From positions 221,849 through 285,848 of the forward strand of contig MGHG01000009.1 in the NCBI GenBank assembly GCA_001793095.1: a stretch of 64,000 nucleotides of DNA. The letters are read 5' to 3'. This document shows positions 1 through 64,000 of the stretch, one piece after another. Positions within the stretch are counted from its first letter, which is position 1. The number at the start of each line of letters is the position of its first letter. The notes below the pieces were generated by a model. That model did no database searches. It was not told where the DNA came from and was given only the letters and a program-made list of their open reading frames with translations. The translations under genes were made by a program, and so were the position numbers. This stretch comes from Candidatus Woesebacteria bacterium RIFCSPLOWO2_01_FULL_39_23 (GTDB lineage: Bacteria; Patescibacteriota; Microgenomatia; UBA8517).

Positions 1-522
1 GATATCGGCATAAGGCGCTATCGCGTCGATTAAAATATCGCCAGCATCAAGGCCTTCCTTAGCAGCAATTAATGCGTGCTGACCGTCGCTATAATATGAT
101 CCGATAAAGGGGATTATTCTCACCGGGATCAGTAGTTTATATGACCCGTCCAACTCTTTTAAGGAAAGTTTTGTTTTCGTTAAACTTTCCTTGATTTTAC
201 CTAAATCCTGAGATTTTGCTGATTCTTTAAGAGAAACCGCGGAAGCCTTGAAAGCCATAGCCTTTTTGTAAACAACAAAGCTCAGAATGCTAACTATCGA
301 TGCAAAAATAACCAGAACGGCTAGAACCATGAGAATGATTTTCGGATGCTTTTTAAAGGCAAATTTAAATTTTTTAGTTGATTTTTTACTTCCCTTCTGC
401 ATATTTATTTTCGGAATCAATACCGGCTCCTCTTTAGCATCGTCGGATTCGTACACTTTTACGTGGTATCTGTTAGAGGTATTTGTATCATCACCAAATT
501 TGATTTGCGGTATATTTTCCAT
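1..522 (-). CDS. Hypothetical membrane-anchored protein, N-terminal part only; the gene runs off the left edge of the window
   Basis: The reverse-complement ATG at 522-520 opens an uninterrupted frame to position 1, reading MENIPQIKFGDD...KKHPKIILMVLAVLVIFASIVSILSFVVYKKA...LIPVRIIPFIGSYYSDGQHALIAAKEGLDAGD. It has one predicted TM helix after a basic stretch. No family was recognised with confidence. Confidence 0.4.
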   Translation of the reverse strand, partial: MENIPQIKFGDDTNTSNRYHVKVYESDDAKEEPVLIPKINMQKGSKKSTKKFKFAFKKHPKIILMVLAVLVIFASIVSILSFVVYKKAMAFKASAVSLKESAKSQDLGKIKESLTKTKLSLKELDGSYKLLIPVRIIPFIGSYYSDGQHALIAAKEGLDAGDILIDAIAPYADI

Positions 523-659
523 AAATGGTTAACTATTTCATTCAACCTGGAGTTAGCCTATATAACGAGGCTTGAGCCGAGTTTTGAAATACGTTTACAC
601 TTTAACATCATACAATATATAACCATTTTTCAAAAGTTTACATAAAGACTGAAGCTTGA

Positions 660-1313
660 TTACACCGCTCCCTTTCCTGAGATCATTGCCCAAGGCGTTT
701 TTAGGAGAATCAGTATATCAAAAATAATTGACCTTTTTCTCGCATAATAGGCATCCATTTCGATCCGCTTATCAAAGTTCACGTCGCTTCTTCCTGTAAC
801 TTGCCAGTACCCCGTAATACCCGGCTTTACGGACAATACATCTTTAAAGTGTTTTTCAGTTCCGGGAAACCTTTTTTGTTGTTCTCTCAGTTCATCTGGA
901 AGATATGCTCTCGGCCCCACAATACTCATCTCACCTTTAATTACATTAAAAAGCTGTGGCATCTCATCGATCGAATGCTTCCGAATAAATCTTCCCACCT
1001 TTGTAACTCGAGGGTCGTTCATAACCTTATAATTTCCCTTGGTTCGTTTTTCGATATAAACGCTCTTAAACCTTGGGTCAGTTTTTTCTAAAACATCAGC
1101 TTTCACCATCATCGAGCGAAATTTATATAACCTAAATATCTTGCCGTTTTTACCTAAACGCCTCATGTGCGAATTAGTCTTTTCCACAAAAATCGGCCCC
1201 GGAGAAGTTACAAGAATTACAACGGATGTAAGTAACATTACCGGAGAAAAAAGAATAATTAGAAATATTGAACCGATAACATCAATAGTTCGTTTAATAA
1301 ACTCGTAATACAT
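660..1313 (-). CDS. Polyprenyl-phosphate sugar phosphotransferase (small monotopic PGT, PglC / WbaP C-terminal-like); initiating enzyme
   Basis: 217 aa with a single N-terminal TM helix followed by a Bac_transf-type core (KFRSM...DE..QL.NV.KGEMS.VGPR). This is characteristic of bacterial sugar transferases, PF02397. Confidence 0.85.
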   Translation of the reverse strand: MYYEFIKRTIDVIGSIFLIILFSPVMLLTSVVILVTSPGPIFVEKTNSHMRRLGKNGKIFRLYKFRSMMVKADVLEKTDPRFKSVYIEKRTKGNYKVMNDPRVTKVGRFIRKHSIDEMPQLFNVIKGEMSIVGPRAYLPDELREQQKRFPGTEKHFKDVLSVKPGITGYWQVTGRSDVNFDKRIEMDAYYARKRSIIFDILILLKTPWAMISGKGAV

Positions 1314-1338
1314 ATCGGGCAGGCAATTATATCACGAT

Positions 1339-2424
1339 CTAATCTACAAACTCAGGGTTTTCCTCTTCAAGAATTTTAAATAGATCTTTCACTTTAGCTG
1401 TGTCGGACATATCACACACCAAAAGTGCTCCATGAGTATCAACGACAACTATATTTCTTAATCCCACCAGTGAAATCATTTTCTCACCCTCGCCAATTAT
1501 AAGATTCCCTGATGATTCAATAAATTTAGTCTTAATTTCTCCTTCTATTACATTCTCCTCATTTGGTTCAATCATTGCTTTATAGAAAAGCTCCCATGTC
1601 CCCGCGTCCTCCCACTCCGTTTCTGTAGCTATAGTTAATCTCAAATCAGTGGGCATTTTTTCAAACAAACCATAATCAACCGAAACCTTCTCAAATTTCG
1701 AGTATTCTGTTTTAAGAACATCCTCATATTTTTCAGTTCCCCAGGCATCCATTATCTTGACAAGCCCTTCATAAACGGCCGGAGCATATTCTTTATAGTA
1801 TGTAAGCATAAGATCAGACCTCCACGACGCATAACCAGTATGAATTAAATATTTTCCCGCCGCGAAGAGTTCCTTAGCCGTTTTCTCGTCAGGCTTCTCG
1901 ATATGTCTTACAATTTTATATACCGGATAGTCTCCTTCCTCGCCAACTTTATCACCAAATTCTATCCAACCATTATGTATAGAAGCGTAAGTAGGTTTTT
2001 CATTCAACGAAACAGATACTCCAGTTCTTTTTGTATACTCACACGCCGCATTAATAGCTTTAGTAAACTCATCAACCCTACCAATAAAATGGTCCGCCCA
2101 AGAAAAGAACATTACCTCTGAGGGGAATCTCTTCTCAACTATTGCCGCAACTAAGCCTATCGCACCAAGATTATCTCTTCTTATAGGTTCCAAAATTATA
2201 TTTTCAAGTGGAATTTCAGGAGTTTGATCTATTATAAATTGCTTATAACGTGCTTCCGTCGATATTAATATGTCACTTGCACTAAAGGTCGTAGTGTATC
2301 TCTCAAAAGTTCTTCTATAAAAAGAGCGCCCTTTTACAATATTCCTGAACTGTTTAGGATAACTCTTTGTACTTGTCGGCCACATTCTTGTTCCGTAGCC
2401 ACCGCAAAAAATAATAATTTTCAT
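1339..2424 (-). CDS. Mannose-1-phosphate guanylyltransferase-like sugar nucleotidyltransferase
   Basis: N-terminal IIFCGGYGTRMWP nucleotidyltransferase motif. Length of about 360 aa and overall layout are like ManC/GDP-mannose pyrophosphorylase without the PMI domain. It sits in the same locus as gmd/fcl. Confidence 0.7.
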   Translation of the reverse strand: MKIIIFCGGYGTRMWPTSTKSYPKQFRNIVKGRSFYRRTFERYTTTFSASDILISTEARYKQFIIDQTPEIPLENIILEPIRRDNLGAIGLVAAIVEKRFPSEVMFFSWADHFIGRVDEFTKAINAACEYTKRTGVSVSLNEKPTYASIHNGWIEFGDKVGEEGDYPVYKIVRHIEKPDEKTAKELFAAGKYLIHTGYASWRSDLMLTYYKEYAPAVYEGLVKIMDAWGTEKYEDVLKTEYSKFEKVSVDYGLFEKMPTDLRLTIATETEWEDAGTWELFYKAMIEPNEENVIEGEIKTKFIESSGNLIIGEGEKMISLVGLRNIVVVDTHGALLVCDMSDTAKVKDLFKILEEENPEFVD

Positions 2425-2438
2425 TAGTAATATCTATA

Positions 2439-3560
2439 TTAAACTTTTATATTTATTAAGTCTACAAATTCTTTCTTAAAACGTCGTGTTGAAAATTTTT
2501 CAGCATTTTTAATTAATTTATCTCTATCAAATATCATTAAATTGAACGTGTTTACTGCATTACATAACGAATTCTTAGACTGCGTATCAAATAAAACTCC
2601 TGTTTCACTATTAATTACAGTGTCTGACGCGCCACCCTTCGCGTAAGCAATTACCGGACAACCTGCCGCTTGTGCTTCCACAGCCACTATCCCAAAGTCT
2701 TCTTCCTGGGGCATTATTAACGCCCTTGCCCCCCAATAAAGGGAAACTAACTCTTCATCGTCAACAAATCCCTTAAATATAATGTTCTTAAACTTATACT
2801 TAAACTTATACTTTTTCTCCTCACTACCCGTTCCGACAACTACAAGTGGCAAACCAAGCTCATTAAAAGCTTCAATTGCCAAATCCACTTTTTTGTACGG
2901 AACTAATCTCGAAACAATTAAGAAGTATCGTCTCTGCTTCACTACATCACTACGTAGTGATGTAGTATCAACAGATTTCCTTTGAAATTTCTCAATATCA
3001 ACGGGTGGATATATTATCTCTGAACCTCGGTTGTAATATTTTTTGATGCGATCCTGAACAGCAGTCGATATTGCTATCACCACATCTGGTCTTTGGGCGG
3101 CAATTTTATCCCACGATCTTAAATAAGTAACTACTGGTTTTGTTATCCCTTTCCAGCCAAAGGCTGGTCCGCCTCTGGCGGAAAAATAAGTGTCAAAGTG
3201 GCTCCACAAATATCGTGTGGGAGTTAAACAGTAACAAACGTGTAATGTTCCAGGTTTCGTAATTACTCCTTTTGCCGCTTCACTCGTGACAGATATGACA
3301 AGGTCGGACCTTGTCAAGTTAAGACTCTCAAAAGCTATGGGCATAAATGGGGCCAAATACTCATGTTTATCCCTTAAACATGGAATATTCTGCAAAAATG
3401 AAGGGATCACTTCAGGAAACACCTTAGCCCATGTTGCTTTTTCTGGCGAATAAACTGATGTATAAATCGGAGCGTCGGGAAATAATTCATGAAGGGTGAG
3501 AAGAACACGTTCTGCTCCTCCCCACTTGTTTACTCTGTCATAAACTATTGCTGTCTTCAT
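2439..3560 (-). CDS. Glycosyltransferase family 4 (GT-B, retaining)
   Basis: C-terminal E(D)FGIVAVEAQAAGCPVIA motif typical of Glycos_transf_1. It contains a perfect 26-bp palindrome and a 12-bp tandem duplication in-frame. Confidence 0.8.
   Translation of the reverse strand: MKTAIVYDRVNKWGGAERVLLTLHELFPDAPIYTSVYSPEKATWAKVFPEVIPSFLQNIPCLRDKHEYLAPFMPIAFESLNLTRSDLVISVTSEAAKGVITKPGTLHVCYCLTPTRYLWSHFDTYFSARGGPAFGWKGITKPVVTYLRSWDKIAAQRPDVVIAISTAVQDRIKKYYNRGSEIIYPPVDIEKFQRKSVDTTSLRSDVVKQRRYFLIVSRLVPYKKVDLAIEAFNELGLPLVVVGTGSEEKKYKFKYKFKNIIFKGFVDDEELVSLYWGARALIMPQEEDFGIVAVEAQAAGCPVIAYAKGGASDTVINSETGVLFDTQSKNSLCNAVNTFNLMIFDRDKLIKNAEKFSTRRFKKEFVDLINIKV
2787..2810. repeat. 12-bp in-frame tandem duplication (CTTAAACTTATA x2)
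   Basis: Seen directly in the sequence. It encodes KYKFKYKF in the GT4 protein and is followed by a partial third unit (CTT). Confidence 0.5.
2941..2966. repeat. Perfect 26-bp palindrome inside the GT4 coding sequence
   Basis: ACTACATCACTACGTAGTGATGTAGT is its own reverse complement. It encodes TTSLRSDVV on the minus strand and is related to the intergenic palindrome at 5362-5395. Confidence 0.6.
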
Positions 3561-4114
3561 TTAAAAATATCCGGAGCTTTTAATTGGGCAAGTTTTAATA
3601 TCGCAACTGCATCAGTCGCTTTAAATTCCCCTTTTAAAATCAGATCATCTATTTCCTTCGCGGGGATTAATTTGACTTCTATCTCTTCAGTCGCGTCGAG
3701 TTTTTGCATTTTCCTATGATCAACATCCCTCACTAAGAATCCATATGTTTTTTGAGTATCTTTTGAAGGCTCGGCAAACATATAACCCAAAGGTTCGACA
3801 TTTTTTGCAATATATCCCGTTTCCTCTTCTAACTCTGTAACTGCTTCTTCTTCGGGGGTATTTCCATGTTTTATTCTGCCCGCAGGAAGTTCTAACAAAA
3901 CTTCACTTGCTCCGTGTTTATACTGCCTTACAAAAACAACTTCATAGTTTTTGGTCACGGCAACAATCATGGAAACGTCTCCTACCTTAGATAAATAATA
4001 ATCGTCAATTATTTTTCCACTAGATAACTTAACTGTATGTTTATATAACGGAAACCATCGACTGGGCGAAACATCTTCTTCTTTCAAAAGCCGCCATTTT
4101 TTAATTTTATTCAT
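3557..4114 (-). CDS. NUDIX hydrolase (nucleotide-sugar / ADP-ribose pyrophosphatase-like)
   Basis: Nudix box GRIKHGNTPEEEAVTELEEETGY, matching the Gx5Ex7REUxEExGU pattern. Its stop overlaps the downstream GT4 start. Confidence 0.75.
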   Translation of the reverse strand: MNKIKKWRLLKEEDVSPSRWFPLYKHTVKLSSGKIIDDYYLSKVGDVSMIVAVTKNYEVVFVRQYKHGASEVLLELPAGRIKHGNTPEEEAVTELEEETGYIAKNVEPLGYMFAEPSKDTQKTYGFLVRDVDHRKMQKLDATEEIEVKLIPAKEIDDLILKGEFKATDAVAILKLAQLKAPDIFK

Positions 4115-4209
4115 ACTTAAATAATAAGAGTGTCATTAAAAATTCCGCGATTAGAATAAATTCCGCATTCAAGTCTTGGTTTATTTTTATAAAATCTCAT
4201 TTTTTCAAA

Positions 4210-5346
4210 TCATTCTAAGGCTGAGTGATAGACGGATAAAGTTTCTTCAGCCATTTTTGTCCAGGAATATTTATCTATAAATTTTTGTGCACTATTAATA
4301 TATTTCCTTTTATCTAACTCGCTCATATTTAGTACACTAAACATTGTACTCGAAACGGAATTTACGTCCATTGGATTAAAGTAAAAAGCATATCTTCCGT
4401 AAATTTCTTTAAATGTTTCAATATTAGAACATAAAAGTGTTGAGCCGGAGGCAATAGCCTCTAACCCCTGAAGACCAAAACCCTCCGAAAGCGAAGGGTA
4501 AACGAAACCTAAAGCATACCTATACAATATTCTTAAATCCTCATCTTTAACAAATCCTAATAGCTTGATGTAGTCTTTTACTCTGATCGAATTGATTAAT
4601 TTTACGAGTCGTCCCATAAATTCGTCTTGGGCACCTGCAATAACAAAAAGTGCTTCGCGTTCTTTACTCTCATTCAGGTTTTTTATAGCCTTGATTACGA
4701 TATCGACATTTTTATGTGGATAAACTTTTCCTACGTAAAAAAAATAGTTTTTATTGACCAGACCATACTTGGCAAGTGTTTCCAGTTCACCCAAATTACC
4801 GCTGGCAAGATACTTATCCTTATCAATTCCTTCGTTAATAACCGAAATTTTACTTCTATCGGTACCATAATAGCTAGTGATACTTTTCGACACAAACATA
4901 CTCGGAACAATTATTCTCACTGCCCCGTTAATAGCCTTTTCAGCTATATACAAAAAGGGTCCTCTTTTTAAATAATAAACTGGAAGCGGCAACTTGGATG
5001 CATTTCTTCCTTGTTTCTGCATAGTTAAATCATGGCAAGTTAATATATATTTTCCTTTATAAAAAATAGGCACGTTAAGATGGGGAAAATGTACTAAATC
5101 CGCCTTTTCCTTATTTATAATAAATGGCAGCTTGACTTGTTCTTCTAAAGTATAGTGTCCAATATCGACCTGTATTTTTTTCCAGTTACTTTCTAATTTT
5201 AAATCACGATAATAATCTCTTCTTAATAGTACTGTAAACTGCTGATCAGTTTTTATTCGATTAAGCTCTTTTATAAGATTAATTAAATATCTACCGATTC
5301 CGGTATTTTCTAATCCGTACAACCGTGCATCAATCAATATTTTCAT
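4210..5346 (-). CDS. Glycosyltransferase family 4
   Basis: EGFGLQGLEAIASGSTLLCSN motif with a GT-B architecture. Confidence 0.8.
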   Translation of the reverse strand: MKILIDARLYGLENTGIGRYLINLIKELNRIKTDQQFTVLLRRDYYRDLKLESNWKKIQVDIGHYTLEEQVKLPFIINKEKADLVHFPHLNVPIFYKGKYILTCHDLTMQKQGRNASKLPLPVYYLKRGPFLYIAEKAINGAVRIIVPSMFVSKSITSYYGTDRSKISVINEGIDKDKYLASGNLGELETLAKYGLVNKNYFFYVGKVYPHKNVDIVIKAIKNLNESKEREALFVIAGAQDEFMGRLVKLINSIRVKDYIKLLGFVKDEDLRILYRYALGFVYPSLSEGFGLQGLEAIASGSTLLCSNIETFKEIYGRYAFYFNPMDVNSVSSTMFSVLNMSELDKRKYINSAQKFIDKYSWTKMAEETLSVYHSALE

Positions 5347-5361
5347 TTATTTAGTCGAAAA

Positions 5362-5395
5362 TTTTACTACAGCACTACGTAGTAGTGTAGTAAAA
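5362..5395. repeat. Imperfect 34-nt palindrome in the 64-nt intergenic gap between a GT2 and a GT4 gene
   Basis: TTTTACTACAGCACTACGTAGTAGTGTAGTAAAA. Its core ACTACAGCACTACGTAGTAGTGTAGT matches the 2941-2966 palindrome at 23 of 26 positions. Confidence 0.55.
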
Positions 5396-5410
5396 GTCAA
5401 TCATTTTGAA

Positions 5411-6322
5411 CTAGCCGAGCAATAAAGTCCGCATAAATCTTAATACTTTTATTAAATTAATTCCCGAGAGAACAAACACATTAAATAAAAATGGGTATTT
5501 ATTCCAAAGGTGTTTTCTGTAAAATAACTCCATTGAATTTACACCTGCCATTCTATATTTTAGCCTAACCGACAAAGGCATCTCCTTTCTACTTCTGCTT
5601 TCGACTTTACCTTTTGATAGTCCTTTAAAATGCGTTATTGAAACCTTCGGATAATACATAATTTTCCACCCTTTTCCTTTTATTCTCCAACACAAATCCA
5701 AATCTTCACCATCCAGGAAGAAAGCTTCATCAAACCACCCCACCGAATCAAGAATAACTTTCCTTGTGAGAAAAAAAGCTCCCTGTAAAGCGTCTACTTC
5801 ATGAATTAAATCCGGCGAAAGATAACCATACCAATATTTAGCAAACAATTTAGATTTGGGAAAAATTCTATCAAGCTTTAAATAAATATGTATTAAAGCC
5901 ACCCAAGGCGTAATAAAAGATCTCCTTGCGTCTTTATCCAATTCTCCGTTTGGAAGCAGAAGCTTGCATGTAAGTGCTCCCACGCTCTTATTGCTTTCCA
6001 TATATTTAACCGTTTCTTTAAGGGTATTTTTATGAATCAGTGTGTCTGGATTTAGAAATAAAACATATTTGCCTTTAATAAATGGTTTTGCGTAGTTATT
6101 CCCGGCTGCGAATCCTAGATTTTTTCCAATTTTGATAACTTTTGTTACCCAGGGAAATTCTAACTCTACCATTTCAGGAGATCCGTCACCTGAACCGTTG
6201 TCGGGGATTATGACTTCAAAACCAACCTCATTTTTTACTTCATTCAAAGACCGCAGACAATTTCGAAGCACTTCTTTAGTGTTATAGCTTAAAATTACAA
6301 CCGATAGCGTTATTTTTTTCAT
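5411..6322 (-). CDS. Glycosyltransferase family 2
   Basis: N-terminal VVILSYNTKEVL...IIPDNGSGDGS and a later DxD-like region. These are typical of Glycos_transf_2. Confidence 0.8.
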   Translation of the reverse strand: MKKITLSVVILSYNTKEVLRNCLRSLNEVKNEVGFEVIIPDNGSGDGSPEMVELEFPWVTKVIKIGKNLGFAAGNNYAKPFIKGKYVLFLNPDTLIHKNTLKETVKYMESNKSVGALTCKLLLPNGELDKDARRSFITPWVALIHIYLKLDRIFPKSKLFAKYWYGYLSPDLIHEVDALQGAFFLTRKVILDSVGWFDEAFFLDGEDLDLCWRIKGKGWKIMYYPKVSITHFKGLSKGKVESRSRKEMPLSVRLKYRMAGVNSMELFYRKHLWNKYPFLFNVFVLSGINLIKVLRFMRTLLLG

Positions 6323-7515
6323 TTATGGTTAACTAGCTCCTTATAAATCGGGTCATGAAGTTTACCGATAGATTCCCAGTCAAAATATTTCCTGACATGT
6401 TCCCTGCCGCTCGCACCAATTTTTTCAGCAAACTCAGGATTCTTTAATAACTTAATAGCTTTTTCGGCCATGTCGTCGTTTGTATCAGCAATAAAAACAT
6501 TCTTACCATCTCTTAATTTTAACCCTGCGACACCCACAGACGTTGAAACGACAGGCAACCCGGCCGCCATAGCCTCGAGGATTTTTAATCGGGTTCCTCC
6601 GGAACCTTTTATCGGTGCAACCATTATCGTTGCGCCTCCATACGCATCTCTGGCGTATGGTATATTTTCTGTTATCTCCAAATTTCCTTTTCCTGCCAAT
6701 GTTTTAATAGATTCCGGAATCTTTCTTCCGACTATCCAAATAACCGAATTTGGAAATTCTTTTTTTATTTTAGGCCAAACGTCGTTTATCAATATCTCTG
6801 TCGCTTCCTGGTTTTGCATCCATTCATAGTTCGTTACACCATAGAGAATCCGGGGAGGGTATTTCTTAGCAATTTTCTTTTCACCGTAGAATTTCGTATC
6901 GACACCATTCGGGATTATACCGACTTCCTTTCTCGGAACAATTTTTAGCATTTCAACTCTGTCTTCTTCAGACACGCCGAACAATTTGTCTGCCTTTCCC
7001 CAATAATATTTTTCCCAGTATTTTATTTTTAGGACATCATAAAGGTAAAAGGCTCGTAATATCAAAGGAACTTTACTTGTTACATAGTGCCGATAGACGT
7101 TGTGCCAAATCGTCTGTTCGACTAAAATTGTCGGGACGTTTGTCCTGCCTAAATGCGGCATTACATAAAAAGTTTCAGCGTGAATTAAATCATATTTCTC
7201 CTTTTTCAGCTCATCCTGAATTGCCTTTTTTTCATCAACAGACTGATTCCTGATAACTAAAAGGGGGAAAGGGCCAAAAACCCATAAAATTAAATTCCTC
7301 AACATCCACGGCTTCTTCGGTCGGGTAAAAACCCTGACTTTTTTGCAGTATTTTTTAAGTTCAGGAATGAGATCGCGTTCGGAGTCATCCTTAATTAATG
7401 AAAATAATGTAATTTCGTGCTCTCTGGCTAAATATTTTATTATGTTGTACCACCGGGTTTGGCCACCACTCATGGTAATTGTGGGAAGATAAGGCAAGAG
7501 CATGAGTATTTTCAT
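6319..7515 (-). CDS. Glycosyltransferase family 4
   Basis: GGTRLKILEAMAAGLPVVSTSVG motif near the C-terminus. Confidence 0.8.
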   Translation of the reverse strand: MKILMLLPYLPTITMSGGQTRWYNIIKYLAREHEITLFSLIKDDSERDLIPELKKYCKKVRVFTRPKKPWMLRNLILWVFGPFPLLVIRNQSVDEKKAIQDELKKEKYDLIHAETFYVMPHLGRTNVPTILVEQTIWHNVYRHYVTSKVPLILRAFYLYDVLKIKYWEKYYWGKADKLFGVSEEDRVEMLKIVPRKEVGIIPNGVDTKFYGEKKIAKKYPPRILYGVTNYEWMQNQEATEILINDVWPKIKKEFPNSVIWIVGRKIPESIKTLAGKGNLEITENIPYARDAYGGATIMVAPIKGSGGTRLKILEAMAAGLPVVSTSVGVAGLKLRDGKNVFIADTNDDMAEKAIKLLKNPEFAEKIGASGREHVRKYFDWESIGKLHDPIYKELVNHK

Positions 7516-8954
7516 ATTAACTTAAGAATTACATACTTATCCGTTTTTACAACAATTTGAAATTGCTCCATAAATTTTTTAGTCTGTTCGTCATAATTAA
7601 CCGATACGTAATACTGAGCTCCTTCGTCAATAAGTTCGTTTATCGGCAGTTCAACGACCGGCCATCCCCGCCTTTTAGTTTGGTACAAAAAGGCCGTATC
7701 GCCGTTATAATTTGCGATTACAATAGCGTCCTTCGGTGTTAACCTATCGACAGCATTTCCTGCTTCGATAATTTCGGGATGGTTAATTTTGTAAAATTCT
7801 CGTATCTGAAAAGCACTCGTTATCATAGATAAAAATACAAAAAACAAGATTGATAACTTGCGAACAATGTTATTGCCATAATCTAATTTCCACATTTCCA
7901 ATAACCCTTTTGCTAAAACGAGTGATACAACCGGGATAAGCAATGTTTGATAATAGTCATGCCTTACATTTGCTGTAGCAATAATAGAGACATATAAAAA
8001 CATACCAAGAAGCAAAGAGATCAAGAAATTATCTTTCTTCCTTAAGCTTAAAATGCCAAAGGTAAAAGGAATAACTCCCCATACTCCTAAAATTAAAAAT
8101 CCCAACCTGTCACCGAAAATCCATTTCCAAAAGGCAGGTTTGAATCTAATTCCGTCGCCGTTAAATGTCCAAGTCCAAAACGGTATACCTTCCGGGAATT
8201 TCTGCTCCCATACTCTCCATAGCATAAACGGAAGAACGACAATAATTATAGATATCAAGACATGTTTATTAATTAATGACCTTTTAAGTCCGTATTTATT
8301 AAAAAAATAATAGGCTAGTGGTAACCCGAAAAAAACTACATAAGGCTTAACCAAAATACCCAAAGACAACAATATCGAAGAAAGTAGAAGATATTTGTAT
8401 TTTTGATCGTCTTGGTATAACAGAAAAAACCAGAGTGCTGTAACTGCAAATAATATGGCTAAGGGTTCCGGTAGAATAACTCTGGTAAAATATATGTTAT
8501 AAGGCAGTAGTAAATAACATGCAGAACTTATTACACCAAGCCATTTCCCATAAAGCTTTCTACCGATTAAAAATATAACAAAGCTCGTGGTTAGGGTATA
8601 AAAAACGGAAGTTAACCTTCCCCAAACCTCGAAGGATAAAAATGTAAAATTCTTTGCAACAAATGCATGAAGAGCATTATAAATAGGAAATTCTACAAAG
8701 CGATATCCATGGGGATTAAATAAGCCGCTTTGAACCCGGGATATGTCATGATATTTAGGTATAAATAAATTTATGCCATCCACGATATAAATTCGCGAAA
8801 CAGATGCTGTGTCTGCTTGTCTGAAGGAGTGCCAATCGGCAATAGGATTAGTAATTTTATAAAGTCGAGCAGCAAAGCCTATTAAAATAAGTATTGATAA
8901 AATAATGTATTCAATATATTTTGTTTTTAAAATATGAGTAATTCTATTCTTCAT
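7512..8954 (-). CDS. Polytopic membrane protein, GT-C-fold glycosyltransferase-like (divergent ArnT/PMT-like)
   Basis: 480 aa with at least 10 predicted TM helices. An acidic/aromatic first loop (ADWHSFRQADTAS) follows TM1, then a soluble C-terminal domain of about 90 aa. Confidence 0.5.
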   Translation of the reverse strand: MKNRITHILKTKYIEYIILSILILIGFAARLYKITNPIADWHSFRQADTASVSRIYIVDGINLFIPKYHDISRVQSGLFNPHGYRFVEFPIYNALHAFVAKNFTFLSFEVWGRLTSVFYTLTTSFVIFLIGRKLYGKWLGVISSACYLLLPYNIYFTRVILPEPLAILFAVTALWFFLLYQDDQKYKYLLLSSILLSLGILVKPYVVFFGLPLAYYFFNKYGLKRSLINKHVLISIIIVVLPFMLWRVWEQKFPEGIPFWTWTFNGDGIRFKPAFWKWIFGDRLGFLILGVWGVIPFTFGILSLRKKDNFLISLLLGMFLYVSIIATANVRHDYYQTLLIPVVSLVLAKGLLEMWKLDYGNNIVRKLSILFFVFLSMITSAFQIREFYKINHPEIIEAGNAVDRLTPKDAIVIANYNGDTAFLYQTKRRGWPVVELPINELIDEGAQYYVSVNYDEQTKKFMEQFQIVVKTDKYVILKLI

Positions 8955-10311
8955 ATATATGATTATCTACCATACCTATGATAATACCTACTAATAGCCA
9001 AAATACGATAACAAATTTCGATGCCTCAAAGACATCAATAAAAAACGCATTGATACCAACTCCAATTAGAGACGCTGACACGCCAGTAATAAAAGCCAGT
9101 TCTAACCTCTGAAAATGTAAAGAAAAAGGGAATTTTAATAATATATCTTTTAATAATCTCACAAATATAAGGAGAAAAGAGGCAAAACCCAATAATCCGA
9201 CTTCTCCCAAAAGCCTAAGATAATCATTATCGGTAGCTAAAGTTATTGATGAAAAACCCGTACCTAAAAAAGGATTTTTAATTAACGCCCTAATTGCTCT
9301 AGGCCACTCTACATTCAATCTAATTGAAGTCGACCGATCTTCAATCGGAGGTTGCGGGGTTGGTGTGGGAGTCGGATGGTCTCGCCTTGGCGACACTAAA
9401 TTCTCTGAGGCAAATACAAGAGGAGCGGTTAACGAATAATTAATCAAATATTTGCCTTTTAAGACATCAAATACTCTCGAATATCGCGCAATCAGATTGG
9501 ATGAATAACCAACAAAAACCAAACTTATTACAAATATCACTAGTATTTCTTTATACTTTTTTAACATTAATAAGCTCAATGTTGTCGCCAGTAAATAAGA
9601 AAAAAGGGAAATTCTTGAGGCTGCATTTACCATAAGCCAAAGCCCCATAAAAATTACACCACCAATGAGCAATTTGTCACGATACTTCTTAAGAATAAAA
9701 AACAGAGCTATTAAAAAAGGTAAAGTCAAAACCAAAAAAGTAGATAAATCGTAATGGCCTGCAAAGGTTGAATTTACGTGACTACCCGGAATATATCTCA
9801 ATGCAACTCCCTTAGAATATTCGGCGTTTTGAGTAATTATTATCGGCCAATAAAAATGTTTTTGACCGAAGCCATATATAAAGCAAAGCACAATAACTAT
9901 TAAAAAGAGCTTTACATAATAGTTCAAATCTCCTTTATTCAGTTTGATTGCTAAAATACCTATGAAAAACGCCGTGAAATATTCTATCCTTCTTATCCAG
10001 TGTAATATACCCAAATGAGGAAGCACGGTTTTAAGTACTATAATTCCAAAGAGAGTAGATACCAATCCAATTATCAAAAACAATAATATCCCAATAACAA
10101 TATCAGACTTGAGTAGGTTTTTCAGTCTTGTTATTGATATGAGCACAAAAAAAGAAAAAGTCAAAGCCAAAAGAAAATCTTCTAACCTTACTGAGACAAA
10201 GGTTCCCGGGACCTCGATTAAAGGAAATTTAGGGTACAGTGGAACAGCAAGAATAATTGCGGAAACTAAATACTTGTATATTATTTTAAGCTTGGACGAA
10301 CGCTCGTGCAT
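8944..10311 (-). CDS. O-antigen ligase / Wzy_C-family membrane protein
   Basis: Polytopic, with the characteristic late motif RLNVEWPRAIRALIKNPFLGTGFSS...TDNDYLRLLGEVGLLG, close to the WaaL/Wzy_C signature. It contains a PTPTPTPQPP linker. Confidence 0.5.
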   Translation of the reverse strand: MHERSSKLKIIYKYLVSAIILAVPLYPKFPLIEVPGTFVSVRLEDFLLALTFSFFVLISITRLKNLLKSDIVIGILLFLIIGLVSTLFGIIVLKTVLPHLGILHWIRRIEYFTAFFIGILAIKLNKGDLNYYVKLFLIVIVLCFIYGFGQKHFYWPIIITQNAEYSKGVALRYIPGSHVNSTFAGHYDLSTFLVLTLPFLIALFFILKKYRDKLLIGGVIFMGLWLMVNAASRISLFSYLLATTLSLLMLKKYKEILVIFVISLVFVGYSSNLIARYSRVFDVLKGKYLINYSLTAPLVFASENLVSPRRDHPTPTPTPQPPIEDRSTSIRLNVEWPRAIRALIKNPFLGTGFSSITLATDNDYLRLLGEVGLLGFASFLLIFVRLLKDILLKFPFSLHFQRLELAFITGVSASLIGVGINAFFIDVFEASKFVIVFWLLVGIIIGMVDNHIYEE

Positions 10312-11260
10312 ATGTTTTTATCGCACCCTTTCCTTCAATCAGGCCGAATACAATAATACGAAATAGCGCACCAGCTTTTAATATTACTCTCAGAATAGGA
10401 TACTTCCAGACAGAATAGTGTTTTTTATAAAAGAGTTTAATTCCCGCGTATTCGGATAATATCGGATAGGGGGATTTTGAACTCGCTCCTCCTAGATGAG
10501 TTATTTCCCACTGAGGAAGATACCACACCTCCCAGCCGTATTTTTTAATTCTAAAGCATAAATCAGTGTCTTCGGTATACATAAAATAATCTTCGTCAAA
10601 TAGTCCACTCTTATCCAAGGCGGTTTTTCTTAACATCATAAAGGCACCGGTTATCCATTCTACTTCACGCGGTGATTGATAATATATTTCTCCTTTGTAA
10701 AAAGGGGATCTCCTGTGCATTGGATGAAATGGCTTAATAAGTGTGTCAATTAAGGGTATATCGTCCAAAAAAAACATCCAGGCAAATACTCTGAAGAGTG
10801 ACGGAAAGTATCCGCCTGTTCCCTGCAAAGTATTATCACTATTTAATAACGCACAAGTAGCTGCACCGACTTTTAGCCTTTTATCCATCCAACCAGCCAT
10901 GCCGGCTAAAACATTGCTTTTTACAATGGTGTCCGAATTAAGTAAAAGCACATACTTACCATTGGCTCTATTAATGCCTTGATTAGTCGCTCTCCCGAAC
11001 CCGACATTTTTTTTATTAGTTATTATTTTCATCTGTAATGCCGAATCTGCTTGACTTTGTCCTGGATCGTGAGCTTGCCGAATCATTGTTTTTTGGAGCT
11101 TGCGTATTGCAGTTACGCTGCCGTCGGTCGAAGCATTATCTACAACAATTACTTCATAAGTTAAGTTATGCGTATTATTAAAAATAGAATTTAAACACCC
11201 CACAAGAAGTTCTTTAGTATTGTAACTTGTAATAACTATAGAAAGATCAATTTTTCCCAT
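10286..11260 (-). CDS. Glycosyltransferase family 2
   Basis: LSIVITSYNTKELL...VVDNASTDGS N-terminal GT2 signature. Confidence 0.8.
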   Translation of the reverse strand: MGKIDLSIVITSYNTKELLVGCLNSIFNNTHNLTYEVIVVDNASTDGSVTAIRKLQKTMIRQAHDPGQSQADSALQMKIITNKKNVGFGRATNQGINRANGKYVLLLNSDTIVKSNVLAGMAGWMDKRLKVGAATCALLNSDNTLQGTGGYFPSLFRVFAWMFFLDDIPLIDTLIKPFHPMHRRSPFYKGEIYYQSPREVEWITGAFMMLRKTALDKSGLFDEDYFMYTEDTDLCFRIKKYGWEVWYLPQWEITHLGGASSKSPYPILSEYAGIKLFYKKHYSVWKYPILRVILKAGALFRIIVFGLIEGKGAIKTYARAFVQA

Positions 11261-11816
11261 ATTTTTGAAAAGAGATTATTGTTTTTATTATTTCTTTAGT
11301 CAATATAAAGATCAGTGCCACAGTCAGGAGACCAAACACTATGCGTACAAAAACACTTGAGCGGATATACCTGACGGTTATTTTCTGACTCCACACGCGC
11401 CCTTCGATAAAAATCGCATCTTTCGAATCTTTCGGCTCAAAACCGTTAATAAAAACGGACTCCCTAAAGGGATGAACTATTTCTTCCAAAAATGTACTTC
11501 TGGTTTGGTCTCTAATAATACTTTGGGCATCTTCAGGAGGGTAATTTAATCTATATGAAAGTAAATTTAAACCAAAATACCCGGGCAGTTTAAATTCACC
11601 AGAATAATAATCCATAACCTCCGAGCGCGTGTAATTCGTAAAATATGCACGGCGCAATGGCGTTTCGCTATCACCCGGTTCTTTCGACTGAAGTGCATCC
11701 GGGGGCGGAGAAGGAAAATCAGGTTGGGGATAAGATAAATAAAGAAGAAAAATAACCGACACCAGGAGATATCCAAAAAATATTATTTTTCTCATGTTCA
11801 TCGCCTTCCATTTCAC
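11247..11816 (-). CDS. Hypothetical bitopic membrane protein
   Basis: 189 aa with an N-terminal TM helix ([17 protein letters not shown]), a proline-rich segment, and a C-terminal TM helix. No family was recognised. Confidence 0.4.
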
Positions 11817-12454
11817 TGAAACAATCTGGCTCTTCCCAACCTATAATTCGGGTTTTTGAGCTTACGTTCACCGATAATTTTTGCCGGAATTCCGCCTACG
11901 ATGCTATATGCGTCAACGTTTTTTGTAACAACTGCTCCTGCAGCAACTATCGCACCCTTTCCTATTTCTACACCGGGTAAAATAATGGCTCTTGGACCAA
12001 CAAAAACATAATCGTTTATCGTAACAGGCGCATCAATTGCTTTAAACTCGGGGTCTTCAACGTCATGCTCTGAATTATAAATCAATACATCAGTCGCTAT
12101 ATCAACGTGGTCTCCAATTACCAATTTATTTCTTCCGTCCAGAAAAGTTCCCCGTCCGATTATTGAATCCATACCAATAGTTATGCCTTTGGGATCGAAA
12201 AATTTACACCCCATATGCAGTACAGAATTTTTGCCTATTTTTGCACCGGAAAAAATGAACACAATTCTTCTTAATACATGAAAAGGAACATGAAAACTAA
12301 TTACGTGTATTACATACAGTTTTATATCTAGCGCCCAATTACTAATACGGGATTTAATTTTCTTTGATGCCTTCCGAGCAGTTAAAACATTCCCATTTTT
12401 ATCAGTTAAACTCAATTTACCTTTACTAAATCTGATGTTTTCAGAATAAATCAT
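11813..12454 (-). CDS. Hexapeptide-repeat (LbH) sugar O-acetyltransferase
   Basis: Left-handed beta-helix repeats: [14 protein letters not shown]...[46 protein letters not shown]. Confidence 0.8.
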
Positions 12455-12459
12455 ACGTA

Positions 12460-13626
12460 CTAAGAAATTGCTTTTGTTAATACCGATAAAGTTTTTCTAG
12501 CAGCTTCCTCCCATGAGAATTTATTTGATTGTAATAGCAGTTTCTTCTTAAGTATATTATATTCTCTATCATGCAGCGATAAAACCTTTCTAATTCCACC
12601 GGCAATACCCTCAGGATCGTAAGGATCAACATAAATACCGGCGTTGCCGGCTACCTCGGGTAAGCTGCCCATTTTACTAATAACAACCGGAATTCCGCAC
12701 GCCATGGCCTCTAACACATGCATGCCAAAACCTTCCCAAAAGGAAGGGGAGATTAATAGTTCTGATCCTGAAATTAGTAATGCTTTATCCGATTCTTTTA
12801 TAAAATCAGTAAAGATAATATCCGCTTCCAAATTCAGCTGAGCGACTTCTTGAAAAATAGAATCATATAACCATCCTTTTTTACCGGCGATAACTAATAA
12901 AGGTAGGTTGTGATCACTAAATTGCTCCTTTAAAATTTTATAAGCCCGAATAATACCCATAAGATTCTTGCTTGGTTTTAATGTACTTAAGAAAATAATA
13001 TAGGATCTATCGATTTTATATCTTTTAAGAATGTGTCGCACATCATTATTCGGTATATCTAAGTTAAAACGTGACTTATCATAACCATGATGCACAACTA
13101 CAGTCTTATTAATGGCAAAAGGATAATGTCGTACAATATCTTTCTTCGTAGAATTAGAAACAGCTATTATATATTTTGATACATTTATTGAAATGGCACT
13201 CCACAACTTTAACTGCCAAAAGTCTCGTTTTTTGAATTGTTCCGAAAATTTGAGATAACCTAGATCATGAATTACACATACCATCGGTACGAGAGAAAAT
13301 GGCGGTAAATAATGGTTTGGAGAGAAAAATACGTCAGGTTTACGACTCTTTATCAGTTCCGGCATTAATTTTTTTACAATCCATAACCCTTCACCCTTCA
13401 AAATTCTATATTTCCACCCAGGAATCTCCTCGGGAAGGTCGTCTAATGGTATATTTTTTAAGAAAACTTCAAATTCATATGCATCTTTCCATTCATTTCT
13501 TAACTTATATATACCCCATAATATTTCATAAGCATATTGGTGTACACCAACACGCATACTTATATTCGCTTCATTACCATCAATACCAATTAATCGCCTA
13601 AAATTTAGATTCTTCATATACTTCAA
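12460..13626 (-). CDS. Glycosyltransferase family 4
   Basis: [30 protein letters not shown] motif. Confidence 0.8.
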
Positions 13627-14689
13627 GAGTCATGTGAGCAGTTTTATCCCAGGAATATTTTCTTGAAACATCTCTTCCCCTTTTTATCAGTTCTTTTTTA
13701 TTACTTATCGCGTTTAGGATCCCTTTCGTAATTGAGTCAACACTATAAGGATCTACCAGCTCGGAGGCGTCACCCGCAACCTCTTTCATACTACCAATAT
13801 TCGAGGTAACAACAGGTGTTCTTGAAGCATACGCTTCTAATATTGGCAATCCGAAACCCTCGTACAAAGACGGATAAACGAGGAGGGTCGATCCTGAGAA
13901 GAGTGCCGGTAAATCGTGTGTTGGTACACGACCTAAAAATATCACACCACGACCAGCTTCGAAACTACTTGATTTCTCACCAACAACAACTAGTTTTATA
14001 TCCATATCAGGCTTGATTCGTTCATATGCAGCTATAATCCTGCTTAAATTTTTTCTTGGTGCCGTACCAATTGTCAGCATATATTTACCAAGTATCTTGT
14101 ATTTCCTTTTTACAGGCTCAATAACTTCCGGTTTTAGAGATTTAAAAATTGAATTTGGAGCCTCCGGTATTAGTCTTATTGTTTTTTCATTAAAACCTAT
14201 TTGTACTAAATCATTTACGGTTGTCACGGAGGGAACAATGATCCGATCAATTTCTTTTGCTACTATACTGAGTCTTCTTTTATGTACAGCAACAAGTTTC
14301 GGATCAGATATTTTGGGATATAAAATTGGCACCAAATCATGAATCGTGGTAATTTTAAATGCTTTGCTCGGAGGTTGCGACCAATCTGATGAATGAAATA
14401 CATCCACCCGACCAATTAAATTTTCGATCGGAAGAATATGTAGGTTATTCCAAACAAAATCTGCCAGATTTGGAGGAAAAGGATAAATTTTCACCAAACT
14501 CCGATTTTCATAATTTTCACAGATATTACTTGCCTCCTTTTTCAACTCGTTAAATCTTCTTAATGACCCACCAAAAATTACATATCTGTTGTCATTATCT
14601 AACTCAATTAACTTCGAAACCAAGTTCTTAGTGTAATAAGAAACACCCGTTCCGTAAACAATTTGCGAAATATCAATTGCTATTTTCAT
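13598..14689 (-). CDS. Glycosyltransferase family 4
   Basis: EGFGLPILEAYASRTPVVTSNIGSMKEVAGD motif. Confidence 0.8.
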   Translation of the reverse strand: MKIAIDISQIVYGTGVSYYTKNLVSKLIELDNDNRYVIFGGSLRRFNELKKEASNICENYENRSLVKIYPFPPNLADFVWNNLHILPIENLIGRVDVFHSSDWSQPPSKAFKITTIHDLVPILYPKISDPKLVAVHKRRLSIVAKEIDRIIVPSVTTVNDLVQIGFNEKTIRLIPEAPNSIFKSLKPEVIEPVKRKYKILGKYMLTIGTAPRKNLSRIIAAYERIKPDMDIKLVVVGEKSSSFEAGRGVIFLGRVPTHDLPALFSGSTLLVYPSLYEGFGLPILEAYASRTPVVTSNIGSMKEVAGDASELVDPYSVDSITKGILNAISNKKELIKRGRDVSRKYSWDKTAHMTLEVYEESKF

Positions 14690-16143
14690 TATTCTTTAAC
14701 CCAATATTCTATCTCACCCACGCCGTTAAAAACAAAGATGCTATCTTTCTTGTAGTTATTAACTGCTATGACATCTCGTACAATGCCCCTCGGGTCAATT
14801 AAGTCTTGCAGATAGTTAAAATAGTAAACACCGTTTCTGTTTTTTATCAACAACTCAGTTTTAAATCTTGTCTCCTCATCATTTATACTAACAGAATTTG
14901 TAGCACCCCCTGAGTTAATAGCGGCATTTTTATACCAAGTGAAAGGTGCAAAAGATTCAGGGTTCGAAAACAACACAATTTCATCATTCTTAACCGTATG
15001 ATTAAGATAAGCTAGGGTGTTTTTCCAGTCTTCTCTCTTTTGCTTGTTATCGGAATAATACACAACTAAACTAAATGCATTAACAATTACAAAAATTGCA
15101 ATTAATAAATTTCTGACTTTCAAGTTAATCAGACTAGAGGTGCCCCATGCAATTAATAAATAGAAAGCCGGTACTATAAACATAAACCTAAAATATATAA
15201 ATGCTGGAATAAAAAAGGAAAAAACAAATGTCAACGTCAACGGCACAAAAAACCAAAGGTGGATTAAGAAAAACGAACCCGCTCTCCTTAAAGAGTTAAT
15301 TAAAGCACATCCAAAAGGAACAGAGGATACCAATATGAGCGTGTAATAAAATATTTTGTTATAAAAAGAGATTCTTCCAAGTGTAAACTTTGTCCAAACT
15401 AAAAGAAGTTGTTTAAAAGTCGAACCACCCGCCAGCTCTCTCCAAGCAGGTAAATTTTCCAAAACCCATTTCCCACCTGCAAGTTGGGCTCTAAAAATAG
15501 GCAACCACAATAATCCTACCACCACCAGGGGAATGTGAGAAATGAGTAATCCAATCCACCAACTCTTATCTTTTTTCGTTACTAAGCCGTAAAGCCAAAA
15601 AACAGGGATAATAAAAACAGGTACGTAATCACTAAAGACTAACATGAGAAGCGATAAGCTAAAAAATATCCAATATTTTAAGTTATCCTTGACTTGACCG
15701 ATAACTAACAGGAAATAAATGGTTGTTGCAGCAAAAAAAGAAGTTTGCGAGTACATTCTTGCTTCTTGTGAATAATAAATATGAAACTGGGACGTTGCAA
15801 TTAAAAAAGCCGAAAATATCGGAAAAATACTTTTGCTATGCTTAATAAACTTCCCGGCAATCAAATAAGTTATATAAACAGTAAGTACGCCGAATATTAT
15901 AGAAGGCAGTCGAATTGAAAGTTCTGAATACCCAAACAAGCCGGTCCACAGCTTCAATATTAGGTAGTACAAAGGGGGATGATTATCGTGTAGAGGAAAA
16001 TGCAACAACACCCGGTTTATGGTTTCGTTTTTTACAAGATTAGCACCAATCGCTTCATCAAGCCAAAGAGATTGGTTTACCGAAATCAACCTCAGAACGA
16101 AAGCTACAAGCAAAAGTAGCGCAAGTTTTAAACTGATTTTCAC
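14689..16143 (-). CDS. Polytopic membrane glycosyltransferase, GT-C fold (PMT_2/ArnT-like)
   Basis: LWLDEAIGA motif immediately after TM1, at least 11 TM helices, and a C-terminal soluble domain. Confidence 0.55.
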   Translation of the reverse strand: MKISLKLALLLLVAFVLRLISVNQSLWLDEAIGANLVKNETINRVLLHFPLHDNHPPLYYLILKLWTGLFGYSELSIRLPSIIFGVLTVYITYLIAGKFIKHSKSIFPIFSAFLIATSQFHIYYSQEARMYSQTSFFAATTIYFLLVIGQVKDNLKYWIFFSLSLLMLVFSDYVPVFIIPVFWLYGLVTKKDKSWWIGLLISHIPLVVVGLLWLPIFRAQLAGGKWVLENLPAWRELAGGSTFKQLLLVWTKFTLGRISFYNKIFYYTLILVSSVPFGCALINSLRRAGSFFLIHLWFFVPLTLTFVFSFFIPAFIYFRFMFIVPAFYLLIAWGTSSLINLKVRNLLIAIFVIVNAFSLVVYYSDNKQKREDWKNTLAYLNHTVKNDEIVLFSNPESFAPFTWYKNAAINSGGATNSVSINDEETRFKTELLIKNRNGVYYFNYLQDLIDPRGIVRDVIAVNNYKKDSIFVFNGVGEIEYWVKE

Positions 16144-16172
16144 TACCTAATTATACTTGGAAATAATCAAAG

Positions 16173-17675
16173 TTAGAAACTGAAATTGTAATATTTAAGT
16201 TGACCGAGCTGTACTTGATTCAACCGTCGAACCTTTTGAGGTAATACATAAAGCTTGGTCGGATAACCGTCCTTCTTCAACCTGAAGTAACCCGTCGTTA
16301 GTTCGTTAGCCGACTTCCCCATACAATCGCAGTAAAAAAATGTCGGAGGAGTTTCTTTAATATGAGCCGTCACGGCTTCGGCAATTAAAGGGGTTTTCAT
16401 CATCCAATCATAATAAAATAAATAATCCATTGCATGCTCAACGTCTCCCTGCCAATAAATTAAAAATTCATCGGGCACAACAAACAAAGTATCATTATTA
16501 TCTCTCATAATCCGAACTGCTTCACCGTAGTCGAATTGTCTCGAATAGTTGATATAGTAACGCTCGTTCTTATTTATGTTTTGGGTTAAAGTAGCGCTCG
16601 ATAAAGGTAAAGCAACAAATATGGCAAAAAGCGGTAAAAGTGAGGAGTAAGAATTAAGAAGCTTCGTGCACACTATAATAATTGAAAAAATTAATAAACC
16701 GTACCAAGGCAGTAAATGAAAACCCCGATAATATTCTCCTCCGAAAGGAACAAACCTCAACGCCGCCAAAACAAGGAGAACGTAAACTATTAGAAAATCA
16801 ATTTTCTTACGTAATTTAATTAAAAGAAACGATCCAACTACTAAAATAAAAGATAATATCCTAAGTATCATCAAAAATTGGGTTGCGGCTATCCGTGGAT
16901 CAAATAGTAATATCGGGTAGAAAAAGGATTTAAACAACGCAAAATTTCCTGTCGTAGGAATATAATATTGAACATTAATATAAAACACCTGAAAAAAATA
17001 TTCAGACAAAGAAATAAAAGGCAATTGAAGCAAATAAGGTAATACTCCCGCAACTATATATTTTAAGTTTCTTTTCACTACACCCTGCGGGATCTTAAAT
17101 ACTATGCCCACATACAAAAATAGTGACAGTGGCCAAATAAATAGTAGGTTGGATAATAACATTCCTAGAACTAATGACGTTAAAAATAGCGTCTTAGGAT
17201 TAATACTTTTGTTGTAAAAGAAAACGAACGACAAATAAGCCAAGGGATAAACTGATAGAGATTCAGCTAGGAACAGGTCACCGAAAATATATATTTTTGA
17301 CAGTTCGTACAAAATAACAAAACTCAAACCCGCTGAACCATAACCCAAAGTTAGGAACATGCCCCAAATAAATGACCAAAGAATCATTGCCTGTCTATGC
17401 CTGGAAATTAAAGTAAAAATACTTCCCGGATGTGTTAATTTTTGTATTAAAGCGCTGGAGATATAGGCTAATGGTTGGTGTTGGGAAAATAGATCTGAAT
17501 ACAGTTTCTCCCCCTTTAAAATATAGCTTCCCAGGACAATGTTTTCTTCCTCATCTACAAAATGAATATTTAGGGCATGACGGTTATAAAAATACGACGT
17601 AAGTATCAGAAAAATTACGCCAAATACAATTAAAAAACCACGATTATTCACTCTTGTGGATATATTACGAAGCAT
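16173..17675 (-). CDS. Polytopic membrane protein, putative GT-C glycosyltransferase
   Basis: 500 aa. A DEEEN acidic motif follows TM1 (HFVDEEENIVLGSYILKGEKLYSDLFSQHQPLAY), then many TM helices and a soluble tail of about 130 aa. Confidence 0.4.
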   Translation of the reverse strand: MLRNISTRVNNRGFLIVFGVIFLILTSYFYNRHALNIHFVDEEENIVLGSYILKGEKLYSDLFSQHQPLAYISSALIQKLTHPGSIFTLISRHRQAMILWSFIWGMFLTLGYGSAGLSFVILYELSKIYIFGDLFLAESLSVYPLAYLSFVFFYNKSINPKTLFLTSLVLGMLLSNLLFIWPLSLFLYVGIVFKIPQGVVKRNLKYIVAGVLPYLLQLPFISLSEYFFQVFYINVQYYIPTTGNFALFKSFFYPILLFDPRIAATQFLMILRILSFILVVGSFLLIKLRKKIDFLIVYVLLVLAALRFVPFGGEYYRGFHLLPWYGLLIFSIIIVCTKLLNSYSSLLPLFAIFVALPLSSATLTQNINKNERYYINYSRQFDYGEAVRIMRDNNDTLFVVPDEFLIYWQGDVEHAMDYLFYYDWMMKTPLIAEAVTAHIKETPPTFFYCDCMGKSANELTTGYFRLKKDGYPTKLYVLPQKVRRLNQVQLGQLKYYNFSF

Positions 17676-17676
17676 A

Positions 17677-18513
17677 TTATTTGTAAACTTTACCCGTCAA
17701 CAGATTTTCTAAAATACCGAGGAAAATTCCGGAGTCATAAATGACCTTAAAAACAAGAAATCCGGGCGTTCGATTACTTATTGATTTATCGATTCCAATA
17801 ATTATAGAAACTGGCAGGCTCGATCTAAATAAAGCAATAATCTTCCCGATAATATCGAATTTATATTCTCTTTTTGCTACCCATTTGGCTTGATGAAAAA
17901 CGTCAAATAAATTACTTGGGTTTTTGTGATAAAAAATAGCGCCAGGTGCTGACTCGGCCATATAACCAAGCTTCGCATAAAGAGTATAATCATCTGTGTA
18001 ACCACCTTTATTAAAACCACCAACCTTATTAAACTCACTTTTTAATATTGCTCTAAATACTTTTTGTTTATCCGGATAATTTTTCGGGTGTCTTTTTTTA
18101 TGTTCCCAACCCTCGTTAAAATTCCAGCACTTCGCCCAGACATTATCCCAGTTACTTACATATTCTTCCTTACTGAATACCCCTTTATACTTCCCTTCTA
18201 TAATTGGTTTTACAAGAAATCTTAAAAAATCTTTACCAAAAATCATATCGGCATCCACAAAAACCAGAATTTGTCCTTTAGCTTGTTTTGCTCCTAAATT
18301 TCTTGCAACACCAGGCCCCTGATGTTTTTGACGTGTAACATGTAACTTATAACTTACTTGTAATTTTGTTATAACAGTCAAGGTATCATCAGTTGATCCA
18401 TCGTCCACGACAATTACCTCGAAATCTTTTATCGATTGTTTAGCTAATGAAAGTAGACACTCACCGATAACTTGTGCTTCGTTATATGTCGGTATAATTA
18501 CTGATATTTTCAT
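17677..18513 (-). CDS. Glycosyltransferase family 2
   Basis: MKISVIIPTYNEAQVIGECLLSLAKQSIKDFEVIVVDDGSTDDT. Confidence 0.8.
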   Translation of the reverse strand: MKISVIIPTYNEAQVIGECLLSLAKQSIKDFEVIVVDDGSTDDTLTVITKLQVSYKLHVTRQKHQGPGVARNLGAKQAKGQILVFVDADMIFGKDFLRFLVKPIIEGKYKGVFSKEEYVSNWDNVWAKCWNFNEGWEHKKRHPKNYPDKQKVFRAILKSEFNKVGGFNKGGYTDDYTLYAKLGYMAESAPGAIFYHKNPSNLFDVFHQAKWVAKREYKFDIIGKIIALFRSSLPVSIIIGIDKSISNRTPGFLVFKVIYDSGIFLGILENLLTGKVYK

Positions 18514-19757
18514 ATCTGCTTACTAAGCTTGTATAATGCATATTCTCTGCCGATAGCCGTCAAAATACTCTCGTTATATGGCAAGAAACTCGATAGTTCC
18601 CAAACGCCAGGGTTATCAAAATCATAGCTCTTTTTTGACAACACATAAACGCTCTTAGCTCCGGAATAATCAGTCACTCCCTTGGGCGTGAGATTATAAC
18701 TGAACTCCAGTGGATATCTTAATACGTGCCCCCGCGTATCGAAATCAGCAAGTACTACCACATTGAAATTGTCAGGGTTATCTTTCGCTATCATATCAGC
18801 TGCTTTGTAAATTCCCTTCACCGACAAATCTCCCGGCATACCCATTGGTGCTTTAAAGTCAATCCACGGTGAACGGATGTTCAGGTATATAAATATAATT
18901 AAAAGAATATACGCACTACCCTTACGAGATAAGTAAATTTTATGTAACACATACCCCAAAAACAAGGCAGTAATCGGTGCAAACTGTAAGAAATGATAAT
19001 AACTGATTGAACTAGTCCTTGATCCGTGAATTACGTCGGATAAATAAACTATCAAAGTTTTCGATAGATAAAAATTATGTCGCATATCAAAAATTATTGC
19101 CGGCATATTGGGTAGAGTTATTCCTACCAAAAAAAGCATTAGTGTAGCTACTTTCTTTTTGGTTAACTTTAAAGCAATGAATAGTACCAAAAGAAGTGTA
19201 AATAAATAATAATATTCGATCGATAATGCCGTCCCTGAAAGCAAACCTAAAAACAATGCATAGATTGGTTTTTTTCTCTTCGTTAATTTATAAAGAGTAT
19301 AAAAAGTTAACAATCCAAGTAAAATAATGTAATTCTGGTTCCAAATAAATAGCGAGTGATAAATCATCATGCCGCTGAAGAGGAAAATACTTACCGAAAA
19401 AATAGCAGTTCCCGGATTGCTAATTTCTAGCGCAAATTTGTATAAAAGTACCCCGATAAAAATATTAAGAAGACTGAAATAAGCGGTAATTAATATCGGA
19501 TTATAGCTAAAAAGAAGCTGAATAGGCATTAAGCTGTAAGTGAAAAGTGCCCCTGAATAAATTCTATGTCCCAAGGAATTAACTCTTTGGACATTCTCTT
19601 CTCCCAACAAAGAGAACTTTTCTTTAATCATTTTCCCTGAAGTTATTAAGCTAATCGCCTGTTCCGGTCCGAAAGTAATTCTGTCAGAAAAATTATAAAA
19701 TCTTATAAATATTGCAAGTACAAAAACAAGTACAACAAAAAGTTTCCTGTAATTCAT
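18510..19757 (-). CDS. Polytopic membrane protein, putative GT-C glycosyltransferase
   Basis: 415 aa. It has a GPEQA motif after TM1, multiple TM helices, and a C-terminal soluble domain of about 110 aa. Confidence 0.4.
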   Translation of the reverse strand: MNYRKLFVVLVFVLAIFIRFYNFSDRITFGPEQAISLITSGKMIKEKFSLLGEENVQRVNSLGHRIYSGALFTYSLMPIQLLFSYNPILITAYFSLLNIFIGVLLYKFALEISNPGTAIFSVSIFLFSGMMIYHSLFIWNQNYIILLGLLTFYTLYKLTKRKKPIYALFLGLLSGTALSIEYYYLFTLLLVLFIALKLTKKKVATLMLFLVGITLPNMPAIIFDMRHNFYLSKTLIVYLSDVIHGSRTSSISYYHFLQFAPITALFLGYVLHKIYLSRKGSAYILLIIFIYLNIRSPWIDFKAPMGMPGDLSVKGIYKAADMIAKDNPDNFNVVVLADFDTRGHVLRYPLEFSYNLTPKGVTDYSGAKSVYVLSKKSYDFDNPGVWELSSFLPYNESILTAIGREYALYKLSKQI

Positions 19758-20773
19758 CTGATTAAATCCGAAAATACAGTCTCATATTTATTGGCTATTT
19801 CATGCCAACCGAATTTTTCAGCTTGTTCTCGGGGTTTATTTCCCCAATATCGATTTAACGCGTCATTAATGGCATTAGCATAATGCTTAATATTTATCGG
19901 ATCAACAAAAATTCCAGCGTCGCCTATAATTTCCCTACGGATATCATCGTCGATTGCGACGACGGGGAGACCCGAAGATAAAGCTTCAAGATAGACAATT
20001 CCGAAAGCCTCACTCACGTCGGGGGCTAAGGTGAACAAGTTCGCCAATCGGTATATTTTTGGCATATCCTTGTGCTTAAGGTGAATTAACTTAAATCTTT
20101 CCCTCAAGAGTTTATGCCCAAGCTTTTCTATTTCAACTTTAAGTTCACCCTCGCCCACAACAACCAAACTGACGTCCTTCAATATTGAAACGGCCTGTAT
20201 TACTAAATCAATACGCTTGGTTGCGCTTAGTGCCCCTACGCAAAGCACAATAGGCTCTTTAATATTAACCGGGTATTTACTGCCTTCTTGTGAAAATTTT
20301 AACAAATCAACGCCGTTAGGAATGTATACAATCTTCTTTATGTACGGATTTACTTTTCCTGCCCAACTTTTTGCTTTTGAAGATAAGGCTACAAATACAT
20401 CCGGAAAACTCCAAAGATTAAATCTGTCATCCCATCCGATTCCGGATTGCCCTGATATAACCATTTTCCCTCCATACAACCAAGTAATTAGCCGCAGGAG
20501 AGCCGGTTGCCACCCGCCATTTAATGGAATAACTATTTCATATTTATTTTTCCATATTTTCGGCAGTTGTTTGAGTGTAAAAAGTGCAATTGCAATTCCG
20601 GGAGGATCAAGGAACAATCTCCAAATAATTGGCCAGCGCCTCATCGGCTTTTTCTTTTCAGTAAAAACATCAACATTGTGCCGAAAACTAAGCCTATCGG
20701 ATAGCTCTGAGACAAAGGTCTCGGCTCCCCGTGCAACTTCGCACTGATAAATATTTAAAATCGCTATTTTCAT
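19754..20773 (-). CDS. Glycosyltransferase family 4 (short N-domain)
   Basis: SEAFGIVYLEALSSGLPVVAIDDDIRREIIGDAG C-terminal GT-B motif. Confidence 0.7.
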   Translation of the reverse strand: MKIAILNIYQCEVARGAETFVSELSDRLSFRHNVDVFTEKKKPMRRWPIIWRLFLDPPGIAIALFTLKQLPKIWKNKYEIVIPLNGGWQPALLRLITWLYGGKMVISGQSGIGWDDRFNLWSFPDVFVALSSKAKSWAGKVNPYIKKIVYIPNGVDLLKFSQEGSKYPVNIKEPIVLCVGALSATKRIDLVIQAVSILKDVSLVVVGEGELKVEIEKLGHKLLRERFKLIHLKHKDMPKIYRLANLFTLAPDVSEAFGIVYLEALSSGLPVVAIDDDIRREIIGDAGIFVDPINIKHYANAINDALNRYWGNKPREQAEKFGWHEIANKYETVFSDLIR

Positions 20774-20779
20774 ACCCTG

Positions 20780-22162
20780 TTATTTTGGCACGTATAGAGA
20801 GTAAATGCCCACTTTATCGACCTTTACATAATTTTCAGAAATATAGTTAGAAACTTTCAAAGGCTTATACGACCCCAATCCGCTTATGGCATAGTCACCC
20901 TCTACGATCAACTTCGGCCTATGCTCTTTAAAATCTTCAATCATGTTATCCTGAACCCCCGGGAGATCCATATACCATGGAAGGTAGGGAATGAGTGGTT
21001 TAGTTGCAGGAAGGGTGTCGGATAATGCGTATAAATTATCCCAGGCATTTGCGATATAAATGTCCGAACCGGGATATACTGAGTTATTAATAAAATCAGC
21101 AACTTCCACAATAGCCGGTTCGACAAACCGAGTGGGTTTGCTAAAATTTCGGTAAACAAATCTTCCAGCTAGTATCGAAATTGCTAATATATAAACATAT
21201 AACATAGCGTAATATTTATATGATTTAGTAGTTATTGTGTTTACAGTTACACTTCCTGCCAGTATTGCAAGAAAAGGTATGGCCGGCTGTAAATGAAAAT
21301 ATTCAAATCTCGGAAACGCTCCCAATATACCAGCTAATACCCATGCAAATAAGTTAAATTTATCTCTGTTTGCCTGAATTAAAAACGGAATTACGATTAT
21401 AAACGGAAAGAGAGTCACAACAATCTGGCGAAATGTCGGATAGGAAATCTGACCTGCTGCATTCGGCAGGTAAAATATTCCAAACTTAATCGTCCAATTA
21501 TAAATATCCGGCAATATATGTAGTAAATATATTAGAGATACAATAATTCCAGATATGCAGGTTGCACCGATAGCAAATTTCCTCATACCTTGCAAGGTCT
21601 CACCTTTAAAGGTTGATTCCTGCAAGGTAGATATTGTAATTGGTATCAGAAACCAAAAAGCTGTTTGCTTAGTTAAAAAAGCCAGTGTCCATATAAAACC
21701 TGCCCCCAAATAATGTTTTTTATTAAGCAAATAAAAAATCACAAGCGCTAAAGGCGCTAAGGCAAGATCAAACCATAAACCATTGCCCTCGTAAAGAATT
21801 TGAAGCGGAATATAGAACGTAAGTGCAAAAAGGGCTATTTTATTATTCCAAAGTTTTCTTGTTAGGTAATATAAAAGACAATCGGTGGCGAGTATCAAAA
21901 ACCAAGTATAAATTTTAAGTTGAATGACACCTACTCCAAATACTTTATAAAAAAGAGTCAAATCAACTATAAGTAAAGGTGTATGTGCAACTGCAATATC
22001 CCGATATGGCAACCAACCTTTAAGTATTAAGTACGGCCAGGCTAACATCTCCGGCCAGGCCGTAAATTTAACGCTCATGAGAAGAATCAGGTGAATAAAA
22101 ATCAGAATACAGAGAATGACGAATTTGTGTGTCAGCTCTTTTTTAATAACCCGTTCCACCAT
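20780..22162 (-). CDS. Polytopic membrane protein, putative GT-C glycosyltransferase. It carries an in-frame copy of the 24-nt transposon-associated hairpin repeat
   Basis: 460 aa with many TM helices and a C-terminal soluble domain. Nucleotides 21590-21613 match the IS-flanking 24-mer at 23 of 24 positions and encode STFKGETLQG in a loop. Confidence 0.4.
   Translation of the reverse strand: MVERVIKKELTHKFVILCILIFIHLILLMSVKFTAWPEMLAWPYLILKGWLPYRDIAVAHTPLLIVDLTLFYKVFGVGVIQLKIYTWFLILATDCLLYYLTRKLWNNKIALFALTFYIPLQILYEGNGLWFDLALAPLALVIFYLLNKKHYLGAGFIWTLAFLTKQTAFWFLIPITISTLQESTFKGETLQGMRKFAIGATCISGIIVSLIYLLHILPDIYNWTIKFGIFYLPNAAGQISYPTFRQIVVTLFPFIIVIPFLIQANRDKFNLFAWVLAGILGAFPRFEYFHLQPAIPFLAILAGSVTVNTITTKSYKYYAMLYVYILAISILAGRFVYRNFSKPTRFVEPAIVEVADFINNSVYPGSDIYIANAWDNLYALSDTLPATKPLIPYLPWYMDLPGVQDNMIEDFKEHRPKLIVEGDYAISGLGSYKPLKVSNYISENYVKVDKVGIYSLYVPK
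21590..21613. repeat. Solo copy of the IS-flanking 24-nt hairpin, embedded in-frame in a membrane-protein CDS
   Basis: TTGCAAGGTCTCACCTTTAAAGGT matches the copies at 44945 and 45665 at 23 of 24 positions and is flanked by CCTTGCAAGG / CCTGCAAGG. Confidence 0.55.
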
Positions 22163-22985
22163 ATATCATCCTCCTTTTCACTTTTCTAAGCGGAGTATCA
22201 ATAAATGCTCTTACTTTATAAGGAATATCCATTTCAATCCAAGGACTACGAATATTATTCGGTCTCTTTAAGAAAAACGCTTCCGGATAATAAAAATCCA
22301 GAGGAAAATTATTACTCAGCTCGTATTTATATTTCATTGGTCTTTTCGGTACCTTTTCATCTGATTTTCCTCCGGATCGTTTCAGATGAGTGAAGTGTAA
22401 AAAAGATTTTCTGTCTAAAAACAATCTTCTTTTTGGATGCATGTCTTGTACTAGAATGTTTTGCTTATCGAAATAGCCGTGTTGACCGTGTGGTTTTGAA
22501 GTATATAAACCCGGAATATGTCTATTGATGGCTTTGACACTAAGATGTCCTCGTATTTCATCTATCTCATATTTTCCGAAAGCATCATCCTGATAATGGT
22601 AGATATCACCAATCAGATTATAATTTCTGGTAAATACCGAGTCTAAAGTTTTATATCTTACTCGTATTATTTCAGTTAATTCTTTTATGGAATCTCTCCA
22701 CCAGACCTCATCTCCGTCAAGAATAATAAACCAGTCAGCTGAGGTAATATTCAACATTTCTTGTCTCAATTTGGTATACCCGTCAATATCAACATTTCCA
22801 CATTCCTTAAAATCGATTTTACTGCCGTACTCTCCTTTAAGAGATTGAATGATTTCAACGGTTTTGTCGCTGCTTCCTGTGTCCCAAACCAATATCTTAT
22901 CAACAAAATCTATGATACTTTTTATCGCATACCAGATGTAATTTTCCTCATTCTTAACTAGTGTATGCGCCCAAATTTCCGTCAT
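22143..22985 (-). CDS. Glycosyltransferase family 2-like
   Basis: AHTLVKNEENYIWYAIKSIIDFVDKILVWDTGSSDKTVEI...ILDGDEVWW. These are a GT2 N-terminal signature and a DxD-like motif. Confidence 0.6.
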   Translation of the reverse strand: MTEIWAHTLVKNEENYIWYAIKSIIDFVDKILVWDTGSSDKTVEIIQSLKGEYGSKIDFKECGNVDIDGYTKLRQEMLNITSADWFIILDGDEVWWRDSIKELTEIIRVRYKTLDSVFTRNYNLIGDIYHYQDDAFGKYEIDEIRGHLSVKAINRHIPGLYTSKPHGQHGYFDKQNILVQDMHPKRRLFLDRKSFLHFTHLKRSGGKSDEKVPKRPMKYKYELSNNFPLDFYYPEAFFLKRPNNIRSPWIEMDIPYKVRAFIDTPLRKVKRRMIYGGTGY

Positions 22986-22990
22986 ATAAT

Positions 22991-23785
22991 TTATTTTCTT
23001 TTAAATAAAAGTTTGACATTCTCTTTTAGTAAATAATACGGAGAATCAATAAAATATAGCACCCTGCCTTTTACAATTTCTTTCGTATGCGCTTTATAGA
23101 AATCTCTATACAAATCAATTAGTTTATGAAAATTTACATCTTTCATTTCTTTATAAATAATTTTTCCTTCCCAATAATATTCAAGTTCTGGCTCACCCTT
23201 CCATCCAACCGCTTGGAATTCCGACGTATAGAGAAGCGGAAAGTTTTTAGGAATTACTACCATAGTATTGTTATCGTTAAGAAAAAGCCATTTATGATGA
23301 GCATTACCAGGAACTCGTCTTGCACCAGACAACCAATCGGTGAAATTTATATGAGAAAATACTATATCGCAACCGAACGACGGCGTTGAAATGTAACCTC
23401 TTTTTGAAATCCTTGACATTTCTTCAAGAAGTATAAAAGGGTGGTTTAAATCTTCTAAAGTATGGGTGCACAAGCAAAAATCAAACTCTTTGTTTTTAAA
23501 AGGCAGATTGTCTCTCGTAACATCACACTTAACAAAGTTCTTTGCTGTCAATCTGGTGGGAGAATAGGGAGCTTCTTCAGGCTTTATTAAATCGACAAGT
23601 GTATCAATATTGATTTTTGTATGCTGCTTCATACTTCCCCCAATATCGACAACCACATCGCTTTTCTTAATCTTATATTTATTAATCAAATCGGTGTCAC
23701 TTAACATGCTGTTTATCGAATGGCCAATAGTATTTAATGACAATAAACCATACATAAACTGCAAGTATCGTGTTAACAATAGCAA
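22991..23785 (-). CDS. Class I SAM-dependent methyltransferase (putative)
   Basis: Motif I VVVDIGGS and post-motif II DFCLCTHTLEDLNHP...LEEMSRISKRGYIS. The true start may be an internal Met, since the 5' end overlaps the flippase gene by 89 nt. Confidence 0.5.
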   Translation of the reverse strand: MLLLTRYLQFMYGLLSLNTIGHSINSMLSDTDLINKYKIKKSDVVVDIGGSMKQHTKINIDTLVDLIKPEEAPYSPTRLTAKNFVKCDVTRDNLPFKNKEFDFCLCTHTLEDLNHPFILLEEMSRISKRGYISTPSFGCDIVFSHINFTDWLSGARRVPGNAHHKWLFLNDNNTMVVIPKNFPLLYTSEFQAVGWKGEPELEYYWEGKIIYKEMKDVNFHKLIDLYRDFYKAHTKEIVKGRVLYFIDSPYYLLKENVKLLFKRK

Positions 23786-24992
23786 AGGTTATAGCCGGAC
23801 CAAAGGATCCATATTTTGGAATAAAATACAGATTCATGAAAAAAGTTGCTATCAACTGAAATAACGCAAAAGATCCGACAAGTATCGGTTTTTTCATCGC
23901 ATATATTATTGCCGTAACTGCCGGAACAGTAAGTAAAAATGGAATCATTGCCGCTGCAAGAGCCTTAAAGATTGGTATCGATTCGATATATTTTTCACCG
24001 AAGAGAAGTATAATAAAGGATCTTGCTATTAAAACCCATAGGAGGATTCCTACCACCATCGGAATTAACGCCAAACAGGCTTTCTTAATATAGGTTTTTA
24101 CATTAGCCGGATCTCCAAAAGACGCAAAACGCGGAGCTAAAACCGATGAGTAACTCGACGCCAAAAGAACTATAAAGAAGGCCAATCTTGACGAAATGGA
24201 ATAAATACCCGTCGCCGTTGCGCCAAGGAGAGCTGCCAGCATGGTTATATCTAATCTTCCAGAAACAGCCGAAATAACACTACTAACACCAAGCCAGCCG
24301 GAAAATCTTATCAAAGACAAATAGATGAATTTTTGAGGTCTCGCTCTTGCAAATTTAACTCCGATAAAATAAAAACCGACGAGCGATGAAAATAATGCAC
24401 CAAGCGCATATGCTAATAGCGTGTGGCGTATACTCGCTAACCCTAAAGCAACAATCAAACCGACAAATAAAAGTCTTCCAATACCCACCGACACATCTAC
24501 AATTGACGACTTTAAAAACTCTCTTTTTGACCTAAGTACAAAAGGAATAAAAGTACAAGGAAGAAAAAGAAATATAATAATAACCGACCAATATGCAACT
24601 TCTCTATCGGAAGTGGCAATAAACTTATTTGTAATGAATTTAGAAAATATAATCAGAAAAAAAGAAATAACAACTACCGAAATTAACCTCAATAAGAAAG
24701 CAGCTTTTATATATTCATTTGCCCTTGTTGTGTTACCTTCACTAAAATTTTTTGAAGCAAAATTAATTACCCCAGATGAAATTCCCAAATCAGTAACCGA
24801 AATAATCATCAGCACTAGATTGTTTGCAGCAGAAAAAATACCGAAGTCCCCTACCGATAAAGCTCTGGCAACAAGTATCGTAAATAAAAAAGCTAAAAAC
24901 GCAGATGTGACATTACCGATAAAAAGCGTATAGGTGTCGCGTGCAGTTGCAGACAGAGCCAGGGTGCGCGCCCGATTGTAATATCTTTTCAC
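23697..24992 (-). CDS. Oligosaccharide flippase (Wzx / MOP-PST family)
   Basis: 431 aa with about 12 TM helices. The N-terminal region is typical of polysaccharide biosynthesis protein PF01943 (TLFIGNVTSAFLAFLFTILVARALSVGDFGIFSAANNLV). Confidence 0.65.
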   Translation of the reverse strand: MKRYYNRARTLALSATARDTYTLFIGNVTSAFLAFLFTILVARALSVGDFGIFSAANNLVLMIISVTDLGISSGVINFASKNFSEGNTTRANEYIKAAFLLRLISVVVISFFLIIFSKFITNKFIATSDREVAYWSVIIIFLFLPCTFIPFVLRSKREFLKSSIVDVSVGIGRLLFVGLIVALGLASIRHTLLAYALGALFSSLVGFYFIGVKFARARPQKFIYLSLIRFSGWLGVSSVISAVSGRLDITMLAALLGATATGIYSISSRLAFFIVLLASSYSSVLAPRFASFGDPANVKTYIKKACLALIPMVVGILLWVLIARSFIILLFGEKYIESIPIFKALAAAMIPFLLTVPAVTAIIYAMKKPILVGSFALFQLIATFFMNLYFIPKYGSFGPAITFAIVNTILAVYVWFIVIKYYWPFDKQHVK

Positions 24993-25039
24993 TATTAAAT
25001 TCTAACCTAGGTGAAGCAAAAAAGAAATCATTCTGACTA

Positions 25040-26620
25040 TCACTTTTTTACCAGAAGAACTGCTCGCGCATCCTCATTTTCATAATTATCATCCGCATCA
25101 ATACCATACAACCCTTTTAATACGTAGTTATCCCGAATAAACTTATCTTCAGGCTGGTCGGGATTTAGAAAAATTTGCCGCCATTCGCTGCCCATATAAT
25201 AGTTCTCATCGTCCATGAGATAACTCGTTAAGTAAATCGCATCGAACAGATTACTACTATCTCCTATATCCAACATCGACGGAGTTAGGGGAAACCATAC
25301 GGTTTTTCTTTCGCCATACCAAGTTCCCCAAGTATCTAGGTTCGTTACAATAACCTGATCAGGTTCCGTAATATCTTTCAATTTCCATGAAAGGAGAACG
25401 TAAACTGGGGGTTTACCCACATTATGTGTTTTTCTCTCGAATCGTGAGTCGAGAAAAATAACACCCAACGTCTGCCCCACTGCAAATAATAGAATTATGA
25501 ATGATGTAGTAAGAATTACGAATTTACTTTTTGAAATTCGTAAATTAAGAACTGGAAATTGGAAATTGGAAACTAATTGCACAAGGGTAACAACAGCCAC
25601 TATATAAATAAGTGGAACAATTGGATGAATGTATCTGAAAAAAGGAACTGTTATAGACGCTACCAAAAATGTAATAGTGACCATAAAGAAAACACTTATC
25701 TTAAAAACATTCTCTGTTTTACTTTTACTCCACTTAAACATCCCTATAATAAATAACGCCCACAGGTAAGGAGACGCTATTTGTGGCAACAATCTGTAAA
25801 AATTATAAACATTGTATAGGAACTTTTTGATTATCAGTACCACTCCAACTTGTTGACTAAGTCCCCTTAACGCATCAGAAGCAGACTGGGAAGGAAGTTG
25901 CTGAGTAATGGCGAAAAATCCCTGTTTTGAATTAAGCAAAAACAAGACCGAACCAACTATAAATACTAATAGAAAACTAATAACAGCCTTTTTAAGCGGC
26001 TTATTAAGAAGTAAAAATAAAAGTAAAAACCCGAAGATGTATATAATAGCTTGCGGTCGGGTAAAATACATCGCAACAATAACTATTAGTGCAAAAATAT
26101 TTGCCCGCTTGTTCTTCACTACTAAAAGGAGTGATGCAAGAACTATCTCAAAAATAAATAACGACTCCGATGCACCACTAACAGCATAATCAAGAATATT
26201 GTTATTAAAGACAATTGCTGTTGCGGAAAGTACACCTACAAGGTTTCCCCATAATTTAGATCCCAACAAGTAAGTCACCCCTATTAAAGAAAGAAAAAAC
26301 ACTACAGAAGGAATAATAACGCTAATATCAGATACCCCAAATAGCTTAAAACTAGAAGCGATAGAGAATGGCATTAAAGGCGGAACATAACGGGAGATAG
26401 ACGGAAAACCGCTAACTTTTAAGGAGGAATTATTAAAGAAAGTAAAATTTGAAGTATATCCCTCACCCGTGACAACGCTTCTTGCAATGTCAGCAAACTT
26501 AGCTGCGTCAGAAAAACCTAAAAAAAACATATTTTTATTCAGTAAATAAAAATATAGATTCAAAGCACCAAGGGCTAGGCAAATAAGAAGTAATGTCGTT
26601 TTCTTTCTTTTATTTACCAT
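25040..26620 (-). CDS. ArnT/PMT_2-like GT-C membrane glycosyltransferase
   Basis: FSDAAKFADIARSVVTGEGY after TM1 resembles the ArnT DE.RYAEIAREM motif. There are many TM helices and a C-terminal soluble domain. The likely start is an internal Met (MVNKRKK). Confidence 0.55.
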   Translation of the reverse strand: MVNKRKKTTLLLICLALGALNLYFYLLNKNMFFLGFSDAAKFADIARSVVTGEGYTSNFTFFNNSSLKVSGFPSISRYVPPLMPFSIASSFKLFGVSDISVIIPSVVFFLSLIGVTYLLGSKLWGNLVGVLSATAIVFNNNILDYAVSGASESLFIFEIVLASLLLVVKNKRANIFALIVIVAMYFTRPQAIIYIFGFLLLFLLLNKPLKKAVISFLLVFIVGSVLFLLNSKQGFFAITQQLPSQSASDALRGLSQQVGVVLIIKKFLYNVYNFYRLLPQIASPYLWALFIIGMFKWSKSKTENVFKISVFFMVTITFLVASITVPFFRYIHPIVPLIYIVAVVTLVQLVSNFQFPVLNLRISKSKFVILTTSFIILLFAVGQTLGVIFLDSRFERKTHNVGKPPVYVLLSWKLKDITEPDQVIVTNLDTWGTWYGERKTVWFPLTPSMLDIGDSSNLFDAIYLTSYLMDDENYYMGSEWRQIFLNPDQPEDKFIRDNYVLKGLYGIDADDNYENEDARAVLLVKK

Positions 26621-27413
26621 AATTCTTTCTAAAGAATCTGAGATCAGCACCCATAATAATTTCATTGACTAGTGAGTATGATCCAAATTCCTTGATCAAT
26701 AAATTCAGCAGTGAAGCAGCTTCCTTAAAAAGAAATGTAACTTCGAAAAAAGCCTCACTCGTGACTTTTATGGTTTTTTCGGCACCTTTAAGTAGCCTTA
26801 GTTCAGTTCCCTGAATATCAACTTTTAATACATCTATTTTTTTAATGTTCCTATCTTTACAAAAATCATCCAGACTTACCGATGCTACATAAACCTCCTT
26901 CAGCTGCTGCGGCAAATTAAATTCGATAGATTCCTTATCAATTGAATTCGTTTGCTGGCTATGAGGGTTTATATAAAATTTTACTTTCCCACGTTTCTCC
27001 AAAACCGCTTTTTCTACAACTTCAAAATTATGAAAACCCCTAAGATTTTTATAAATAATTTCTATTAAGTCAGGTGTAGGTTCGAATAGGTATAAATTAG
27101 CTTCGGGGAATCTTTTTCCAACAAAAAATGAATATAATCCACAATTCGCGCCGACAACAATAATTGTTTTAGGATTAGTATTCTCAATACTTTGTGCGAG
27201 CTTTTCAAGTTTATTAACTGAATGGCCAATGTGATAGAGGGTAGATCTATCGTTATTTATATAAAGCCGGTTCCCTTTGTACTTAAACGGAATAATCCTT
27301 TTTCCAAATAGAGTTGATAATACAACTCTGCAGCTCTCGATTAAACCTATTGCCTGCAACAATCTGCATAGAGTATTTACAACACCCATCATTTTCTCGC
27401 AAAAATTGTTCAT
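26610..27413 (-). CDS. FkbM-family methyltransferase
   Basis: IIVVGANCGLYSFFVGKRF...LFEPTPD, matching the FkbM domain signature. Confidence 0.7.
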   Translation of the reverse strand: MNNFCEKMMGVVNTLCRLLQAIGLIESCRVVLSTLFGKRIIPFKYKGNRLYINNDRSTLYHIGHSVNKLEKLAQSIENTNPKTIIVVGANCGLYSFFVGKRFPEANLYLFEPTPDLIEIIYKNLRGFHNFEVVEKAVLEKRGKVKFYINPHSQQTNSIDKESIEFNLPQQLKEVYVASVSLDDFCKDRNIKKIDVLKVDIQGTELRLLKGAEKTIKVTSEAFFEVTFLFKEAASLLNLLIKEFGSYSLVNEIIMGADLRFFRKNYGK

Positions 27414-27551
27414 TTATTACTGCGTCATATGAAGTATAACTCGTCTATAATTCCAATGTATACTTTCAATACACAATTGTTTACTCTTAGAAAATTGCAC
27501 ATACATGTTTCTATATATTAAAAATTAATATTATTTTAAAATATAATATTC
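27414..27551. promoter_or_regulatory. AT-rich divergent intergenic region, likely bidirectional promoter region
   Basis: 138 nt and about 80% A+T, lying between the divergently oriented 26610-27413 (-) and 27552-28472 (+) genes. It is the only long non-coding gap in the first 44 kb. Confidence 0.4.
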
Positions 27552-28472
27552 ATGAAAGACAAACTAGAATTACTGGACCCTAAACTTTTAAGCACCTCGG
27601 AATTTAAAGAGTTTAGATACTGGAAAAAAGTAGTTGCCGCTGAAGTTGGGTGGCATTATCCTCTAGACATTACCTGGATCCTATATAATTTAAAAAGGCA
27701 TAAATTACCGAAAGGTTCAGTAATCCTTGACGCCGGTGGCGGATACGGGCTCATGCAATTCATCTTGGCCGGAGAAGGTTATAAAATAATTAGCGTCGAT
27801 CTTACCTCAAGAAAAAAATTACTTCCATTAAAAATGCTTTTCAAGATAAATATTTTCGAAAATAAAATGACCAAATATAAATATATGAGTCATATTAACA
27901 GTGTTTTCAAAAATAGAAATCTCCTACAAAAGGCACTCATTTTATCAAAAAGGCTAAAGTACTTTAGCCCACTATTGTTCATACACGAGGTAATTAATAG
28001 AAAGCAGCACGGAGAAATTAATTTTTATCAAGGTGACTTTAGCAACTTGTCTCTCTTAAAAAACAATTCTGTAGACGCTATTGTATCATGCTCGTCCATA
28101 GAGCACTGTACAACTTACAAGACAATACAAAAATCGTTCGCTGAATTTACACGCATTATTAAACCAAATTCGCCTATTATCATCACAACCAGTGCTACTA
28201 ATAAAAAAACTTGGTTTCATAAACCATCCCAGGGCTGGTGCTTTAGCAAAGAAGATTTAATAAAGTTATTCAAACTTAAAAAGCCAATCTCTAACTATAA
28301 ATATTATAAATTAATCTTCACTAGAATTTTTCATTCGGAGCAGCTTAAAAATAACTTACCTTCTTATTACTTCACGACGGGAAACTCGGGTATGCCGTGG
28401 GGTAAATGGAATCCGAAATACCTTCCGGTCGGAGTGCTTACAACTTATCGAAATTCACATAAAACTTCCTGA
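27552..28472 (+). CDS. Class I SAM-dependent methyltransferase
   Basis: GSVILDAGGGYGLMQFILAGEGYKIISVDL (motif I) and VDAIVSCSSIEHC (Methyltransf_11-like). Confidence 0.6.
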   Translation: MKDKLELLDPKLLSTSEFKEFRYWKKVVAAEVGWHYPLDITWILYNLKRHKLPKGSVILDAGGGYGLMQFILAGEGYKIISVDLTSRKKLLPLKMLFKINIFENKMTKYKYMSHINSVFKNRNLLQKALILSKRLKYFSPLLFIHEVINRKQHGEINFYQGDFSNLSLLKNNSVDAIVSCSSIEHCTTYKTIQKSFAEFTRIIKPNSPIIITTSATNKKTWFHKPSQGWCFSKEDLIKLFKLKKPISNYKYYKLIFTRIFHSEQLKNNLPSYYFTTGNSGMPWGKWNPKYLPVGVLTTYRNSHKTS

Positions 28473-29200
28473 TTCCTCACTATTTTTTTCTTCAACTCAT
28501 AATTCATCTTTTTTAAATACTTTACTAAATCAACTTCACTACTGTTAAATTCTTTCAAATAATTTTTGTGTATTTCAATAAACATCATTCTGGGTTTATG
28601 TTTACTTTTAAGTACGTTTTTCATACCCTTTAGCACGTTCATTTCTGCACCTTCAACGTCAATCTTAACCACAGTCGGATAGGGTAATTTTTCTTTTTCT
28701 ACCAAATCATCCATTGGCACTACCAATACATAAGTCGATTTATTAAAGTTTCTAACATTTATCATACTGGCAGACATGTTATTGTCAGTTACATAAAATA
28801 GTTTCTTTCTAGTCCTTCTTTCGCCGAGTGCATATTTAAATGTTTTAATATTTTTTATTTTATTAATTTTTATATTATCTAAAAATTTCTTATAAACTAT
28901 TGCATCCGGCTCAAACGCAATCACACCTCCCCTTAAAAGTCTGGATGAGGCTAAAATTGATGTAAAACCGACGGAGGCTCCAACAATATACAAATTGTCG
29001 TGGGGTTTTAATTTAGATAAGATATATCTAACATAACCCTCTTCTCCTCCCCACTTTTTGATCCTAAATTCGTCGACCCGATTAGTAATAAAGAAATCAA
29101 TTTTAGCTTTATCAAAGTTTAATGAATATATATAAGGATATTTCCAAAAAAATAATAATCTATATATTTTCGATAGAAACTTTAATAAATTCGATTTCAT
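28445..29200 (-). CDS. FkbM-family methyltransferase
   Basis: LYIVGASVGFTSILASSRLLRGGVIAFEPDA. Its 3' end overlaps the convergent plus-strand methyltransferase by 28 nt. Confidence 0.6.
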   Translation of the reverse strand: MKSNLLKFLSKIYRLLFFWKYPYIYSLNFDKAKIDFFITNRVDEFRIKKWGGEEGYVRYILSKLKPHDNLYIVGASVGFTSILASSRLLRGGVIAFEPDAIVYKKFLDNIKINKIKNIKTFKYALGERRTRKKLFYVTDNNMSASMINVRNFNKSTYVLVVPMDDLVEKEKLPYPTVVKIDVEGAEMNVLKGMKNVLKSKHKPRMMFIEIHKNYLKEFNSSEVDLVKYLKKMNYELKKKIVRNQEVLCEFR

Positions 29201-29201
29201 A

Positions 29202-30029
29202 TTAATTCCCGGAAAATAAGGATTTATAATTCACCTTTTTAAATACTTTTAATTTCCCTCCGATTGTGGCATCTAAAATTTCTCTTCCCTTTTTTTCAAA
29301 AGCTTTTTTGGCTAATCTATAAGCATATTCTGATGTTTTTAAATCAGGTAAATGCCATTTATAACCTTGACCGAAATAATTGCTTTGAAAATGGTCTTTA
29401 TCCTTACCTTCGGTCACAATTTCACTGTGCGGTTTTCCTTTAGTTTTAAAACCATGATCAACGCCGATGAGATAGACCTTTTGAAAACCCAGATAAAAGG
29501 CAAGTTGCATAGCAACATATGTAACTGTGGCCCCTTCCCACACTCCTTGCGTTGGATCATGGGAAAATATCTCACGCACGAGTGTTCTAATATAAACGAT
29601 ATTTTTGTTGTTTCTAAAATACTTTCTTCCTTTCCAACTTATAAACTTCGTCGTATTAACATCCTGTAATTCCCTATTACTTTGATTTAGTACTAAATTA
29701 TTTATTGACACCAAAAAAGTTGTCGTAAATCCCAATTCATCAAACATTAAATAAACTCTATTCAAGCCGAAGGTGTATTCTTTTTTTAGAAGTTTCAAGT
29801 TGGTTTTCTTTAAACTTGGTCCGTTTCCTAATATAAAACATCGTTTATCGAGGTATTTGTCTTTGTATTTTCCCAACTTCTCCCTGCTCATAATCCCCCT
29901 TTTATCAAATCTCCATGCAGGGTAATTAATTGTGTCGTAAAAAAAAGAAATCACATCAAAAATAGGTTGTCCTCTATAGCGTTGAATATACCAACTTTTA
30001 AAGTTCTGAATTACTTCAGTTATTTTCAT
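29202..30029 (-). CDS. DUF115 / MptE-like protein (Maf/Cst-II-like, putative nonulosonic-acid or other sugar transferase)
   Basis: CFILGNGPSLKKTNLKLL...FGLNRV and a later YLIGVDHGF parallel the GNGPSL / YLSGIDFY motifs of GT42 Cst-II and DUF115 proteins. The start is set at the internal Met (MKITEV) to avoid an 89-nt overlap. Confidence 0.5.
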   Translation of the reverse strand: MKITEVIQNFKSWYIQRYRGQPIFDVISFFYDTINYPAWRFDKRGIMSREKLGKYKDKYLDKRCFILGNGPSLKKTNLKLLKKEYTFGLNRVYLMFDELGFTTTFLVSINNLVLNQSNRELQDVNTTKFISWKGRKYFRNNKNIVYIRTLVREIFSHDPTQGVWEGATVTYVAMQLAFYLGFQKVYLIGVDHGFKTKGKPHSEIVTEGKDKDHFQSNYFGQGYKWHLPDLKTSEYAYRLAKKAFEKKGREILDATIGGKLKVFKKVNYKSLFSGN

Positions 30030-30030
30030 A

Positions 30031-31443
30031 TTATTTATTATTACTAGAATTCTTTTTATCCGTTGCATCACCAAAAATAAACTTAATATTGTTATCGGAG
30101 AATACGCCCACCCCAACATATGCCAACACTAGTGGTGTCAATGGCATCATCGCTCTTTGGACCGATATATCTACTTGATTCCACGAAGTATTAACAAAAC
30201 TAAATAAGTATGTGCCCAACATAAAATAGACGGACATTCCTAAAATATAAAAAGGAAAGTAAACATGTTCCTTAGTATTTACGCTTTTCTTTAACAACTT
30301 AATTCCCCAAAATCCTAAAGTAATGAAAAATAATGCATAAATCCATTTATAAGCCCAAAATGACCTGGCAAGATAATATACTACTTCCCAAACCCGTATA
30401 AAAGAAAAGTTATTAATACCCCCCATAATTGAACTTGAAATATAATCCTGTTCCGAAGCATATATAAAACCTTTATTCATGAGTGTAATTATTTTCCACC
30501 AGAATTGACCGGATATCGTGACCGTAATTATACCTAACAACAACCTGAGTCTTTCTTTTTTTATTACGAGCATGCTTACTATTAATCCAAGAACATAAAA
30601 TATGTATAATGATTCAAGGTTTCTAACTTGGGTACTTATTATTATTAAAAACAAAGATAATATTAATAAACCCTTTCTTCTTTTGCTTAACCATTCATAG
30701 AAATAAAGAACTCCCAAAACAAAATAATAAACATACGGAACGTTTGAATATTCGATTATCGAAATCTTGAAAAAATAATATGAACTTGCCAATAAGAAAG
30801 TGAGTATACCGGAAACGGAAATATTAATTTTACTTCTTCTCAAAAACTTATAGAAGAGATAAATAAATCCAACATTTAGAACTACATAAACCCATTTTGG
30901 GTTATTTATACCGTCCAAATACGAAATCGCATGTAAATTTGATGTTAGAAGCGGATATGAAAAATAATACAAACCTCCGGATTTAAGCTGGGCTGGTTTA
31001 GAATAACTGGCCAGATCCGTAAGTGTATGTTCTTGGCTAAAATAACGCCCCCTAAAATCGTAAAGCGCAACGGCGTCCCACATATTTACCGGCCATACTA
31101 ATAGTGAGAATGTAATTACAAATTCAATAATAATCGTGACTAAGATAAACAGTGAAGATATTAAATATTTATTTAGGTTTAATTTAAGTAATAAGCATGG
31201 ATTTATGATATTCCGTTTCTTTGTTCTCGGTATCTTCAAAATTATAATAAGTGAGATAATCCAGCAAAATACAATAATAATTAATTTATTTATCGGGGAA
31301 AATACTAAATTTATAGTAATTATGAAATTTACGATTCCAAAACCTACTCCAAACCCCAATATTAACTTTTCTAAAATGTTATATTTTGGAACTAACACTG
31401 AAACCAACAAGCAACCGAAAATTAATATGGATATACTTAACAT
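30031..31443 (-). CDS. Polytopic membrane protein, putative GT-C glycosyltransferase (module A1)
   Basis: 470 aa. WPVNMWDAVALYDFRGRYF...YYFSYPLLTSNLHA loop after about 3 TM helices. It is clearly paralogous to 32537-33931. Confidence 0.45.
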   Translation of the reverse strand: MLSISILIFGCLLVSVLVPKYNILEKLILGFGVGFGIVNFIITINLVFSPINKLIIIVFCWIISLIIILKIPRTKKRNIINPCLLLKLNLNKYLISSLFILVTIIIEFVITFSLLVWPVNMWDAVALYDFRGRYFSQEHTLTDLASYSKPAQLKSGGLYYFSYPLLTSNLHAISYLDGINNPKWVYVVLNVGFIYLFYKFLRRSKINISVSGILTFLLASSYYFFKISIIEYSNVPYVYYFVLGVLYFYEWLSKRRKGLLILSLFLIIISTQVRNLESLYIFYVLGLIVSMLVIKKERLRLLLGIITVTISGQFWWKIITLMNKGFIYASEQDYISSSIMGGINNFSFIRVWEVVYYLARSFWAYKWIYALFFITLGFWGIKLLKKSVNTKEHVYFPFYILGMSVYFMLGTYLFSFVNTSWNQVDISVQRAMMPLTPLVLAYVGVGVFSDNNIKFIFGDATDKKNSSNNK

Positions 31444-31444
31444 T

Positions 31445-32524
31445 TTATTTTCTCAAAATAATCAACCCCTTTTTGCCGCTGTATAAATTTGAATCAGGTG
31501 TATATATATTTGTTTTAATAGATCCGGCATTAAATATCTTAATTGCACTGACATTTAAAGTTAGATCGGGGAATCCTCTTCTCGGTATAGATCCTTCAGG
31601 AGCTAATTCATTGGGGCCTATCAAAAGCGCGTGTGTAATAGTTTCAGAGGGATAATCTGACTTAATATCCTCATCGTTAACCAAAATTCTCGGATAAAGA
31701 AAATACCTCAATACGACCTGACTACCTTCCCACAAAAAGGGTCCAACTACTGCAGGGTGATAAATTACAGAATCTTCAGTAGTATTATTTTTAATAAATA
31801 ACATATAGCTATAAAACGCTCCCCATTTAAATCCCATTTTTTCGTCATAACTCTTTCCTACATATTTCCATGTATTAACAAATTCGGAAGTTAGCGGGCT
31901 TATTAAGTTTGAAATATTTTCGAAACTCAAAAAAAGTATACAAATAAATATCAACAAACTACGGAAGGATAATTTATGTAGGTAAATAAAAAATAAATTT
32001 ATGCTGTTTATTCCCTTATTTAATATTTTTAATACTCTAATACTTATAGCTTTAGGGAAAGTAAATTTGATTCTTAGTTTTTCGTAGTTAATGTGTGGTA
32101 ATTTTTTGATAACAGGCAATTTCACTCTCGAAATTGATATCAGATAAAATATCGAAGTCAGTACGATAAAAATCATATTTTGGTAGTAAACATGGTAAGT
32201 TGAAAAAACATAATTCGAATAATTACTACTTTCTATGTATCCGAAAATTAGATAAAAACTAAAAAATATTGGCGTAGTTACTGCTGCAATAATATTTGCC
32301 ACGTTATTATTATTGCTTTTGAAATAATTCGTATGTGCTGTATTAATAAAATGGGGAATTAAACTTAATACAGAGATTAAAAATATGGGTATATTTTCAT
32401 TTAATCTAAAAATCCCGGGATGAATAAACGTTTCTCCTAAGTAAAAAATATAACTTATTAATAATGTTAAAACATAAACTCTTTTGTAATATTTATTAAA
32501 ATAAACCGGAATTAAATTCAACAT
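31445..32524 (-). CDS. Membrane protein with C-terminal soluble domain, unknown function (module B1)
   Basis: 359 aa with about 5 TM helices and a C-terminal domain of about 150 aa containing VVLRYFLYPRIL. It is paralogous to 33939-35012 (RLVRYFLFPRNL). Confidence 0.4.
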   Translation of the reverse strand: MLNLIPVYFNKYYKRVYVLTLLISYIFYLGETFIHPGIFRLNENIPIFLISVLSLIPHFINTAHTNYFKSNNNNVANIIAAVTTPIFFSFYLIFGYIESSNYSNYVFSTYHVYYQNMIFIVLTSIFYLISISRVKLPVIKKLPHINYEKLRIKFTFPKAISIRVLKILNKGINSINLFFIYLHKLSFRSLLIFICILFLSFENISNLISPLTSEFVNTWKYVGKSYDEKMGFKWGAFYSYMLFIKNNTTEDSVIYHPAVVGPFLWEGSQVVLRYFLYPRILVNDEDIKSDYPSETITHALLIGPNELAPEGSIPRRGFPDLTLNVSAIKIFNAGSIKTNIYTPDSNLYSGKKGLIILRK

Positions 32525-32536
32525 TCTCTATTTATA

Positions 32537-33931
32537 TCAATGTTTGTTTTTAACAATCATTTTTTCTAGCGGGTTACCGATTGCGACAAGTAAATAAGAA
32601 AAAGGGTATATAAATAAACCCGTTCTTGATATCGAGTCAAAAATTTCTTTTCTTTCCTGAAATTCTATACTTACTATCAACGTTCCCAAAAAGAGAACCA
32701 CCATATCCATCATGAATATGGTGGCAGTAATTCTCAAAAAGTCCGATTTAATTACTTTGGACTTATATTGAAGTAGGGAGATTAATCCTACAGTCGACAA
32801 TAATGCAAATAATATTATATTATCCTGTAAAAATAACAAAATTATTTTTATTGCCTCTAACATATACTCGATCTTAAAATTAGCCAGAACTTTTGCAAAA
32901 ATATTAATATTCAAGCTATTTATAAAAAAGCTGTTTGCATATTTAAGCGCAGTGTTTTTCCACAAATATCTTACAAGTAGTGGAAAAAAGATATATGCAG
33001 GAAAATAAATATAACCTTGTTTATTTTTTATAATCCAAAATAACAAAAACAATATATTTACTAAATAGAACGGCTCCACAGATCTCGACCAAATACTACC
33101 ACCCAATAATATTCCGGAAATAAACATTGCTCCAAGCTGACTTCTATTGGATTTGTTAGCCAATATTTCTGAGAGAATAACAGTAGACAAAAAATAATAA
33201 AAAATATATATCAAGTTCGTATACGAAATGATAGCTTGCCGTAAAATATTCGGGGTGAAAATAAATAAATACGTATAAAATATTGCGTAATTACCGGATC
33301 TTTTTTTGATGGTCGAATAAAAGAATAACCCCAATAATATAAAGGTAAGAGGATAAAGAACTTGCGGCGATCTTCCACCCAGTAAATAAATTTGTGCGTG
33401 AAAGATAGAGGTTAACAATGGATAAGAAAAATAATATCCGGGATTATTAGGATCAAATCTATCAAGTTTTGCTAGATCATTAAATAAATATCCCTGTGAC
33501 AATAATCTACCCCTCAAATCGTATAATGCTAAAGCGTCCCAATCAGTTATAGGCCAATATACGGCTATAATTATTATAAATACAAATAATAATGTGGTTG
33601 AAATTAAAATTAATTTATATATTAACTTCTCACTTGAAAAATATTCTTTTAGTCGATATATAAATAATCTCTTATTTTCTATTTTATTTATAAAATTTTT
33701 GCCCCCAAATATTAAGGATAAAATTAAAAAAGCATATGTCGTTAATACAATAAAATTAAAACTCAATGGTCTGTCCAAACTTAATAAAATAAAACTAGTA
33801 AAAGTAATAAAGAATATACCTAATGCAAATCCAATTGATAATATTTCAATAAAACTGCGTTCTGGAATAATACTTAAGGTTAATATTAGTCCCGCGAATG
33901 AAATTAAAAAGATAAAAATTATCCAATTCAT
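32537..33931 (-). CDS. Polytopic membrane protein, putative GT-C glycosyltransferase (module A2)
   Basis: WPITDWDALALYDLRGRLL...YYFSYPLLTSIFHA. This is a paralog of 30031-31443. Confidence 0.45.
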   Translation of the reverse strand: MNWIIFIFLISFAGLILTLSIIPERSFIEILSIGFALGIFFITFTSFILLSLDRPLSFNFIVLTTYAFLILSLIFGGKNFINKIENKRLFIYRLKEYFSSEKLIYKLILISTTLLFVFIIIIAVYWPITDWDALALYDLRGRLLSQGYLFNDLAKLDRFDPNNPGYYFSYPLLTSIFHAQIYLLGGRSPQVLYPLTFILLGLFFYSTIKKRSGNYAIFYTYLFIFTPNILRQAIISYTNLIYIFYYFLSTVILSEILANKSNRSQLGAMFISGILLGGSIWSRSVEPFYLVNILFLLFWIIKNKQGYIYFPAYIFFPLLVRYLWKNTALKYANSFFINSLNINIFAKVLANFKIEYMLEAIKIILLFLQDNIILFALLSTVGLISLLQYKSKVIKSDFLRITATIFMMDMVVLFLGTLIVSIEFQERKEIFDSISRTGLFIYPFSYLLVAIGNPLEKMIVKNKH

Positions 33932-33938
33932 TTATTTA

Positions 33939-35012
33939 TTAATTTAATTTAATTAATCCGTAAGAACCCGCATTATATCCATCTGAAGGTATATATTCAT
34001 GTGTAATGTATTTCACACGCTTAGAATTTAAGTCGAAATAATAAACAGAATCCGCTTCTATTGAAAATTTCGGCCATCCATAATCGTCACTATTAGCGGG
34101 TGGGAATCCTTCATTACCCCACGCAATCATCACATAATCTACGACGTTACGCCATTCCGGATTTTCCTCATAATAAAGATTTCTGGGAAATAAAAAATAT
34201 CTCACTAATCTCTGATTACCTTCCAGCTGCCAAGGATTTTTCTGTGGTGGCATTAATATATTTGAATCAGGCGGAGTATGTACCTTGATCATCTCCATGT
34301 AATTATAAAAATTACCGTAAGATGCATAAAATTTATATTCAGTTTTTTGCGGATAACTCATTGACAAATTTTTCAGAATTGGCGCAGAGTTTTTTATCAT
34401 ATAGTCAAATAGATTTACACTATTGTCCGACGACACAAAAAGCAGCAATGAGATAAAAAATATTTCTGAAAAAAAAATAGCCAGAGAAGTAATATTGATC
34501 AGTTTTAAATCGCTAAATATTTTATAATAATTTTTATTAATTTTTAAGTGTAGTGTTGGTTTATGTATAGAAATAAATCTTAAACGTAAACCTTGACTTT
34601 TTATAACATTACATAGAACTAAAATGCCGCTAAATATCACTATTCTATTATAATTTTCAGGTTGAATATGCAAAGTCGAAAAAATATAGTTTGGATAATG
34701 GTTGGCTTCTATTATATTCATAAGTACCGAGATTAAGAGTAATACGGGAAAAAGAAGACTGTTAGCGTACAAAAAGATTGTTGGTAAAAGGGCGGTTCCT
34801 TTCTGTTTGGCATGACCATAAAATGTGTCTACAATACCGAAACCTGCGGCAATAATTATTAACAAGGTTGTATCAATATATAGATTTTTAAATAAAAAAC
34901 CTCTATAAGTAAAAGATTCAACAATTAAACTAAAAAAAGTGATTGTTGATAAAAAAGGGAAGATTTGATTAATATATCTTGTCAAATTCTCAAACTTAAT
35001 AGGTTTTAACAT
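33939..35012 (-). CDS. Membrane protein with C-terminal soluble domain, unknown function (module B2)
   Basis: Paralog of 31445-32524, with the same TM-then-soluble-domain layout and a shared RYFL(F/Y)PR motif. Confidence 0.4.
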   Translation of the reverse strand: MLKPIKFENLTRYINQIFPFLSTITFFSLIVESFTYRGFLFKNLYIDTTLLIIIAAGFGIVDTFYGHAKQKGTALLPTIFLYANSLLFPVLLLISVLMNIIEANHYPNYIFSTLHIQPENYNRIVIFSGILVLCNVIKSQGLRLRFISIHKPTLHLKINKNYYKIFSDLKLINITSLAIFFSEIFFISLLLFVSSDNSVNLFDYMIKNSAPILKNLSMSYPQKTEYKFYASYGNFYNYMEMIKVHTPPDSNILMPPQKNPWQLEGNQRLVRYFLFPRNLYYEENPEWRNVVDYVMIAWGNEGFPPANSDDYGWPKFSIEADSVYYFDLNSKRVKYITHEYIPSDGYNAGSYGLIKLN

Positions 35013-35018
35013 AATAAT

Positions 35019-35807
35019 TTACACCTTCTTAAGCCAAACGTAGAAGCTCGCGCAAAATAATCCAGGGGATAACGACACCATGTTTTCTCTTAATTTTTTT
35101 GGGATAAGAAAATTAATAGTTTGCCACAAAGTTTTTAGTATCGTTAATTTGGTTTTATTTTCTCCAGTCTGCTCTAAGTATTCAATCGCCAATTCGGGCT
35201 GACTATAATGATTCAGCGTACCAAAATCAAAATATTTTTTTTCAATTTTAAAACCACTAGTTTCTACAAACTTTTGAAAACCAGCCCATGTAAAAAATAT
35301 TTTATGCATGTAGTCCCAGTCGTTAAACACCTTGGTATGATCATGCAGTGTTGTTTTCCAGACAATACCCTTACCTAGTAATATCCTTATCCTCATTGGT
35401 AAATAAAAATGGTTTGGAACATTTATAACAGCGTATCCGGTTCTCTTCAGGCTTAGCTTAATGTGGTTCATTAGGATTTTGGGTTCGTATAAATGTTCCA
35501 AAATATCTTTAGCTACAATTATGTCGAAATATTTTTCCTTTAATTTGAAGGGTTTATTCAAATCCTGCTTTATTATTTTGATACCCAATTTCTTGCAAAC
35601 ATTAATAGACTCTTTGGAATAATCAGTTCCCCAAACTTCATTATTCCCAAGAAGAAACTTAACATCCCTTGCTGTTCCTATGCCAAAAATCAATATTTTC
35701 TTTCCTACAATACTTTTACCCTTTGTAATTTTGAAGTCTGGTAAATCTAAATCGTGGTAGACTTTGTGAGTATAAATATCATTATAAAACCTTTCTTGAT
35801 TGTTCAT
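35019..35807 (-). CDS. Class I SAM-dependent methyltransferase (putative)
   Basis: KKILIFGIGTARDVKFLLGNNEVWGTDYS (a motif I-like glycine-rich loop) and DIIVAKDILEHL. Confidence 0.55.
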   Translation of the reverse strand: MNNQERFYNDIYTHKVYHDLDLPDFKITKGKSIVGKKILIFGIGTARDVKFLLGNNEVWGTDYSKESINVCKKLGIKIIKQDLNKPFKLKEKYFDIIVAKDILEHLYEPKILMNHIKLSLKRTGYAVINVPNHFYLPMRIRILLGKGIVWKTTLHDHTKVFNDWDYMHKIFFTWAGFQKFVETSGFKIEKKYFDFGTLNHYSQPELAIEYLEQTGENKTKLTILKTLWQTINFLIPKKLRENMVSLSPGLFCASFYVWLKKV

Positions 35808-35812
35808 TATAT

Positions 35813-36574
35813 TTACTGTTTTTTTTTAAATAACACACAGACAGAGCCTCCCATTTGGTTAACCAAAGGTATCTTTGCCGCAACCCGTTCTAAAATAAAA
35901 TCGATTTTTCTCTTAAAGTCAAAGGGAAATACTTTAATGGGAATTATATATTCTGATGTACTAATATTTATTTTCACAAAATTTTTCAATATACTCTGGA
36001 TGGTCAACGGATTAATGGCCCATTCACCGGGTGAATCACCAATTATCCTCTTCAGAAGTGGCGTCGATTTAATAAGAAAAACTATTGGGTTGAGTAAATT
36101 GGGCTCATAAAAGAAAAGTAACCCACTCGGTTTCAATACCCGGTAAGCTTCTTTTCTAAATTTTTCCAAATCAAGGTGATGCAGAACATAAAATCCAAAC
36201 AAAACATCGATAGATTCTGTCTTCAGGCCAGTATCATACGCACTCTTTGCAATAAATTTAACATTTTTATGTTTAGCACATTTTCTTTTGGCGATTTCTA
36301 AAATTTGAGGCGAAATATCCAAACCATATATTGAACTCTCGGGAAAAGATTTCGCAATATGACGGGTATACTCTCCGGTTCCACAACCTATTTCTAGTAT
36401 CTTAATGCTCTTATTGTTGCTTCCAAAATTTCGGATAGCATCTATTATCTTTTTACTCTTTTTATTAATTTTATATTTTGTGAAGGGATCCATATATCCA
36501 TAGTTAACATCATAAGAATTAGCTAACATATCGAAGTGCTCCCTTTCAGTTTTTTCTCCTATTGTTATTTTCAT
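35813..36574 (-). CDS. Class I SAM-dependent methyltransferase
   Basis: KILEIGCGTGEYTRHIAKSFPESSIYGLDISPQ and VLFGFYVLHHL. Confidence 0.75.
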   Translation of the reverse strand: MKITIGEKTEREHFDMLANSYDVNYGYMDPFTKYKINKKSKKIIDAIRNFGSNNKSIKILEIGCGTGEYTRHIAKSFPESSIYGLDISPQILEIAKRKCAKHKNVKFIAKSAYDTGLKTESIDVLFGFYVLHHLDLEKFRKEAYRVLKPSGLLFFYEPNLLNPIVFLIKSTPLLKRIIGDSPGEWAINPLTIQSILKNFVKINISTSEYIIPIKVFPFDFKRKIDFILERVAAKIPLVNQMGGSVCVLFKKKQ

Positions 36575-36610
36575 GAATTAATTATTTCAATTTCAATACT
36601 ATCACCAAAT

Positions 36611-37552
<942 letters not shown>

Positions 37553-38560
37553 CTATACCTTTTTATTTATGCCTACTTTTTTAAAATCTGAATTGAGCAT
37601 GATTTTTACTAGTTCTTTAAACGTAACATTTGGTTTCCATCCAAGTTTTCTTTTTGCTTTTGAAAAATCGCCTTGTAAGGCATTAACCTCAGTCGGTCGT
37701 AAATATCTCTCATCAAATCTGACGTGTCTTTTCCAATTCAATCCTGAAAGTGAAAACGCCAGTTCAACAAATTCTTTTACGCTGTGCATCTCACCCGTAG
37801 CAATTACAAAATCATCGGCTTTTTTTTGTTGCAGCATCGTCCACATTGCCTTAACATATTCCGGCGCATACCCCCAGTCACGCTTAGCTTCTAAATTTCC
37901 CAAATAAAGCTTATCCTGATTACCAACCAAAATATTAGCGATAGCCATCGTTACTTTTCGAGTTAAAAAAGTCTCTCCCCTTCTTGGGGATTCGTGATTA
38001 AATAGAATTCCGTTTACCGCAAAAATACCGTAAGCTTCCCGATAATTTCGTATGGCTTCACAAGCCATAACTTTCGCAATAGCGTAAGGACTGCGTGGTA
38101 AAAAAAGTGTACTTTCGTTTTGTGGTGGAGGTGAAGCGCCGTACATTTCGCTGCTCGAGGCCTGGTACAGTTTAGTATTCAGTTTAAGGTCTCTAATAGC
38201 ATTTAAAATTCTTAGCACACCCATACCTGTAACATTCAGCGTATACTCCGGTAAATCGAAACTTACTCTGACGTGACTTTGGGCGGCCAAATTATAAATC
38301 TCATGAGGTTGAATAGTTTCCAACAATTTATAAATAGTACTACCATCCGCTATGTCTCCGTAATGTAAAAATAGCCTTGTTCCCCTTTCGTGTGGATCTC
38401 GGTAAATATGATCAAGCCTCGAGGTGTTGAAAGTACTCGAGCGGCGGATTATCCCATGTACTTCGTAATCTTTACGGAGCAAAAGTTCGGCCAAATATGA
38501 ACCGTCCTGGCCGGTAATTCCAGTTATAAGAGCTTTTTTACGTTTTATGGTCTTAACCAT
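37553..38560 (-). CDS. gmd: GDP-mannose 4,6-dehydratase
   Basis: [45 protein letters not shown]...LHYGDIAD...[13 protein letters not shown], the classic Gmd signature. Confidence 0.9.
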
Positions 38561-38573
38561 ATATCGTTAATTT

Positions 38574-40031
38574 CTAATATCCAATAAATTGTCTGGCTTT
38601 AATCTCGTACGCATCGGCAGATACATAATCATTACCATAATATACCCTAAAATTTCCAGGATAATATACATAAAAATAATTCTGGTCCGACAATGTTGTC
38701 CTAATAATCTGAGATGGTTTCCAGGGTAAATCCAAATCCTCAGGAGTATCAATAAACACAATTTTATCGTATTTAGTAAAAATATCTCCATTATTCTGAA
38801 AATAAGCATTGACTCTTTTTGCGGTTTTTTCACCTTGAGTTATCCAGTTTGTTTCAGACGTTAAATTTAGAGTAATAAAAGAAAGAAAAAACCAGACGAT
38901 TAAATAAATAGCAGATTGCAGTTGGGAGCTGGTAGATAGAAGAAACGCAATAACAATAACAAAACCAACTAGGGGAAGAGTCAGATAAAAGGTAAACTTG
39001 TGGAGAGGAAGGAAGAGAACTGGAGTGAGAGAAACAAGGAAGAAGAATGCCGAATATAGAATGGTGAATAATGAATTATGGGTAAAAAACTTTTTGAAAT
39101 TTGTTACAAGCATATAAACTAAAAGTGTGATCTCAATTATAAATAAAATACATATCGGGATCATGTAGTCTGACCAGAATTTAAATAAGTTAGGATTGAT
39201 ATGAAATCCAGGACCTATAAAATCAACAAGCATCTCGGGAACATTCAAAGACCATGAGCCATACCAGAAAATTGTATTTACAACTCTCGGGGAAAAGTCC
39301 CAAATGTATGAATCACCGGATGCAAAACCATAATGAAAAATACGGAAGTACAGGTAGGCAGCAAGTAGTAGGAAGTAAGGAAACATTAATTTAAGAGCAG
39401 TAGATAGGGAAAGTTTTCTTTCAACTTCCGGTTTTTTTGCATACTTTAAATATATAAATGTTATTAGTAAAAGGAACGGGGTAACTATAGCGGTTTCTTT
39501 TGAAGCAAGGGCCAGGATGAAGGTAATAAGCGATAAGTAATAAGTTATAGGGTGATTTTGTTTCAGGTATTTAATTAGTAAAATAACCGACAGCAAAACA
39601 AATATCGTGTAACCGAATTCCTGAGTTGAAAGGGAGTATAGTCTGCCGAAATTCGTTGCCGACGTCATATATAAAAAAACAGACATATTAGCCATTTTCC
39701 TCGTTAAACCCAATTCTGTAACTAATTTATAGATCAGATAGCCTGTAATGAGAAATGCCGCAAACATTATAATCCTTAAGGGTATCGGGCTTAAATTAAA
39801 TAACCAAGCTAGGGTAAAAAAAACTTGTGTCGTCAGAGGTCTAAAGTGGGTAAAGCCCTGATGCGCCCTGGTAATATCAAAGTAAGAAAGAAAATTTCCT
39901 AATGTTGAAGGTTTGCTGATATTTAGAACGAAAAAATCATCATTTGTGTAAAAATAGTTGAATGAAGGGTAAAATAAAATAAGTGTTGAAATAACTATAA
40001 TTAAGGACCAAAAATATTTTCTCTTAAACAT
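38574..40031 (-). CDS. Polytopic membrane protein, putative GT-C glycosyltransferase
   Basis: 485 aa. A YTNDDFFVL acidic motif follows TM1, then about 11 TM helices and a C-terminal soluble domain. Confidence 0.45.
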   Translation of the reverse strand: MFKRKYFWSLIIVISTLILFYPSFNYFYTNDDFFVLNISKPSTLGNFLSYFDITRAHQGFTHFRPLTTQVFFTLAWLFNLSPIPLRIIMFAAFLITGYLIYKLVTELGLTRKMANMSVFLYMTSATNFGRLYSLSTQEFGYTIFVLLSVILLIKYLKQNHPITYYLSLITFILALASKETAIVTPFLLLITFIYLKYAKKPEVERKLSLSTALKLMFPYFLLLAAYLYFRIFHYGFASGDSYIWDFSPRVVNTIFWYGSWSLNVPEMLVDFIGPGFHINPNLFKFWSDYMIPICILFIIEITLLVYMLVTNFKKFFTHNSLFTILYSAFFFLVSLTPVLFLPLHKFTFYLTLPLVGFVIVIAFLLSTSSQLQSAIYLIVWFFLSFITLNLTSETNWITQGEKTAKRVNAYFQNNGDIFTKYDKIVFIDTPEDLDLPWKPSQIIRTTLSDQNYFYVYYPGNFRVYYGNDYVSADAYEIKARQFIGY

Positions 40032-40803
40032 TTTTAACTACCATTTTCCTTCCCCAATTATGAATAAAGTGAAGGGCAAGTACAAAAGGATTATTAGTGT
40101 GTAGTTTAACTATCTTCCAATCCTCACTCAGCGTTTTGTCAAACTCGTCCTTAGAAAAACTACGTTCAGGTATTCTAAAAGAAGAAAGGTATTTATTAAT
40201 TACTGCCGGCATCTTTGATCGTCCCACACGAAGCCACAATTCATACTCCATAATAAATCTTGTGTTACCTCTGAAAAGCCCATATTTTTCGAAAACCTTG
40301 GTACTCATAAAAACGGAGGGTTGCATAAGGTAGTTAACCATTAAAAGCAATGGGTAATAATTGATCATTAATAATAAATTTTTATAAGTAGTAATATGTC
40401 TTGTTATTTCCCTTCCTCCACCATCAATAACCCTGCCTCTTCCTGCCAGCCATATTGTGTTGGGATTGGTCCTGAAATACTCACCCACAATACGCAAAGA
40501 TCCTTTTTCATACACGTCATCGGCATTAATAAAAGCAAGTAGTTCTCCTTTGGCCTTACTAAGACCTTTGTTAATTGCGTCTAGCTGCCCATCGTCTTTC
40601 TCTTTATACAATTTAATAACATTATGGTATTTTTTTTCATATGTACGAATTATTTCCAGACTGCCATCAGTTGAACCGGGGTCCTGGATAATAACCTCAA
40701 GATTAGGATAATTTTGCCGTATAATTGATTCGAGCGTTTCACCTATATACTTGACTTTATTATATGAAGGAATAACTATGGAGATCTTCGGAAGTAATTT
40801 CAT
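40024..40803 (-). CDS. Glycosyltransferase family 2
   Basis: ISIVIPSYNKVKYIGETLESIIRQNYPNLEVIIQDPGSTDGS. Confidence 0.8.
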   Translation of the reverse strand: MKLLPKISIVIPSYNKVKYIGETLESIIRQNYPNLEVIIQDPGSTDGSLEIIRTYEKKYHNVIKLYKEKDDGQLDAINKGLSKAKGELLAFINADDVYEKGSLRIVGEYFRTNPNTIWLAGRGRVIDGGGREITRHITTYKNLLLMINYYPLLLMVNYLMQPSVFMSTKVFEKYGLFRGNTRFIMEYELWLRVGRSKMPAVINKYLSSFRIPERSFSKDEFDKTLSEDWKIVKLHTNNPFVLALHFIHNWGRKMVVKNV

Positions 40804-41147
40804 TTTGTTTTCTTGGATTTATCAGCATTTTTTATTGCATCACGTCGGATAAATTCCTCAAATTTATTTTCATACTTTCGGGTCTTCACATATATCCTCG
40901 CTACCATAAATATCACCAAAATAAACCCGCCCACCACCATCAAATCAAACAACCTAGTAATAAAAAATGTTCTTGCAAATGTCCTTAATATTTGAGGAAA
41001 AATAATAATTAACGCCGTTAATATCCATATTGTAAACCAGGAATAAAACTCAAGAGCATCAATATCGCGTCTTTTAAAATGCAGCAGTGCAAAATAAATC
41101 ATTGAAAAAGCGAAAAGTAAGGCAATTATTTGCAGACCAAATATCAT
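40800..41147 (-). CDS. Small membrane protein, DUF2304-like (partner of polyprenyl-phosphate sugar synthase; GtrA-like role plausible)
   Basis: 115 aa with 3-4 TM helices and a basic C-terminus. It is translationally coupled (ATGA overlap) to the DPM1-like GT2 upstream. Confidence 0.5.
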   Translation of the reverse strand: MIFGLQIIALLFAFSMIYFALLHFKRRDIDALEFYSWFTIWILTALIIIFPQILRTFARTFFITRLFDLMVVGGFILVIFMVARIYVKTRKYENKFEEFIRRDAIKNADKSKKTK

Positions 41148-41800
41148 AAACTAAACCTCCATTTAATTACATCAAAAAAAATAGAAAAGGCATCCAATAT
41201 AGTTACGCCTTTTACCCCATCCAAGTATATCGTCTGAACAGTAACACTGCAATGTTTCAGGTTGCGTTTGGCACATCGCACGACCATTTCTGTCTCGACA
41301 GCGTAACCTGTTGAACTCCATATAATTTCCTTGAAAGCGGCTTGTGTTATCGCCCGAAATCCGCAAAGAAGATCGCTAACCTTTATACCAAAAAGTAAAT
41401 AAACTAATACTATGCCAATTCGATTTCCCATTCCTCTTATAACCGGAACATCACGAGCAATTCTTCTGACACCGAACACTACCTCGCATTTTCCTTTTTC
41501 AAGTTTTTCTATAAATTTACTTATATCATCTGGGTTGTGTTGACCGTCGGAATCAATAAAAATAACCGCTTCGGCACCGTTTGCAAAAGCATAACTCGCA
41601 CCGGATTTCATAGCAGCGCCTTTACCAAGGTTAACTTTATGCTTAATAACCGTTGCATATGGCTTCGCAATTGCATTCGTATTATCGGTCGAACCATCAT
41701 CAACTACCACAATATCATATCCTGTTTTCTTAACTCCTTCCAACACTTTTTTGATATGCTTGCTTTCGTTATAAGTAGGTATAACTATAAATATTTTCAT
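41144..41800 (-). CDS. Polyprenyl-phosphate sugar synthase (DPM1 / GtrB / ArnC-like GT2)
   Basis: MKIFIVIPTYNESKHI...DIVVVDDGSTDNT...IFIDSDGQHNPDDI...VVFGVRR, typical of dolichyl/undecaprenyl-phosphate mannose or glucose synthases. Confidence 0.85.
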   Translation of the reverse strand: MKIFIVIPTYNESKHIKKVLEGVKKTGYDIVVVDDGSTDNTNAIAKPYATVIKHKVNLGKGAAMKSGASYAFANGAEAVIFIDSDGQHNPDDISKFIEKLEKGKCEVVFGVRRIARDVPVIRGMGNRIGIVLVYLLFGIKVSDLLCGFRAITQAAFKEIIWSSTGYAVETEMVVRCAKRNLKHCSVTVQTIYLDGVKGVTILDAFSIFFDVIKWRFSL

Positions 41801-41812
41801 GACTTTATCACT

Positions 41813-42967
41813 CTAACTTATCCAATAACCTCTTAAAAATAAAGAACAACTTATAAATAACATCAATAATGCCAGTAAACTCAGTAAAACTTTTGCGATC
41901 CGATGTCTTTTATCAAACCAACTCGCAATTAAAATAAATGCCGGAAAGAGAACTATAACGTATCTTGGAAGCGACGAAAAACTACCGGATAAGGTGGGAA
42001 TTAAAAATCCCAAAGTAAGGTATACTGCATAGCTTATCCTAAGACGGAAAAAGGAAATTAGCATCAATAAAGTAAATATAACCGCAACAATAAACTCCAT
42101 CCAGGCAGCCAAAACCGCCGGGAAATATTTATAAGAAACATTCGGCAGGACCTTAAATACATAGCGATAAAAAACCTGCGGTAAAGAAACAAATACACTT
42201 GACCTTTGCTGACCGAATATTGACACGTTGTGGAAAAATTCAAGCGGGTCGCCCGTTCGAATAAAAAGAAAGTACATATAAATAAAAATTCCCGAAACCG
42301 ACACTATTATCGAGAAAATAAATCGCCAAGAAAGTTTCTCCCTTTTCTTTCTATCCAGCATCCCTTCGGTAACTAAGGCAGGAATGAGCGCAACACCGGC
42401 AAGCCTTGTAATTGCTCCCAAACCACAAAGTAAACCCGCAAAAAGCCATTTTTTCTTCCGTGCAAAATAAAATGACCACACGACCAGCGCAAAAAAGAGC
42501 GATTCAGAATAGACGCTGCCGAAATAGAAAGAGGTCGGGAATATCAGAAGTAGGATATAGGTAAGTTTGGAAACACGTTCCCCAAAATCAGTCCTTAGAA
42601 GTTTATAAAGCCCTGTCGATCCGACAAGAAAAGACAAATTAGAAACTATTAATGCACTGTAGTTCAGATTCTCCAAACCTGCGCCGATAAAAATACTCAA
42701 TAATTTTGTTGCCAGCGGATAAAGCGGGAAGAAAAAATACGTTAAAGGTAAATAACCTTGATAGGCAATTGCAAGGAAATGCTCGCCGTCAAAGTTCGCC
42801 CAAGACCAAAGCCAGGGATTTTTTATATAACTCTCTAACCCTCCGCCCAAAAAGTCTTTCTGTAATGGAAATAAAAACGGAGCAATTATTAAAATTAAAA
42901 AAAGCCCAATTCTCCACATTAAAAAAGAAGTAATTATAAATTTGAGATCGCTCTTTCGAAGATTCAT
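41813..42967 (-). CDS. Polytopic membrane mannosyltransferase-like protein (PIG-V / GT76-like GT-C)
   Basis: WANFDGEHFLAIAYQGYLPLTYFFFPLYP resembles the PIG-V WDS.HF..IAE.GY...AFFP..P signature. The start is set at the internal Met (MNLRKSD), giving an ATGA overlap with the GT4 upstream. Confidence 0.45.
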   Translation of the reverse strand: MNLRKSDLKFIITSFLMWRIGLFLILIIAPFLFPLQKDFLGGGLESYIKNPWLWSWANFDGEHFLAIAYQGYLPLTYFFFPLYPLATKLLSIFIGAGLENLNYSALIVSNLSFLVGSTGLYKLLRTDFGERVSKLTYILLLIFPTSFYFGSVYSESLFFALVVWSFYFARKKKWLFAGLLCGLGAITRLAGVALIPALVTEGMLDRKKREKLSWRFIFSIIVSVSGIFIYMYFLFIRTGDPLEFFHNVSIFGQQRSSVFVSLPQVFYRYVFKVLPNVSYKYFPAVLAAWMEFIVAVIFTLLMLISFFRLRISYAVYLTLGFLIPTLSGSFSSLPRYVIVLFPAFILIASWFDKRHRIAKVLLSLLALLMLFISCSLFLRGYWIS

Positions 42968-44103
42968 GTATTCGGATTTTTTATGACGTTTAAATAAACG
43001 GCTAGAGTTGCTTTCGCGGTTTTTTGCCAAGTATACGTCTCAGAGACTTTGAAACCTCTTTTTATAAATTCTTCCCTTAATTTGTCACTATCAACCAAAT
43101 TCTTAATTTTTTCGGCAAAATCTTCCGGACTATCGGGATCAGCAATAAGCGCAGCGTCATGTGCAATTTCAACCAAGGCTTGTGTTTTAGATATCACGAC
43201 CGGAGTTCCACTAGCCATCGCCTCCAAAACAGGAAGACCAAACCCTTCATATAGTGATGGTTGGCAATAAACAGTCGCAAGATTATATATACAATTAAGA
43301 TCTTCGTCGGAGACAAAACCCAACCTCTTTACCGATGGGTTTTTATTAATTTCGTCTAGTAACATCTTGTAATGCGCTTTCTCAGGGTGAGGTCGGTTTA
43401 ATAAAAATCTTAACCAATCCCTCGGTCCTTTTATTGCTTTGAGGTCCGTTTTCAGATTCCTTTCAATTTCCGAAGCGTGCTTGCCGACAATAACCAGGGG
43501 GACTCTTGCAATATCACACGCTTTTACTAAAACTGGAATGTTTTTATTGTAATTAACATCACCCACATATAAAACAAACTTTTTGGACAAACCAAATTCT
43601 TTTTTTATTCTCGCCAACTTATTGCGGTCTTTTAAGGGTTTAAAAACGTTTTTTGCGGCAAGATATGCCACTTTTATTTTACTTTCGTTAATTCCCAATA
43701 ATCTGACAATATCTTTCTTTGTTGTTTCAGTATCGGTAATAATCGCACTTGCCCGCTTTATTAACAGTTTTTGAATTAGGAAATTTATACGCCCCTTAAT
43801 ACCAGGGGGATAGTGTTTAGGGTAAAGCAGATAAATAAGATCGTGCACCGTAACTATCAGTTTTCCCCGATATTTAATTGGAACTGTCAAAAAGTAAGGA
43901 TTAAAAAAACTCGAGTGAATCAAATCGTACCTTCCGCTGTTTAATAATTTAGCGTTTGTCAAGAAATCGAAATCATCAATGATTAATCTTTCCAAACCGC
44001 TTCTTTCTCTCGATAACGCGTTTAATATCTCGCTCGTGTAAAATCCCACACCTCTTACAGCGTGCCCACTTTTTAATGGTCCGCTGTCAAAAGCAATTCG
44101 CAT
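42964..44103 (-). CDS. Glycosyltransferase family 4
   Basis: EGFGLPVLEAMASGTPVVISKTQALVEIAHDAA. Confidence 0.8.
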   Translation of the reverse strand: MRIAFDSGPLKSGHAVRGVGFYTSEILNALSRERSGLERLIIDDFDFLTNAKLLNSGRYDLIHSSFFNPYFLTVPIKYRGKLIVTVHDLIYLLYPKHYPPGIKGRINFLIQKLLIKRASAIITDTETTKKDIVRLLGINESKIKVAYLAAKNVFKPLKDRNKLARIKKEFGLSKKFVLYVGDVNYNKNIPVLVKACDIARVPLVIVGKHASEIERNLKTDLKAIKGPRDWLRFLLNRPHPEKAHYKMLLDEINKNPSVKRLGFVSDEDLNCIYNLATVYCQPSLYEGFGLPVLEAMASGTPVVISKTQALVEIAHDAALIADPDSPEDFAEKIKNLVDSDKLREEFIKRGFKVSETYTWQKTAKATLAVYLNVIKNPNT

Positions 44104-44145
44104 TAATTAATTTTACAGCTTATTTCATTCCCTTGAAATGAGAAG

Positions 44146-44883
44146 CTAGATGGCACCCTCTTCTTTACCTTTGTAATCTGAAGGATATATCTCAATTTCT
44201 TCCTGAAAATCGTCGTTTTTCAATATTTCGACAAATTTTTTTGCAACCCACTCGGGCGTAAAATACGCTTTACCTTTTAGATTTTCTTCCTTCTTTTCCT
44301 CCAAAGTCATTGGCCCAAACTCAGTTAGCGTGCTCCCAAGTGCAATATGAATAAAATGGATATTAGTATTCTTAAACTCAGCCGCCAGTGACATTGTCAT
44401 ACCCCTAAGAGCATATTTTGTCGCGCAATAAACACTCCTGCATGCTGTCGGAATTTTTCCCATTCCTGAGCCGATATTGATAATCACCGATTTCTCGCTT
44501 TTTTTGAGAAGAGGTAAAAGGGATTTTGTTAAAAAGAAAGGCGCAGTAACATTTATTGCCATAGAATCCTGCCATTCTCGGTACTCAACGTCTTCAATGT
44601 TTTTGTATATACCAACTCCCGCCGCGTTTATCAAAATATCAATATGGTCATTCTCTTCAATTATCTTCTTACACAAATCTTCAGTTTCATCAACTCTTGT
44701 GAAGTCAAACGCATAGTATTTGTGACCTTGTCCTTGAAGTTTGGTTAACAGAAGTTCAAGTTTTTCACTCGTTCTGGCAATTAAAATAAGTTTTGCGCCG
44801 GCATTTGCCAATACCTGAGATAAGGCACTCCCAATCCCACCCGTTGCCCCTGTTAGTACTACTTTTTCGTCTTTCAAATCCAT
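44146..44883 (-). CDS. Short-chain dehydrogenase/reductase (SDR)
   Basis: VVLTGATGGIGSALSQVL (TGxxxGxG) and catalytic YCATKYAL (YxxxK). Confidence 0.85.
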   Translation of the reverse strand: MDLKDEKVVLTGATGGIGSALSQVLANAGAKLILIARTSEKLELLLTKLQGQGHKYYAFDFTRVDETEDLCKKIIEENDHIDILINAAGVGIYKNIEDVEYREWQDSMAINVTAPFFLTKSLLPLLKKSEKSVIINIGSGMGKIPTACRSVYCATKYALRGMTMSLAAEFKNTNIHFIHIALGSTLTEFGPMTLEEKKEENLKGKAYFTPEWVAKKFVEILKNDDFQEEIEIYPSDYKGKEEGAI

Positions 44884-44978
44884 AAATTATTTCTCGAAAA
44901 AACCCATACTTCCAGGATACCACCATCCTTCCCCCTTTTGAACCTTGTAAGGTCTCACCTTTAAAGGTAGCATAGAGT

Positions 44979-45659
44979 ATGCCTGCTAAAAATGTGGTAA
45001 AAACCTATATCAATAATGGCATCTATCATATTTACAACCGTGGTGTAGAAAAAAGAAAAATATTCCAAGATAAACAGGATTATAATATTTTTCTGAACTA
45101 TATTAAGGAATATTTAAGTCCGCCGCCTGATATAAGTCAGTTAAAAACTCAATTCATTTTGCAAGGTGAGACCTTTAAAGGTCTACGAAGGTTACCACGT
45201 AATTATTATAAAAAAATTACTCTGATAGCTTACTGTTTACTTCCAAACCACTTTCATCTATTAATAAACCAAAACTCCACAGATGACATGCAAGAATTTA
45301 TTAGATCACTTTGTACTAGATACTCAATATATTTCAATAAAAAATACGACAGAGTGGGCGGACTGTTTCAGGGTCCATATAAAGCTGTTATTGTTACTGA
45401 GGATAATTATTTGCTCCATCTAAGTCGATACATACACCTTAATCCAAAGGATTACACAAAAGATATTATTAACACTTATTCTTCTTATGCCGAATATATG
45501 GGCCTAAGGAGGACGGAATGGGTAAAACCAGATATTGTGCTGGGTTTTTTCAACAACCCAGCTACACAAGAACTTATCAAAACTAATAATTATCGAGATT
45601 TTGTGGAAAAATACATTAAAGATTCTGAAGCGATTCTAGGTAATATGACACTTGAATGA
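44979..45659 (+). CDS. tnpA: Y1 (HUH) transposase, IS200/IS605 TnpA / RAYT-like
   Basis: YHIYNRGVEKRKIF...YCLLPNHFHLLIN (HuH motif) ...GGLFQGPYKAVIV...LHLSRYIHLNP (catalytic Tyr region). It is the only plus-strand gene in a minus-strand block. Confidence 0.75.
   Translation: MPAKNVVKTYINNGIYHIYNRGVEKRKIFQDKQDYNIFLNYIKEYLSPPPDISQLKTQFILQGETFKGLRRLPRNYYKKITLIAYCLLPNHFHLLINQNSTDDMQEFIRSLCTRYSIYFNKKYDRVGGLFQGPYKAVIVTEDNYLLHLSRYIHLNPKDYTKDIINTYSSYAEYMGLRRTEWVKPDIVLGFFNNPATQELIKTNNYRDFVEKYIKDSEAILGNMTLE
45159..45182. repeat. Loop-flipped internal copy of the IS-flanking hairpin inside tnpA
   Basis: TTGCAAGGTGAGACCTTTAAAGGT is identical to the flanking 24-mer except that the central CTC is GAG and there is a T>C change at position 4. 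It encodes LQGETFKG. Confidence 0.5.
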
Positions 45660-45739
45660 TCTTATTGTAAGGTCTCACCTTTAAAGGTTAACTACTGCTT
45701 TATCTTTTAAACTCATTTTTTGAAACGACAACGCTAATT

Positions 45740-46072
45740 TCAATTTTTTGCTCCGAGGGGAAGTTTTTTTACTGCGACAACAAACCTGGCCGGGTACAGC
45801 TTTACAAGGTGTTTTATATATTCATCATTAAATTCCTGATAATTTTCCATATCAGTTAGAAAAACTTGTGCAAAGACAATATTTGAAGCATCTAATCCTG
45901 CATACTTTAACTCTACCAAAATATTATTCATTGTCTGAGATATTCTTTCCGCAATCATTCCTTCTAACACTTTCCCTCGGGGTGTAAATTCAATTTTTCC
46001 AGAAAAGAAAACCAAATCTTTTGTCTCGATAAATGGAGTAAATGGTAAATCTGCCATAGTTAGTTTAATCAA
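45740..46072 (-). CDS. RidA / YjgF / endoribonuclease L-PSP family protein
   Basis: FSGKIEF...ISQTMNNILVELKYAGLDASNIVFAQVFLTDMENYQEFNDEYIKHL..YPARFVVAVKKLPLGA matches the RidA fold motifs (SGQ-like start, PAR..V.V..LP C-terminus). Confidence 0.65.
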   Translation of the reverse strand: MIKLTMADLPFTPFIETKDLVFFSGKIEFTPRGKVLEGMIAERISQTMNNILVELKYAGLDASNIVFAQVFLTDMENYQEFNDEYIKHLVKLYPARFVVAVKKLPLGAKN

Positions 46073-47048
46073 CTCTGTTTTGAGGTTTACCTTTAGCTAA
46101 AGCGACAATATTATCTACCCAAATCTTATATAAATTTTCCAGAGCTTCTTTGGTATACCATGCAAACCCTTTAAAACCAACCGCATTTTCAAGTTTTGCC
46201 AGAGGTGTGTGAACTAAGTCTTCTCCTTCGTACACGTAAGTATCAACCTTTCCTGACTTCAAGGCTTGAGCCATCGCCTTCTCGCCAACCAACTCCCTAT
46301 CCACGGTATTTACAATAATTACACCTCTTTTCAATTTTGCAATTTCCGATTTTCCAATCATGTTATTATTTGATACCTCGTGAGTAGCATTCAAAGAAAT
46401 CATATCGGATTCTCTTAACAGCTGGTTTAAAGAAACCATCTTTACCCCTTTCATCTTTTTTGGAGATCGATTATAGGCAATAACATTCATGCCAATTCCA
46501 GTACCAAGCTCTGCAACTCTGCTTCCAATATTTCCCAAACCTATGATACCAAGAGTTTTACCTTTCAGTTCAAACCCCTGCACCAGTTCATATTTTCCTT
46601 TTTGAGTCTTTCTATCAGAAATAAAAATTCTCTTTGCTGCACCAAGAAGAAATACTATCGCCTGCTCTGCAACCGATTCTTTCGAGTAACCTGGAATATT
46701 ACTAACGGGAATTTTGTGTTTCTTACACCAATCCTAGTCAACCCAACCAAAAGAAGTTGTCGATAAACAAACTCCTTTTAAACCAGGTACAGATGCCATT
46801 ATTTTAGTTAACTTTTCTTTTGCTTTCTCAAAACCGCCCAGAGGATCAGGGTCTACACCTATAATATCTACGTCTTTAGCCATTTCTAATAACTTATTCT
46901 CCTGTAGTGCCTCTCTGGTTTTTGTGTAAGATACTTTACCGAGCGAGGATAGTTTTTTCTGAAGTTCGGGGGAGAAACTTGATTGAGGATTAAATATAAC
47001 TATCTTCATAATCGTACTATAGCACTCTAAATCAAAAAGTAAATGCAA
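46065..47048 (-). pseudogene. D-isomer-specific 2-hydroxyacid dehydrogenase (glycerate/phosphoglycerate-DH-like) interrupted by a single in-frame TAG
   Basis: N-terminal catalytic-domain fragment (46737-47048) and NAD-binding fragment (GKTLGIIGLGNIGSRVA, 46065-46733) are in the same frame, separated only by TAG at 46734-46736. Read-through gives a colinear protein of about 327 aa: ...SFGWVD*DWCKKHKIPVSNIPGYS... TAG is used as a genuine stop elsewhere, for example at 1339. Confidence 0.6.
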
Positions 47049-47128
47049 CTAAATATTTTCAGTAAATCAACTTGCAAAAATCACCATGCCCGTGCATATC
47101 AAGATTACATTATTTTCGAATACGACTA

Positions 47129-48022
47129 TCATTTCCTCTTACTATTAAGAGACCAATACTTAAAATATGAAATCGGATAGTGAAGGGAAGAAAACGTGCT
47201 CCAAAGAAAGCCGCGTATGCCGTCCATAAACCCGCGATGTCTCACATATAGACTTACAAATGTAAGAGCGGGTTTGTATAAAGTATAAAGAATTAAGAAG
47301 TATGCATTTTTAGGGACACGCCTGTCTTTTAAATCCTGCGCATGTAAATCAGTATAGCGGTTCATACGCTCTAAATATCTCCTTAATGTTGGTGAGTCGT
47401 GGTGTTCCAAATCATGAAATAACCAACCGACTTCCCCATCAACCTCCATTAGCTCATGAACAGATTTTCCCGGTAGTCTTGCTTTTCCTTTCTTAAAAAG
47501 ACGTATTACCCCGTCTGGATAAACCCCGGCGTGAATTAAAGGCTTACCCAAGAAATAATTTAGTCGGGGTATGAAAAAAGCCACCACTTCTCCTGTGTGG
47601 CTACCCAGTGCACCTTCACGCTGCCTGATTAATCCCTCGTGTCTCCTGAATAACCTCTCCTTGTCACCCCTAACTCGTTTCGGAACCGATTCTGAAATAA
47701 ATTCAGCATGACGGTCTGTTAATACAGATTTAATTTCTTTCGCTAAGTCAGGTGTTACAACTTCGTCGGCATCGAGCTGCAAAATCCACTCCCCCGTCGC
47801 TTTATCTATGGCCTTTTGCTTCGTAATATGAAAATTCGTCTCGTAATGAAATTCATATACTTTAGCACCATAGGATTTAGCAATTTCAACCGTATCATCT
47901 GTAGAATATTGATCGGCCACTATAATCTCATCGGCTAAATTCTTTACCGAATTTAGACCCCGATCGAGATTTTGCTCTTCGTTCAAAACCGCTAAGACAA
48001 CTGATATTTTTTGTCTAGTCAT
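47129..48022 (-). CDS. Glycosyltransferase family 2
   Basis: ISVVLAVLNEEQNL...EIIVADQYSTDDTVEIAKSYGAKV...QLDADEVV (DxD). Confidence 0.7.
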   Translation of the reverse strand: MTRQKISVVLAVLNEEQNLDRGLNSVKNLADEIIVADQYSTDDTVEIAKSYGAKVYEFHYETNFHITKQKAIDKATGEWILQLDADEVVTPDLAKEIKSVLTDRHAEFISESVPKRVRGDKERLFRRHEGLIRQREGALGSHTGEVVAFFIPRLNYFLGKPLIHAGVYPDGVIRLFKKGKARLPGKSVHELMEVDGEVGWLFHDLEHHDSPTLRRYLERMNRYTDLHAQDLKDRRVPKNAYFLILYTLYKPALTFVSLYVRHRGFMDGIRGFLWSTFSSLHYPISYFKYWSLNSKRK

Positions 48023-49313
48023 GAATTATTAACTTCGCCACCTCTAGTCCATTTTCTACCGCATAATTAGTACCCCTGTCCCACGGATACACCTGCTGAA
48101 TATTGGATAAATATAAGCCTTGGATCGGTGTCACAAACGGTGGAATAGACTTCGAATAATTTAAAGGAAGTATCGGTTGTGCAAAAGGCGTTTTGAATAC
48201 ATAAATATTATTTATCCATGACTTTCGAAACTTCGGATTAATTTTATTTAGATACGGATAAAAAATACCGAATAATTCATCATCAGTTTTTTGAAAATAG
48301 TCATGATTATGAGGCAGGTAGTTACCTATGTACATTAAATGCGCGTTATCATAATACTCTTTATTCATATAATTCGTGTGTTCGACCACTGCTAAGAAGG
48401 GGAAGTTTAAATCGTTAATATTTAACCAATAAGTTCCATCCTCTAAAAATTGATGCTTCAAAGAAATCACCATATTTATCGCACCCAAACCTTTGAGCGG
48501 AGACAACTTTGCTTTATAGTTTATTGGTAAATCCACGGCCATTTTTAGAAAAAGAGGTGTCGGGAGCGTGCAGATTACTTTATCGAATTCATATTTTCCA
48601 TTTCCAGTTGTAATCGTTATTTTTCCATTCTCTTCTGAGATTTTATAAACCGACGTATTATAAAAGATCTTGCCGTCATTTTTTCTTATTACTGTATCGA
48701 GTCTTTCCGCAAAAGCCAAAAATCCCCCCTTAGGATAACCGAGCGAGCTACTTCTTTTATTAATTCTTGTCCAAAACCATGCAGCAGAAATCTCATCCGC
48801 ATAGTTACCAAACTTTTTCTCAAAGAGCGGTTGCCATAAAACCTTCCATGAGGTGTTACCCATGTATTTAGTTAAAAAAGATTTCGCTGTGATTTTTTCA
48901 AGTTTCTCCCAATCACGAATCATTTTCAAATATGCAATTACTGCACCAGTTCTTATGCGTTCCCGAAGAGGAAGAGCGGTAAATTTCATGAGGCTCATCG
49001 GAGTATCAAGTTGATAAATTTTCCCATGATAATACGTGGATGTTTTAGGTTGTAAGTAAATTAATTCTTGTCCGATCTCTTCAGCTAAATTTCTTATTGC
49101 CCAGTCTGAATAGAACAAATGATGGTAGTGTTTCTCAATAGTCCATTTCCACTTTGGCTCTTTAAAACCGATTGCAAGCCCACCCGGTTTTGTGTCTGCT
49201 TCAAAAACAGTTACATCACTACCTCCTTGTGCAAGTTTGTATGCACTGGCCAATCCCCCGAAACCTGCACCGATAATAGCAACTTTCATAGGATACTGAA
49301 ACAAGTTCAGCAT
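48015..49313 (-). CDS. FAD/NAD(P)-binding oxidoreductase (amine-oxidase / phytoene-desaturase / protoporphyrinogen-oxidase-like)
   Basis: MKVAIIGAGFGGLASAYKLAQGGSDVTVFEADTKPGGLA dinucleotide-binding motif. 432 aa. The substrate is unknown. Confidence 0.55.
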   Translation of the reverse strand: MLNLFQYPMKVAIIGAGFGGLASAYKLAQGGSDVTVFEADTKPGGLAIGFKEPKWKWTIEKHYHHLFYSDWAIRNLAEEIGQELIYLQPKTSTYYHGKIYQLDTPMSLMKFTALPLRERIRTGAVIAYLKMIRDWEKLEKITAKSFLTKYMGNTSWKVLWQPLFEKKFGNYADEISAAWFWTRINKRSSSLGYPKGGFLAFAERLDTVIRKNDGKIFYNTSVYKISEENGKITITTGNGKYEFDKVICTLPTPLFLKMAVDLPINYKAKLSPLKGLGAINMVISLKHQFLEDGTYWLNINDLNFPFLAVVEHTNYMNKEYYDNAHLMYIGNYLPHNHDYFQKTDDELFGIFYPYLNKINPKFRKSWINNIYVFKTPFAQPILPLNYSKSIPPFVTPIQGLYLSNIQQVYPWDRGTNYAVENGLEVAKLIIHD

Positions 49314-49323
49314 GACATTAGCG

Positions 49324-50991
49324 TCAATTCGCTACTGCTTGAAAATATTTATATCCGTTTGTTCCATAAATTTCTTGAACAATGTTAGCTTCATTAGGTA
49401 TCTCTTCGTCTGTTCCGATTATAAGGCTTTTTGGGTAAGTAAGCCTATCTCTATCCCAATTTATGGATAAAAAGTGGTATTTGTCAAAACTTCTGACGGT
49501 CGAGAATTCATATGCGTCGCGGGGAGTTAAGTTGTGTTCTTTTTGAAATCTTGCCGGTGGGTATTTAAAATAGAAAAGAAACAAAATATAGGGCTGGTCA
49601 TACCTGTCAGTAACGACGATATTGTCATATCTATCCTGATTCTCTTTGACAAAAGTAACGAGTTCCTTTATACCGTACTGCGATGAATAAGGATACTCTT
49701 TAGACATATGATACCAGTACATATTTAAGTACCTTGAAAAACTCCAAATTCCCAAAAGTCCAAATACCAAAAAACCAGTAACCCCTAACCATTTCAGCTT
49801 TACGGTTGATAATCTATTTAAAGAGTATGCGAATCCAAAAGCAGTTATTATAGTCAGTGGAATGACCATATTTTGACTGCGCAACGCATGAGGAGATTGA
49901 AAAGTGAGAGCCGCAGCAGTCGGAGCAATTAATAACCACCATAGAATTAGGTAGTAGGGCTTAGTATGTAGGGAGTAGGTCCTGAAAAAATAAATTAATC
50001 CCAAGATAATAAATAGAATGTCAAATAAATACATTTGCCCTGTTTCGGGTACGGCGTTTCTTTGAATTACATCTCCCGATATAAATAGAAATCCACCACT
50101 ATAGTGATCACTCCAATTCTCTAAAAATGCTAAGCCGTAATTAACCGGTCTATTGTGTAAGAATAATGCTGGAAGTCCTCTAATATTCTCGTGTTCGCCG
50201 CGTTGTTCGTTTATTCTGGCCAGCGGGCCGGGATCTGACAAAAGCCCCACACCGGCAGCCCGGGAGGCTACGTCCCCTTTTATTAAATCCAACCCGAGGG
50301 GGATGAGAAGCAAGAATGCAATAGTACCTGTTATTGCGATCTGTTTAATATTTTTACGTATTTCATATCTGTAAATAACAAGTAGTCCAAAAAGTAAAAG
50401 CGGAACGACAACCCGAGCTGCATGATATGTGTATAAAGAAAGCACAAAACTAAGTGCTGATAACATTAAGAGTGGCAAGCTGCCCTTGCCTTTCAAAAAT
50501 AACCACAAACCCAAAACCATAAAAAAGGTTGCGACATTTACTTCCCAACCTCCCCGGGAAAAATGAATATGCCACGGCGAGATTGCGAGTATCAGCGATG
50601 CAATCGAAGCCAGTACATCAGCATTCATCTGTTTATGGATCTGCGTAAATCCTTCCCTAAATAACTCCTTAACTAATAAATACATTAGTAAAACGGTTAA
50701 TACACCCAACATAGCACCCGGAATCCTTACAGCCCATTCGTTCAAACCCAGTACTTTGACGAATGGAACAACCATATAAAAATAAAGTCCTGGTTTATAA
50801 TCATTGAAGGATTGAAAGTGTATCGGCCAAGGATTACCGTGTTCGTCACGACCGGTTTGAATTAACGAATATGCATTATAACCTATTGCCGCCTCATCGG
50901 CATTTAGTGCAGGATAAGAATTTAATTTATAGAATCTCAAAACAAAAGCCAAAATAATAATCAGAATTAAGACTAGTTTATTTTTATTCAT
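49324..50991 (-). CDS. ArnT/PMT_2-like GT-C membrane glycosyltransferase (paralog 1)
   Basis: LNADEAAIGYNAYSLIQTGRDEHGNPWP follows TM1, then about 12 TM helices and a C-terminal soluble domain. Confidence 0.65.
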   Translation of the reverse strand: MNKNKLVLILIIILAFVLRFYKLNSYPALNADEAAIGYNAYSLIQTGRDEHGNPWPIHFQSFNDYKPGLYFYMVVPFVKVLGLNEWAVRIPGAMLGVLTVLLMYLLVKELFREGFTQIHKQMNADVLASIASLILAISPWHIHFSRGGWEVNVATFFMVLGLWLFLKGKGSLPLLMLSALSFVLSLYTYHAARVVVPLLLFGLLVIYRYEIRKNIKQIAITGTIAFLLLIPLGLDLIKGDVASRAAGVGLLSDPGPLARINEQRGEHENIRGLPALFLHNRPVNYGLAFLENWSDHYSGGFLFISGDVIQRNAVPETGQMYLFDILFIILGLIYFFRTYSLHTKPYYLILWWLLIAPTAAALTFQSPHALRSQNMVIPLTIITAFGFAYSLNRLSTVKLKWLGVTGFLVFGLLGIWSFSRYLNMYWYHMSKEYPYSSQYGIKELVTFVKENQDRYDNIVVTDRYDQPYILFLFYFKYPPARFQKEHNLTPRDAYEFSTVRSFDKYHFLSINWDRDRLTYPKSLIIGTDEEIPNEANIVQEIYGTNGYKYFQAVAN

Positions 50992-52691
50992 CTTTTTTCT
51001 AAAATCCTAAACGCAACCTTGCCGTTTAAATATCTTATTTCTCTTATTTCACTAAAATCGAATTTAGTGAAGTCAGCATGGATTCTATCCGCATTTCCTA
51101 CAACTATATAGGATTTTGTGGCTCCAATATGGGGAAAACTATAATCCTCAAAACGAATATTATCCAATCTTTCGACTTGGCCCACATCACCCCTATACAC
51201 ACTCTCTTTTAACTTGGCCTTGCTTTGATAGAGTATTGGGTCATATTTTCCATAGAATAGAAAGTAGATATAAGGTTGTGCAAATGTTTGCTGGACAATA
51301 ACCTCGTTATATTCATCCTTAATAGGAGATACCACCTCGACAATCTGTTTATATCCATACTCCCAAAGTTTTGAATCGTGATTTGGAAGATGTACAAAAT
51401 AAGAATCAAAAAAATAAATCAAACTTCCGACATAAAGTGCAGTTAGAAGTATGTAGCTGGTAGCTCGGATAAATGCATGGGTTTTAATATTCTGCAACCA
51501 TAAAATTATTCCATTTAGACCAAAGGAAAGAATTATTATAAGTGGGATTACCATATTCATCGATCGTATCGCATGTACTTCATTGCGCGAAAGAACAGAT
51601 GGCAAAGGCGCGAATATAAGCCACAACGATACAAATAATATTTCTTTCATTAGTTTTCTTTTACATAGTACAATTAAACCCGCTAATAAAAATATTGCAT
51701 CCGTCATTAATAACATACCCTGATGTGGCGAGGAATGCCGCGGATTTGACCAATCACCTTCAAAAAATAAAAACCTGCTCGACATATGGTTGAACCACCT
51801 CCCCATTATTCCTCGAAAATAATTTAATGATTCGGTATGAAATAAATAATAACGTAAAGAACCGACTTTATCGTTATCCTCACTCAAGAATTTTTGTAAT
51901 TGATCGCCCGGCCTTGGATAAGAAAAAACGCTAAAAACAGTTAGCCTCCCCGCTTCTCCATTAACATAACTTTTGATAACGGGTACTAAACATAGACTAA
52001 CAATTAGCGTGCTTATAATCACAGGCTTAGAGGCGGGTTTAAAAACACCCCAAAAACTTTTCCAATATATAATCATCAGCAATGTCACAACTATTAAAGT
52101 AGAGAGCTTGGTACCCTGATATGTAATAAAAGTTAACGCAAAAAAGAGTACCGAGTAAATTAGAAATTTTGGCTTTCGAAAAGATTTGAGAAAAAAAAAT
52201 ATCCCAGCTAAGGTTAAAGTAAGGGCAACGTTTGCTTCCCAGGCTCCTCTAGAAAAATATATTAACCACGGTGTAATAGAAGAAATAAATGCGGATAATA
52301 TTGCAAGTCGACGATTGCCGAACAATTCTTTTGTAATTAGATAAATTAAGTAAACCGTTATTATCCCTGCCGTTGCGCTCGGGAGTCTAACGGAATATTC
52401 GTTTAACCCCAAAAGAGCGATGAAGGGAGCAGCTAAATAAATATAAAAACCAGGTTTGTAGTCCCCGAAAGATTTAAAAATAATCGGCAATACTTTCCCG
52501 TATTCGTCCCGACCGGTATTCAAAATTGAATATGCGTTATATCCGAGAGCGGCTTCGTCGGGGGTCAAGCTCGGAGGTATGCTCCCCAACTTCCATAGTC
52601 TTAATAAAACTGATAACAGAATAATAAAAAACAATAACATAGTACTGGTTTTGAGTTTTAAGTTATGAGTTCTAAGTTTATTTATTTTCAT
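50988..52691 (-). CDS. ArnT/PMT_2-like GT-C membrane glycosyltransferase (paralog 2)
   Basis: LTPDEAALGYNAYSILNTGRDEYGKVLP. The start is placed at the internal MKINKLRT. Confidence 0.65.
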   Translation of the reverse strand: MKINKLRTHNLKLKTSTMLLFFIILLSVLLRLWKLGSIPPSLTPDEAALGYNAYSILNTGRDEYGKVLPIIFKSFGDYKPGFYIYLAAPFIALLGLNEYSVRLPSATAGIITVYLIYLITKELFGNRRLAILSAFISSITPWLIYFSRGAWEANVALTLTLAGIFFFLKSFRKPKFLIYSVLFFALTFITYQGTKLSTLIVVTLLMIIYWKSFWGVFKPASKPVIISTLIVSLCLVPVIKSYVNGEAGRLTVFSVFSYPRPGDQLQKFLSEDNDKVGSLRYYLFHTESLNYFRGIMGRWFNHMSSRFLFFEGDWSNPRHSSPHQGMLLMTDAIFLLAGLIVLCKRKLMKEILFVSLWLIFAPLPSVLSRNEVHAIRSMNMVIPLIIILSFGLNGIILWLQNIKTHAFIRATSYILLTALYVGSLIYFFDSYFVHLPNHDSKLWEYGYKQIVEVVSPIKDEYNEVIVQQTFAQPYIYFLFYGKYDPILYQSKAKLKESVYRGDVGQVERLDNIRFEDYSFPHIGATKSYIVVGNADRIHADFTKFDFSEIREIRYLNGKVAFRILEKR

Positions 52692-54408
52692 ATATTTCAA
52701 AAGCAGTCTTTCCATCCAAATAATTAACGGTTTCTAACTTGTTCCAATTCATCGGCACATTTCCCGGACTAGTTATCAACATACAATTTATTTTTTTGCA
52801 CTCAAAGCCGCCCCCGTATTCCATCTTCCATAGTCCATCTTCTAGTTTCGGTATATCCCAGTCATTAACAAAATAAAATTTGTCGAACCGATCAACCCAA
52901 TACCAGTTAGACTGATGGAAACGAATTAGATTCGGATCGTTTTTATATTGTTGCGGATCCCATGGCCAAAAGAAAAGGAGAAACTCGTGGGGTTCACCGT
53001 ATTTTTTCGTAACGATAATTTTATCGTACTTACCGTAATTTACCCTTGCATAATTTATAACCTCTTTATACCCGTACTGCCAAGACCATGAGTAGTTTAA
53101 TCTGTAATTCCCAAAATAATTCCTCAAATATGCATAAACAGAAATTCCTAGGAATGTGAAATATATAATTGCAGCAAGTGGTGCGAATGCTTTGAATGTG
53201 TGATAACTTATCCAGTACTTCATACCGGCTGTAACCCTTCCCTTAACCATCCATTCCCAAATCGTAGCTAAACCAAATGCAGATAACAACATTGGCAGAG
53301 GTAGCATTGTTGAGGCCCTCGTTACAGCAAATGTTTCATTAGTAATACTTCCCGATATCGGACTTAATAAAAGCCAAGTTAATATTAATAAGTAGTCCTT
53401 CGATCCTTTGATGGCATTTTTTATTACTAAAAATATACCCAGGTAGAAAAAGGGTAAGTTAACAAGATACGATAAACCAAAACCCGGAAGGTTATATTGA
53501 TATTGAGTCCCTCCTTTAAAAAAGAGAAACTTCGGTGAAAAATATCCAAGAAAATTCGAGGTAAATTTTGTAATAAAATATGTCGGACGGTTATAAACAA
53601 ATCTTGCAATTTCATAAGGAAGAGTAGAAGCTTCACGCTTTTCAATAATACGATTGATCGCAGCCTGGTCGATAATAAAGAGCCACTTCGACCTAGCTCT
53701 CGAATTCGGATCGATTAAAATAACTACCGAGACTAGAAAAAAAACAATTATTGAAACAATAAATATTAATGAAATTAATCCTTTCCTCAAATATTTCTCT
53801 TTGAAATCATTTCTGAATATAAAAAGAGTTACTATAACTAAAAGCGGGGAAAAAATGCGCGTCGAATGATACGAAAATAATGTCAGAAACATTAATATGA
53901 ATGAGGCGGGAAGAAGAAATTTACTTTTGTGTTTATTGAAAAAGGCTGCCATGCCTGCGGTGAGTAAAAATATGGAAAGGTTTTGTTGGAGTACTATCCT
54001 TGATGTAAATAAAGTCCATGGTTCCAATACGACCAAGAGTGTTGTCAATAGTGATATGCCCCTGCTTTTAGTTAACGCATATGCTAAAAAATAGGCAGCG
54101 AGGGCAGTTAGTATACCCAAGATTGCATGCGGTAAACGTATTGAGAACGTACTTAATCCCAGAGCCGCAACGTAAGGAATAGTTAAATAAAGGTTTAAGG
54201 GAAGGGGATAATCTCCATAAGCTCGAAAATTTAAAATCGGAATCTTTCCCCATTCATCCGTTCCTGTTTTCAAAAGTGAATAAGCGTTATAGCCATGAGA
54301 GATTTCGTCCCACGACACAGATGGCGGATTTTCGCTAAGGTTAAACACTCTTAAGATAAATCCTGAGATTAGAATAATGGCCAAAAGTATATATATTCTT
54401 CTATTCAT
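52678..54408 (-). CDS. ArnT/PMT_2-like GT-C membrane glycosyltransferase (paralog 3)
   Basis: VSWDEISHGYNAYSLLKTGTDEWGKIP. Confidence 0.65.
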   Translation of the reverse strand: MNRRIYILLAIILISGFILRVFNLSENPPSVSWDEISHGYNAYSLLKTGTDEWGKIPILNFRAYGDYPLPLNLYLTIPYVAALGLSTFSIRLPHAILGILTALAAYFLAYALTKSRGISLLTTLLVVLEPWTLFTSRIVLQQNLSIFLLTAGMAAFFNKHKSKFLLPASFILMFLTLFSYHSTRIFSPLLVIVTLFIFRNDFKEKYLRKGLISLIFIVSIIVFFLVSVVILIDPNSRARSKWLFIIDQAAINRIIEKREASTLPYEIARFVYNRPTYFITKFTSNFLGYFSPKFLFFKGGTQYQYNLPGFGLSYLVNLPFFYLGIFLVIKNAIKGSKDYLLILTWLLLSPISGSITNETFAVTRASTMLPLPMLLSAFGLATIWEWMVKGRVTAGMKYWISYHTFKAFAPLAAIIYFTFLGISVYAYLRNYFGNYRLNYSWSWQYGYKEVINYARVNYGKYDKIIVTKKYGEPHEFLLFFWPWDPQQYKNDPNLIRFHQSNWYWVDRFDKFYFVNDWDIPKLEDGLWKMEYGGGFECKKINCMLITSPGNVPMNWNKLETVNYLDGKTAFEIYENK

Positions 54409-56068
54409 GTTTTTTCTTCAAGATAAGCAAACCAGCTAGTGCGAAACCGGCCAAACTTAAAAAATCTGTAAATAATCTGAATGGTGTCTCTTTCCAATAA
54501 ACACGTACCGTCGCAGGCGTACCATCTAAATGAATTTTGATATTCCCGTTCGGTTCTTTTATTTCAGTAGGCACTTCATTACCATTTACTTCTGCATACC
54601 AGCCGGGGAAATAATAGGAGTTAAAATACAAATCGCCTTTGCCGTTAACCTCTGCAGTGTAATCAATACTTGTATGTTCCGTAATACCAATTATAACTAA
54701 ATCATCAGATGTGAATTTTGCTGATTGGAGTTCAGAGGGTCGATCTCTTGCCCAGACGGGTAATAACAAATAATCTTCGCTATAATTTTTATATATCAAG
54801 CTTTCTTGTGATTTACCTGCGGATAACCGATTAGCAAAGAAGCGTTTCAAAAAATAATTATCATCGGGATTATAATACTCACTTGGCTTAAAATAAGCCA
54901 GTCCAGCCAATAAACTAAACATAATTAGCACAATTAATAATATTTTCCCGATTTTTGTGCGACTATTAATGAAGATCACCATGCTTGAGGTTAAAAAAGC
55001 GGTCAACATAAGAAGTCTCCAGGGGAATTGAATAAACTTGGACAAAGTTGAAATCTCCCAAATAAAAGTTGATCTGATGTTCATCATAAACAAAATCAAC
55101 AACGTCGCCGCGAGAAAAATAGTAGCCTCTATGTTTTTAAGTCCCTTTTTATATACAAAAATAGCAGTTACGATAATCAATGAAATATTCACAAGTCCAA
55201 TTTGAAAAGACATGTCATCATAAACGCCAGGGTTTGATGCTCCGTATCCCCACGAAGGAATAATCAGTTGTTTAATGAAAGGAAAGTGATCTTTATAATT
55301 AAAGGGTGTAATACTTACCAGATATTTTTGTTCTATTAAAGATGGCATCCAAAAAAAAGCACTTATCAGAAATCCGACAATAATACCTTCAAATATTTTA
55401 ATATAATTTCTGTTTTTAAAAGTTGTTAAAGATATAATAAATCCGTAAATAAACACACCCGGCATAAAAATTAATGGTGCAAGATTGTGGCTTAATATAA
55501 GTAAGGCCGTAAATAAACTCAAAAATCCTATGTCTTTCGTTTCGCCTGATTTAGCAACTTTGTAAACAAAATAAGCTATCAAGGGAAAGAAGATAAAAGC
55601 ATACAATTCCCCCAAAGCGCCCCTTATATAAAGGTCAACGGCACGGTAAGGCGTAAAAGTATAAACCAGAGCTCCCGTAAAGCTTGTCAATTTATCCGCG
55701 TGAAGTCTCAGCCATTTATACATAAGCATCGAAGATGCCGGAATAGTTAACAGGAATAGCATTTTAAGAGATATAACCAACGAGCCGGTAAGTTCATAAA
55801 ACAATGCACCTATATAAAAGGGTAGTGGGTAATAAAAATTAAATAGTGGATAACCATAGTTATAACTCATATCCGGTGCCCACCGCGGAGGGATCTGACC
55901 TGACCCGATTGCCCTAATCATTTGATATAAATTAGCAATGTGGGGTTCATCCGAAAAATAATAAAATCCCCGATGCAAGAGGGGTAAGCTTGCCGGTATT
56001 ATAAATACAAGTAACAGTACTAACCAACCGGTGTCAGACCAAAACAGGTTTTTTGTAAATTTTTTCAT
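54401..56068 (-). CDS. Polytopic membrane protein, putative GT-C glycosyltransferase of a distinct subfamily (GYGYPL / QFPWR signature)
   Basis: YFSDEPHIANLYQMIRAIGSGQIPPRWAPDMSYNYGYPLFNFYYPLPFY ... FIQFPWRLLM. Paralogous to 56065-57828. Confidence 0.45.
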   Translation of the reverse strand: MKKFTKNLFWSDTGWLVLLLVFIIPASLPLLHRGFYYFSDEPHIANLYQMIRAIGSGQIPPRWAPDMSYNYGYPLFNFYYPLPFYIGALFYELTGSLVISLKMLFLLTIPASSMLMYKWLRLHADKLTSFTGALVYTFTPYRAVDLYIRGALGELYAFIFFPLIAYFVYKVAKSGETKDIGFLSLFTALLILSHNLAPLIFMPGVFIYGFIISLTTFKNRNYIKIFEGIIVGFLISAFFWMPSLIEQKYLVSITPFNYKDHFPFIKQLIIPSWGYGASNPGVYDDMSFQIGLVNISLIIVTAIFVYKKGLKNIEATIFLAATLLILFMMNIRSTFIWEISTLSKFIQFPWRLLMLTAFLTSSMVIFINSRTKIGKILLIVLIMFSLLAGLAYFKPSEYYNPDDNYFLKRFFANRLSAGKSQESLIYKNYSEDYLLLPVWARDRPSELQSAKFTSDDLVIIGITEHTSIDYTAEVNGKGDLYFNSYYFPGWYAEVNGNEVPTEIKEPNGNIKIHLDGTPATVRVYWKETPFRLFTDFLSLAGFALAGLLILKKKHE

Positions 56069-57828
56069 GACGTCCTCCCCCGAGTCAGACTCGGGGGTTT
56101 CCCTAAGGAGGATGACTTGTCAGAGTTCAATTCACCCCCGGCCTGAAGGGCAGGGTTTTCTTGAACATTGTTATAAAGAATGTTATTTATAATTATTAAA
56201 AACATCGAGACTAAACTTACTATTGAAACCATATCGCCGGCAGTTCTCGGAAAAGAATTATTAAGACTTGCGTAAACAACATAATGCCCCTTGGTTAAGT
56301 CAAATTTTGGGAGTCCCAGGGTCCCGGAATTTGTATAAGGTATATCCGTATCGTTTGCGCTAATCTTCCAAACCGGGAAAGAATACGCAGGTAAAGCCAG
56401 TTCCGCCATACCGCTTTCTACAATTAAATCATATTTAAACCAATTACTACCTTTTATCGATGATTTTAAGTTAATTTCTCCGGTTAAGGGGATTAATCCT
56501 TCGGGTGCTACGTCATCGGGTGCACGCGACGCACTTTTTGGGAGGTAATCATAAATACTTGCAGTTAACTGTCTTTTCAAATTTTCGCCGCTAAGTTTTT
56601 CAGAATCATTTATAAAAAACCAATCTTTCGGTTTAAACATCCGCGAATAAAAAATAAGTATAATAAATATCGTAGCTAACGAGGAAAAGATTAAGAACTT
56701 GCCCTTAGACTGATTAAGAGCAAAACCGGCGAAAAAGGAAGATATAAAAATCGGCATCATAAGGAATCTCCAAGGAAACTGAAGAAATTCAAGAAAAGAT
56801 AAATTTTGCCAGATAAATATTGATTTGCTGTGAGACATAAACGCATAACCTAAAAAGCCCATCATACCGAATAAAAATAACGCCAAATTTAGTTTACGTT
56901 TGTTCACTTTAACAATTAATACCATTAAACCAGTAATAACTGCCAAGGTATGAATTGGGCCAATACCTAAAAAGGCATCGTCCCCTGCTCCGATAACCGA
57001 AGGGCCATAACCCCAATGAGTAAATACGAATAATTGACTAACGCTAAGAAAGTGTTGAAGGTAACCGAAATAACCAGCCGTCAAAGTCTCTACATGCACC
57101 AAATTTCTTTCATAAATAAGTGGTATTAAGAAAAAAGATGATAATCCTACACCTAATAATGAATACTGAAAAAGATCAATAAGTGCCTGCGATCTAACTT
57201 TGTAAAACTTTAATCGAAGCACAACCCAAATTAAAAAGATCGGAAGTACGATTAATACGGTCAGGTTGTGTGTTATGAAAAATATCGAGAGCGATAAAGA
57301 AAGTATTATTCCGGAAATTTTGCTTTTTTTCGCCAAATAATTTTCAAGTGCCCAAAAGATGAGTGGAACTACAACCAGCCCCCAACTCTCACCCATCGCA
57401 CCGCGAACATAAATTCCAGCAGCTCTCATCGGTGCGTAAATATATAAAGCAGTCGTTGCAAAAGATACATATTGTTTAAAAAATCTTCTTGAAAATAAAT
57501 AAAAAAACAGGGCAGAAAAAATAACGCTCAAGATAAAACCCGCTTTTACTGAATTAATTAACGATATCCCCAACAAATGAATTCCCTCCATGATGTAGTA
57601 CGGAAGCGGAGCATAATATATATAAAGCGGATAGCCATAACCTAACCCTAAATCCGGCACCCACCGGCAAGGAATTTGGCCATCCCTGAGGCATTTATCC
57701 ATCTCCCAAACACGTACAACCTGCATATCATCATACATTGAATAAAACCCACCTTTAAATAACGGAAATATTGCTGGAAGACACAGCAATAATAAAGTAA
57801 ATGCTGTGATGATGTTTTTCTTGAGCAT
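56065..57828 (-). CDS. Polytopic membrane protein, putative GT-C glycosyltransferase (paralog of 54401-56068)
   Basis: YSMYDDMQVVRVWEMDKCLRDGQIPCRWVPDLGLGYGYPLYIYYAPLPYY ... FLQFPWRFLM. The start is placed at the internal MLKKNIITAF. It has a C-terminal periplasmic-type domain and a low-complexity tail. Confidence 0.45.
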   Translation of the reverse strand: MLKKNIITAFTLLLLCLPAIFPLFKGGFYSMYDDMQVVRVWEMDKCLRDGQIPCRWVPDLGLGYGYPLYIYYAPLPYYIMEGIHLLGISLINSVKAGFILSVIFSALFFYLFSRRFFKQYVSFATTALYIYAPMRAAGIYVRGAMGESWGLVVVPLIFWALENYLAKKSKISGIILSLSLSIFFITHNLTVLIVLPIFLIWVVLRLKFYKVRSQALIDLFQYSLLGVGLSSFFLIPLIYERNLVHVETLTAGYFGYLQHFLSVSQLFVFTHWGYGPSVIGAGDDAFLGIGPIHTLAVITGLMVLIVKVNKRKLNLALFLFGMMGFLGYAFMSHSKSIFIWQNLSFLEFLQFPWRFLMMPIFISSFFAGFALNQSKGKFLIFSSLATIFIILIFYSRMFKPKDWFFINDSEKLSGENLKRQLTASIYDYLPKSASRAPDDVAPEGLIPLTGEINLKSSIKGSNWFKYDLIVESGMAELALPAYSFPVWKISANDTDIPYTNSGTLGLPKFDLTKGHYVVYASLNNSFPRTAGDMVSIVSLVSMFLIIINNILYNNVQENPALQAGGELNSDKSSSLGKPPSLTRGRTS

Positions 57829-57900
57829 GTGAATCGGCTTTTTTAGTCTAAGCACTATATTCAATTGTAACACCCCCTTAATGCTTGTTAAAATATAACG

Positions 57901-58725
57901 GTGAAGTTGAAAAAAATAATTATATTTCTCGGACTAATCTTTTGGCCTCTGACCCTATTATTAGCGAACACCCCATTGGATCTGATACGCTACTTGTTAC
58001 CGGCATTGATATTACTATTTTCTTTCAATCTCTTCCAAAAAGGTAAAAATTACTTCGAATATCCGCTTTTGTTCATATCGTTAATTGAACCCAAACTAAC
58101 ACTATTTCCACTTATTTTTGCCTTGATACTATATATAACCGACAAAAAACATATAACCCTAAGACGAAGTTCAGTAGTCCTCCTGATATCAATCGCTCTT
58201 ATCGTTACTAATTTTTTTGAATTGTCACGACAAACTATCTTCGTCAAAGATTATGAAGCACAACAAAAAGTCCTCAGAAATATTACCCTGTATCCAAATG
58301 TGTTAACTGCCAGGATCTTTCAAAACAAAGCCAGAATTATCATCAACAAATTCGATGATAATTTTTTTACGCTAACAGATCCGAATAATTATTTTTTCAG
58401 TAATCACCCAAGGGAAGATATCTTAGCGAATCAAAACTTAATAAAATATCCTTTTCTGGCTATTATTCCGTTTTTTATCGGAATCTATTTTATTTCTAAA
58501 AATAATGACCGGAAATTTATTATAATATCAGCAGTTGCAGCATTATTAACCCTAACACTCCTGACAAACTTCGACCGACACGATTTTGTTTTATGGGTTC
58601 CCGTATCGCTTATATTTACTGATGGGGTTAAGAAAATGGCGAAAAAAAAATATTTTACGGTTTTCGCTTCCATTTTTCTTATCATCTCATTTATTGAATT
58701 AATCCGTGCATACTACCTTTTTTAA
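57901..58725 (+). CDS. Hypothetical polytopic membrane protein
   Basis: 274 aa with about 6 TM helices and a probable GTG start. It lies immediately upstream of, and is co-oriented with, an ArnT-like gene. Confidence 0.4.
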   Translation: MKLKKIIIFLGLIFWPLTLLLANTPLDLIRYLLPALILLFSFNLFQKGKNYFEYPLLFISLIEPKLTLFPLIFALILYITDKKHITLRRSSVVLLISIALIVTNFFELSRQTIFVKDYEAQQKVLRNITLYPNVLTARIFQNKARIIINKFDDNFFTLTDPNNYFFSNHPREDILANQNLIKYPFLAIIPFFIGIYFISKNNDRKFIIISAVAALLTLTLLTNFDRHDFVLWVPVSLIFTDGVKKMAKKKYFTVFASIFLIISFIELIRAYYLF

Positions 58726-58727
58726 AT

Positions 58728-60407
58728 ATGACTAAAAAAATATCTTTACTGATTTTAATTTTGGCAATACTACTTGCCGTAATTACCCGATTATATAAAT
58801 TAGGCGAGGCACCTCACGGACTATATGTCGACGAAGCCGGACAGGGTTATAGCGCATACTCCATTTTAAAAACCGGTAAGGACGAGTTTGGGATGCCCTA
58901 CCCTTTTGTTTTTAGATCTTTTGCTGATTTTAAAACACCTGTTTATATTTATTTAATTGTTCCCTTAATTCCGGTTTTCGGTCTTACAATTTATGCTGTT
59001 CGGTTTCCTTCTTATTTCTTCAGTATTCTCACTATCATCCTAACCTACTTACTGATTATTGAAATTGCACCCAAAAAGTACAAATACTCGCTTGCCTGTG
59101 TAAGTTCTTTGTTACTTGCCGTTTCCCCCTGGCATATACTCTTTGGCCGGACCAACTTCGAATGCAATGTTGGTCTTTTCTTTTTACTAGGTGGTGTTTA
59201 CTTTTTCTATCTCGGCCTCAAAAAACCCATGTTTATCGTTTTGTCTTCCGTTTTCTTTGCTATTGCGCTTCCGGCTTATCACTCCCAAAGAATTGTTGCC
59301 CCGCTTACCCTTTTAGCATTAACACTTAGGCACAGAAAAGAACTTTTCTTAAAGACCAATACAAAATACCTAATAATTGCCGCCACTGTGGGTTTTCTGA
59401 TAACCTTACCCACCCTTTCTGTTGCTACAACTCCGGGCTTTTTAGCTCGAGCAACCGGTCTAAATATTTTTTCGACCGTTAGGCGGACTCCTTCCGGAAC
59501 ACTTGACGAAGTTAGGGGATTATCATCTTTTTTCGTGAATAACAGAATGTTCCTCTCTTCTAAAGAATTCCTTGCGTTATATCTCGCATATTATTCCCCT
59601 AGAAATATGTTCGTGCTTGGAGATTACGGCCTGAGAAGTTCATTTCCCGATCTTTCAACCTTCTTCATGTGGCAATTCCCGTTTTATATCTACGGAGCTT
59701 ATTTGTTTTTCAAAGAAAAAATGCTTGGTGAGCTTAGATCTATCGTCTTAACACTTTTTTTTATAGCTCCGATACCCGCTGCCGTTACAATAGATCCTTA
59801 TACTACAATCAGATCAATACCGCTTGTTATCCCCCAGCTAATATTTATTGCATTCGCCATAGTTTATGCTTTCGAAAAAATCAAAGACAAAAAGAGTAAA
59901 TATTTCTTTTACATATCTTTCGTTGTAATTCTCATATATTCAATCGCAAAACTATACAGTTCAGTAATCATCATCAATGAATTCTACCGAGCACAAGCTT
60001 GGAATTACGGTTGGGAAGAAGTCGTAGATGTTATAACAACCCGTCTTGATCCCAAAATCCCCATTGTAATAGATAATGCACGGGAAGACGGCTACATCCA
60101 ACTTCTATTTTTCTTAAAATATGATCCGGCAACTTACCAGAAATCAAATAACGAAGTTGCTCTTTCCGAATATTATACAAACATGCAACGCGTCGATTCA
60201 CGACAGATCGGAAATATCACTTCAAGGAAAATAGATTGGACTCCCGACACCATGAAAGAACAATACTTAATTGGGGATAATTTAGCAATATCGAACGAGC
60301 AAATAAAACTTCACTATTTAACCCCCATTACTGATATATTTTATCCCGACGGCAGCACGGCCTTTCGCGTGGTAAAAACAAACCCGAATCTAAAGCCAAG
60401 ACTGTAA
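58728..60407 (+). CDS. ArnT/PMT_2-like GT-C membrane glycosyltransferase (paralog 4, plus strand)
   Basis: LYVDEAGQGYSAYSILKTGKDEFGMPYP. Confidence 0.65.
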   Translation: MTKKISLLILILAILLAVITRLYKLGEAPHGLYVDEAGQGYSAYSILKTGKDEFGMPYPFVFRSFADFKTPVYIYLIVPLIPVFGLTIYAVRFPSYFFSILTIILTYLLIIEIAPKKYKYSLACVSSLLLAVSPWHILFGRTNFECNVGLFFLLGGVYFFYLGLKKPMFIVLSSVFFAIALPAYHSQRIVAPLTLLALTLRHRKELFLKTNTKYLIIAATVGFLITLPTLSVATTPGFLARATGLNIFSTVRRTPSGTLDEVRGLSSFFVNNRMFLSSKEFLALYLAYYSPRNMFVLGDYGLRSSFPDLSTFFMWQFPFYIYGAYLFFKEKMLGELRSIVLTLFFIAPIPAAVTIDPYTTIRSIPLVIPQLIFIAFAIVYAFEKIKDKKSKYFFYISFVVILIYSIAKLYSSVIIINEFYRAQAWNYGWEEVVDVITTRLDPKIPIVIDNAREDGYIQLLFFLKYDPATYQKSNNEVALSEYYTNMQRVDSRQIGNITSRKIDWTPDTMKEQYLIGDNLAISNEQIKLHYLTPITDIFYPDGSTAFRVVKTNPNLKPRL

Positions 60408-60439
60408 ATCTTCAAAGAAATAGACCCTGAAAAATAATA

Positions 60440-60970
60440 TTACTCCCCAAATAATTTATGACCATGTAAAAATTCATTCCAATACTTTACCCATAAAGGT
60501 GTCACCTCATGCTGATACTGAATGGCATCTTGGAGGTTGTTGTAGACCTTAACCTGGTATTGGGTGAAATTTCTGATTTCTTTTGTCCAAATTCTTCTTG
60601 CTGCGTTAAAGTTCTTTCTACCTTCCCAACTAACCCCAGAAAGTCGCTCCTTTATTCTCTCAATTTGACCTCGAATAATTTCCGGTAACTCTGGTAAGTT
60701 TTTTTCCCAATCCATTCGAATATACAATGAAGCTTTTGCGTATTCTGTCCTATGCGGAAGATAAATATTTTTATAACCAAAGGAGTTCTCATCATCACCT
60801 ATGATGCTTGCCAATACATTACCTAGTAGCAATTTATTTGTATCTAACCCCAACTGTGGAGAAATATGCCTCAGCCAGTCGCTATGAAGAGGTCCTGCTA
60901 TTGCCCAAGTTAACGGATTTTTCAGATCGGGTCTTGTTAAGTGAGGTGGCTGTTCAATTTCAAGCGACAT
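60440..60970 (-). CDS. Hypothetical soluble protein
   Basis: 176 aa with no TM helix and no recognisable family motif. Confidence 0.35.
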   Translation of the reverse strand: MSLEIEQPPHLTRPDLKNPLTWAIAGPLHSDWLRHISPQLGLDTNKLLLGNVLASIIGDDENSFGYKNIYLPHRTEYAKASLYIRMDWEKNLPELPEIIRGQIERIKERLSGVSWEGRKNFNAARRIWTKEIRNFTQYQVKVYNNLQDAIQYQHEVTPLWVKYWNEFLHGHKLFGE

Positions 60971-62259
60971 TAGCCACGATTATATCTCTTTAGTTTTAAC
61001 ACATTCAACTTGATGAATAGAAAAACAAAAACGAGCAAATTAATTACTGCTATTATATTCATAAAGAGCATGTTTTTATATAAATTCTCCAAAGATGTAA
61101 ATGAGGGTGCCCAGAATAAATAATAAATGTTAGCCAGGTGTGTTAAAGAAAGAATTATATAAGGTGTAATTAGTGTCGGAAGAAACGCCAAAGTAACGGT
61201 CGCATATGGGAAAAAGGGGTATAAATACCTCGGATGAATTCTGGTCATAAAAAGAAAGGAAATTAAACTACTCATCGCCAGAAGTAAAAATATATTTTTA
61301 GGAATCAAACTTTTTCTCAGGTAATAAATGGCCAAAATAACAAGCATCAAAAAAATCATCAAGCCATATGTTCTTGCTGATATTCCTAAAAATTGCGTCG
61401 AGTCTAGCACTCTCCCGGGACTAATAAGCCACCAGAAATTAAAGGCATTTGCGGTCAAAAAACCAATCTCACCCGGCAAGATTCTGTCTTGATACAATTT
61501 AACGAACCACATGGGAAAATCTGAATATGGGTGGAACCAAATTCCTATAGTAATAACTGTGGCTAACGACATAATAATTGCTTTAAGCCAAGAATTAAGT
61601 TTATGTTTTTGCATGATTGCAACCATTCCGAGTACGGGCATAAAAACAGCCAACGATGCCTTAAAAAGAAAACTTAAGGTAAAAAATAATGCAAATCGAA
61701 GAAGATTATTGTTGAGCAATGCAAAAACAGCCAGTAATCCGAAGAGATTTACAATCGCATCTGTCTGCCCCCACACAGCGGAGTTATACCATGTAAGCGG
61801 ATTAAATAGCCAAATCGCTGATAATAAAACCGCCAATCTGCTCTTGTTGGTTTTGTGGATGATATAACGATAAATCATCCATCCGATACACAAGTCTGCA
61901 AAAATACTCGGAAGTTTGACCAAAAGTGTCATGCCTCTTTGCTCCCAAAACCATATAAATGCAGATGGGAAAAATCTAAAGCTATCATTTAGATTTAAAG
62001 CAAGAGCATAAACAACTTTCCAGATACCACTTAAAGCTGTGAACATTAAAATATAGAGAGGTGGTTGATTTGGTTGAGAGTATGGCCATCCACCGGTAGG
62101 AATTTTATCGTATAGGCCATTTAAACCCCTCTGAAGGGCGATACCACCCCAGGATATATTGTTATTCAAATCCCCGTGATAAGCACTAAAGATAAGCGAA
62201 AGTCTTAAGACAAAGGCTAAAGCTAAGACAAAAAATAGGTATTTTTTAGATAACGGCAT
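60970..62259 (-). CDS. Polytopic membrane protein, putative GT-C glycosyltransferase
   Basis: 429 aa with about 11 TM helices. The first extracytoplasmic loop reads YHGDLNNNISWGGIALQRGLNGLYD...GGWPYSQPNQPPLY. Confidence 0.4.
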   Translation of the reverse strand: MPLSKKYLFFVLALAFVLRLSLIFSAYHGDLNNNISWGGIALQRGLNGLYDKIPTGGWPYSQPNQPPLYILMFTALSGIWKVVYALALNLNDSFRFFPSAFIWFWEQRGMTLLVKLPSIFADLCIGWMIYRYIIHKTNKSRLAVLLSAIWLFNPLTWYNSAVWGQTDAIVNLFGLLAVFALLNNNLLRFALFFTLSFLFKASLAVFMPVLGMVAIMQKHKLNSWLKAIIMSLATVITIGIWFHPYSDFPMWFVKLYQDRILPGEIGFLTANAFNFWWLISPGRVLDSTQFLGISARTYGLMIFLMLVILAIYYLRKSLIPKNIFLLLAMSSLISFLFMTRIHPRYLYPFFPYATVTLAFLPTLITPYIILSLTHLANIYYLFWAPSFTSLENLYKNMLFMNIIAVINLLVFVFLFIKLNVLKLKRYNRG

Positions 62260-62262
62260 TGA

Positions 62263-63975
62263 TCAAAGGTCTTTTCCTTCCACAATTAAATACGCAGGTC
62301 TTCCGCTCGGGTAGTAGATGGTTTTTATTGCGGGAACGTTATACTTAAATTCGTCGGGTTTACCTACCACAAGCACGTTTTTGTCCCTGTATGACGAGTT
62401 AATACTCCCAAAAATATATTTTCCCAATCTGTAACCATCTAACTGATCTAAAAATTTATAACCATTTTGTTCATAGACCAACCAGCTTTTAGATTCATTT
62501 TGATAATCTACTGGATCCCATTTTTCAAAAAAAGCAATCCAGATATTAGGAACCGAAAGTGTCCGACTCACAACAATATTGTCGTATCGGTATTCTATAC
62601 TAGCAACATACTTCACCGTCTCTTTTATACCATAATGCATACTCTCAGCACTTTGTACTGGTGCATGATAAATATAATTCTCCGTAAACTTGGCAATATT
62701 AAAAATTGCTAAAAGACTAAAAATACCAATCAGAACATATTTGAAAGTTAAAGGCCTGATGCTGTTTTTTAAACCTATCCATAACACGAATGCACCATAT
62801 GCAGAAATAACCTGAATTGCAGGCATCATCAACGCAGCCCGATTTGCAGCGTACCCAGGACCTTTGGTTAATGCTGCAGGTATTGGCGAAAGAATAAGCC
62901 ATAATAAGAAAAAATTCATATATTTAAAACCACGCTCCCTAACAAAAGCGATAAGCGCAGCAAACACAAAAACAGATTCGAATAAGTACAAAACCCCCTG
63001 ACCGGGAATCATCCCGTAGGTCCACTCTCCCGCTCCCTGAATAAACAAATAGTACGGAGATATGTAGGTAAAATAATTAGTTGTAAAAAGTTCAAAGACG
63101 TAGACGGCTTTATTTGAAAAAACCCTGGATATTAAATCGGGTAGTCCCTGAAGGTATGCAACGTAGCGCCTATCCGCAACTGCCTGCCACTTGTCGGTCG
63201 GGTTTAATATTGTCACGTCCAGGGGGCGTGCTGAGGCTTTACCGATTGTTGAAAAACATGCCGGAATAATAAATAAAAGTAATGTTACTGTCGATATAAC
63301 AACCCAAGTTCGATATTTTTTTTCTCTAACTAATTTCATTAACGCTTCGGCGTTTACATAGATCAGAAGTGCTAACATCGGGGGTACAAAAAATCTTGCG
63401 GCATGATAACTGAAAAGACTCAGGCCGAATGTTAAAGCGGATACAACTAACCATTTAGGATTACGTAACCCCTTCCAAAAAGAATAAATCCCAAACGGTA
63501 TAAAAAAAGTTGTTAAATTTGCTTCAAACGCGCCCCTGGATAAAGGTAGGTGCCATGGTGAAACTGCCAAGAGAGTAGCTGCCAGAATTTCCAAATTCCA
63601 TCCGCCGGTTGGCGGACCGATTTCCAATTTACTGTCACCCCTTCTTAACTCTTTGACCAGCAGATAAGTAGCGTATATGGCTAACGTACCAATTACGGCA
63701 TTAGGTAGCCGCACGGCAAATTCATTAAGTCCGAATAACGCAATTGATGGAACCGCAAGGTATGAGTATAGCGGCAGTTTAAAATCACCAAACGAGCGCA
63801 ATGATAACGGCAGGTATTCTCCCCAGGAATCGCGTCCTGTTTTTAAAATAGAATAAGCATCATAACCTATCCCCGCCTCATCCTGGGTAAATCCTGTCGG
63901 ATAAGATGTTAAGTTATACACTCTTAAAAAAAATCCCAGTGCAATTATAAAAAAAAGGAACGTTTTAGCTTTCAT
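62263..63975 (-). CDS. ArnT/PMT_2-like GT-C membrane glycosyltransferase (paralog 5)
   Basis: FTQDEAGIGYDAYSILKTGRDSWGEYLP. Confidence 0.65.
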   Translation of the reverse strand: MKAKTFLFFIIALGFFLRVYNLTSYPTGFTQDEAGIGYDAYSILKTGRDSWGEYLPLSLRSFGDFKLPLYSYLAVPSIALFGLNEFAVRLPNAVIGTLAIYATYLLVKELRRGDSKLEIGPPTGGWNLEILAATLLAVSPWHLPLSRGAFEANLTTFFIPFGIYSFWKGLRNPKWLVVSALTFGLSLFSYHAARFFVPPMLALLIYVNAEALMKLVREKKYRTWVVISTVTLLLFIIPACFSTIGKASARPLDVTILNPTDKWQAVADRRYVAYLQGLPDLISRVFSNKAVYVFELFTTNYFTYISPYYLFIQGAGEWTYGMIPGQGVLYLFESVFVFAALIAFVRERGFKYMNFFLLWLILSPIPAALTKGPGYAANRAALMMPAIQVISAYGAFVLWIGLKNSIRPLTFKYVLIGIFSLLAIFNIAKFTENYIYHAPVQSAESMHYGIKETVKYVASIEYRYDNIVVSRTLSVPNIWIAFFEKWDPVDYQNESKSWLVYEQNGYKFLDQLDGYRLGKYIFGSINSSYRDKNVLVVGKPDEFKYNVPAIKTIYYPSGRPAYLIVEGKDL

Positions 63976-64000
63976 CGGCTTATTTCTGTATAGACATAAA

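What the first reader, a model, noticed from the sequence alone, without database searches (positions are those of the whole stretch)
21590..21613. Transposon-end hairpin embedded in-frame in a membrane-protein gene 23 kb away, and a loop-flipped copy inside tnpA itself
A 23-of-24 match to the IS-flanking repeat sits inside CDS 20780-22162 without breaking the frame, encoding STFKGETLQG in a predicted loop. A second internal copy at 45159-45182, inside tnpA, has the 3-nt loop inverted (CTC to GAG, as expected from the hairpin flipping) and encodes LQGETFKG. So the same hairpin yields the peptide GET(F/L)(K/Q)G in two unrelated proteins. This could reflect a REP/PATE-like miniature element inserting in-frame into coding sequence. 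It could alternatively be a recombination hotspot capable of transposase-mediated rearrangement within this glycosylation locus.
Basis: seen in the sequence. Interest (0 to 1): 0.6.

Follow-up and report, generated by a model that had tools for sequence, protein, structure and literature searches.

The report
Transposase-linked hairpin repeat embedded inside genes
A 27-base DNA hairpin that brackets a single-copy tyrosine transposase gene in this candidate-phyla-radiation (CPR) bacterium also sits in frame inside that gene and inside a sugar-transferase gene, and across about 80 related loci the copy inside the transposase gene changes in step with the flanking copies.

Summary
Four copies of TTGYAAGGT(CTC/GAG)ACCTTTAAAGGT lie at 21590, 44945, 45159 and 45665, where chance predicts none. 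The gene they surround is a single-copy Y1/HUH transposase resembling REP-associated tyrosine transposases (RAYTs), from a Woesebacteria (CPR) genome.

The "same peptide in two proteins" follows from symmetry. Both 12-base halves are perfect palindromes, so either strand read in that phase gives TLQG or TFKG.

The copy inside tnpA is not an insertion. F-T-L-Q-G-x-(T/S/P/A)-F-K-G is conserved across the clade. In 51 of 84 related loci the flanking hairpins have a 16-18/18 match inside their own coding sequence, against 2% for mismatched locus pairs. A synonymous Gly base covaries with the first base of the next-but-one codon.

The membrane-gene copy lies in a loop of variable length, where orthologues at 44-51% identity carry their own hairpin versions. 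It is therefore an old or recurrently used site, not a one-off insertion.

I found no evidence of rearrangement.

Verdict: a REP/RAYT-like system with few copies, many of them inside genes. In-frame genic REPs are known. A cognate hairpin built into the transposase's own coding sequence was not described in the papers I could search.

The parts
21587..21613 (+). Genic copy of the 27-nt hairpin (ACCTTGCAAGGT-CTC-ACCTTTAAAGGT). It lies inside the GT39/PMT_2-like gene and is read on the - strand as T184-F-K-G-E-T-L-Q-G192.
   Evidence: As ssDNA either strand folds into a two-tier hairpin (5 bp, 2x2 internal loop, 5 bp, 3-nt loop), dG -5.8 and -6.1 kcal/mol, z -2.4 and -3.0.
21614..21628 (+). Adjacent third half-unit (reverse complement ACCTTGCAGGAATCA, encoding T179-LQES). 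The genic element is therefore about 42 nt with three palindromic 12-mers.
   Evidence: Seven of the 10 bases that follow the core match the 3' flank of the downstream tnpA copy. This is a weak signal.
20780..22162 (-). Host gene: a 460-aa polytopic glycosyltransferase (GT39/ArnT-like). The hairpin lies in the variable loop after the conserved KQTAFWFLIP motif.
   Evidence: Pfam PMT_2 at 22.7 bits, below the 26.1 cutoff. Homologues are named GT39 / ArnT-like by their sources. Alignment A1.
44942..44968 (+). Upstream (left) hairpin copy, ending 10 nt before the tnpA ATG. It has the full lower and upper stems and a CTC loop.
   Evidence: ssDNA fold -6.3 kcal/mol, z -2.95.
44979..45659 (+). tnpA: a 226-aa Y1 (HUH) tyrosine transposase, RAYT-like. 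HUH is at H91-F-H93 and the catalytic Tyr lies in S149-RYIHLNP156.
   Evidence: Pfam Y1_Tnp at 39.2 bits against a 23 cutoff. NCBIfam REP_Tyr_transpos at 40 bits, below its 80 cutoff. The AF2 model matches IS608, ISDra2 and IS200 TnpA and E. coli TnpA-REP 4er8, each with probability 1.0. One locus, same neighbours, in 24 contigs.
45159..45182 (+). Hairpin copy inside tnpA (loop GAG), encoding L61-QGETFK-G68. In this genome the lower stem is lost because codon 60 is ATT rather than the clade's usual ACC.
   Evidence: The AF2 model places residues 56-61 and 64-69 in a beta-hairpin with its turn at G63-E64 (model numbering 62-63), block pLDDT about 69-75.
45665..45688 (+). Downstream (right) hairpin copy, starting 6 nt after the tnpA stop. 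Only the upper 5-bp stem is present.
   Evidence: Fold -2.4 kcal/mol, z -0.7, which is not significant on its own.

Best explanation
What it is:
- The 21590 motif is one member of a small, genome-specific family of REP-like DNA hairpins.
- The family belongs to the single-copy RAYT-like Y1/HUH transposase at 44979-45659.
- That gene is bracketed by two copies and carries a third inside its own reading frame.

Why it can sit in coding DNA:
- The element is built from two self-complementary 12-mers around a 3-nt loop.
- Two of its three phases on each strand are open. In the commonest phase it reads T-L-Q-G-x-T-F-K-G.
- That sequence is tolerated as a surface loop or beta-hairpin.

What the two genic copies are:
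- The copy in the glycosyltransferase occupies a loop that has housed such hairpins since before these species diverged.
- The copy in tnpA is an inherited, clade-wide feature.

What is shown: within each genome the genic, internal and flanking copies stay nearly identical, while they differ between genomes.

What is inferred:
- The transposase recognises the folded hairpin in single-stranded DNA, cuts beside its foot and rejoins.
- Resident hairpins are thereby repeatedly overwritten in place, in either orientation, by the current master version.
- This would be length-preserving cassette replacement, that is, concerted evolution.
For: Family-wide layout and covariation:
- One search shows the same three-site layout in homologue loci L003, L006 and L008, each with a different hairpin sequence that matches within the locus.
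- Searches compare each locus's flanks with its own coding sequence. A match of at least 16/18 occurs in 51 of 84 loci (31 are 18/18). Non-cognate pairings give 4 of 252.
- The internal sites cluster at codons ~49-64 or ~147-169.

Nucleic-acid constraint inside the coding sequence:
- In one search the third base of the Gly63 codon pairs with the first base of codon 65 as T-A (4), G-C (3) and A-T (3), with 2 mismatches, among 12 distinct DNAs.
- In one search residue 65 is T, S, P or A (NCC codons) in 114 of 120 homologues, while the loop codon 64 is hypervariable.

Dispersed copies are cognate:
- Searches find 6 dispersed copies in 397 kb using each locus's own hairpin. Other loci's hairpins predict 0.14.
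- In one search's listing of these extra copies, 4 of 7 lie in long ORFs.
- Searches show a genic copy (L013) matching its own genome's RAYT hairpin (L012).

The glycosyltransferase loop is an old site:
- Searches show orthologous loops carrying related hairpins in both open phases (LQGISLQK, FKGLPFKG; PLKVRPLKG, RRPCKDQPFKV).

The gene behaves as domesticated and is a Y1 transposase:
- Searches show one syntenic locus.
- Searches show a Y1 transposase fold.

Known biochemistry: TnpA-REP binds, cleaves and rejoins single-stranded REP hairpins (PMC3333891, PMC8266576).
Against: - No cleavage, excision or copy-number data exist for this system.
- The complete genome could not be scanned, because it is absent from the genome collection. 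Only 4 copies are seen in 64 kb, far fewer than in classical REP systems.
- The canonical GTAG guide tetranucleotide is not conserved. The recurring core is CAAGG-N-loop-N'-CCTTG.
- The protein scores below NCBIfam's RAYT cutoff.
- In this window the internal copy has lost its lower stem and has the opposite loop. The downstream copy barely folds. So homogenisation is imperfect here.
- No strain-level polymorphism was found that would show ongoing turnover.
- Selection on each site could also produce covariation without transposase-mediated replacement.
Confidence: 0.7

Rival explanations
1. The internal hairpin, and perhaps the genic ones, are selected cis-regulatory sites. On this view the transposase binds the hairpin in its own coding DNA or mRNA, or the 5' hairpin sequesters the ribosome-binding site, to hold expression down. 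All sites then track the protein's specificity through selection rather than replacement. This overlaps with the best explanation rather than excluding it.
For: - The position and length of the internal site are fixed across a clade at 50-68% identity.
- Base pairs are kept through compensatory changes that cost amino-acid changes.
- The upstream hairpin's 3' arm (TAAAGGT, or TAAAGGAG in L053 and L079) sits where a Shine-Dalgarno sequence would be.
- IS200 uses such a hairpin, as cited in PMC3733652.
Against: - The internal site sits at different places in different subfamilies: codons ~50-64, ~150-169 or the C-terminus. About 39% of loci show none.
- Loop orientation relative to the flanks is not conserved.
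- In this window the internal copy has lost its lower stem.
- All stems are Watson-Crick with no G-T enrichment seen, which gives no support for an RNA-only role.
Confidence: 0.25
2. A recent, one-off in-frame insertion of a miniature element into the glycosyltransferase gene of this genome.
For: - The genic copy is 26/27 identical to the upstream tnpA copy, which looks young.
- The shortest orthologues lack a full element, with loop lengths of 47-53 against 58 here.
Against: - Orthologues at 44-51% identity have related hairpins at the same loop.
- More than a third of 115 orthologues show hairpin-type peptides there.
- The closest homologues, P0002 and P0019, have the same loop length to within one residue.
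- No strain lacking the element was found.
Confidence: 0.12
3. The tnpA unit with its two hairpins is an active IS200/IS605-type insertion sequence, and the other copies are solo ends or its targets.
For: - It has a Y1 fold.
- Its size of about 750 bp is close to IS200.
- The left and right hairpins are in direct orientation on one strand, as in IS608.
Against: - It occupies one locus with the same neighbours in 24 contigs from different samples.
- Homologues at 64-66% identity sit next to the same SDR gene in other species.
- The left and right loops are inverted relative to each other in roughly a third of related loci.
Confidence: 0.08
4. The repeats form a recombination hotspot through which the transposase rearranges the glycosylation locus.
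For: There are two same-strand copies 23 kb apart and a transposase between glycosyltransferase genes.
Against: - The order GT39 gene followed by the 339-aa GT4 gene is conserved in L017, L019 and L020.
- All contigs read show a single arrangement.
- Cluster members are 100% identical.
Confidence: 0.04
5. Chance similarity, or convergent selection for a GET(F/L)(K/Q)G peptide.
For: None beyond the shared peptide.
Against: - Shuffles predict zero matches.
- The two proteins read opposite strands of a palindrome.
- Identity includes synonymous positions.
- Covariation is locus-specific.
Confidence: 0.01

Closest known systems
REP / RAYT (TnpA-REP) systems, or 'REPtrons' (Nunvar 2010 PMC2817692; Ton-Hoang 2012 PMC3333891; Bertels 2017 PMC5581495; Corneloup 2021 PMC8266576)
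   Same: - A single-copy, vertically inherited Y1/HUH transposase tightly bracketed by short hairpin repeats.
- Further cognate copies of the hairpin lie elsewhere in the genome.
- Hairpins are genome-specific.
- The hairpin is two-tier with an internal mismatch, like the E. coli REP.
   Different: - Copy density is very low, about 1 per 60 kb outside the gene.
- About half of the dispersed copies are inside genes.
- There is no conserved GTAG. The core is CAAGG...CCTTG.
- The protein scores below the NCBIfam RAYT cutoff and carries a ~30-aa insert.
- A cognate hairpin lies inside the transposase coding sequence. I did not find this described.
Intragenic in-frame REPs and Rickettsia palindromic elements (RPE) (Di Nocera 2013, PMC3733652, and works cited there)
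   Same: - Palindromic repeats inserted in frame in functional genes, adding short peptides.
- Different REPs occupy the same site of recB in two Xanthomonas species, which parallels the GT39 loop.
- The topA copy in L016 fits that paper's note that replication and repair genes are hit.
   Different: - Here the unit is a single 27-nt hairpin, not a 100-150-bp RPE.
- The hosts are CPR bacteria.
- The transposase gene itself is a host, at a conserved codon position.
IS200/IS605 insertion sequences (IS608, ISDra2, IS200)
   Same: - Y1 fold, with best Foldseek hits 2vic, 2a6o and 2xm3.
- Subterminal hairpins recognised as single-stranded DNA.
- In this window the left and right hairpins are direct repeats on one strand.
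- A hairpin lies next to the start codon, as in IS200.
   Different: - Not multicopy and not mobile as a unit.
- The ends are identical hairpins, and no distinct cleavage sites were identified.
- The protein is 226 aa, against about 130-155 aa.
REPINs (REP doublets; Bertels and Rainey 2011, PMC3116915)
   Same: The related Gottesmanbacteria contig L015 has two intergenic doublets. In each, the two hairpins are 42 nt apart and have reverse-complemented loops.
   Different: In the window the copies are singletons, or a 1.5-unit cluster in the GT39 gene. No doublet population was seen.
PATE
   Same: A transposase-less element bearing the end structures. The genic copy has a 5' flank like the left end (ACC) and a 3' flank weakly like the right end (7/10).
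   Different: PATEs are hundreds of bases long with two different ends. This unit is a single 27-42-nt hairpin.

Membership tests
Y1 / HUH transposase superfamily (Pfam PF01797) | Pfam Y1_Tnp score above the gathering threshold | tested here: met
   39.2 bits against a 23 cutoff.
Y1 / HUH transposase superfamily (Pfam PF01797) | HUH motif and catalytic tyrosine present and conserved | tested here: met
   H91, H93, Y151, H153, N155 and P156 are invariant in A2.
Y1 / HUH transposase superfamily (Pfam PF01797) | Y1 transposase fold | tested here: met
   Foldseek probability 1.0 to IS608, ISDra2 and IS200 TnpA and to 4er8. The model is only moderate, with mean pLDDT 66.
RAYT / TnpA-REP (REPtron) | One copy per genome, vertically inherited | tested here: met
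   All 24 contigs read show the same locus. Homologues at 64-66% identity share the neighbouring SDR gene. A closed genome was not available.
RAYT / TnpA-REP (REPtron) | Gene flanked by the repeats that also occur elsewhere in the genome | tested here: met
   Flanking copies are at 44942 and 45665 and a dispersed copy at 21587. Family-wide, cognate dispersed copies number 6 against 0.14 expected.
RAYT / TnpA-REP (REPtron) | Repeat population of tens to hundreds of copies, mostly extragenic | tested here: not met
   One dispersed copy in 64 kb and 6 in 397 kb, about half of them genic. The whole genome could not be scanned.
RAYT / TnpA-REP (REPtron) | Conserved GTAG/GTGG tetranucleotide 5' of the hairpin foot | tested here: not met
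   The window flanks read GTAA and the genic and internal copies GCAA. Across loci the conserved part is the stem core CAAGG/CAGGG.
RAYT / TnpA-REP (REPtron) | Sequence membership (NCBIfam NF047646 equivalog) | tested here: not met
   40 bits against an 80 cutoff. The PDB profile search gave no hit at E <= 0.01.
RAYT / TnpA-REP (REPtron) | Protein binds and cleaves its single-stranded hairpin | not testable with these tools
   Needs biochemistry.
IS200/IS605 insertion sequence | The whole unit is present in several copies or at variable loci | tested here: not met
IS200/IS605 insertion sequence | Left and right subterminal hairpins lie on the same strand | tested here: met
   Both have CTC loops on + in the window. 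Related loci are mixed, some direct and some inverted.
Intragenic REP / RPE-type in-frame palindromic element | The repeat lies wholly within an intact ORF, in frame, in a region homologues show to be dispensable or variable | tested here: met
   Further cases are L013 and L016.
Intragenic REP / RPE-type in-frame palindromic element | A clean insertion relative to close homologues | tested here: inconclusive
   The nearest non-identical homologues are only ~50% identical. Loop lengths span 47-71 and many homologues carry their own hairpin.
REPIN | Two REPs in inverted orientation with a short spacer as the repeated unit | tested here: not met
   No doublet in the window. Doublets exist in L015.

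The most novel reading that the evidence does not exclude
The hairpin inside the transposase gene may be a working part of the system rather than a tolerated passenger. On this reading, CPR RAYT-like genes carry their own recognition hairpin in their coding sequence. It would serve as a self-site for autoregulation, self-limitation by excision, or templating of new copies. The DNA structure would then dictate a beta-hairpin in the protein, so enzyme and substrate would be written in the same 27 bases and would co-evolve as one unit. By extension, hairpins held for long periods in host-gene loops such as the GT39 loop could act as transposase-operated in-frame switches.
Probability: 0.18. Interest if true: 0.85.

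Novelty: new variant of a known kind. Interest (0 to 1): 0.6.

Why it matters
- REP/RAYT systems are the best-known case of a domesticated transposase maintaining a population of tiny repeats. How the repeats spread and stay uniform is still unclear.
- This lineage of very compact CPR genomes has little intergenic space. The repeats here live largely inside genes, including the transposase gene itself.
- That gives three things. First, a natural record of hairpin turnover at fixed, alignable codon positions, with base-pair covariation readable through the genetic code. Second, a clear example of a DNA secondary structure shaping protein sequence. Third, a testable hypothesis of length-preserving replacement of hairpins by a Y1 enzyme.
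- There is also a practical point. Short conserved 'motifs' such as LQGxTFKG in CPR proteins can be repeat-encoded, not functional protein motifs.

Tried and rejected
1. Genome-wide copy count. Copy number therefore rests on 64 kb plus the flanks of related loci.
2. Strain polymorphism at the genic hairpin. All cluster members are 100% identical, which is uninformative.
3. Sequence search of solved structures. There was no hit at E <= 0.01 and only ISDra2 TnpA at E 0.03. Fold search was needed instead.
4. Rfam. No family matched anywhere in the window.
5. Simple-insertion test for the membrane protein. It was inconclusive, because the loop is variable and many orthologues carry their own hairpin.
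6. Pairing a GT39-loop hairpin with the RAYT hairpin of the same genome. This could not be done beyond the window. The hairpin in L017 equals the RAYT variant of L006, but I could not show they share a genome. P0050 and P0129 each list the same longest-contig length (920,722 bp), so they probably lie on one contig, though I did not confirm this by fetching the P0050 locus. The P0050 loop lacks the element.
7. Rejected outright: chance, peptide-level convergence and a rearrangement hotspot.
8. Literature. Five full-text searches and six papers read found intragenic REPs and REPs overlapping the ends of RAYT genes (PMC3733652). None described a hairpin in the middle of a RAYT coding sequence or CPR RAYTs. 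Absence from this library is not proof of novelty.
Full report
OBSERVATION

Allowing up to 3 mismatches, it occurs four times in the window, all on the + strand:
- 21590-21613
- 44945-44968 (1 mismatch)
- 45159-45182 (3 mismatches, all in the loop: CTC to GAG)
- 45665-45688 (1 mismatch)

Dinucleotide-preserving shuffles gave no matches.

The unit is longer than reported. With the three preceding bases, the genic copy ACCTTGCAAGGTCTCACCTTTAAAGGT (21587-21613) matches the copy upstream of tnpA (44942-44968) at 26 of 27 positions. Against the downstream copy the similarity extends to 30/34.

In the 20780-22162 ORF (- strand) it encodes S183-TFKGETLQ-G192. In tnpA (44979-45659) the loop-reversed copy encodes L61-QGETFK-G68.

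WHY TWO PROTEINS SHARE A PEPTIDE

ACCTTGCAAGGT and ACCTTTAAAGGT are each their own reverse complement. Either strand read in that phase therefore gives T-L-Q-G and T-F-K-G around the loop codon. The shared GET(F/L)(K/Q)G is a consequence of symmetry, not of protein-level selection.

Of the three phases on each strand, one contains TAA and two are open.

THE GENE AND THE ORGANISM

- tnpA is a Y1/HUH transposase. Pfam Y1_Tnp scores 39.2 bits against a 23 cutoff. The alignment skips residues ~45-77.
- NCBIfam's REP-associated tyrosine transposase model is the only other hit, but at 40 bits it is below its 80-bit cutoff.
- An AlphaFold model (mean pLDDT 66) matches IS608, ISDra2 and IS200 TnpA and E. 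coli TnpA-REP (4er8) with probability 1.0.
- Identical proteins are annotated in Candidatus Woesebacteria bins from the Rifle aquifer.
- The gene sits at one locus with the same neighbours in all 24 contigs read.
- Homologues at 64-66% identity lie next to the same SDR gene in other species.

So it behaves like a domesticated single-copy RAYT, not a hopping IS.

THE COPY INSIDE tnpA IS A FAMILY FEATURE

In 22 aligned homologues (56-68% identity) the segment F-(T/I)-L-Q-G-x-x-F-K-G is conserved. It is not an insertion in this gene.

Reading the DNA of three homologue loci showed the same three-site layout: just upstream of the ATG, at codons ~59-68, and just after the stop. The hairpin sequence differs between loci but agrees within each locus:
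- window: AAGGT-CTC/GAG-ACCTT
- L006: AGGGGT(A/T)ACCCC
- L008: AAGGTTTCTCCTT

I then fetched 80 more loci (587 of 600 candidate stretches encode a relative). For each I asked for the best ungapped 18-nt match between the 80-nt flanks and that locus's own coding sequence.
- 51 of 84 distinct loci reach at least 16/18, and 31 reach 18/18.
- Flanks paired with the coding sequence of another locus reach this in 4 of 252 cases.
- The internal matches cluster at codons ~49-64, or ~147-169 just after the catalytic YIHLNP, or occasionally at the C-terminus. Some loci have two.

The hairpins are 5-12-bp perfect Watson-Crick stems, mostly with 3-nt loops and a recurring core CAAGG-N-loop-N'-CCTTG. The loop is often reverse-complemented between flank and internal copy.

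THE NUCLEIC-ACID CONSTRAINT CAN BE READ THROUGH THE CODE

In the LQG..FKG clade the third base of the Gly63 codon (a synonymous position) pairs with the first base of codon 65. Among 12 distinct DNAs the pairs are:
- GGT..ACC (Thr), 4 cases
- GGG..CCC (Pro), 3 cases
- GGA..TCC (Ser), 3 cases
- mismatch, 2 cases

Across 120 homologues, residue 65 is T, S, P or A (the four NCC codon families) in 114 cases. The loop codon 64 is hypervariable.

The model puts residues 56-61 and 64-69 in a beta-hairpin with the turn at the loop codon. This hairpin is inserted between helix 32-46 and the strand leading to the HUH motif (moderate confidence). A DNA hairpin is thus translated into a protein beta-hairpin.

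THE COPY IN THE MEMBRANE PROTEIN

The host is a GT39/ArnT-like polytopic glycosyltransferase. The motif lies in a loop after the conserved KQTAFWFLIP.

Measured from the KQTA motif to a conserved downstream Trp motif (W-[A/T]-x-x-F-[G/A]), this segment ranges from 47 to 71 residues in 115 orthologues, with modes at 53, 55 and 60. The window's is 58. So it is longer than the shortest forms but not an outlier.

Orthologues at 44-51% identity have related hairpins in the DNA at the same place:
- L017: CCTTTAAGGGGTTACCCTTTAAAGGTGGCACCTTGCAAG
- L019: CCTTTAAAGGAGGCTCCCTTCAAGGG
- L020: CTTTAAAGGTTCAACCCTTAAAGGGG

More than a third of orthologues show hairpin-type peptides there, in both open phases: LQGISLQK, LKGTTLQG and FKGLPFKG in one, PLKVRPLKG and RRPCKDQPFKV in the other.

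The window's gene also has a third half-unit adjacent to the core (21614-21628). This loop is therefore a long-standing or recurrently used site. Yet the window's copy is 26/27 identical to its own RAYT's upstream hairpin. That combination is the signature of concerted evolution, not of a single fresh insertion or of an ancient relic.

DISPERSED COPIES ARE COGNATE, RARE AND OFTEN GENIC

- In 26 loci with long flanks (397 kb), each locus's own hairpin finds 6 further copies outside tnpA. Hairpins of other loci predict 0.14.
- In one search's listing of such extra copies, 4 of 7 lie in long ORFs.
- The genome-collection scan found only five loci.
- One pair comes from the same MAG. L012 is a RAYT locus with the three-site layout. 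L013 carries the same variant in frame in a 395-aa ORF, reading TPFKGVTLQG.
- L016 has the exact 27-mer of this window in topA, reading GTFKGETLQGK. That contig is 47.6% GC and is labelled Gammaproteobacteria.
- L015 (Gottesmanbacteria) has two intergenic doublets with reversed loops 42 nt apart, which resemble REPINs.

FOLDING

As single-stranded DNA the upstream copy and the genic copy (either strand) form a two-tier hairpin: 5 bp, a 2x2 internal loop, 5 bp and a 3-nt loop. The energies are -5.8 to -6.3 kcal/mol, with z about -2.4 to -3.

The internal copy has lost the lower stem, because codon 60 is ATT instead of the clade's usual ACC. The downstream copy keeps only the upper stem. No Rfam family matches.

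MECHANISM

Shown:
- A Y1 transposase gene and a genome-specific hairpin family are associated across a large CPR clade.
- The hairpin is embedded in the enzyme's own coding sequence at a few permissive positions.
- Copies within a genome stay alike while genomes differ.
- Base pairing is maintained at the cost of amino-acid changes.

Inferred:
- TnpA-REP enzymes bind, cut and rejoin single-stranded REP hairpins (PMC3333891, PMC8266576).
- By analogy, this enzyme would recognise the folded hairpin and replace resident hairpins in place, in either orientation, with the current version.
- This would explain the fixed position and length, the within-genome identity and the frequent loop reversal.

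A non-exclusive alternative is that the internal and 5' hairpins are selected regulatory sites. The 3' arm TAAAGGT/TAAAGGAG lies where a ribosome-binding site would be, as in IS200.

I found nothing to support a rearrangement hotspot. The GT39-GT4 gene order is conserved in three other species, and the proteins are 100% identical across samples.

COMPARISON WITH WHAT IS KNOWN

- In-frame intragenic REPs are described. So are different REPs at the same site of an orthologous gene, and REPs overlapping the ends of RAYT genes (PMC3733652).
- Rickettsia RPEs are the classic in-frame palindromic elements.
- This case meets the Y1 criteria and the REPtron layout. It fails three RAYT criteria: the GTAG tag, high extragenic copy number, and the NCBIfam score.
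- In the six REP/RAYT papers I read and five full-text searches I found no description of a cognate hairpin in the middle of a RAYT coding sequence, nor of RAYT systems in CPR bacteria.

I therefore rate it a new variant of a known kind.

VERDICT

The ordinary part, an in-frame REP in a gene, is known biology. The family-wide hairpin encoded within the transposase, covarying with its flanks, is the interesting part. Interest 0.6.

Noticed in passing
window 2941-2966 and 5366-5391: A different 26-nt perfect palindrome, ACTACATCACTacgtAGTGATGTAGT, lies in frame in the GT4-like gene 2439-3560 (-). It encodes DTTSLRSDVV in the hypervariable inter-domain linker. A 23/26 copy is intergenic at 5366-5391. 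Homologue P0250 (64% identity) reads DTTSLYSDVV at the same place.
   Followed up: partly
window 3296-3316: TGACAAGGTcggACCTTGTCA (9-bp stem, 3-nt loop) lies in the same GT4 gene and encodes LTRSDLVI. It is the same hairpin type that flanks the RAYT of locus L075. There is no length change against 119 homologues (xFSGYDLVISV becomes NLTRSDLVISV). The right arm is the conserved DLVI codons and the left arm has replaced F-x-x-Y. This looks like in-place creation or replacement, not insertion. No matching second RAYT is present in the window.
   Followed up: partly
L022-L101 (TnpA homologue loci), codons ~147-169: A second hotspot for the embedded hairpin lies directly after the catalytic YIHLNP motif and is used by subfamilies that lack the codon-60 site. 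L054 and L101 carry hairpins at both sites.
   Followed up: partly
L015 348-392 and 7926-7968: A Gottesmanbacteria contig has two intergenic hairpin doublets 42 nt apart with reverse-complemented loops (GAG/CTC and TCA/TGA), so two loop variants coexist in one genome. They resemble REPINs.
   Followed up: partly
L016 7926-7952: The exact 27-mer of this window's upstream hairpin lies in frame in a topoisomerase I gene (…EEYCTIEGTFKGETLQGKVEP…). The contig is 47.6% GC and labelled 'uncultured Gammaproteobacteria'. Either the bin is wrong or the same hairpin variant exists in a quite different genome.
   Followed up: partly
L013 1095-2282: In Patescibacteria MAG UBA10108 a 395-aa ORF carries that genome's own RAYT hairpin in frame (TPFKGVTLQG). 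Its loop is reverse-complemented relative to the upstream hairpin of the RAYT locus L012.
   Followed up: partly
window 56077-56097 and 36707-36726: Two G+C-rich perfect hairpins stand out in this 36% GC window: CCCCCGAGTcagACTCGGGGG and GGCTCGACttgtGTCGAGCC. The overall count of stems of at least 7 bp is at shuffle level (21 against 19.6), so they may mean nothing.
   Followed up: no
window 1-64000: GC skew of the + strand is negative across the whole window and nearly all genes are on the - strand. The three CTC-loop hairpin copies all lie on the C-rich + strand. This could matter for an enzyme that acts on one replication strand, but there are too few copies to test it.
   Followed up: no

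Follow-up and report, generated by a model that had tools for sequence, protein, structure and literature searches.

Adjacent gene pairs for a divergent GT-C-fold glycosyltransferase and its probable membrane partner in a Candidatus Woesebacteria genome

The window, a 64,000-nt stretch of contig MGHG01000009.1 from Candidatus Woesebacteria bacterium RIFCSPLOWO2_01_FULL_39_23, contains four consecutive genes for membrane proteins of two types, designated A and B (Table 1). All four open reading frames lie where the initial annotation had placed them, and the order B2-A2-B1-A1 given there is that of transcription, with intergenic distances of 7, 12 and 1 nt. The proposed paralogy is borne out by composition-adjusted BLASTP, which aligns A1 with A2 at 29% identity over 288 aa (E=3e-23) and B1 with B2 at 26% identity over 284 aa (E=1e-21). 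The motifs WPxxxWDAxALYDxRGR and YYFSYPLLTS are found in A and RYFL(F/Y)PR in B, and the multi-TM N-terminus and C-terminal domain of roughly 150 aa ascribed to B correspond to five transmembrane (TM) helices and a domain of ~145 aa. It is virtually inconceivable that these similarities are compositional and that no real module exists. The proteins are AT-rich-encoded, hydrophobic and rich in Ile, Leu and Phe, but the E-values obtained after composition adjustment rule out an artefact of TM segments or low complexity, conserved non-hydrophobic motifs exist, and HMMs for A and B retrieve these two families and nothing else among the ORFs of 30+ loci. One positional claim needs correction: the module does not directly adjoin the GDP-fucose genes, as two methyltransferase genes intervene. 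The order MT-MT-B-A also occurs in three related loci (L001, L034, L037), identifying the methyltransferases as syntenic partners of the B2-A2 cassette lineage.

Table 1. Genes, motifs and domains of the B-A locus and its surroundings (window coordinates)
Feature	Position	Strand	Length	Description or basis
A1	30031..31443	(-)	470 aa	ORF; divergent paralog of A2
B1	31445..32524	(-)	359 aa	ORF; divergent paralog of B2
A2	32537..33931	(-)	464 aa	All-helical GT-C-fold glycosyltransferase without soluble domain
A2 first outer-loop motif PITDWDALALYDLR	33512..33553	(-)		Translation; conservation in 31 family members
B2	33939..35012	(-)	357 aa	ORF; predicted N-in, 5 TM helices, extracytoplasmic C-terminal alpha/beta domain
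B2 C-terminal domain, residues 214-357	33942..34373	(-)		Translation; model
B2 loop motif YPNYIFSTLHIQ, between TM3 and TM4	34662..34697	(-)		Translation; conservation in 155 sequences
Two class-I SAM methyltransferase genes	35019..36574	(-)		Pfam; immediately upstream of B2
DUF2304 small membrane protein gene	40800-41147	(-)		Pfam
GT2 gene	41144-41800	(-)		Pfam

The suggestion that A and B work together is supported. Of the 32 B genes of related loci that have enough downstream sequence, 31 are immediately followed by an A gene, every complete A in these loci has an upstream B, and 30 of 34 B-A junctions fall between -4 and +10 nt. The trees of the two families are concordant (Mantel r=0.86 for 12 pairs; r=0.73, p<=0.0002 for 31 pairs) and have clades X, Y and Z in common. 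Moreover, A and B are joined in a single chain in P0117 (759 aa), P0166 (781 aa) and an ORF of L013 (643 aa). Such natural fusions are topologically compatible because the K-rich C-terminus of A and the N-terminus of B are both cytoplasmic. They link the A protein of one cassette to the B protein of the next, rather than to its cognate upstream B. They demonstrate that domains of the two types are mutually compatible and near each other, but are no Rosetta-stone evidence in the strict sense for cognate partners.

The view that the pair duplicated as a unit holds in so far as the locus consists of paralogous A-B units; the idea of a local duplication does not. A blastn comparison of the two cassettes detected no DNA similarity (best match 44 nt at 75%), which argues against a recent tandem duplication, as does their placement in different old lineages. 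A1 and B1 each represent a lone deep branch of their tree. The duplication is ancient, and the locus is more aptly seen as a pair of autonomous cassettes that lie next to each other. Both belong to widely distributed lineages; in other genomes, cassette lineages occur singly (X alone in L001, Y alone in L005) or in various combinations (X+Y, Z+Y, X with a lone lineage). Two-cassette arrays recur in nine loci, and in three of the seven contiguous ones (L013, L036, L037) the middle genes are fused, such that the A protein of the first cassette is linked to the B protein of the second, which implies that the two cassettes are neighbours in the membrane. These fusions speak for a single hetero-oligomeric machine, B2-A2-B1-A1, comparable to the heterodimers Pmt1-Pmt2 or EmbA-EmbB, in which B1/A1 might be partly non-catalytic. 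Precedent exists for dimers of a catalytic and a non-catalytic GT-C protein (bioRxiv 10.64898/2026.07.15.738315), and in B1 several residues with a conservation of 92% or more have been replaced, its departures from the family consensus being Y36H, P256A, W261F, N266S, G299P and W313F. However, the single occurrence and varied combination of the lineages disfavours an obligate four-protein complex, and A1 appears catalytically competent from its sequence, because it retains all invariant family residues, including the W-D motif, and also D138 and R140 (A2 numbering). We therefore regard the one-machine model as improbable.

GT-C enzymes make cell-surface glycans across all domains of life, and the catalytic Asp or Glu of ArnT, PglB and PMT resides in the first extracytoplasmic loop, beside the membrane. 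The assignment of A to this class is well founded, since A spans the membrane many times and its fold can be superposed on those of solved GT-C structures. While the pairwise alignment of A1 and A2 spans only the N-terminal two thirds, conservation in the family alignment reaches the C-terminus. Among 31 family members, W131, D132, Y137, P171, Y237, R283, W324 and R436 (A2 numbering) are 100% invariant, and D138 and R140 are conserved to 97%. The PITDWDALALYDLR motif of A2, which lies in the model between helix 103-125, directly after it, and two short loop helices, holds W131-D132, Y137, D138 and R140. It thus places conserved acidic residues (W131-D132, D138) at candidate positions in the first extracytoplasmic loop near the membrane, with D132 as the candidate catalytic Asp.

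At the family level, A stands apart from the ArnT/PMT_2-type GT-Cs (PF13231; ArnT 5f15, AglB 3waj, Pmt1-Pmt2 6p2r). Neither A1 nor A2 reaches any Pfam threshold; they do not match PMT_2 even at E<=1 (gathering threshold 26.1 bits). Eleven of 23 A relatives match this family at E<=0.01 (best 6.5e-7), and an hhalign comparison of A with the neighbouring 485-aa PMT_2 family yielded an E-value of 2.6e-4 at a probability of 42%. A therefore constitutes a divergent sister family of PF13231, outside the family as currently defined. A PDB sequence search with the A profile returned nothing meaningful, a search of NCBIfam gave no matches, and a literature search on GT-C enzymes in CPR/Patescibacteria retrieved nothing. 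In its model, A has three extra N-terminal TM helices ahead of the core. Whereas ArnT, AglB, PglB and the PMTs carry a periplasmic or lumenal domain in cis, A1 and A2 do not, and the C-terminal tail of A comprises 21-39 aa, compared with 92-147 aa in eight of the 11 other GT-C genes of the window.

B belongs to no recognisable family, as initially stated: it has no match in Pfam (B1, B2 and 25 relatives), NCBIfam or the PDB, by sequence or by fold. PDB sequence searches with profiles of B and of its C-terminal domain gave nothing meaningful, and all that emerged was a weak DHFR-like signal (profile E 0.024, Foldseek E 0.5). The database entry 100% identical to B2 is a hypothetical protein of Ca. 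Woesebacteria RIFCSPLOWO2_01_FULL_39_23. The family comprises at least 839 clusters at 50% identity and, while unannotated in any database, is abundant in the CPR bacteria, a group with little-characterised envelopes and episymbiotic surfaces. Based on the positive-inside rule and the helices of an AF2 model of B2 (pLDDT 75), B is predicted to have an N-in, C-out topology with five TM helices, followed by a hydrophilic tail of 148-155 aa. The YPNYIFSTLHIQ loop of B2 would then lie on the outer face; it bears the motif NYPNYxFSxxH, in which N108, Y109 and H115 are conserved at 83-97% (155 sequences). The C-terminal domain shows alpha/beta secondary structure (block-mean pLDDT mostly 62-94) and contains the motifs SYxxKM, PPQKNPWQxEGNxxLVRYFLYPR, YGWPK and YGLIK. 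In the same 155 sequences, this ectodomain, and not the TM module, is the most conserved part of B.

The membrane part of B invites a different reading, in which B is not a structural subunit but a flippase, scramblase or delivery protein that makes the polyprenyl-phosphate-sugar donor available to its cognate A in the outer leaflet. Such a protein would resemble GtrA, ArnE/F or Wzx of the three-component glycosylation systems. The genes of flippases typically adjoin those of their GT-C enzymes (bioRxiv 10.1101/180810). The TM region of B indeed includes a compact module of four helices, with conserved Glu, Asn, Tyr and His residues at the membrane surface. Seven representatives of the family (P0050, P0058, P0063, P0066, P0072, P0076, P0165) contain an internal duplication of this 4-TM module, as is often the case in small transporters, and it also exists alone with other C-termini. 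However, the conservation maximum in the ectodomain fits poorly with transport, and reduced B variants that retain only the last TM helix and the C-terminal domain (the L013 fusion and an L033 protein with added TPR repeats) are still paired with A. GtrA and other small lipid-sugar flippases have ~4 TM helices and no ectodomain, whereas B bears one of 145 aa and shows no likeness to the GtrA, SMR or Wzx families in Pfam. The locus, in addition, already includes a Wzx-like gene (23697-24992). Together, these points make a flippase function of B quite unlikely.

B could also be an independent extracytoplasmic enzyme or binding protein, active for instance in glycan modification or trimming on the substrate of A, one step earlier or later, and linked to A by the pathway only, although we consider this unlikely. 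Conserved polar and aromatic residues of the ectodomain (W261, N266, R271, R277, W313) and the membrane surface (E32, N108, H115) may form a catalytic or binding site, consecutive pathway steps also predict gene adjacency and co-divergence, and in L030 one B gene has no A within 6 kb. Yet, apart from the faint DHFR-like signal, B matches no known enzyme in fold or sequence, and the near-universal tight junctions and repeated fusion to A suggest stoichiometric co-assembly.

The explanation that best accounts for the data as a whole, to which we assign a probability of about 0.6, is that each B-A pair represents an autonomous two-subunit extracytoplasmic glycosyltransferase cassette. A would be its catalytic subunit, an ArnT/PMT_2-like GT-C that acts at the outer face of the membrane, with the invariant Asp of its first outer loop (W-D motif) as the catalytic residue. 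Judging from the locus context, its sugar donor may be polyprenyl-phosphate-linked and is probably made in the same locus, which harbours, beside further GT2 genes, a GT2+DUF2304 pair that is conserved in L002, L005, L007, L008 and L030. By analogy with GacI/GacJ, this pair could act as a polyprenyl-phosphate-sugar synthase and, hence, as a potential source of lipid-linked donor, a role for which GacI/GacJ/GacL set the precedent (bioRxiv 10.1101/180810). B, in turn, is most likely a dedicated, co-translated subunit that supplies in trans the ectodomain missing from A. It combines five TM helices with an ectodomain in which Trp, Arg and Asn are frequent among the conserved residues, has a cluster of conserved polar residues on the outer side of the membrane, and would dock on A as the counterpart of the cap or acceptor-binding domain built into other GT-Cs. 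Each of the two diverged cassettes, finally, may introduce its own residue or linkage into a surface glycan that is methylated and probably contains fucose.

The proposed functional replacement is deduced from the size and position of the B ectodomain, because this region has neither a fold match in the PDB nor sequence likeness to the cis C-terminal domains of the neighbouring PMT/PMT_2 GT-Cs; homology to the latter found no support with hhalign and BLASTP (E>=0.09). A C-domain alignment search for cis fusions with Pfam domains recovered nine short unannotated proteins only. Many GT-Cs are active without any ectodomain, which counts against a contribution in trans. On the other hand, there is precedent in bacteria for GT-Cs whose active site is capped by a protein partner, a common requirement of these enzymes (bioRxiv 10.64898/2026.07.15.738315).

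[quoted passage not shown] As in this enzyme, a GT-C without ectodomain (A) is accompanied by a separate membrane-anchored protein with an ectodomain (B), although the B-A arrangement is known from genes and models. PIG-X/Pbn1 is a single-pass, eukaryotic protein, whereas B has five TM helices and is bacterial (CPR), and the two show no sign of homology, as the profile and model of B match nothing in the PDB, which we assume to include 9wno. Similarly, a proteome-wide AlphaFold3 analysis has assigned dedicated partners to mycobacterial GT-Cs (Pmt-ML0810c, MptB-ML2271/ML0614, AftA-LpqZ and others), some of which cap the active site with a periplasmic domain for substrate selection (bioRxiv 10.64898/2026.07.15.738315). 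These partners belong to different families and another phylum, and they were recognized through predicted interfaces, whereas B-A pairs are seen as adjacent, co-diverging and sometimes fused genes. Recent work suggests that most GT-Cs need protein partners, and the B-A pair offers a genetically clean example. The locus also resembles the three-component extracytoplasmic glycosylation systems GtrA/GtrB/GtrC and GacI/GacJ/GacK/GacL (bioRxiv 10.1101/180810; PMC11127046) in having a candidate GT2 lipid-sugar synthase with its DUF2304 activator, a Wzx-like flippase and GT-C transferases. However, those systems lack a B-like component, and B is not a homolog of GtrA, Wzx or DUF2304.

Our analysis leaves the B family ready for definition, along with a divergent GT-C subfamily (A). 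A more far-reaching view, which we put forward tentatively and at fairly low odds, is that the B proteins make up a large, as yet unannotated family of GT-C co-subunits, largely confined to CPR/Patescibacteria, that operate in physically chained modules of an extracytoplasmic glycan assembly line, with B binding the acceptor that the preceding step has produced. The recurrent fusion of the transferase of cassette n to the B protein of cassette n+1 would then reflect substrate hand-over between successive GT-Cs, and such a modular, processive GT-C system would have no described counterpart. The natural fusions P0117 and P0166 represent suitable constructs for probing the control of GT-C specificity by an ectodomain acting in trans.

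The four open reading frames of the initial annotation are all present, forming two cassettes in which a membrane partner protein (B) precedes a GT-C-fold membrane glycosyltransferase (A), with intergenic gaps of 7 nt (B2-A2), 12 nt (A2-B1) and 1 nt (B1-A1). Composition-adjusted BLASTP aligns A1 with A2 over 288 aa at 29% identity (E=3e-23) and B1 with B2 over 284 aa at 26% identity (E=1e-21). The proposed paralogy of both pairs is thus genuine, and the anticipated objection, an artefact of hydrophobic composition, is ruled out.

Coordinates of features in the window and in related loci from other genomes and metagenomes (L numbers)
Feature	Location	Strand	Remark
A1	30031-31443	minus	
B1	31445-32524	minus	
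A2	32537-33931	minus	
B2	33939-35012	minus	
B2 residues 214-357	33942-34373		weak dihydrofolate-reductase-like signal, below significance
PMT/PMT_2 matches	62263, 58728 (+), 52678, 50988, 49324, 41813, 38574, 25040, 20780		
PTPS_related matches	56065, 54401		
Five adjoining GT-C-type genes	49324-57873		555-602 aa each
GT2 and DUF2304 genes	40800-41800		GacI/GacJ-type pair
MptE-like/DUF115 gene	29202-30119		directly downstream of A1
IS200-like Y1 transposase gene	44979-45659	+	among few plus-strand genes
Transposase ortholog	L004 2004-2702		complete Woesebacteria genome CP055308
B variant, 542 aa	L033 3309-4937		
4-TM module of B, unrelated C-termini	L005 8229-9260; L006 1530-2555; L009 5375-6424		NYxNYxFSxxH
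Membrane family, 523-545 aa	L008 9745-11316; L026 8247-9824; L015 2863-4410; L037 1429-3024; L007 5875-7512		

Scans of A1 and A2 against Pfam and NCBIfam returned no match to either, and 11 of 23 A relatives matched PMT_2 (PF13231) at E<=0.01. W131, D132, Y137, P171, Y237, R283, W324 and R436 (A2 numbering) show no variation among 31 A-family members, while D138 and R140 reach 97% conservation; A1 retains all of these residues. In the structural model, the W-D motif lies immediately past a transmembrane (TM) helix, in a loop bearing two short helices. GT-C enzymes likewise have their catalytic acid in a loop just past a TM helix. The original view of A as a GT-C transferase is upheld, and the family is a divergent new subfamily of this known superfamily. 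Only 21-39 residues follow its last hydrophobic segment, so that A lacks a soluble ectodomain.

B, described initially as having no recognizable family, is indeed unannotated, yet its family is large: an exhaustive profile search retrieved at least 839 clusters at 50% identity, of which 569 have E<=1e-10; lengths are mostly 280-370 aa. A hypothetical protein of Candidatus Woesebacteria bacterium RIFCSPLOWO2_01_FULL_39_23 matches B2 at 100% identity, which places the window in a CPR/Patescibacteria genome. In the AF2 model (pLDDT 75), five TM helices are accompanied by a long stalk helix and, at the C-terminus, an alpha/beta domain of ~145 aa. Judging from the positive-inside rule, the N-terminus is probably cytoplasmic, which would place the TM3-TM4 loop and the C-terminal domain outside. 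Residues conserved among 155 sequences (B2 numbering) fall on the predicted outer membrane surface (E32, Y36, G38, E102, N108, Y109, H115) and in the ectodomain (K223, P255, P256, W261, G265, N266, R271, F273, P276, R277, G299, W313, P314, G352); B1 deviates from the consensus at six conserved positions. Two independent methods gave weak dihydrofolate-reductase-like signals for the ectodomain, with E=0.024 in a profile search of PDB and E 0.5-1 in Foldseek, neither of them significant.

When HMMs for both families were applied to the ORFs in 30+ loci drawn from collections of genomes and metagenomes, a same-strand A gene directly followed B in 31 of the 32 cases with room downstream (the sole exception being L030), and every complete A in the surveyed loci had B upstream. 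Of 34 B-A junctions, 30 lie between -4 and +10 nt, and the distance matrices of A and the adjacent B are strongly correlated (12 pairs, Mantel r=0.86; larger set of 31 pairs, r=0.73, p<=0.0002). This adjacency and the concordant distances bear out the suggestion that A and B work as a pair. The best-supported reading is that A is the catalytic GT-C and B its dedicated subunit, and we infer that the two form a physical complex. A would use a polyprenyl-phosphate-sugar donor on the outer side of the membrane, and B, presumably co-produced stoichiometrically, may complete or cap the active site through its ectodomain and outer-face polar cluster and choose the acceptor. It is unlikely that B is an independent enzyme, fold support for such a role not having been found. 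The closest analogies to the A-B pair are PIG-M/Gpi14 with PIG-X/Pbn1 (PMC9306709, PMC12653191) and the periplasmic partners predicted for most mycobacterial GT-Cs (bioRxiv 10.64898/2026.07.15.738315); the obligate, at times fused B-A cassette varies this known theme of a GT-C plus accessory subunit.

The A and B trees share three cassette clades: X (window B2/A2, L001 and the first cassettes of L015 and L034), Y (L005 and the second cassettes of L007, L015, L034 and L037) and Z (the first cassettes of L007, L036 and L037). Clade X cassettes were seen downstream of two methyltransferase genes in the window, L001 and L034. Window B1/A1 forms a single deep branch in both trees. Solitary cassettes occur for X and Y; in combination, X is seen with Y, Z with Y and X with a lone lineage, which argues that cassettes are autonomous units of old lineages rather than products of local duplication. 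A nucleotide comparison of the two window cassettes found no DNA similarity. The idea that the pair duplicated as a unit stands as to the paired cassettes but not as to a local event; the initial reading finds support once it is refined to an ancient, modular duplication. The combinatorial distribution of lineages also weakens the possibility that both cassettes build one hetero-oligomer.

Two representative proteins, P0117 (759 aa) and P0166 (781 aa), join a full A domain to a full B domain in a single chain, and a 643-aa ORF in L013 joins A to only the last TM helix and C-terminal domain of B. Such fusions occur in the context B - A::B - A and thus arose by joining of the two inner genes of such a double-cassette array. 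They show that A and B domains are compatible in a single polypeptide, connected by a short cytoplasmic linker, and that neighbouring cassettes can be together in the membrane; because the joined partners are non-cognate, they are weaker than a classical Rosetta stone for a cognate complex. In the 542-aa B variant of L033, three unrelated TM helices precede the B C-terminal domain, a large extra domain and C-terminal TPR repeats, and a divergent A (P0043) lies directly downstream. The N-terminal 4-TM module of B behaves as an independent unit, being tandemly duplicated in seven clusters (P0050, P0058, P0063, P0066, P0072, P0076, P0165) and elsewhere attached to unrelated C-termini. These variants indicate that the invariant core accompanying A is the last TM helix plus ectodomain. 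A role of B as donor flippase is weakened, since some A-paired variants lack the TM module. A polytopic membrane protein family recurs beside or between cassettes in other loci; none is present in the window, and the L037 copy has no Pfam match on record.

An envelope-glycan locus of very large size makes up the window. Besides A1/A2 it carries at least 11 GT-C-type genes (at least 13 in the 64 kb altogether), along with several GT2 and GT4 genes, a Wzx-like flippase gene, seven methyltransferase genes, one MptE-like gene and the genes for a GDP-mannose dehydratase and a GDP-fucose-synthase-like epimerase. The density of GT-C-type genes across 20780-63975 is unusual. A hydrophilic C-terminal tail of 92-147 aa is present in cis in 8 of the 11 other GT-Cs; A has none, and the tail of B (148-155 aa) matches these in size, although sequence similarity between the B domain and the cis tails was not found. 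Several Woesebacteria share a conserved frame (GT-C / GT2 / DUF2304 / GT2 / GT-C ... GT-C / Wzx) enclosing a variable low-GC stretch (0.27-0.31) with methyltransferases and B-A cassettes; in the window, GC reaches its minimum of 0.27-0.31 at the cassettes (30000-36000), compared with ~0.35-0.38 elsewhere. Serotype-variable glycan regions are likewise variable parts of otherwise syntenic loci. The GT2-DUF2304 pair, also kept in L002, L005, L007, L008 and L030, is a putative polyprenyl-phosphate-sugar synthase with its activator; in streptococci, GacI/GacJ make the lipid-linked sugar for the GT-C GacL (bioRxiv 10.1101/180810).

Because the longest MptE-like ORF shares 89 nt with the 3' end of A1, its real start is probably further downstream. 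The IS200-like transposase has an ortholog (59% identical) at the same relative position in L004; this conserved placement points to a copy that has become fixed or domesticated. A MAG labelled 'uncultured Gammaproteobacteria' (L002, CAZRGC010000001.1) contains a locus that is syntenic with the window, its proteins being 40-60% identical, and a B-A pair of ~30-32% identity lies on a 4-kb contig of a MAG labelled 'Pacearchaeota archaeon' (L003, JAWAEI010000062.1); both labels probably reflect misclassification or mis-binning.

Follow-up and report, generated by a model that had tools for sequence, protein, structure and literature searches.

A probable REPtron-like unit of a resident Y1/HUH gene and cognate hairpins in Candidatus Woesebacteria

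We analysed a 64,000-nt stretch of Candidatus Woesebacteria DNA (the window) in which a Y1/HUH gene is bracketed by short hairpin repeats, and found that the locus is probably a REPtron-like unit, that is, a resident, single-copy, vertically inherited Y1/HUH enzyme gene accompanied by its cognate hairpins. The original prediction had described a minimal IS200/IS605-like element and had kept a RAYT-like identity as its fallback; the evidence favoured the fallback. From its motifs, the enzyme is best read as a class 2 protein of the TnpAREP/RAYT type, nearest to Quentin subclass 2.1 (Bertels Group 1) and without the distal HTH. The hairpin unit has the form (ACC)TTGCA-[AAGGN-loop-N'CCTT]-TTAAAGGT and sits just 5' of the start codon, just 3' of the stop codon and, within the gene, in frame in the part that codes for a surface insertion specific to the lineage; it also occurs elsewhere in the genome at low density, where it is often read in frame as part of a loop of another protein.

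The gene, its product and the hairpin copies

The gene, its neighbours and the copies of the hairpin motif in the window were located as follows.

21585-21631, no strand assigned: dispersed copy, a 47-nt palindromic segment with the 24-mer TTGCAAGGTCTCACCTTTAAAGGT (one mismatch) at 21590-21613
44146-44883, minus strand: SDR gene, left neighbour adjoining the HUH gene
44942-44968, plus strand: upstream hairpin motif ACCTTGTAAGGTCTCACCTTTAAAGGT, that is, ACC followed by TTGTAAGGTCTCACCTTTAAAGGT, the exact 24-mer at 44945-44968 being extended at its 5' side
44979-45659, plus strand: Y1/HUH single-strand DNA nuclease/transposase-family gene, 226 aa (Pfam Y1_Tnp, E = 8.9e-10)
45159-45182, plus strand: intragenic copy TTGCAAGGTGAGACCTTTAAAGGT, in frame in the HUH gene and coding for L61-Q-G-E-T-F-K-G68
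45665-45688, plus strand: downstream 24-mer copy, in direct orientation, starting 5 nt past the TGA stop codon
45740-46072, minus strand: RidA/L-PSP gene, right neighbour adjoining the HUH gene

The HUH and Tyr residues, which the original prediction had read from the sequence, were intact: N90-H91-F92-H93 (45246-45257) and Y151 (45429-45431) within RYIHLNP were invariant in a 25-sequence alignment, and the FQ motif was found within GGLFQG. The protein possessed the proximal C-terminal tail and lacked the HTH, and a Pfam search with aa 156-226 returned nothing even at E <= 10. Its score against the NCBIfam model NF047646 (REP_Tyr_transpos) was 40 bits, below the cut-off of 80, and a sequence search of the PDB with the 226-aa protein yielded marginal matches only (ISDra2, E = 0.08). 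An AF2 model searched with Foldseek, in turn, matched the folds of ISDra2 TnpA (2xo6), E. coli TnpAREP (4er8; E = 5.9e-4) and IS608 TnpA (2vju), and by analogy with such enzymes the protein most likely recognises the hairpins that surround it.

Both predicted exact copies of TTGTAAGGTCTCACCTTTAAAGGT, at 44945-44968 and 45665-45688 on the plus strand, were recovered, whereas none was expected from 100 dinucleotide-preserving shuffles; the repeats are real and hold a hairpin of the kind that HUH enzymes recognise. The upstream motif contained the inner hairpin AAGGT-CTC-ACCTT at 44949-44961, with an outer ACCTT/AAGGT stem possible, and ended 10 nt before the ATG; as DNA it folded into a two-tier structure (-6.3 kcal/mol, z = -2.7). 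The downstream copy formed a 5-bp stem (-2.4 kcal/mol) that was no better than those of shuffled sequences. In the intragenic copy the stem was unchanged and the loop inverted (GAG, compared with CTC in the flanking copies), and the copy lay within a 29-aa family-specific insertion (aa 47-76) that was predicted to form a beta-hairpin. The dispersed copy, 23 kb from the HUH gene, was in frame (TFKGETLQ) in the ORF of a GT39/PMT_2-like membrane protein (20780-22162, minus strand), where orthologue alignments identified the hairpin-encoded stretch as a length-variable loop, and the 47-mer had a fold of -11.3 kcal/mol (z = -5.2). Across the window, the core ACCTTTAAAGGT occurred 4 times compared with an expectation of 0.26.

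The dispersed copy at 21590, the in-gene copy at 45159 and the extension of the upstream motif to 44942 had been overlooked in the original prediction. The GT39 orthologue P0170, from the genome represented by locus L121, did not carry that genome's hairpin in the same loop; REP-like peptide words occurred in 48 of 121 GT39 orthologues, a crude count that is only suggestive. Single matches of the 20-mer outside the Candidate Phyla Radiation (CPR), in Methanobacterium, Bordetella, Sedimentibacter and others, were judged to be chance coding matches.

Inheritance of the gene and the insertion-sequence alternative

The HUH gene was, as predicted, the sole plus-strand gene among its minus-strand neighbours. 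An identical protein was found on 24 contigs, all with one and the same neighbourhood, and the 64-kb window contained one copy of the gene. Position and orientation beside the SDR gene were kept in five genomes (the window itself and loci L121, L124, L127 and L130), among which identity was 61-70% for the HUH protein and 41-70% for the SDR protein. Because orthologues diverged to 61-70% identity keep their place beside SDR in five genomes, the HUH gene is old and vertically inherited; on the evidence of the 64-kb window and of loci of 20 kb, it is long-resident, single-copy and not freshly inserted. Examination of empty sites through SDR orthologues identified two loci without the gene (L132/133 and L134/135), and no solo hairpin or footprint was found at L132 or L134, so these loci support neither excision nor insertion. 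A recent insertion that broke the operon is not supported: the position is old and the gene-less related genomes have no solo hairpin there. Two paralogues were present in a few loci (L106, L108).

These observations bear directly on whether the locus could be a minimal insertion sequence or cassette of the IS200 kind, either autonomous or immobilised recently, which we consider unlikely. The direct hairpin repeats would then be its left and right ends, and a 720-nt single-stranded circle with one repeat would be excised and reinserted at other 24-mers, for example the one at 21590. Elements of the IS200/IS605 family (IS200, IS608, ISDra2) carry a subterminal hairpin near either end, the two being alike and on one strand, and the anatomy taken alone may be compatible with an immobilised IS, because direct, near-identical subterminal hairpins also organise IS200/IS605 ends. 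The fold matches to 2vju and 2xo6, the lone plus-strand gene in a minus-strand cluster, the identical 24-mers that bound the unit exactly, the solo 24-mer elsewhere, the SDR-orthologous loci from which the gene is missing and the loci with two paralogues would all fit such an element. It is difficult to reconcile, however, with the conservation of position and orientation in five genomes at an HUH identity of only 61-70%, with an identical protein that always has the same neighbours and a single copy in 64 kb, or with empty loci (L134, L132) that bear no trace of a departed element in the form of a solo hairpin or footprint; moreover, the conserved internal direct copy would make excision self-destructive.

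The motifs of the protein and the makeup of the locus also differed from those of IS200. The Y1/HUH fold is shared, and IS200 is likewise about 700 bp long with tnpA only, but its TnpA has about 150 aa and carries DH[VI]H and Y-x3-Q, in contrast to 226 aa with NHFH and YIHLNP here. Identical copies of IS200 are found at several different sites, and tnpB often accompanies them; nothing of this kind was seen here, where the 64-kb window held one copy of the gene and no tnpB was present. The ends of IS200/IS605 elements combine subterminal hairpins on one strand with distinct left and right cleavage sites and no target duplication; here direct hairpins stand at both ends, and the two 24-mers, being identical, leave LE and RE undefined, an observation that speaks for neither reading. 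A Tyr motif of the form Y-x3-NP rather than Y-x3-Q, an identical protein confined to one neighbourhood and synteny across five genomes thus speak against the label of minimal IS200/IS605-like element.

Covariation, concerted evolution and association with the gene family

The sequence of the hairpin varied among genomes and was uniform among the copies within a genome. Among 29 copies taken from 11 loci that had been ascertained by protein, 96.6% of the cells of AAGGT-NNN-ACCTT paired, with closing pairs A-T (11), G-C (7) and T-A (7), and 0 of 500 shuffles reached this score; L130 contributed the closing pair C-G. The encoded residue tracked the closing pair (GGT..ACC, Thr; GGA..TCC, Ser; GGG..CCC, Pro; GGC..GCC, Ala). 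Of the two mutually exclusive hairpins that had been proposed, covariation upheld the AAGGT-NNN-ACCTT one, whereas the outer pair of ACCT-TTAA-AGGT formed in 10 of the 29 copies, which was no better than in shuffles; the remaining pairs of this second hairpin (14-23, 15-22 and 16-21) were invariant and therefore uninformative. The copies evolve in concert: copies from one locus differed at 2.0 of their 24 positions, compared with 6.0 of 24 for copies from different loci, and 0 of 2000 permutations gave a value as low.

The search for homologues gave more than 7,900 proteins, of which nearly all were ~226-230 aa long and came from MAGs of the Woese-, Gottesman- and Microgenomates groups; many family relatives were 350-450 aa long, and clustering of the homologues with E <= 1e-30 at 50% gave 389 clusters. 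This very large Patescibacteria branch, related to Group 1, has a clear, statistically strong association of gene and hairpin. When 120-nt flanks were compared, the two flanks had an exact repeat of 13 nt or more in common in 65% of 72 homologous loci (1.7% of 179 control ORFs drawn from the same loci), and a repeat was shared between flank and gene body in 60% of the 72 loci (3.4% of controls); one or the other was present for 85% of the family genes compared with 5% of the control ORFs. The association held across loci whose hairpin sequences were quite different. Intragenic copies clustered at aa ~52-63, aa ~148-171 and the C-terminal end, many homologues having theirs at the same protein position as the copy at 45159-45182, and the downstream hairpin started at a median of 10 nt past the stop codon across the family. 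Outside the neighbourhood of the gene, 13 exact locus-specific 13-mers were counted in 549 kb (about 1 per 40 kb), compared with a chance expectation of ~0.1 that is a rough hand estimate, and copies were found in frame in many unrelated genes.

The arrangement around the coding region raises the question of whether the hairpins act as cis-acting RNA elements of the HUH transcript rather than as DNA substrates of the enzyme, the 5' structure hiding an AAAGGT ribosome-binding site and the 3' stem-loop stabilising or terminating the mRNA. In the closest subfamily the motif always stands 10-11 nt from the ATG (the spacing recurs in L001, L041, L044, L124 and L127), and the downstream hairpin begins 0-20 nt past the stop codon in most loci. 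On the sense strand, six pairs were of the G-U type and one was of the A-C type, which suggests folding of that strand. Such a role leaves unexplained, however, the in-frame ORF copies at three recurrent positions, the occurrence of one genome-specific variant in the dispersed copies within unrelated genes and the tolerance of loop inversions; furthermore, a promoter and terminator scan of 44700-45900 gave nothing at the repeats, including no terminator-like T tract, and an Rfam search of 44600-46000 gave no match. We therefore regard an RNA role as quite improbable. Generic palindromic repeats unrelated to the enzyme (like the Rickettsia RPEs), spread by other means and tolerated around and within the gene, would account for in-frame copies in many unrelated genes and for low copy numbers, but they are very unlikely given the presence of repeats at 85% of family genes and 5% of control ORFs in the same loci despite differing hairpin sequences, and given that no enzyme class other than HUH/Y1 is known to act on hairpins of this kind.

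Proposed mechanism, related systems and meaning

For the REPtron-like unit, a mechanism can be proposed by analogy with IS608 TnpA, ISDra2 TnpA and E. coli TnpAREP. A dimer of the enzyme would bind the hairpin folded in single-stranded DNA, for instance at a replication fork, and would cleave beside it through Tyr151 with the help of a metal bound by the HuH motif, after which the ends would be rejoined. Occasional strand transfer between copies would spread the hairpin, preferentially in cis, and keep the copies alike; this proposed transfer would be the reason why each genome has one stem/loop variant and genomes differ from one another. Binding and cleavage, the strand that would be used and any benefit that the host may draw from them are all put forward on the strength of this analogy. 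More speculatively, the AAAGGT 3' arm of the upstream copy might double as the ribosome-binding site and so allow autoregulation.

REPtrons, which we take to comprise a RAYT/TnpAREP gene and its REP/BIME sequences (Nunvar 2010, Bertels & Rainey 2011, Ton-Hoang 2012, Messing 2012), resemble the present unit in several respects. Like E. coli YafM/RayT (PDB 4ER8), the gene is of the class 2 Y1/HUH type with Y-x3-NP, is present in one copy and is inherited vertically; it is flanked by its own genome-specific hairpins, which also occur elsewhere, and gene and repeats co-evolve. Unlike canonical REP/RAYT systems, the flanks here are direct and not inverted pairs (REPIN/BIME), a 5' GT[AG]G foot is missing, stems are far shorter and AT-richer (core AAGG/CCTT), and copies are low in number (tens, not hundreds), many of them being intragenic rather than extragenic. 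The protein differs from RAYTs in its 29-aa insertion and C-terminal tail and in falling under the NCBIfam RAYT cut-off. Short palindromic repeats in frame in loops of functional proteins are also a property of Rickettsia RPEs and intragenic REPs. RPEs are 100-150 bp long and have no known cognate enzyme, whereas the units described here measure ~24-47 nt and are tied to the HUH gene.

Subclass 2.1 (Quentin et al. 2018, PMC6006769), which equals RAYT Group 1 (Bertels et al. 2017, PMC5581495) and comprises most TIRYTs (Di Nocera et al. 2013, PMC3733652), has the signature NH[YF]H / FQ / Y[IV]HLNP, as opposed to D-H-[VI]-H and Y-x3-Q in IS200 subclass 1.1 (PMC6006769, Table 1), and the motifs NHFH, FQ and YIHLNP found here equal that signature (PMC6006769). 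The proximal C-terminal domain also aligned with Y1+DnaA_C proteins of Legionella and Sporomusa at 28-30% identity. Proteins of subclass 2.1 possess a distal DnaA_C-like HTH (Bac_DnaA_C/HTH_23/HTH_28-like) and the protein studied here has none; two relatives (L136, L137) carry a Bac_DnaA_C-type HTH tail, and the nearest relatives outside the CPR combine Y1_Tnp with Bac_DnaA_C and lack the 29-aa insertion. This subclass, the largest RAYT group, was described without cognate or REP-like hairpins, some members having GGGGWSAS inverted repeats (PMC6006769, PMC5581495, PMC3733652), whereas clear hairpins flank the genes of the Patescibacteria family, whose proteins also carry the insertion at aa 47-76. 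A precedent for an enzyme gene that holds its cognate palindrome in frame, in a peripheral part, is provided by subclass 2.4 (RAYT Group 4) of Cyanobacteria and Bacteroidetes, in which a long REP of the 'double-foot' GTAG type lies between the HuH and Tyr motifs of tnpAREP (Quentin et al. 2018, PMC6006769). The copy studied here differs in that it precedes the HuH strand (in other subfamilies it follows the Tyr motif or lies at the C-terminal end), is conserved among orthologues and changes in step with the flanking copies.

Tentatively, Patescibacteria of the Microgenomates type may hold a previously undescribed, phylum-wide HUH-plus-hairpin system whose repeats lie largely in coding sequence and whose enzyme gene has its own in-frame target copy evolving in concert with flanking and dispersed copies. 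To our knowledge, most of the RAYT/REP systems described so far come from Proteobacteria and Cyanobacteria, and the literature that we searched on RAYTs or IS200 in CPR/Patescibacteria contained no paper linking RAYTs to the CPR. The in-frame target copy in the ORF of the enzyme, translated as a modelled beta-hairpin, may be maintained; if it is functional, the sequence of the protein would be physically coupled to its DNA target, or the copy would be a built-in self-limiting or regulatory site, and if either holds, the enzyme would drive lineage-specific loop insertions in the proteins of reduced genomes. For annotation, a 'transposase' call of this kind in a CPR MAG should not be read as evidence of an insertion sequence. 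The finding bears on the roles of HUH enzymes in tiny genomes that have hardly any intergenic space and on a possible contribution of palindrome insertions to protein variation in CPR bacteria, and a 226-aa enzyme with a 24-nt site would offer a compact, tractable model of how domesticated HUH enzymes keep repeat families alike.

Hairpin copies in and around the HUH gene

The HUH gene, encoding a 226-aa Y1/HUH protein, lies between two exact direct copies of a 24-mer, TTGTAAGGTCTCACCTTTAAAGGT, for which the expectation in shuffled sequence is none. The protein matched Y1_Tnp in Pfam (E=8.9e-10), and N90-H91-F92-H93 and R150-Y151-I-H-L-N-P were invariant across 25 aligned homologues, so that the Y1/HUH catalytic set is intact. 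The gene is the sole plus-strand member of a long cluster of glycosylation genes that otherwise lie on the minus strand, with the SDR gene to its left and the RidA/L-PSP gene to its right. The original prediction was thus borne out as regards the bracketing repeats, the identity of the enzyme and the gene layout.

Features of the window
3293-3317, in a GT4 gene (2439-3560, minus strand): perfect hairpin GACAAGGT-CGG-ACCTTGTC with an 8-bp stem, in frame (LTRSDLVI)
21590-21613, in frame on the minus strand as TFKGETLQ: dispersed copy TTGCAAGGTCTCACCTTTAAAGGT, 23 kb from the HUH gene
44945-44968, plus strand: upstream 24-mer, exact, ending 10 nt before the ATG
44979-45659, plus strand: HUH gene, 226-aa ORF between both 24-mers
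45159-45182, plus strand: intragenic copy TTGCAAGGTGAGACCTTTAAAGGT inside the HUH gene, in frame as L61-Q-G-E-T-F-K-G68
45665-45688, plus strand: downstream 24-mer, exact, starting 5 nt past the TGA
46065-47048, minus strand: D-2-hydroxyacid dehydrogenase gene with a single in-frame TAG at 46732-46734 (..GWVD*DWCKKHKIPVSNIPGY..)

The core ACCTTTAAAGGT occurred four times in the window versus 0.26 expected, and two further copies of AAGGT-NNN-ACCTTTAAAGGT were present beyond the flanking pair. The intragenic copy has an unchanged stem and an inverted 3-nt loop (GAG, not CTC). The dispersed copy is hosted by the gene for a 460-aa GT39/PMT_2-like membrane protein, within a 47-nt palindromic segment (fold -11.3 kcal/mol, z=-5.2), and the protein loop that holds it differs in length among orthologues.

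The hairpin in the GT4 gene is similar to those of the form TGACAAGGT-nnn-ACCTTGTCA found in the flanks of other HUH-family members (e.g. at the metagenomic loci L055 and L094); no second HUH gene was found in the window. The TAG splits the dehydrogenase gene into ORFs of 104 and 172 aa, while the L121 orthologue is one 306-aa protein; the interruption may reflect a pseudogene, a sequencing error or readthrough.

Protein family and residence of the gene at its locus

For the HUH protein, which is from a Candidatus Woesebacteria genome, >7,900 homologues were found; nearly all are ~226-230 aa long and belong to Woesebacteria, Gottesmanbacteria and other Microgenomates/Patescibacteria. When representatives at 50% identity were searched exhaustively, 389 clusters passed E<=1e-30 and 7,692 passed E<=1e-10. 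In that search many relatives, among them many close ones (43-51% identity over aa 1-217), were 350-450 aa long, a length that implies an extra C-terminal region of 130-220 aa. The AlphaFold model (mean pLDDT 71.8) matched the Y1 transposases ISDra2, IS608 and IS200 and the E. coli REP-associated enzyme 4ER8. The closest relatives outside the Candidate Phyla Radiation (CPR), at 28-30% identity, were plasmid-borne genes of Legionella and Sporomusa carrying Y1_Tnp and a DnaA_C-like HTH. The alignment with these relatives revealed a common proximal C-terminal domain, no distal HTH in the HUH protein, and a 29-aa insertion (aa 47-76) in the HUH protein that they do not have. The intragenic DNA hairpin maps exactly to this insertion, of which residues 56-69 are predicted to form a beta-hairpin.

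The original prediction had read the locus as an IS200/IS605-like element whose insertion broke the operon. All 24 contigs on which the identical HUH protein was read have the same genes beside it, and orthologues in the same position and orientation, divergent from the SDR gene in the glycosylation cluster, were found in four further genomes (L121, L124-126, L127-129 and L130-131). Across the five loci, identity was 61-70% for the HUH proteins and 41-70% for the adjoining SDR proteins; the right-hand neighbour was not constant, being RidA, a 154-aa protein, an aldo-keto reductase or GT2. At two more loci with an SDR orthologue the HUH gene is absent; one has a 233-aa secreted protein instead and the other an uninterrupted operon, and neither contains a solo hairpin. 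The conserved position in five genomes contradicts a recent insertion. The gene has resided long at one locus and shows the pattern of vertical inheritance under purifying selection, which is not that of an active insertion sequence and leaves the IS200/IS605 reading unsupported; the RAYT-like system named as a fallback was supported.

Hairpin conservation, gene association and dispersal

Hairpin structure was examined in an alignment of 29 copies of the 24-nt unit from 11 protein-ascertained loci. Columns 5-9 were paired with 13-17 in 96.6% of cells, and the structure has been kept by compensatory change: the closing pair was A-T in 11 copies, G-C in 7 and T-A in 7, a score reached by 0/500 shuffles, and locus L130 added a C-G pair. 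In intragenic copies one partner of the closing pair is the last base of a Gly codon and the other is the first base of the second codon after it; hence the encoded residue changes along with the DNA, as in GGT..ACC (Gly..Thr), GGA..TCC (Gly..Ser), GGG..CCC (Gly..Pro) and GGC..GCC (Gly..Ala). Since 13 intragenic copies keep the pair, out of 15 for which DNA sequence was available (read by eye), the constraint acts on the nucleic acid, not the peptide. The predicted alternative hairpin, ACCT-TTAA-AGGT, was not supported, its outer pair being present in 10/29 copies with scores equal to those of shuffles. The 5' (ACC)TTGCA and 3' TT[AC]AAGGT segments behave as conserved sequence. On the sense strand G-T mismatches outnumber A-C ones (6 vs 1), a weak hint that this is the folding strand, and the constant spacing of AAAGGT to ATG (10-11 nt) points weakly to a possible second role of the 3' arm as ribosome-binding site.

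Copies are homogenised within a genome, differing at 2.0/24 positions within a locus versus 6.0/24 between loci (0/2000 permutations as low). In L044 and L046 the intragenic and upstream copies are identical over 27-28 nt, and loop inversions are frequent among copies of one genome.

The association of gene and hairpin is strict over this very large family. We drew 80 homologous loci from metagenomes by protein similarity; these, homologues in the DNA-scan loci and the window provided 72 family genes with usable 120-nt flanks, and 179 ORFs of similar size from the same loci served as controls.

Genes with an exact repeat of at least 13 nt (family, n=72; control ORFs, n=179)
Flank versus flank: family 65%; controls 1.7%
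Flank versus gene body: family 60%; controls 3.4%
Either type: family 85%; controls 5%

The family repeat was always a short hairpin (stem 5-15 bp, loop mostly 3 nt) with the family-level core AAGG-N-loop-N'-CCTT; the median distance was ~24 nt from the upstream hairpin to the ATG and 10 nt from the stop to the downstream hairpin. Intragenic copies fell at three protein positions: aa ~52-63, directly before the HuH strand, as in the window; aa ~148-171, directly after the Tyr motif; and the C-terminal end.

Two loci each encode two HUH paralogues, 2-6 kb apart; more than one gene-hairpin pair is thus present in some genomes. In L106 the paralogues (5226-5939, plus strand; 10860-11675, minus strand) each have a distinct hairpin; in L108 (7971-8675 and 10001-10702) both have hairpin type AGGACGGACCT.

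Dispersal is of low density and includes coding loops. Outside the gene neighbourhood, 13 exact copies of locus-specific 13-mers were found in 549 kb of protein-ascertained loci, for which chance would give ~0.1 by our own estimate, not a tool's computation; the density in these loci is ~1 per 40 kb. A scan for AAGGT-SWS-ACCTTTAAAGGT in one genome per species showed that several Patescibacteria MAGs each have 2-5 loci with the motif, and that the loop triplet is genome-specific (CTC/GAG, GTC/GAC or CAG/CTG). Many dispersed copies are in frame within long ORFs, yielding peptides such as PLKVxPLKV and TFKGxTFKG. The repeat ACCTTTAAAGGT-NNN-ACCTTTAAAGGT (RPLKVxPLKV) occurs in frame in three different MAGs (L011, 3658-3684; L012, 6100-6126; L022, 2538-2564), each with its own loop triplet, at an equal position in an orthologous ~470-490-aa protein (AGFFFExPK..EALE..WNHD); an orthologous site within a gene has thus kept the repeat.

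Motif doublets 42 nt apart were seen in L004, L005, L010 and L036 of Ca. Gottesmanbacteria JACREP01, with identical flanks and alternating loops, CTC preceding GAG or GAG preceding CTC. Such pairing is REPIN-like, with the inversion confined to the hairpin core and not extending to the whole unit. A further doublet in L036 has the loop pair TCA/TGA. Some of the MAGs in which the scan found the Patescibacteria-type motif at several loci are labelled 'uncultured Gammaproteobacteria' (CAYSOR01, CAYNWD01, CAYHHA01 and others), and one of them encodes an HUH-family homologue (L033); the taxonomy assigned to these bins looks doubtful.

Relation to REPtrons and a possible mechanism

The system works like a REPtron, but lacks the GTAG foot, inverted pairs, extragenic location and high copy number of canonical REPs, and the HUH protein falls below the NCBIfam RAYT cut-off. 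Its NHFH / FQ / YIHLNP motif set equals the subclass 2.1 signature of Quentin et al. (PMC6006769), a subclass corresponding to RAYT Group 1 of Bertels et al. (PMC5581495), although the HTH tail of that subclass is missing here. No REP-like sequences were found for subclass 2.1, and in-frame REPs inside the tnpAREP gene were reported only for subclass 2.4 (PMC6006769), at a different position from the hairpin in the HUH gene. Other genes are already known to contain REPs and RPEs, and no RAYT-CPR link was found in the literature searched. The system is REPtron-like, with the protein signature of subclass 2.1, yet with hairpins and without the HTH tail.

A possible mechanism draws on the established biochemistry of IS608, ISDra2 and E. 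coli TnpAREP. The HUH enzyme would bind the folded hairpin on single-stranded DNA and cut beside it via Tyr151 with an HuH-bound metal, religation following. Exchange between copies would then spread the hairpins, mostly in cis, and keep them alike, which would account for their concentration within and next to the gene that encodes the enzyme.

Follow-up and report, generated by a model that had tools for sequence, protein, structure and literature searches.

At its right-hand end, the window (the whole stretch of 64,000 nucleotides analysed here) carries a run of related membrane glycosyltransferase genes, which raises the question of what kind of enzymes they encode, how old the copies are and what they make together. 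All five ORFs that an earlier note had recognised by a shared motif were found in place (paralogs A to E, Table 1). The stop and start codons of the tandem triplet A-B-C overlap, as had been described, by 4 nt (A/B) and 14 nt (B/C), and the intergenic overlaps and gaps of the triplet operon range from -14 to +10 nt. The suspicion that the array continues past the right edge was also borne out, in that a rightward extension of the contig revealed a sixth paralog (L001:8322-10004), which bears the motif GDEIDVGLQAYSILTTGKDYLG and overlaps the start of paralog D by 4 nt. An alternative ATG at 52715 would lengthen paralog B to 575 aa, and paralog E is paired with the polytopic protein gene upstream of it.

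Table 1. Genes and motif sites of the array, its operon neighbours, the candidate synthase operon and other GT-C genes; values in brackets are Pfam bit scores.
Feature	Position	Strand	Length (aa)	Remarks
Further PMT_2/PMT GT-C	7512-8954	-	480	Pfam PMT_2 5.2e-14, PMT 6e-6
Distant PMT_2 GT-C	14689-16143	-	484	Pfam PMT_2 8.3e-12; DE kept (LWLDEAIG), full motif not
Distant PMT_2 GT-C	25040-26665	-	541	Pfam PMT_2 1.7e-7
Polytopic protein	38574-40031	-	485	Downstream end of synthase operon; Pfam PMT_2 2.1e-4, below cutoff
TuaG-like GT2	40024-40803	-	259	NCBIfam TuaG 8.5e-24, full length
DUF2304 small membrane protein	40800-41147	-	115	Pfam PF10066 2.9e-16
DPMS/PpgS/AglJ-like polyprenyl-phosphate glycosyltransferase	41144-41800	-	218	Catalytic domain only
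Different PMT_2-type GT-C	41813-43030	-	405	Directly upstream of DPMS-like GT2; Pfam PMT_2 2.4e-6
Partner GT2	47129-48022	-	297	Last gene of operon; Pfam GT2 3.7e-20
FAD oxidoreductase	48015-49313	-	432	PRK07233 family, CrtI/HpnE-like; NCBIfam NF005560 1e-133
Paralog A	49324-50991	-	555	PMT/PMT_2-branch GT-C, last GT-C gene of operon; Pfam PMT (30.6)
Signature motif, paralog A	50836-50898	-		DEAAIGYNAYSLIQTGRDEHG; regex match
Paralog B	50988-52691	-	567	Pfam PMT_2 4.4e-10 (40.4), PMT 1.3e-9 (38.4)
Signature motif, paralog B	52497-52559	-		Regex match
Paralog C	52678-54408	-	576	Pfam PMT 8.2e-11 (42.4)
Signature motif, paralog C	54247-54309	-		Regex match
PTPS_related polytopic membrane protein	54401-56068	-	555	Pfam PF10131 3.2e-15
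PTPS_related polytopic membrane protein	56065-57873	-	587-602	First operon gene; Pfam PF10131 1.5e-7
Polytopic membrane protein	57901-58725	+	274	2 nt upstream of paralog E; weak EpsG 6e-4, below cutoff
Paralog E	58728-60407	+	559	Strand opposite to other paralogs; Pfam PMT_2 1.1e-6 (29.4)
Signature motif, paralog E	58830-58892	+		DEAGQGYSAYSILKTGKD; regex match
Soluble protein	60440-60970	-	176	Last gene of paralog D operon; no family match
Polytopic membrane protein	60970-62259	-	429	Downstream of paralog D; no Pfam match
Paralog D	62263-63975	-	570	Pfam PMT_2 3.4e-6 (27.8)
Signature motif, paralog D	63820-63882	-		Regex match
Sixth paralog, 3' end	63972-64000	-	560	Remainder past right window edge

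The motif was searched for in the six-frame translation as the regular expression DE.{3}G.{2}AYS.{3}TG.D, and five matches were obtained, one in each gene, at a distance of 31-45 residues from the N-terminus. In the alignment of the five paralogs, D32, E33, G37, Y38, A40, Y41, S42, T46, G47, D49 and G52 are invariant; D32, E33, D49 and D64 are retained in all six paralogs, and at the second acidic pair of the motif paralog D has DS in place of DE. Across 59 sequences D32-E33 is invariant, and in a set of 150 representatives with pairwise identities of no more than 50% the strict motif occurs in 120; it is a family signature rather than a local coincidence. It lies within the Pfam PMT match and aligns with D31-E32...G..D in loop 1 of E. 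coli ArnT (GT83, undecaprenyl-phosphate-L-Ara4N:lipid A transferase), among the closest known systems, so the proposed homology to the ArnT/PMT DE loop holds. Loop-1 motifs of ArnT are required for its function (PMC5377068); RYA and YFEKP of that loop are absent from the paralogs, where the aligned positions read IGY/NAY and SFNDY. The five paralogs can be aligned end to end at 29-35% identity. Among the six paralogs of this genome conservation peaks in loop 1 (48%), and the C-terminal domain ranks with the least conserved regions (23%). Outside the motif they had been called diverged, C-terminal domains included, which is correct as to identity; the C-terminal domains are nevertheless homologous, not unrelated.

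Each of the five paralogs scores above the Pfam gathering threshold for PMT (PF02366, 22.7) or PMT_2 (PF13231, 26.1). The AF2 model (pLDDT 86.9, pTM 0.89) has the GT-C helical core of a polytopic membrane protein, with acidic residues opening the first extracytoplasmic loop after TM1; D32-E33 come after helix 3-20. About 11 TM helices are predicted per protein, with the invariant DE in a loop whose placement outside is deduced from the positive N-terminus, and the C-terminus would form an extracytoplasmic alpha/beta domain of 120 residues that is specific to the subfamily. Pfam matches and structure comparison thus uphold the assignment to ArnT/PMT_2-like GT-C enzymes. Since neither a profile of the five paralogs nor a single paralog retrieved a relevant homolog from the PDB by sequence search, the relationship to PMT and ArnT depends on the fold and on Pfam scores of 28-42 bits. 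In NCBIfam the ArnT model was not matched, and Agl23 was matched weakly by two paralogs and by none of the others. At E<=1e-30 the subfamily comprises 5,639 clusters at 50% identity, and it is typical of Microgenomates (candidate phyla radiation, CPR).

We consider it probable that the paralogs are catalytically intact members of one large PMT/PMT_2 (GT39/GT83)-related subfamily and act as linkage- or acceptor-specific transferases of lipid-linked sugars at the outer face of the membrane. Their topology, donor class, acceptor and division of labour we infer as follows. Outside the membrane, each paralog would take a sugar from a donor linked to polyprenyl-phosphate and add it to an envelope glycoconjugate under construction; the DE loop would be the catalytic and donor-binding site, and the divergent outer loop and C-terminal domain would fix acceptor or linkage specificity. 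The paralogs are co-transcribed with two PTPS_related membrane proteins and the partner GT2, whose probable product, made at the cytoplasmic face, is the lipid-linked primer or substrate. Candidate synthases of the lipid-sugar donor are the DPMS/PpgS-like GT2 with its DUF2304 neighbour (41800-40800) and an ArnC/GtrB-like GT2 beyond the window. There is precedent in three-component systems and in acceptor binding by the C-terminal domains of GT-Cs (PMC11127046), and in PpgS with Rv3632 and the GT-C Rv3779 (PMC9671496).

The most constant companion of the array is the partner GT2, of which a counterpart was found in 49 of 49 related loci, within 3 kb downstream in 47 of them. Its best PDB sequence matches are GmaR and SunS, its C-terminal half has no family match, and similarity rules it out as a DPM1-class synthase. 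This gene, co-operonic with the triplet, had been missed by the earlier note, as had the two PTPS_related GT-C genes of the same operon and the 429-aa polytopic protein. The PTPS_related gene that overlaps paralog C by 8 nt has an ortholog in locus L008 at 49% identity, and the first gene of the operon has one there at 54%. The FAD oxidoreductase lies between paralog A and the GT2, and in the same place in L008 (61% identity); its pairing with an SDR as a DprE1/DprE2-like epimerase was rejected because the enzyme is CrtI/HpnE-like rather than VAO-like and occurs in only 4 of 49 loci. The 429-aa protein is 26% identical to a weak PMT_2 protein at L001:1857-3242 and 32-35% identical to two genes beside the paralog D ortholog in L005, and has a homolog in 21 of 49 loci.

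The array is part of an island of glycan genes that spans at least 76 kb and includes a dozen or more membrane proteins of GT-C type. Other products of the window are a Bac_transf initiating transferase, Wzx, a Wzy_C protein, GDP-mannose genes, seven GT4 and seven GT2 proteins, and the polysaccharide genes of the island include sugar methyltransferases. The more distant relatives reported at 25040 and 14689 both match Pfam PMT_2; further PMT_2 genes, at 7512, 41813 and, weakly, 20780 and 38574, had been overlooked.

It is unlikely, in our view, that the paralogs are instead protein O-glycosyltransferases like the bacterial and fungal PMTs, working as isoforms, possibly as heterodimers like Pmt1-Pmt2, on Ser/Thr of secreted, S-layer or pilin proteins emerging from the membrane. 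Pfam PMT is the best or only match for three paralogs and, as in GT39 PMTs (fungal Pmt1/2/4, bacterial Pmt), covers nearly the whole N-terminal profile (3-236 of 245 positions in paralog C); DE-x3-G at the opening of loop 1 and the occurrence of several paralogs, as in fungi, are further likenesses. The roughly 11 TM helices and outside C-terminus agree with what we take to be the PMT topology, translational coupling of the paralogs would fit hetero-oligomers, and GmaR and SunS, the best solved relatives of the partner GT2, are protein or peptide glycosyltransferases. However, a Pfam scan of the paralogs (E<=0.01) listed PMT and PMT_2 alone, with neither MIR nor PMT_4TMC, and unlike GT39 PMTs the paralogs have a unique C-terminal alpha/beta domain and a polysaccharide gene context: the island holds no candidate Ser/Thr-rich substrate gene and is dominated by genes such as those for Wzx, Wzy_C, Bac_transf, the GT4 enzymes and sugar methyltransferases. 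In structural score, moreover, ArnT, ALG12 and oligosaccharyltransferases (OSTs) equal or exceed PMT. An O-mannosylation-like system, as suggested earlier, may yet apply, but the missing MIR and PMT_4TMC domains speak against it.

The other earlier suggestion, a Gtr-type system scaled up so that one DPM1-like synthase feeds the same lipid-sugar to every paralog, the acceptor site being the sole difference between them, we regard as quite improbable. The synthase was correctly recognised as a DPM1-like polyprenyl-phosphate GT2 with a DUF2304 neighbour: it matches AglJ (1.8e-34) and PpgS (1.8e-31) of NCBIfam over full length and P. furiosus DPMS (5mlz, 1e-10), and is the only DPMS/PpgS-type GT2 within the window. 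The DUF2304 protein, with three hydrophobic segments in a hydropathy scan, is its candidate membrane partner; Rv3632 is presumably a member of the same family. Both genes are conserved in L005, as is the GT2-DUF2304-GT2 trio that includes the TuaG-like gene, and PMC3485146 gives a mycobacterial precedent for one synthase serving many GT-Cs (Ppm1 and PPM-dependent GT-Cs). Against this, the DPMS-like gene sits in an operon of its own between two other GT-C genes, and a second synthase, a GT2 with two C-terminal TM helices and full-length matches to ArnC (1.7e-46) and GtrB (5e-31), is encoded about 5 kb beyond the window edge (L001:4200-5150). The two belong to other operons, with 7.5 kb (DPMS-like) and about 5 kb (ArnC/GtrB-type) separating them from the closest motif paralog, and within 10 kb of the array a DPMS-like homolog was found in 10, an ArnC/GtrB-type gene in 1 and DUF2304 in 3 of 49 loci. 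The notion of a single donor synthase is weak. Because the invariant GT2 of the array is not of the DPM1/GtrB class, the link between these synthases and the array is one of proximity alone.

Nor does the locus support a Gtr-type operon. The GtrB-class polyprenyl-phosphate glycosyltransferase is present and not adjacent to the array, Pfam revealed no GtrA in nearly all window ORFs of at least 100 aa or in the L001 Pfam lists, no ArnE/F-type flippase turned up in either the window or the 10-kb extension, and synthase, flippase and GT-C are not encoded together; a DUF2304 or Wzx-type protein could stand in for GtrA. With Gtr-type systems (GtrA/GtrB/GtrC, CsbB/YfhO, GT136; PMC11127046) the locus shares GtrB/ArnC-like and DPMS-like GT2 genes near the array and the logic of a GT2-made lipid-linked sugar used outside by a GT-C on a finished or nascent glycan, whereas it differs in lacking gtrABC-like adjacency, in having three to six GT-C genes per operon rather than one and in its own GT2.

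Very unlikely, in turn, is an OST- or ligase-like transfer of preassembled glycans from polyprenyl-diphosphate carriers instead of single sugars from polyprenyl-monophosphate. In structure comparison OSTs are as close as ArnT or PMT, which leaves room for such a donor, and the full Wzx/Wzy-type pathway of the island makes donors of this kind. Right after the last TM helix, the C-terminal domain begins with a W-x-Y-G-Y-K-E stretch whose YG is invariant, at what we take to be the position of the OST WWDYG motif. The resemblance to WWDYG is partial (W-x-Y-G-Y), however, and Pfam gave no STT3 match; a profile search with the C-terminal domain found no OST, inspection of the alignment by eye revealed no DxD/ExD in the second outer loop, and sequence similarity favours PMT/PMT_2.

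The paralogs represent old orthogroups whose positions are conserved. Identity among the paralogs is 24-35%, whereas each of them is closer to its positional ortholog in three other genomes (41-64%), and their C-terminal domains are 23% identical between paralogs and 41-72% within orthogroups. Four orthogroups were recovered with bootstrap values of 77-93 (B 93, C 82, D 85) in a tree of which the ingroup clades alone were used, the distance to the ArnT outgroup being saturated. The order A-B-C is preserved in four genomes, and 48 of 49 species-level loci carry two to six motif genes, mostly in tandem, with the same type of array across Woese-, Ames-, Collier- and Shapirobacteria. Recent tandem duplication with diversifying selection on the copies, which might for instance vary the surface against phages or hosts, and to which the overlapping stop and start codons had pointed, is rejected as extremely improbable on these identities, the tree and the 49-locus survey.

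Beyond the probable role of the paralogs as lipid-linked-sugar transferases, we raise tentatively a broader possibility: the array and its invariant non-DPM1 GT2 might be a Microgenomates-wide assembly line, possibly with an A-D hetero-oligomer, that polymerises or branches a lineage-specific envelope glycan outside the membrane; its lipid-linked substrate would arise by a route not yet recognised, and the domain that binds the acceptor would have no known relatives. If so, it would be a CPR counterpart of mycobacterial arabinan and mannan synthesis. In the mycobacterial and corynebacterial cell-wall battery (PMC3485146), many GT-Cs likewise act on one envelope polymer with polyprenyl-phosphate sugars. 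The PpgS-Rv3632-Rv3779 GalN system (PMC9671496) similarly combines a short PpgS-like GT2 with a small membrane protein, and C. glutamicum cgp_0396 is, as here, an extra GT2 beside a PpgS-like pair. In contrast to the mycobacterial battery, the GT-C subfamily is a different one, the genes are tandem and translationally coupled, and the host, a CPR bacterium with a small genome, lacks a mycolate envelope.

The kind of enzyme is known, and the gene arrangement is undescribed but widely conserved; our literature search found no description of this GT-C expansion in CPR bacteria. The array holds no enzymatic surprise: it brings a known enzyme class and a known logic into a new lineage and a new arrangement of genes, standing for thousands of sequence clusters without a studied member. 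Its conserved operon, with A-B-C in order and one GT2, is a clonable gene set for reconstitution, and acceptor choice by GT-C enzymes can be approached through the C-terminal domains, which are specific to each orthogroup. CPR genomes measure about 1 Mb and encode very little biosynthetic capacity. Because these bacteria are thought to live attached to other cells, the glycans on their surface probably bear on attachment, phage recognition and survival. Despite such a small genome, this host devotes 76 kb or more to envelope glycans, and the array and its partner GT2 probably build or decorate a cell-surface glycan outside the membrane.

The genes 49324, 50988, 52678, 58728 and 62263 (named by start coordinate) are part of a conserved tandem array of GT-C paralogs that are predicted to be catalytically intact. 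All five open reading frames were found as the earlier note had described them, in a window with a GC content of about 35% and nearly all genes on the minus strand. A regular expression for the DE-containing motif behind the first TM helix gave exactly five matches in a six-frame translation of the window, and each of the five proteins contains the motif once, 31 to 45 residues from the N terminus. The proteins could be aligned end to end at pairwise identities of 29-35%, with D32, E33, G37, Y38, A40, Y41, S42, T46, G47, D49, G52 and D64 invariant (numbering of the 49324-50991 protein).

The proposed homology of this motif to the DE loop of ArnT/PMT enzymes was borne out, in that a check for non-homology came out negative: residues D31-E32 of E. 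coli ArnT pair with D32-E33 in a MAFFT alignment (PDETRYAEISREMLASG--DW against ADEAAIGYNAYSLIQTGRDEHG). The same ArnT loop contains RYA and YFEKP motifs that are needed for function (PMC5377068), and in this alignment neither is kept in the window's paralogs. Among 150 subfamily representatives with mutual identities of at most 50%, 120 matched the motif strictly, with the consensus DE[AV][AS]xGY[ND]AYS[IL]LKTG[KR]DE[YW]G. Judged from these sequences, the motif is a signature common to the whole subfamily.

In the Pfam scan, PMT and/or PMT_2 scored above the gathering threshold in every one of the five paralogs and were the only families hit, with no match to MIR, PMT_4TMC or STT3. NCBIfam gave a weak similarity to Agl23 and nothing else, and PDB sequence searches found no relative. 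The closest homologs, at 60-68% identity, are proteins of Woesebacteria and other Microgenomates, annotated, if they have a name, as hypothetical, "glycosyltransferase family 39 protein" or "ArnT-like". With E ≤ 1e-3, a search with a five-paralog profile returned 24,019 cluster representatives, of which 5,639 also passed E ≤ 1e-30; the best 150 matches were all full-length. Directly behind the last TM helix, the paralogs have an invariant Y439-G440 within a W-x-Y-G-Y-K-E stretch that is reminiscent of the oligosaccharyltransferase WWDYG motif; oligosaccharyltransferases were also among the top matches in fold searches with a paralog, and profile and domain-level searches gave no support for such a kinship.

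Coordinates of the features discussed
Feature	Position	Strand	Remarks
GT-C motif paralog	49324-50991
GT-C motif paralog	50988-52691
GT-C motif paralog	52678-54408
GT-C motif paralog	58728-60407
GT-C motif paralog	62263-63975
Start of C-terminal domain with W-x-Y-G-Y-K-E	49327-49686		equivalents in other paralogs
FAD oxidoreductase	48015-49313	-	NCBIfam PRK07233 family, 1e-133; CrtI/HpnE-like; between GT-C array and its GT2
GT2	47129-48022
176-aa soluble protein	60440-60970	-	last gene of operon with paralog 62263 and 429-aa membrane protein
Five-gene unit	38574-43030	-	GT-C, DPMS/PpgS-like GT2, DUF2304, TuaG-like GT2, weak GT-C; 4-8-nt overlaps
DPMS/PpgS-like GT2	41144-41800
Flanking GT-C genes	41813-43030 and 38574-40031
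2-Hydroxyacid dehydrogenase	46065-47048	-	in-frame TAG at 46734-46736
IS200-like Y1 transposase	44979-45659	+	Pfam Y1_Tnp, 8.9e-10

The suggestion that the tandem genes arose by recent duplication did not hold. The positional orthologs of 49324, 50988, 52678 and 62263 in three other genomes (loci L005, L007 and L008) were 64, 55, 41 and 41% identical, respectively, whereas paralogs inside one genome were only 24-35% identical, and a neighbour-joining tree resolved four orthogroups in which every genome is represented once (bootstrap 77-93). We found at least 600 motif stretches in species-representative genomes, the named records being from Woese-, Ames-, Collier-, Shapiro-, Davies- and Blackburnbacteria. 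In a survey of 49 related loci of at least 20 kb each, 18 contained five motif genes, 12 contained four, 12 three, 5 two, and single loci had one and six; for the most part, these genes lie on one strand at a spacing of about 1.65 kb. By these sequence comparisons, the tandem array is ancient. The records of loci L010-L089 are often titled "uncultured Gammaproteobacteria" or "Pseudomonadales" despite a Microgenomates-type operon, one being the 615-kb "chromosome" OZ246397.1, and these titles of related MAG records look like mislabels.

Three of the paralogs belong to a run of seven genes (57873 to 47129) whose junctions range between -14 and +10 nt, in the order two PTPS_related proteins, paralogs 52678, 50988 and 49324, the FAD oxidoreductase and the GT2, an order that is identical in L008. 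A homolog of this 47129-type GT2 was present in all 49 loci, at most 3 kb downstream in 47 of them. By similarity, this GT2 is not DPM1/GtrB-like. GmaR and SunS were its top PDB sequence matches, and no family matched its C-terminal half. Homologs of other partner genes were found in fewer loci: the 60970-like membrane protein in 21, the PTPS-like membrane protein in 20, the DPMS/PpgS-like GT2 in 10, the FAD oxidoreductase in 4, DUF2304 in 3 and the ArnC-like GT2 in 1. The FAD oxidoreductase is 61% identical to its L008 counterpart and, as a speculation, might modify the polyprenyl carrier. No family was detectable for the 176-aa soluble protein.

It had been suggested that the array may run beyond the right edge of the window, and contigs of up to 322 kb that bear the window sequence indeed contain a sixth paralog there, which shares 4 nt with 62263-63975. 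Next come a NUDIX-HAD protein, an asparagine-synthase-like protein and a GT2 of 316 aa. The GT2 has two TM helices at its C terminus and matches both ArnC (1.7e-46) and GtrB (5e-31) along its entire sequence. Because this ArnC-like GT2 lies outside the window, the single donor synthase of the earlier note was a window-edge artefact.

The GT2 taken for that synthase, 41144, is a DPMS/PpgS/AglJ-type enzyme consisting of the catalytic domain alone. With DUF2304 and a TuaG-like GT2 behind it, it forms a trio that is also present in L005, and two further GT-C genes flank the three. This arrangement is like that of PpgS-Rv3632-Rv3779 and the extra GT2 of C. glutamicum, Rv3632 presumably being a DUF2304 protein. 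In that system, Rv3779 is the GT-C supplied by PpgS and Rv3632, and C. glutamicum has a further GT2 (PMC9671496); Rv3632 is curated as a putative flippase (PMC8562490). The five-gene unit looks like a complete, self-contained extracytoplasmic glycosylation module apart from the motif paralogs.

The window in its entirety is a single glycan island, in which at least 27 genes encode glycosyltransferases (7 of GT4, 7 of GT2 and a dozen or more of GT-C type) and others encode Bac_transf, Wzx, Wzy_C, ManC, GMD and FkbM-type methyltransferases. Its left end lies just outside the window, at a DUF4012 gene followed by RecO, GlyRS and the dcw cluster, and glycan genes extend past the right edge; therefore, the island is at least 76 kb long. 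At 30000-36000, the GC content is 27-31%, in contrast to 35-38% elsewhere, and the four large open reading frames (30031, 31445, 32537 and 33939) have no Pfam family, two of them being 29-35% identical to each other; this could be a variable section of the island that was gained laterally. From 38 to 57 kb, the plus strand encodes nothing but the Y1 transposase, whose neighbours are an SDR and a RidA-like gene. The 2-hydroxyacid dehydrogenase gene is split into open reading frames of 104 and 172 aa by a single TAG, which could mean a nonsense mutation, a pseudogene or a sequencing error; in L008, the positional homolog is uninterrupted (310 aa, 34% identity). In the syntenic island of a related Woesebacteria genome, toxin-antitoxin and abortive-infection genes (PhdYeFM/ParE, AbiEii and DUF6922) are inserted at L005:13859-16776.

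We found no description of this GT-C expansion in the searchable literature. The paralogs are most likely linkage- or acceptor-specific transferases that use lipid-linked sugars on the outer side of the membrane, within a Wzx/Wzy-type glycan island.
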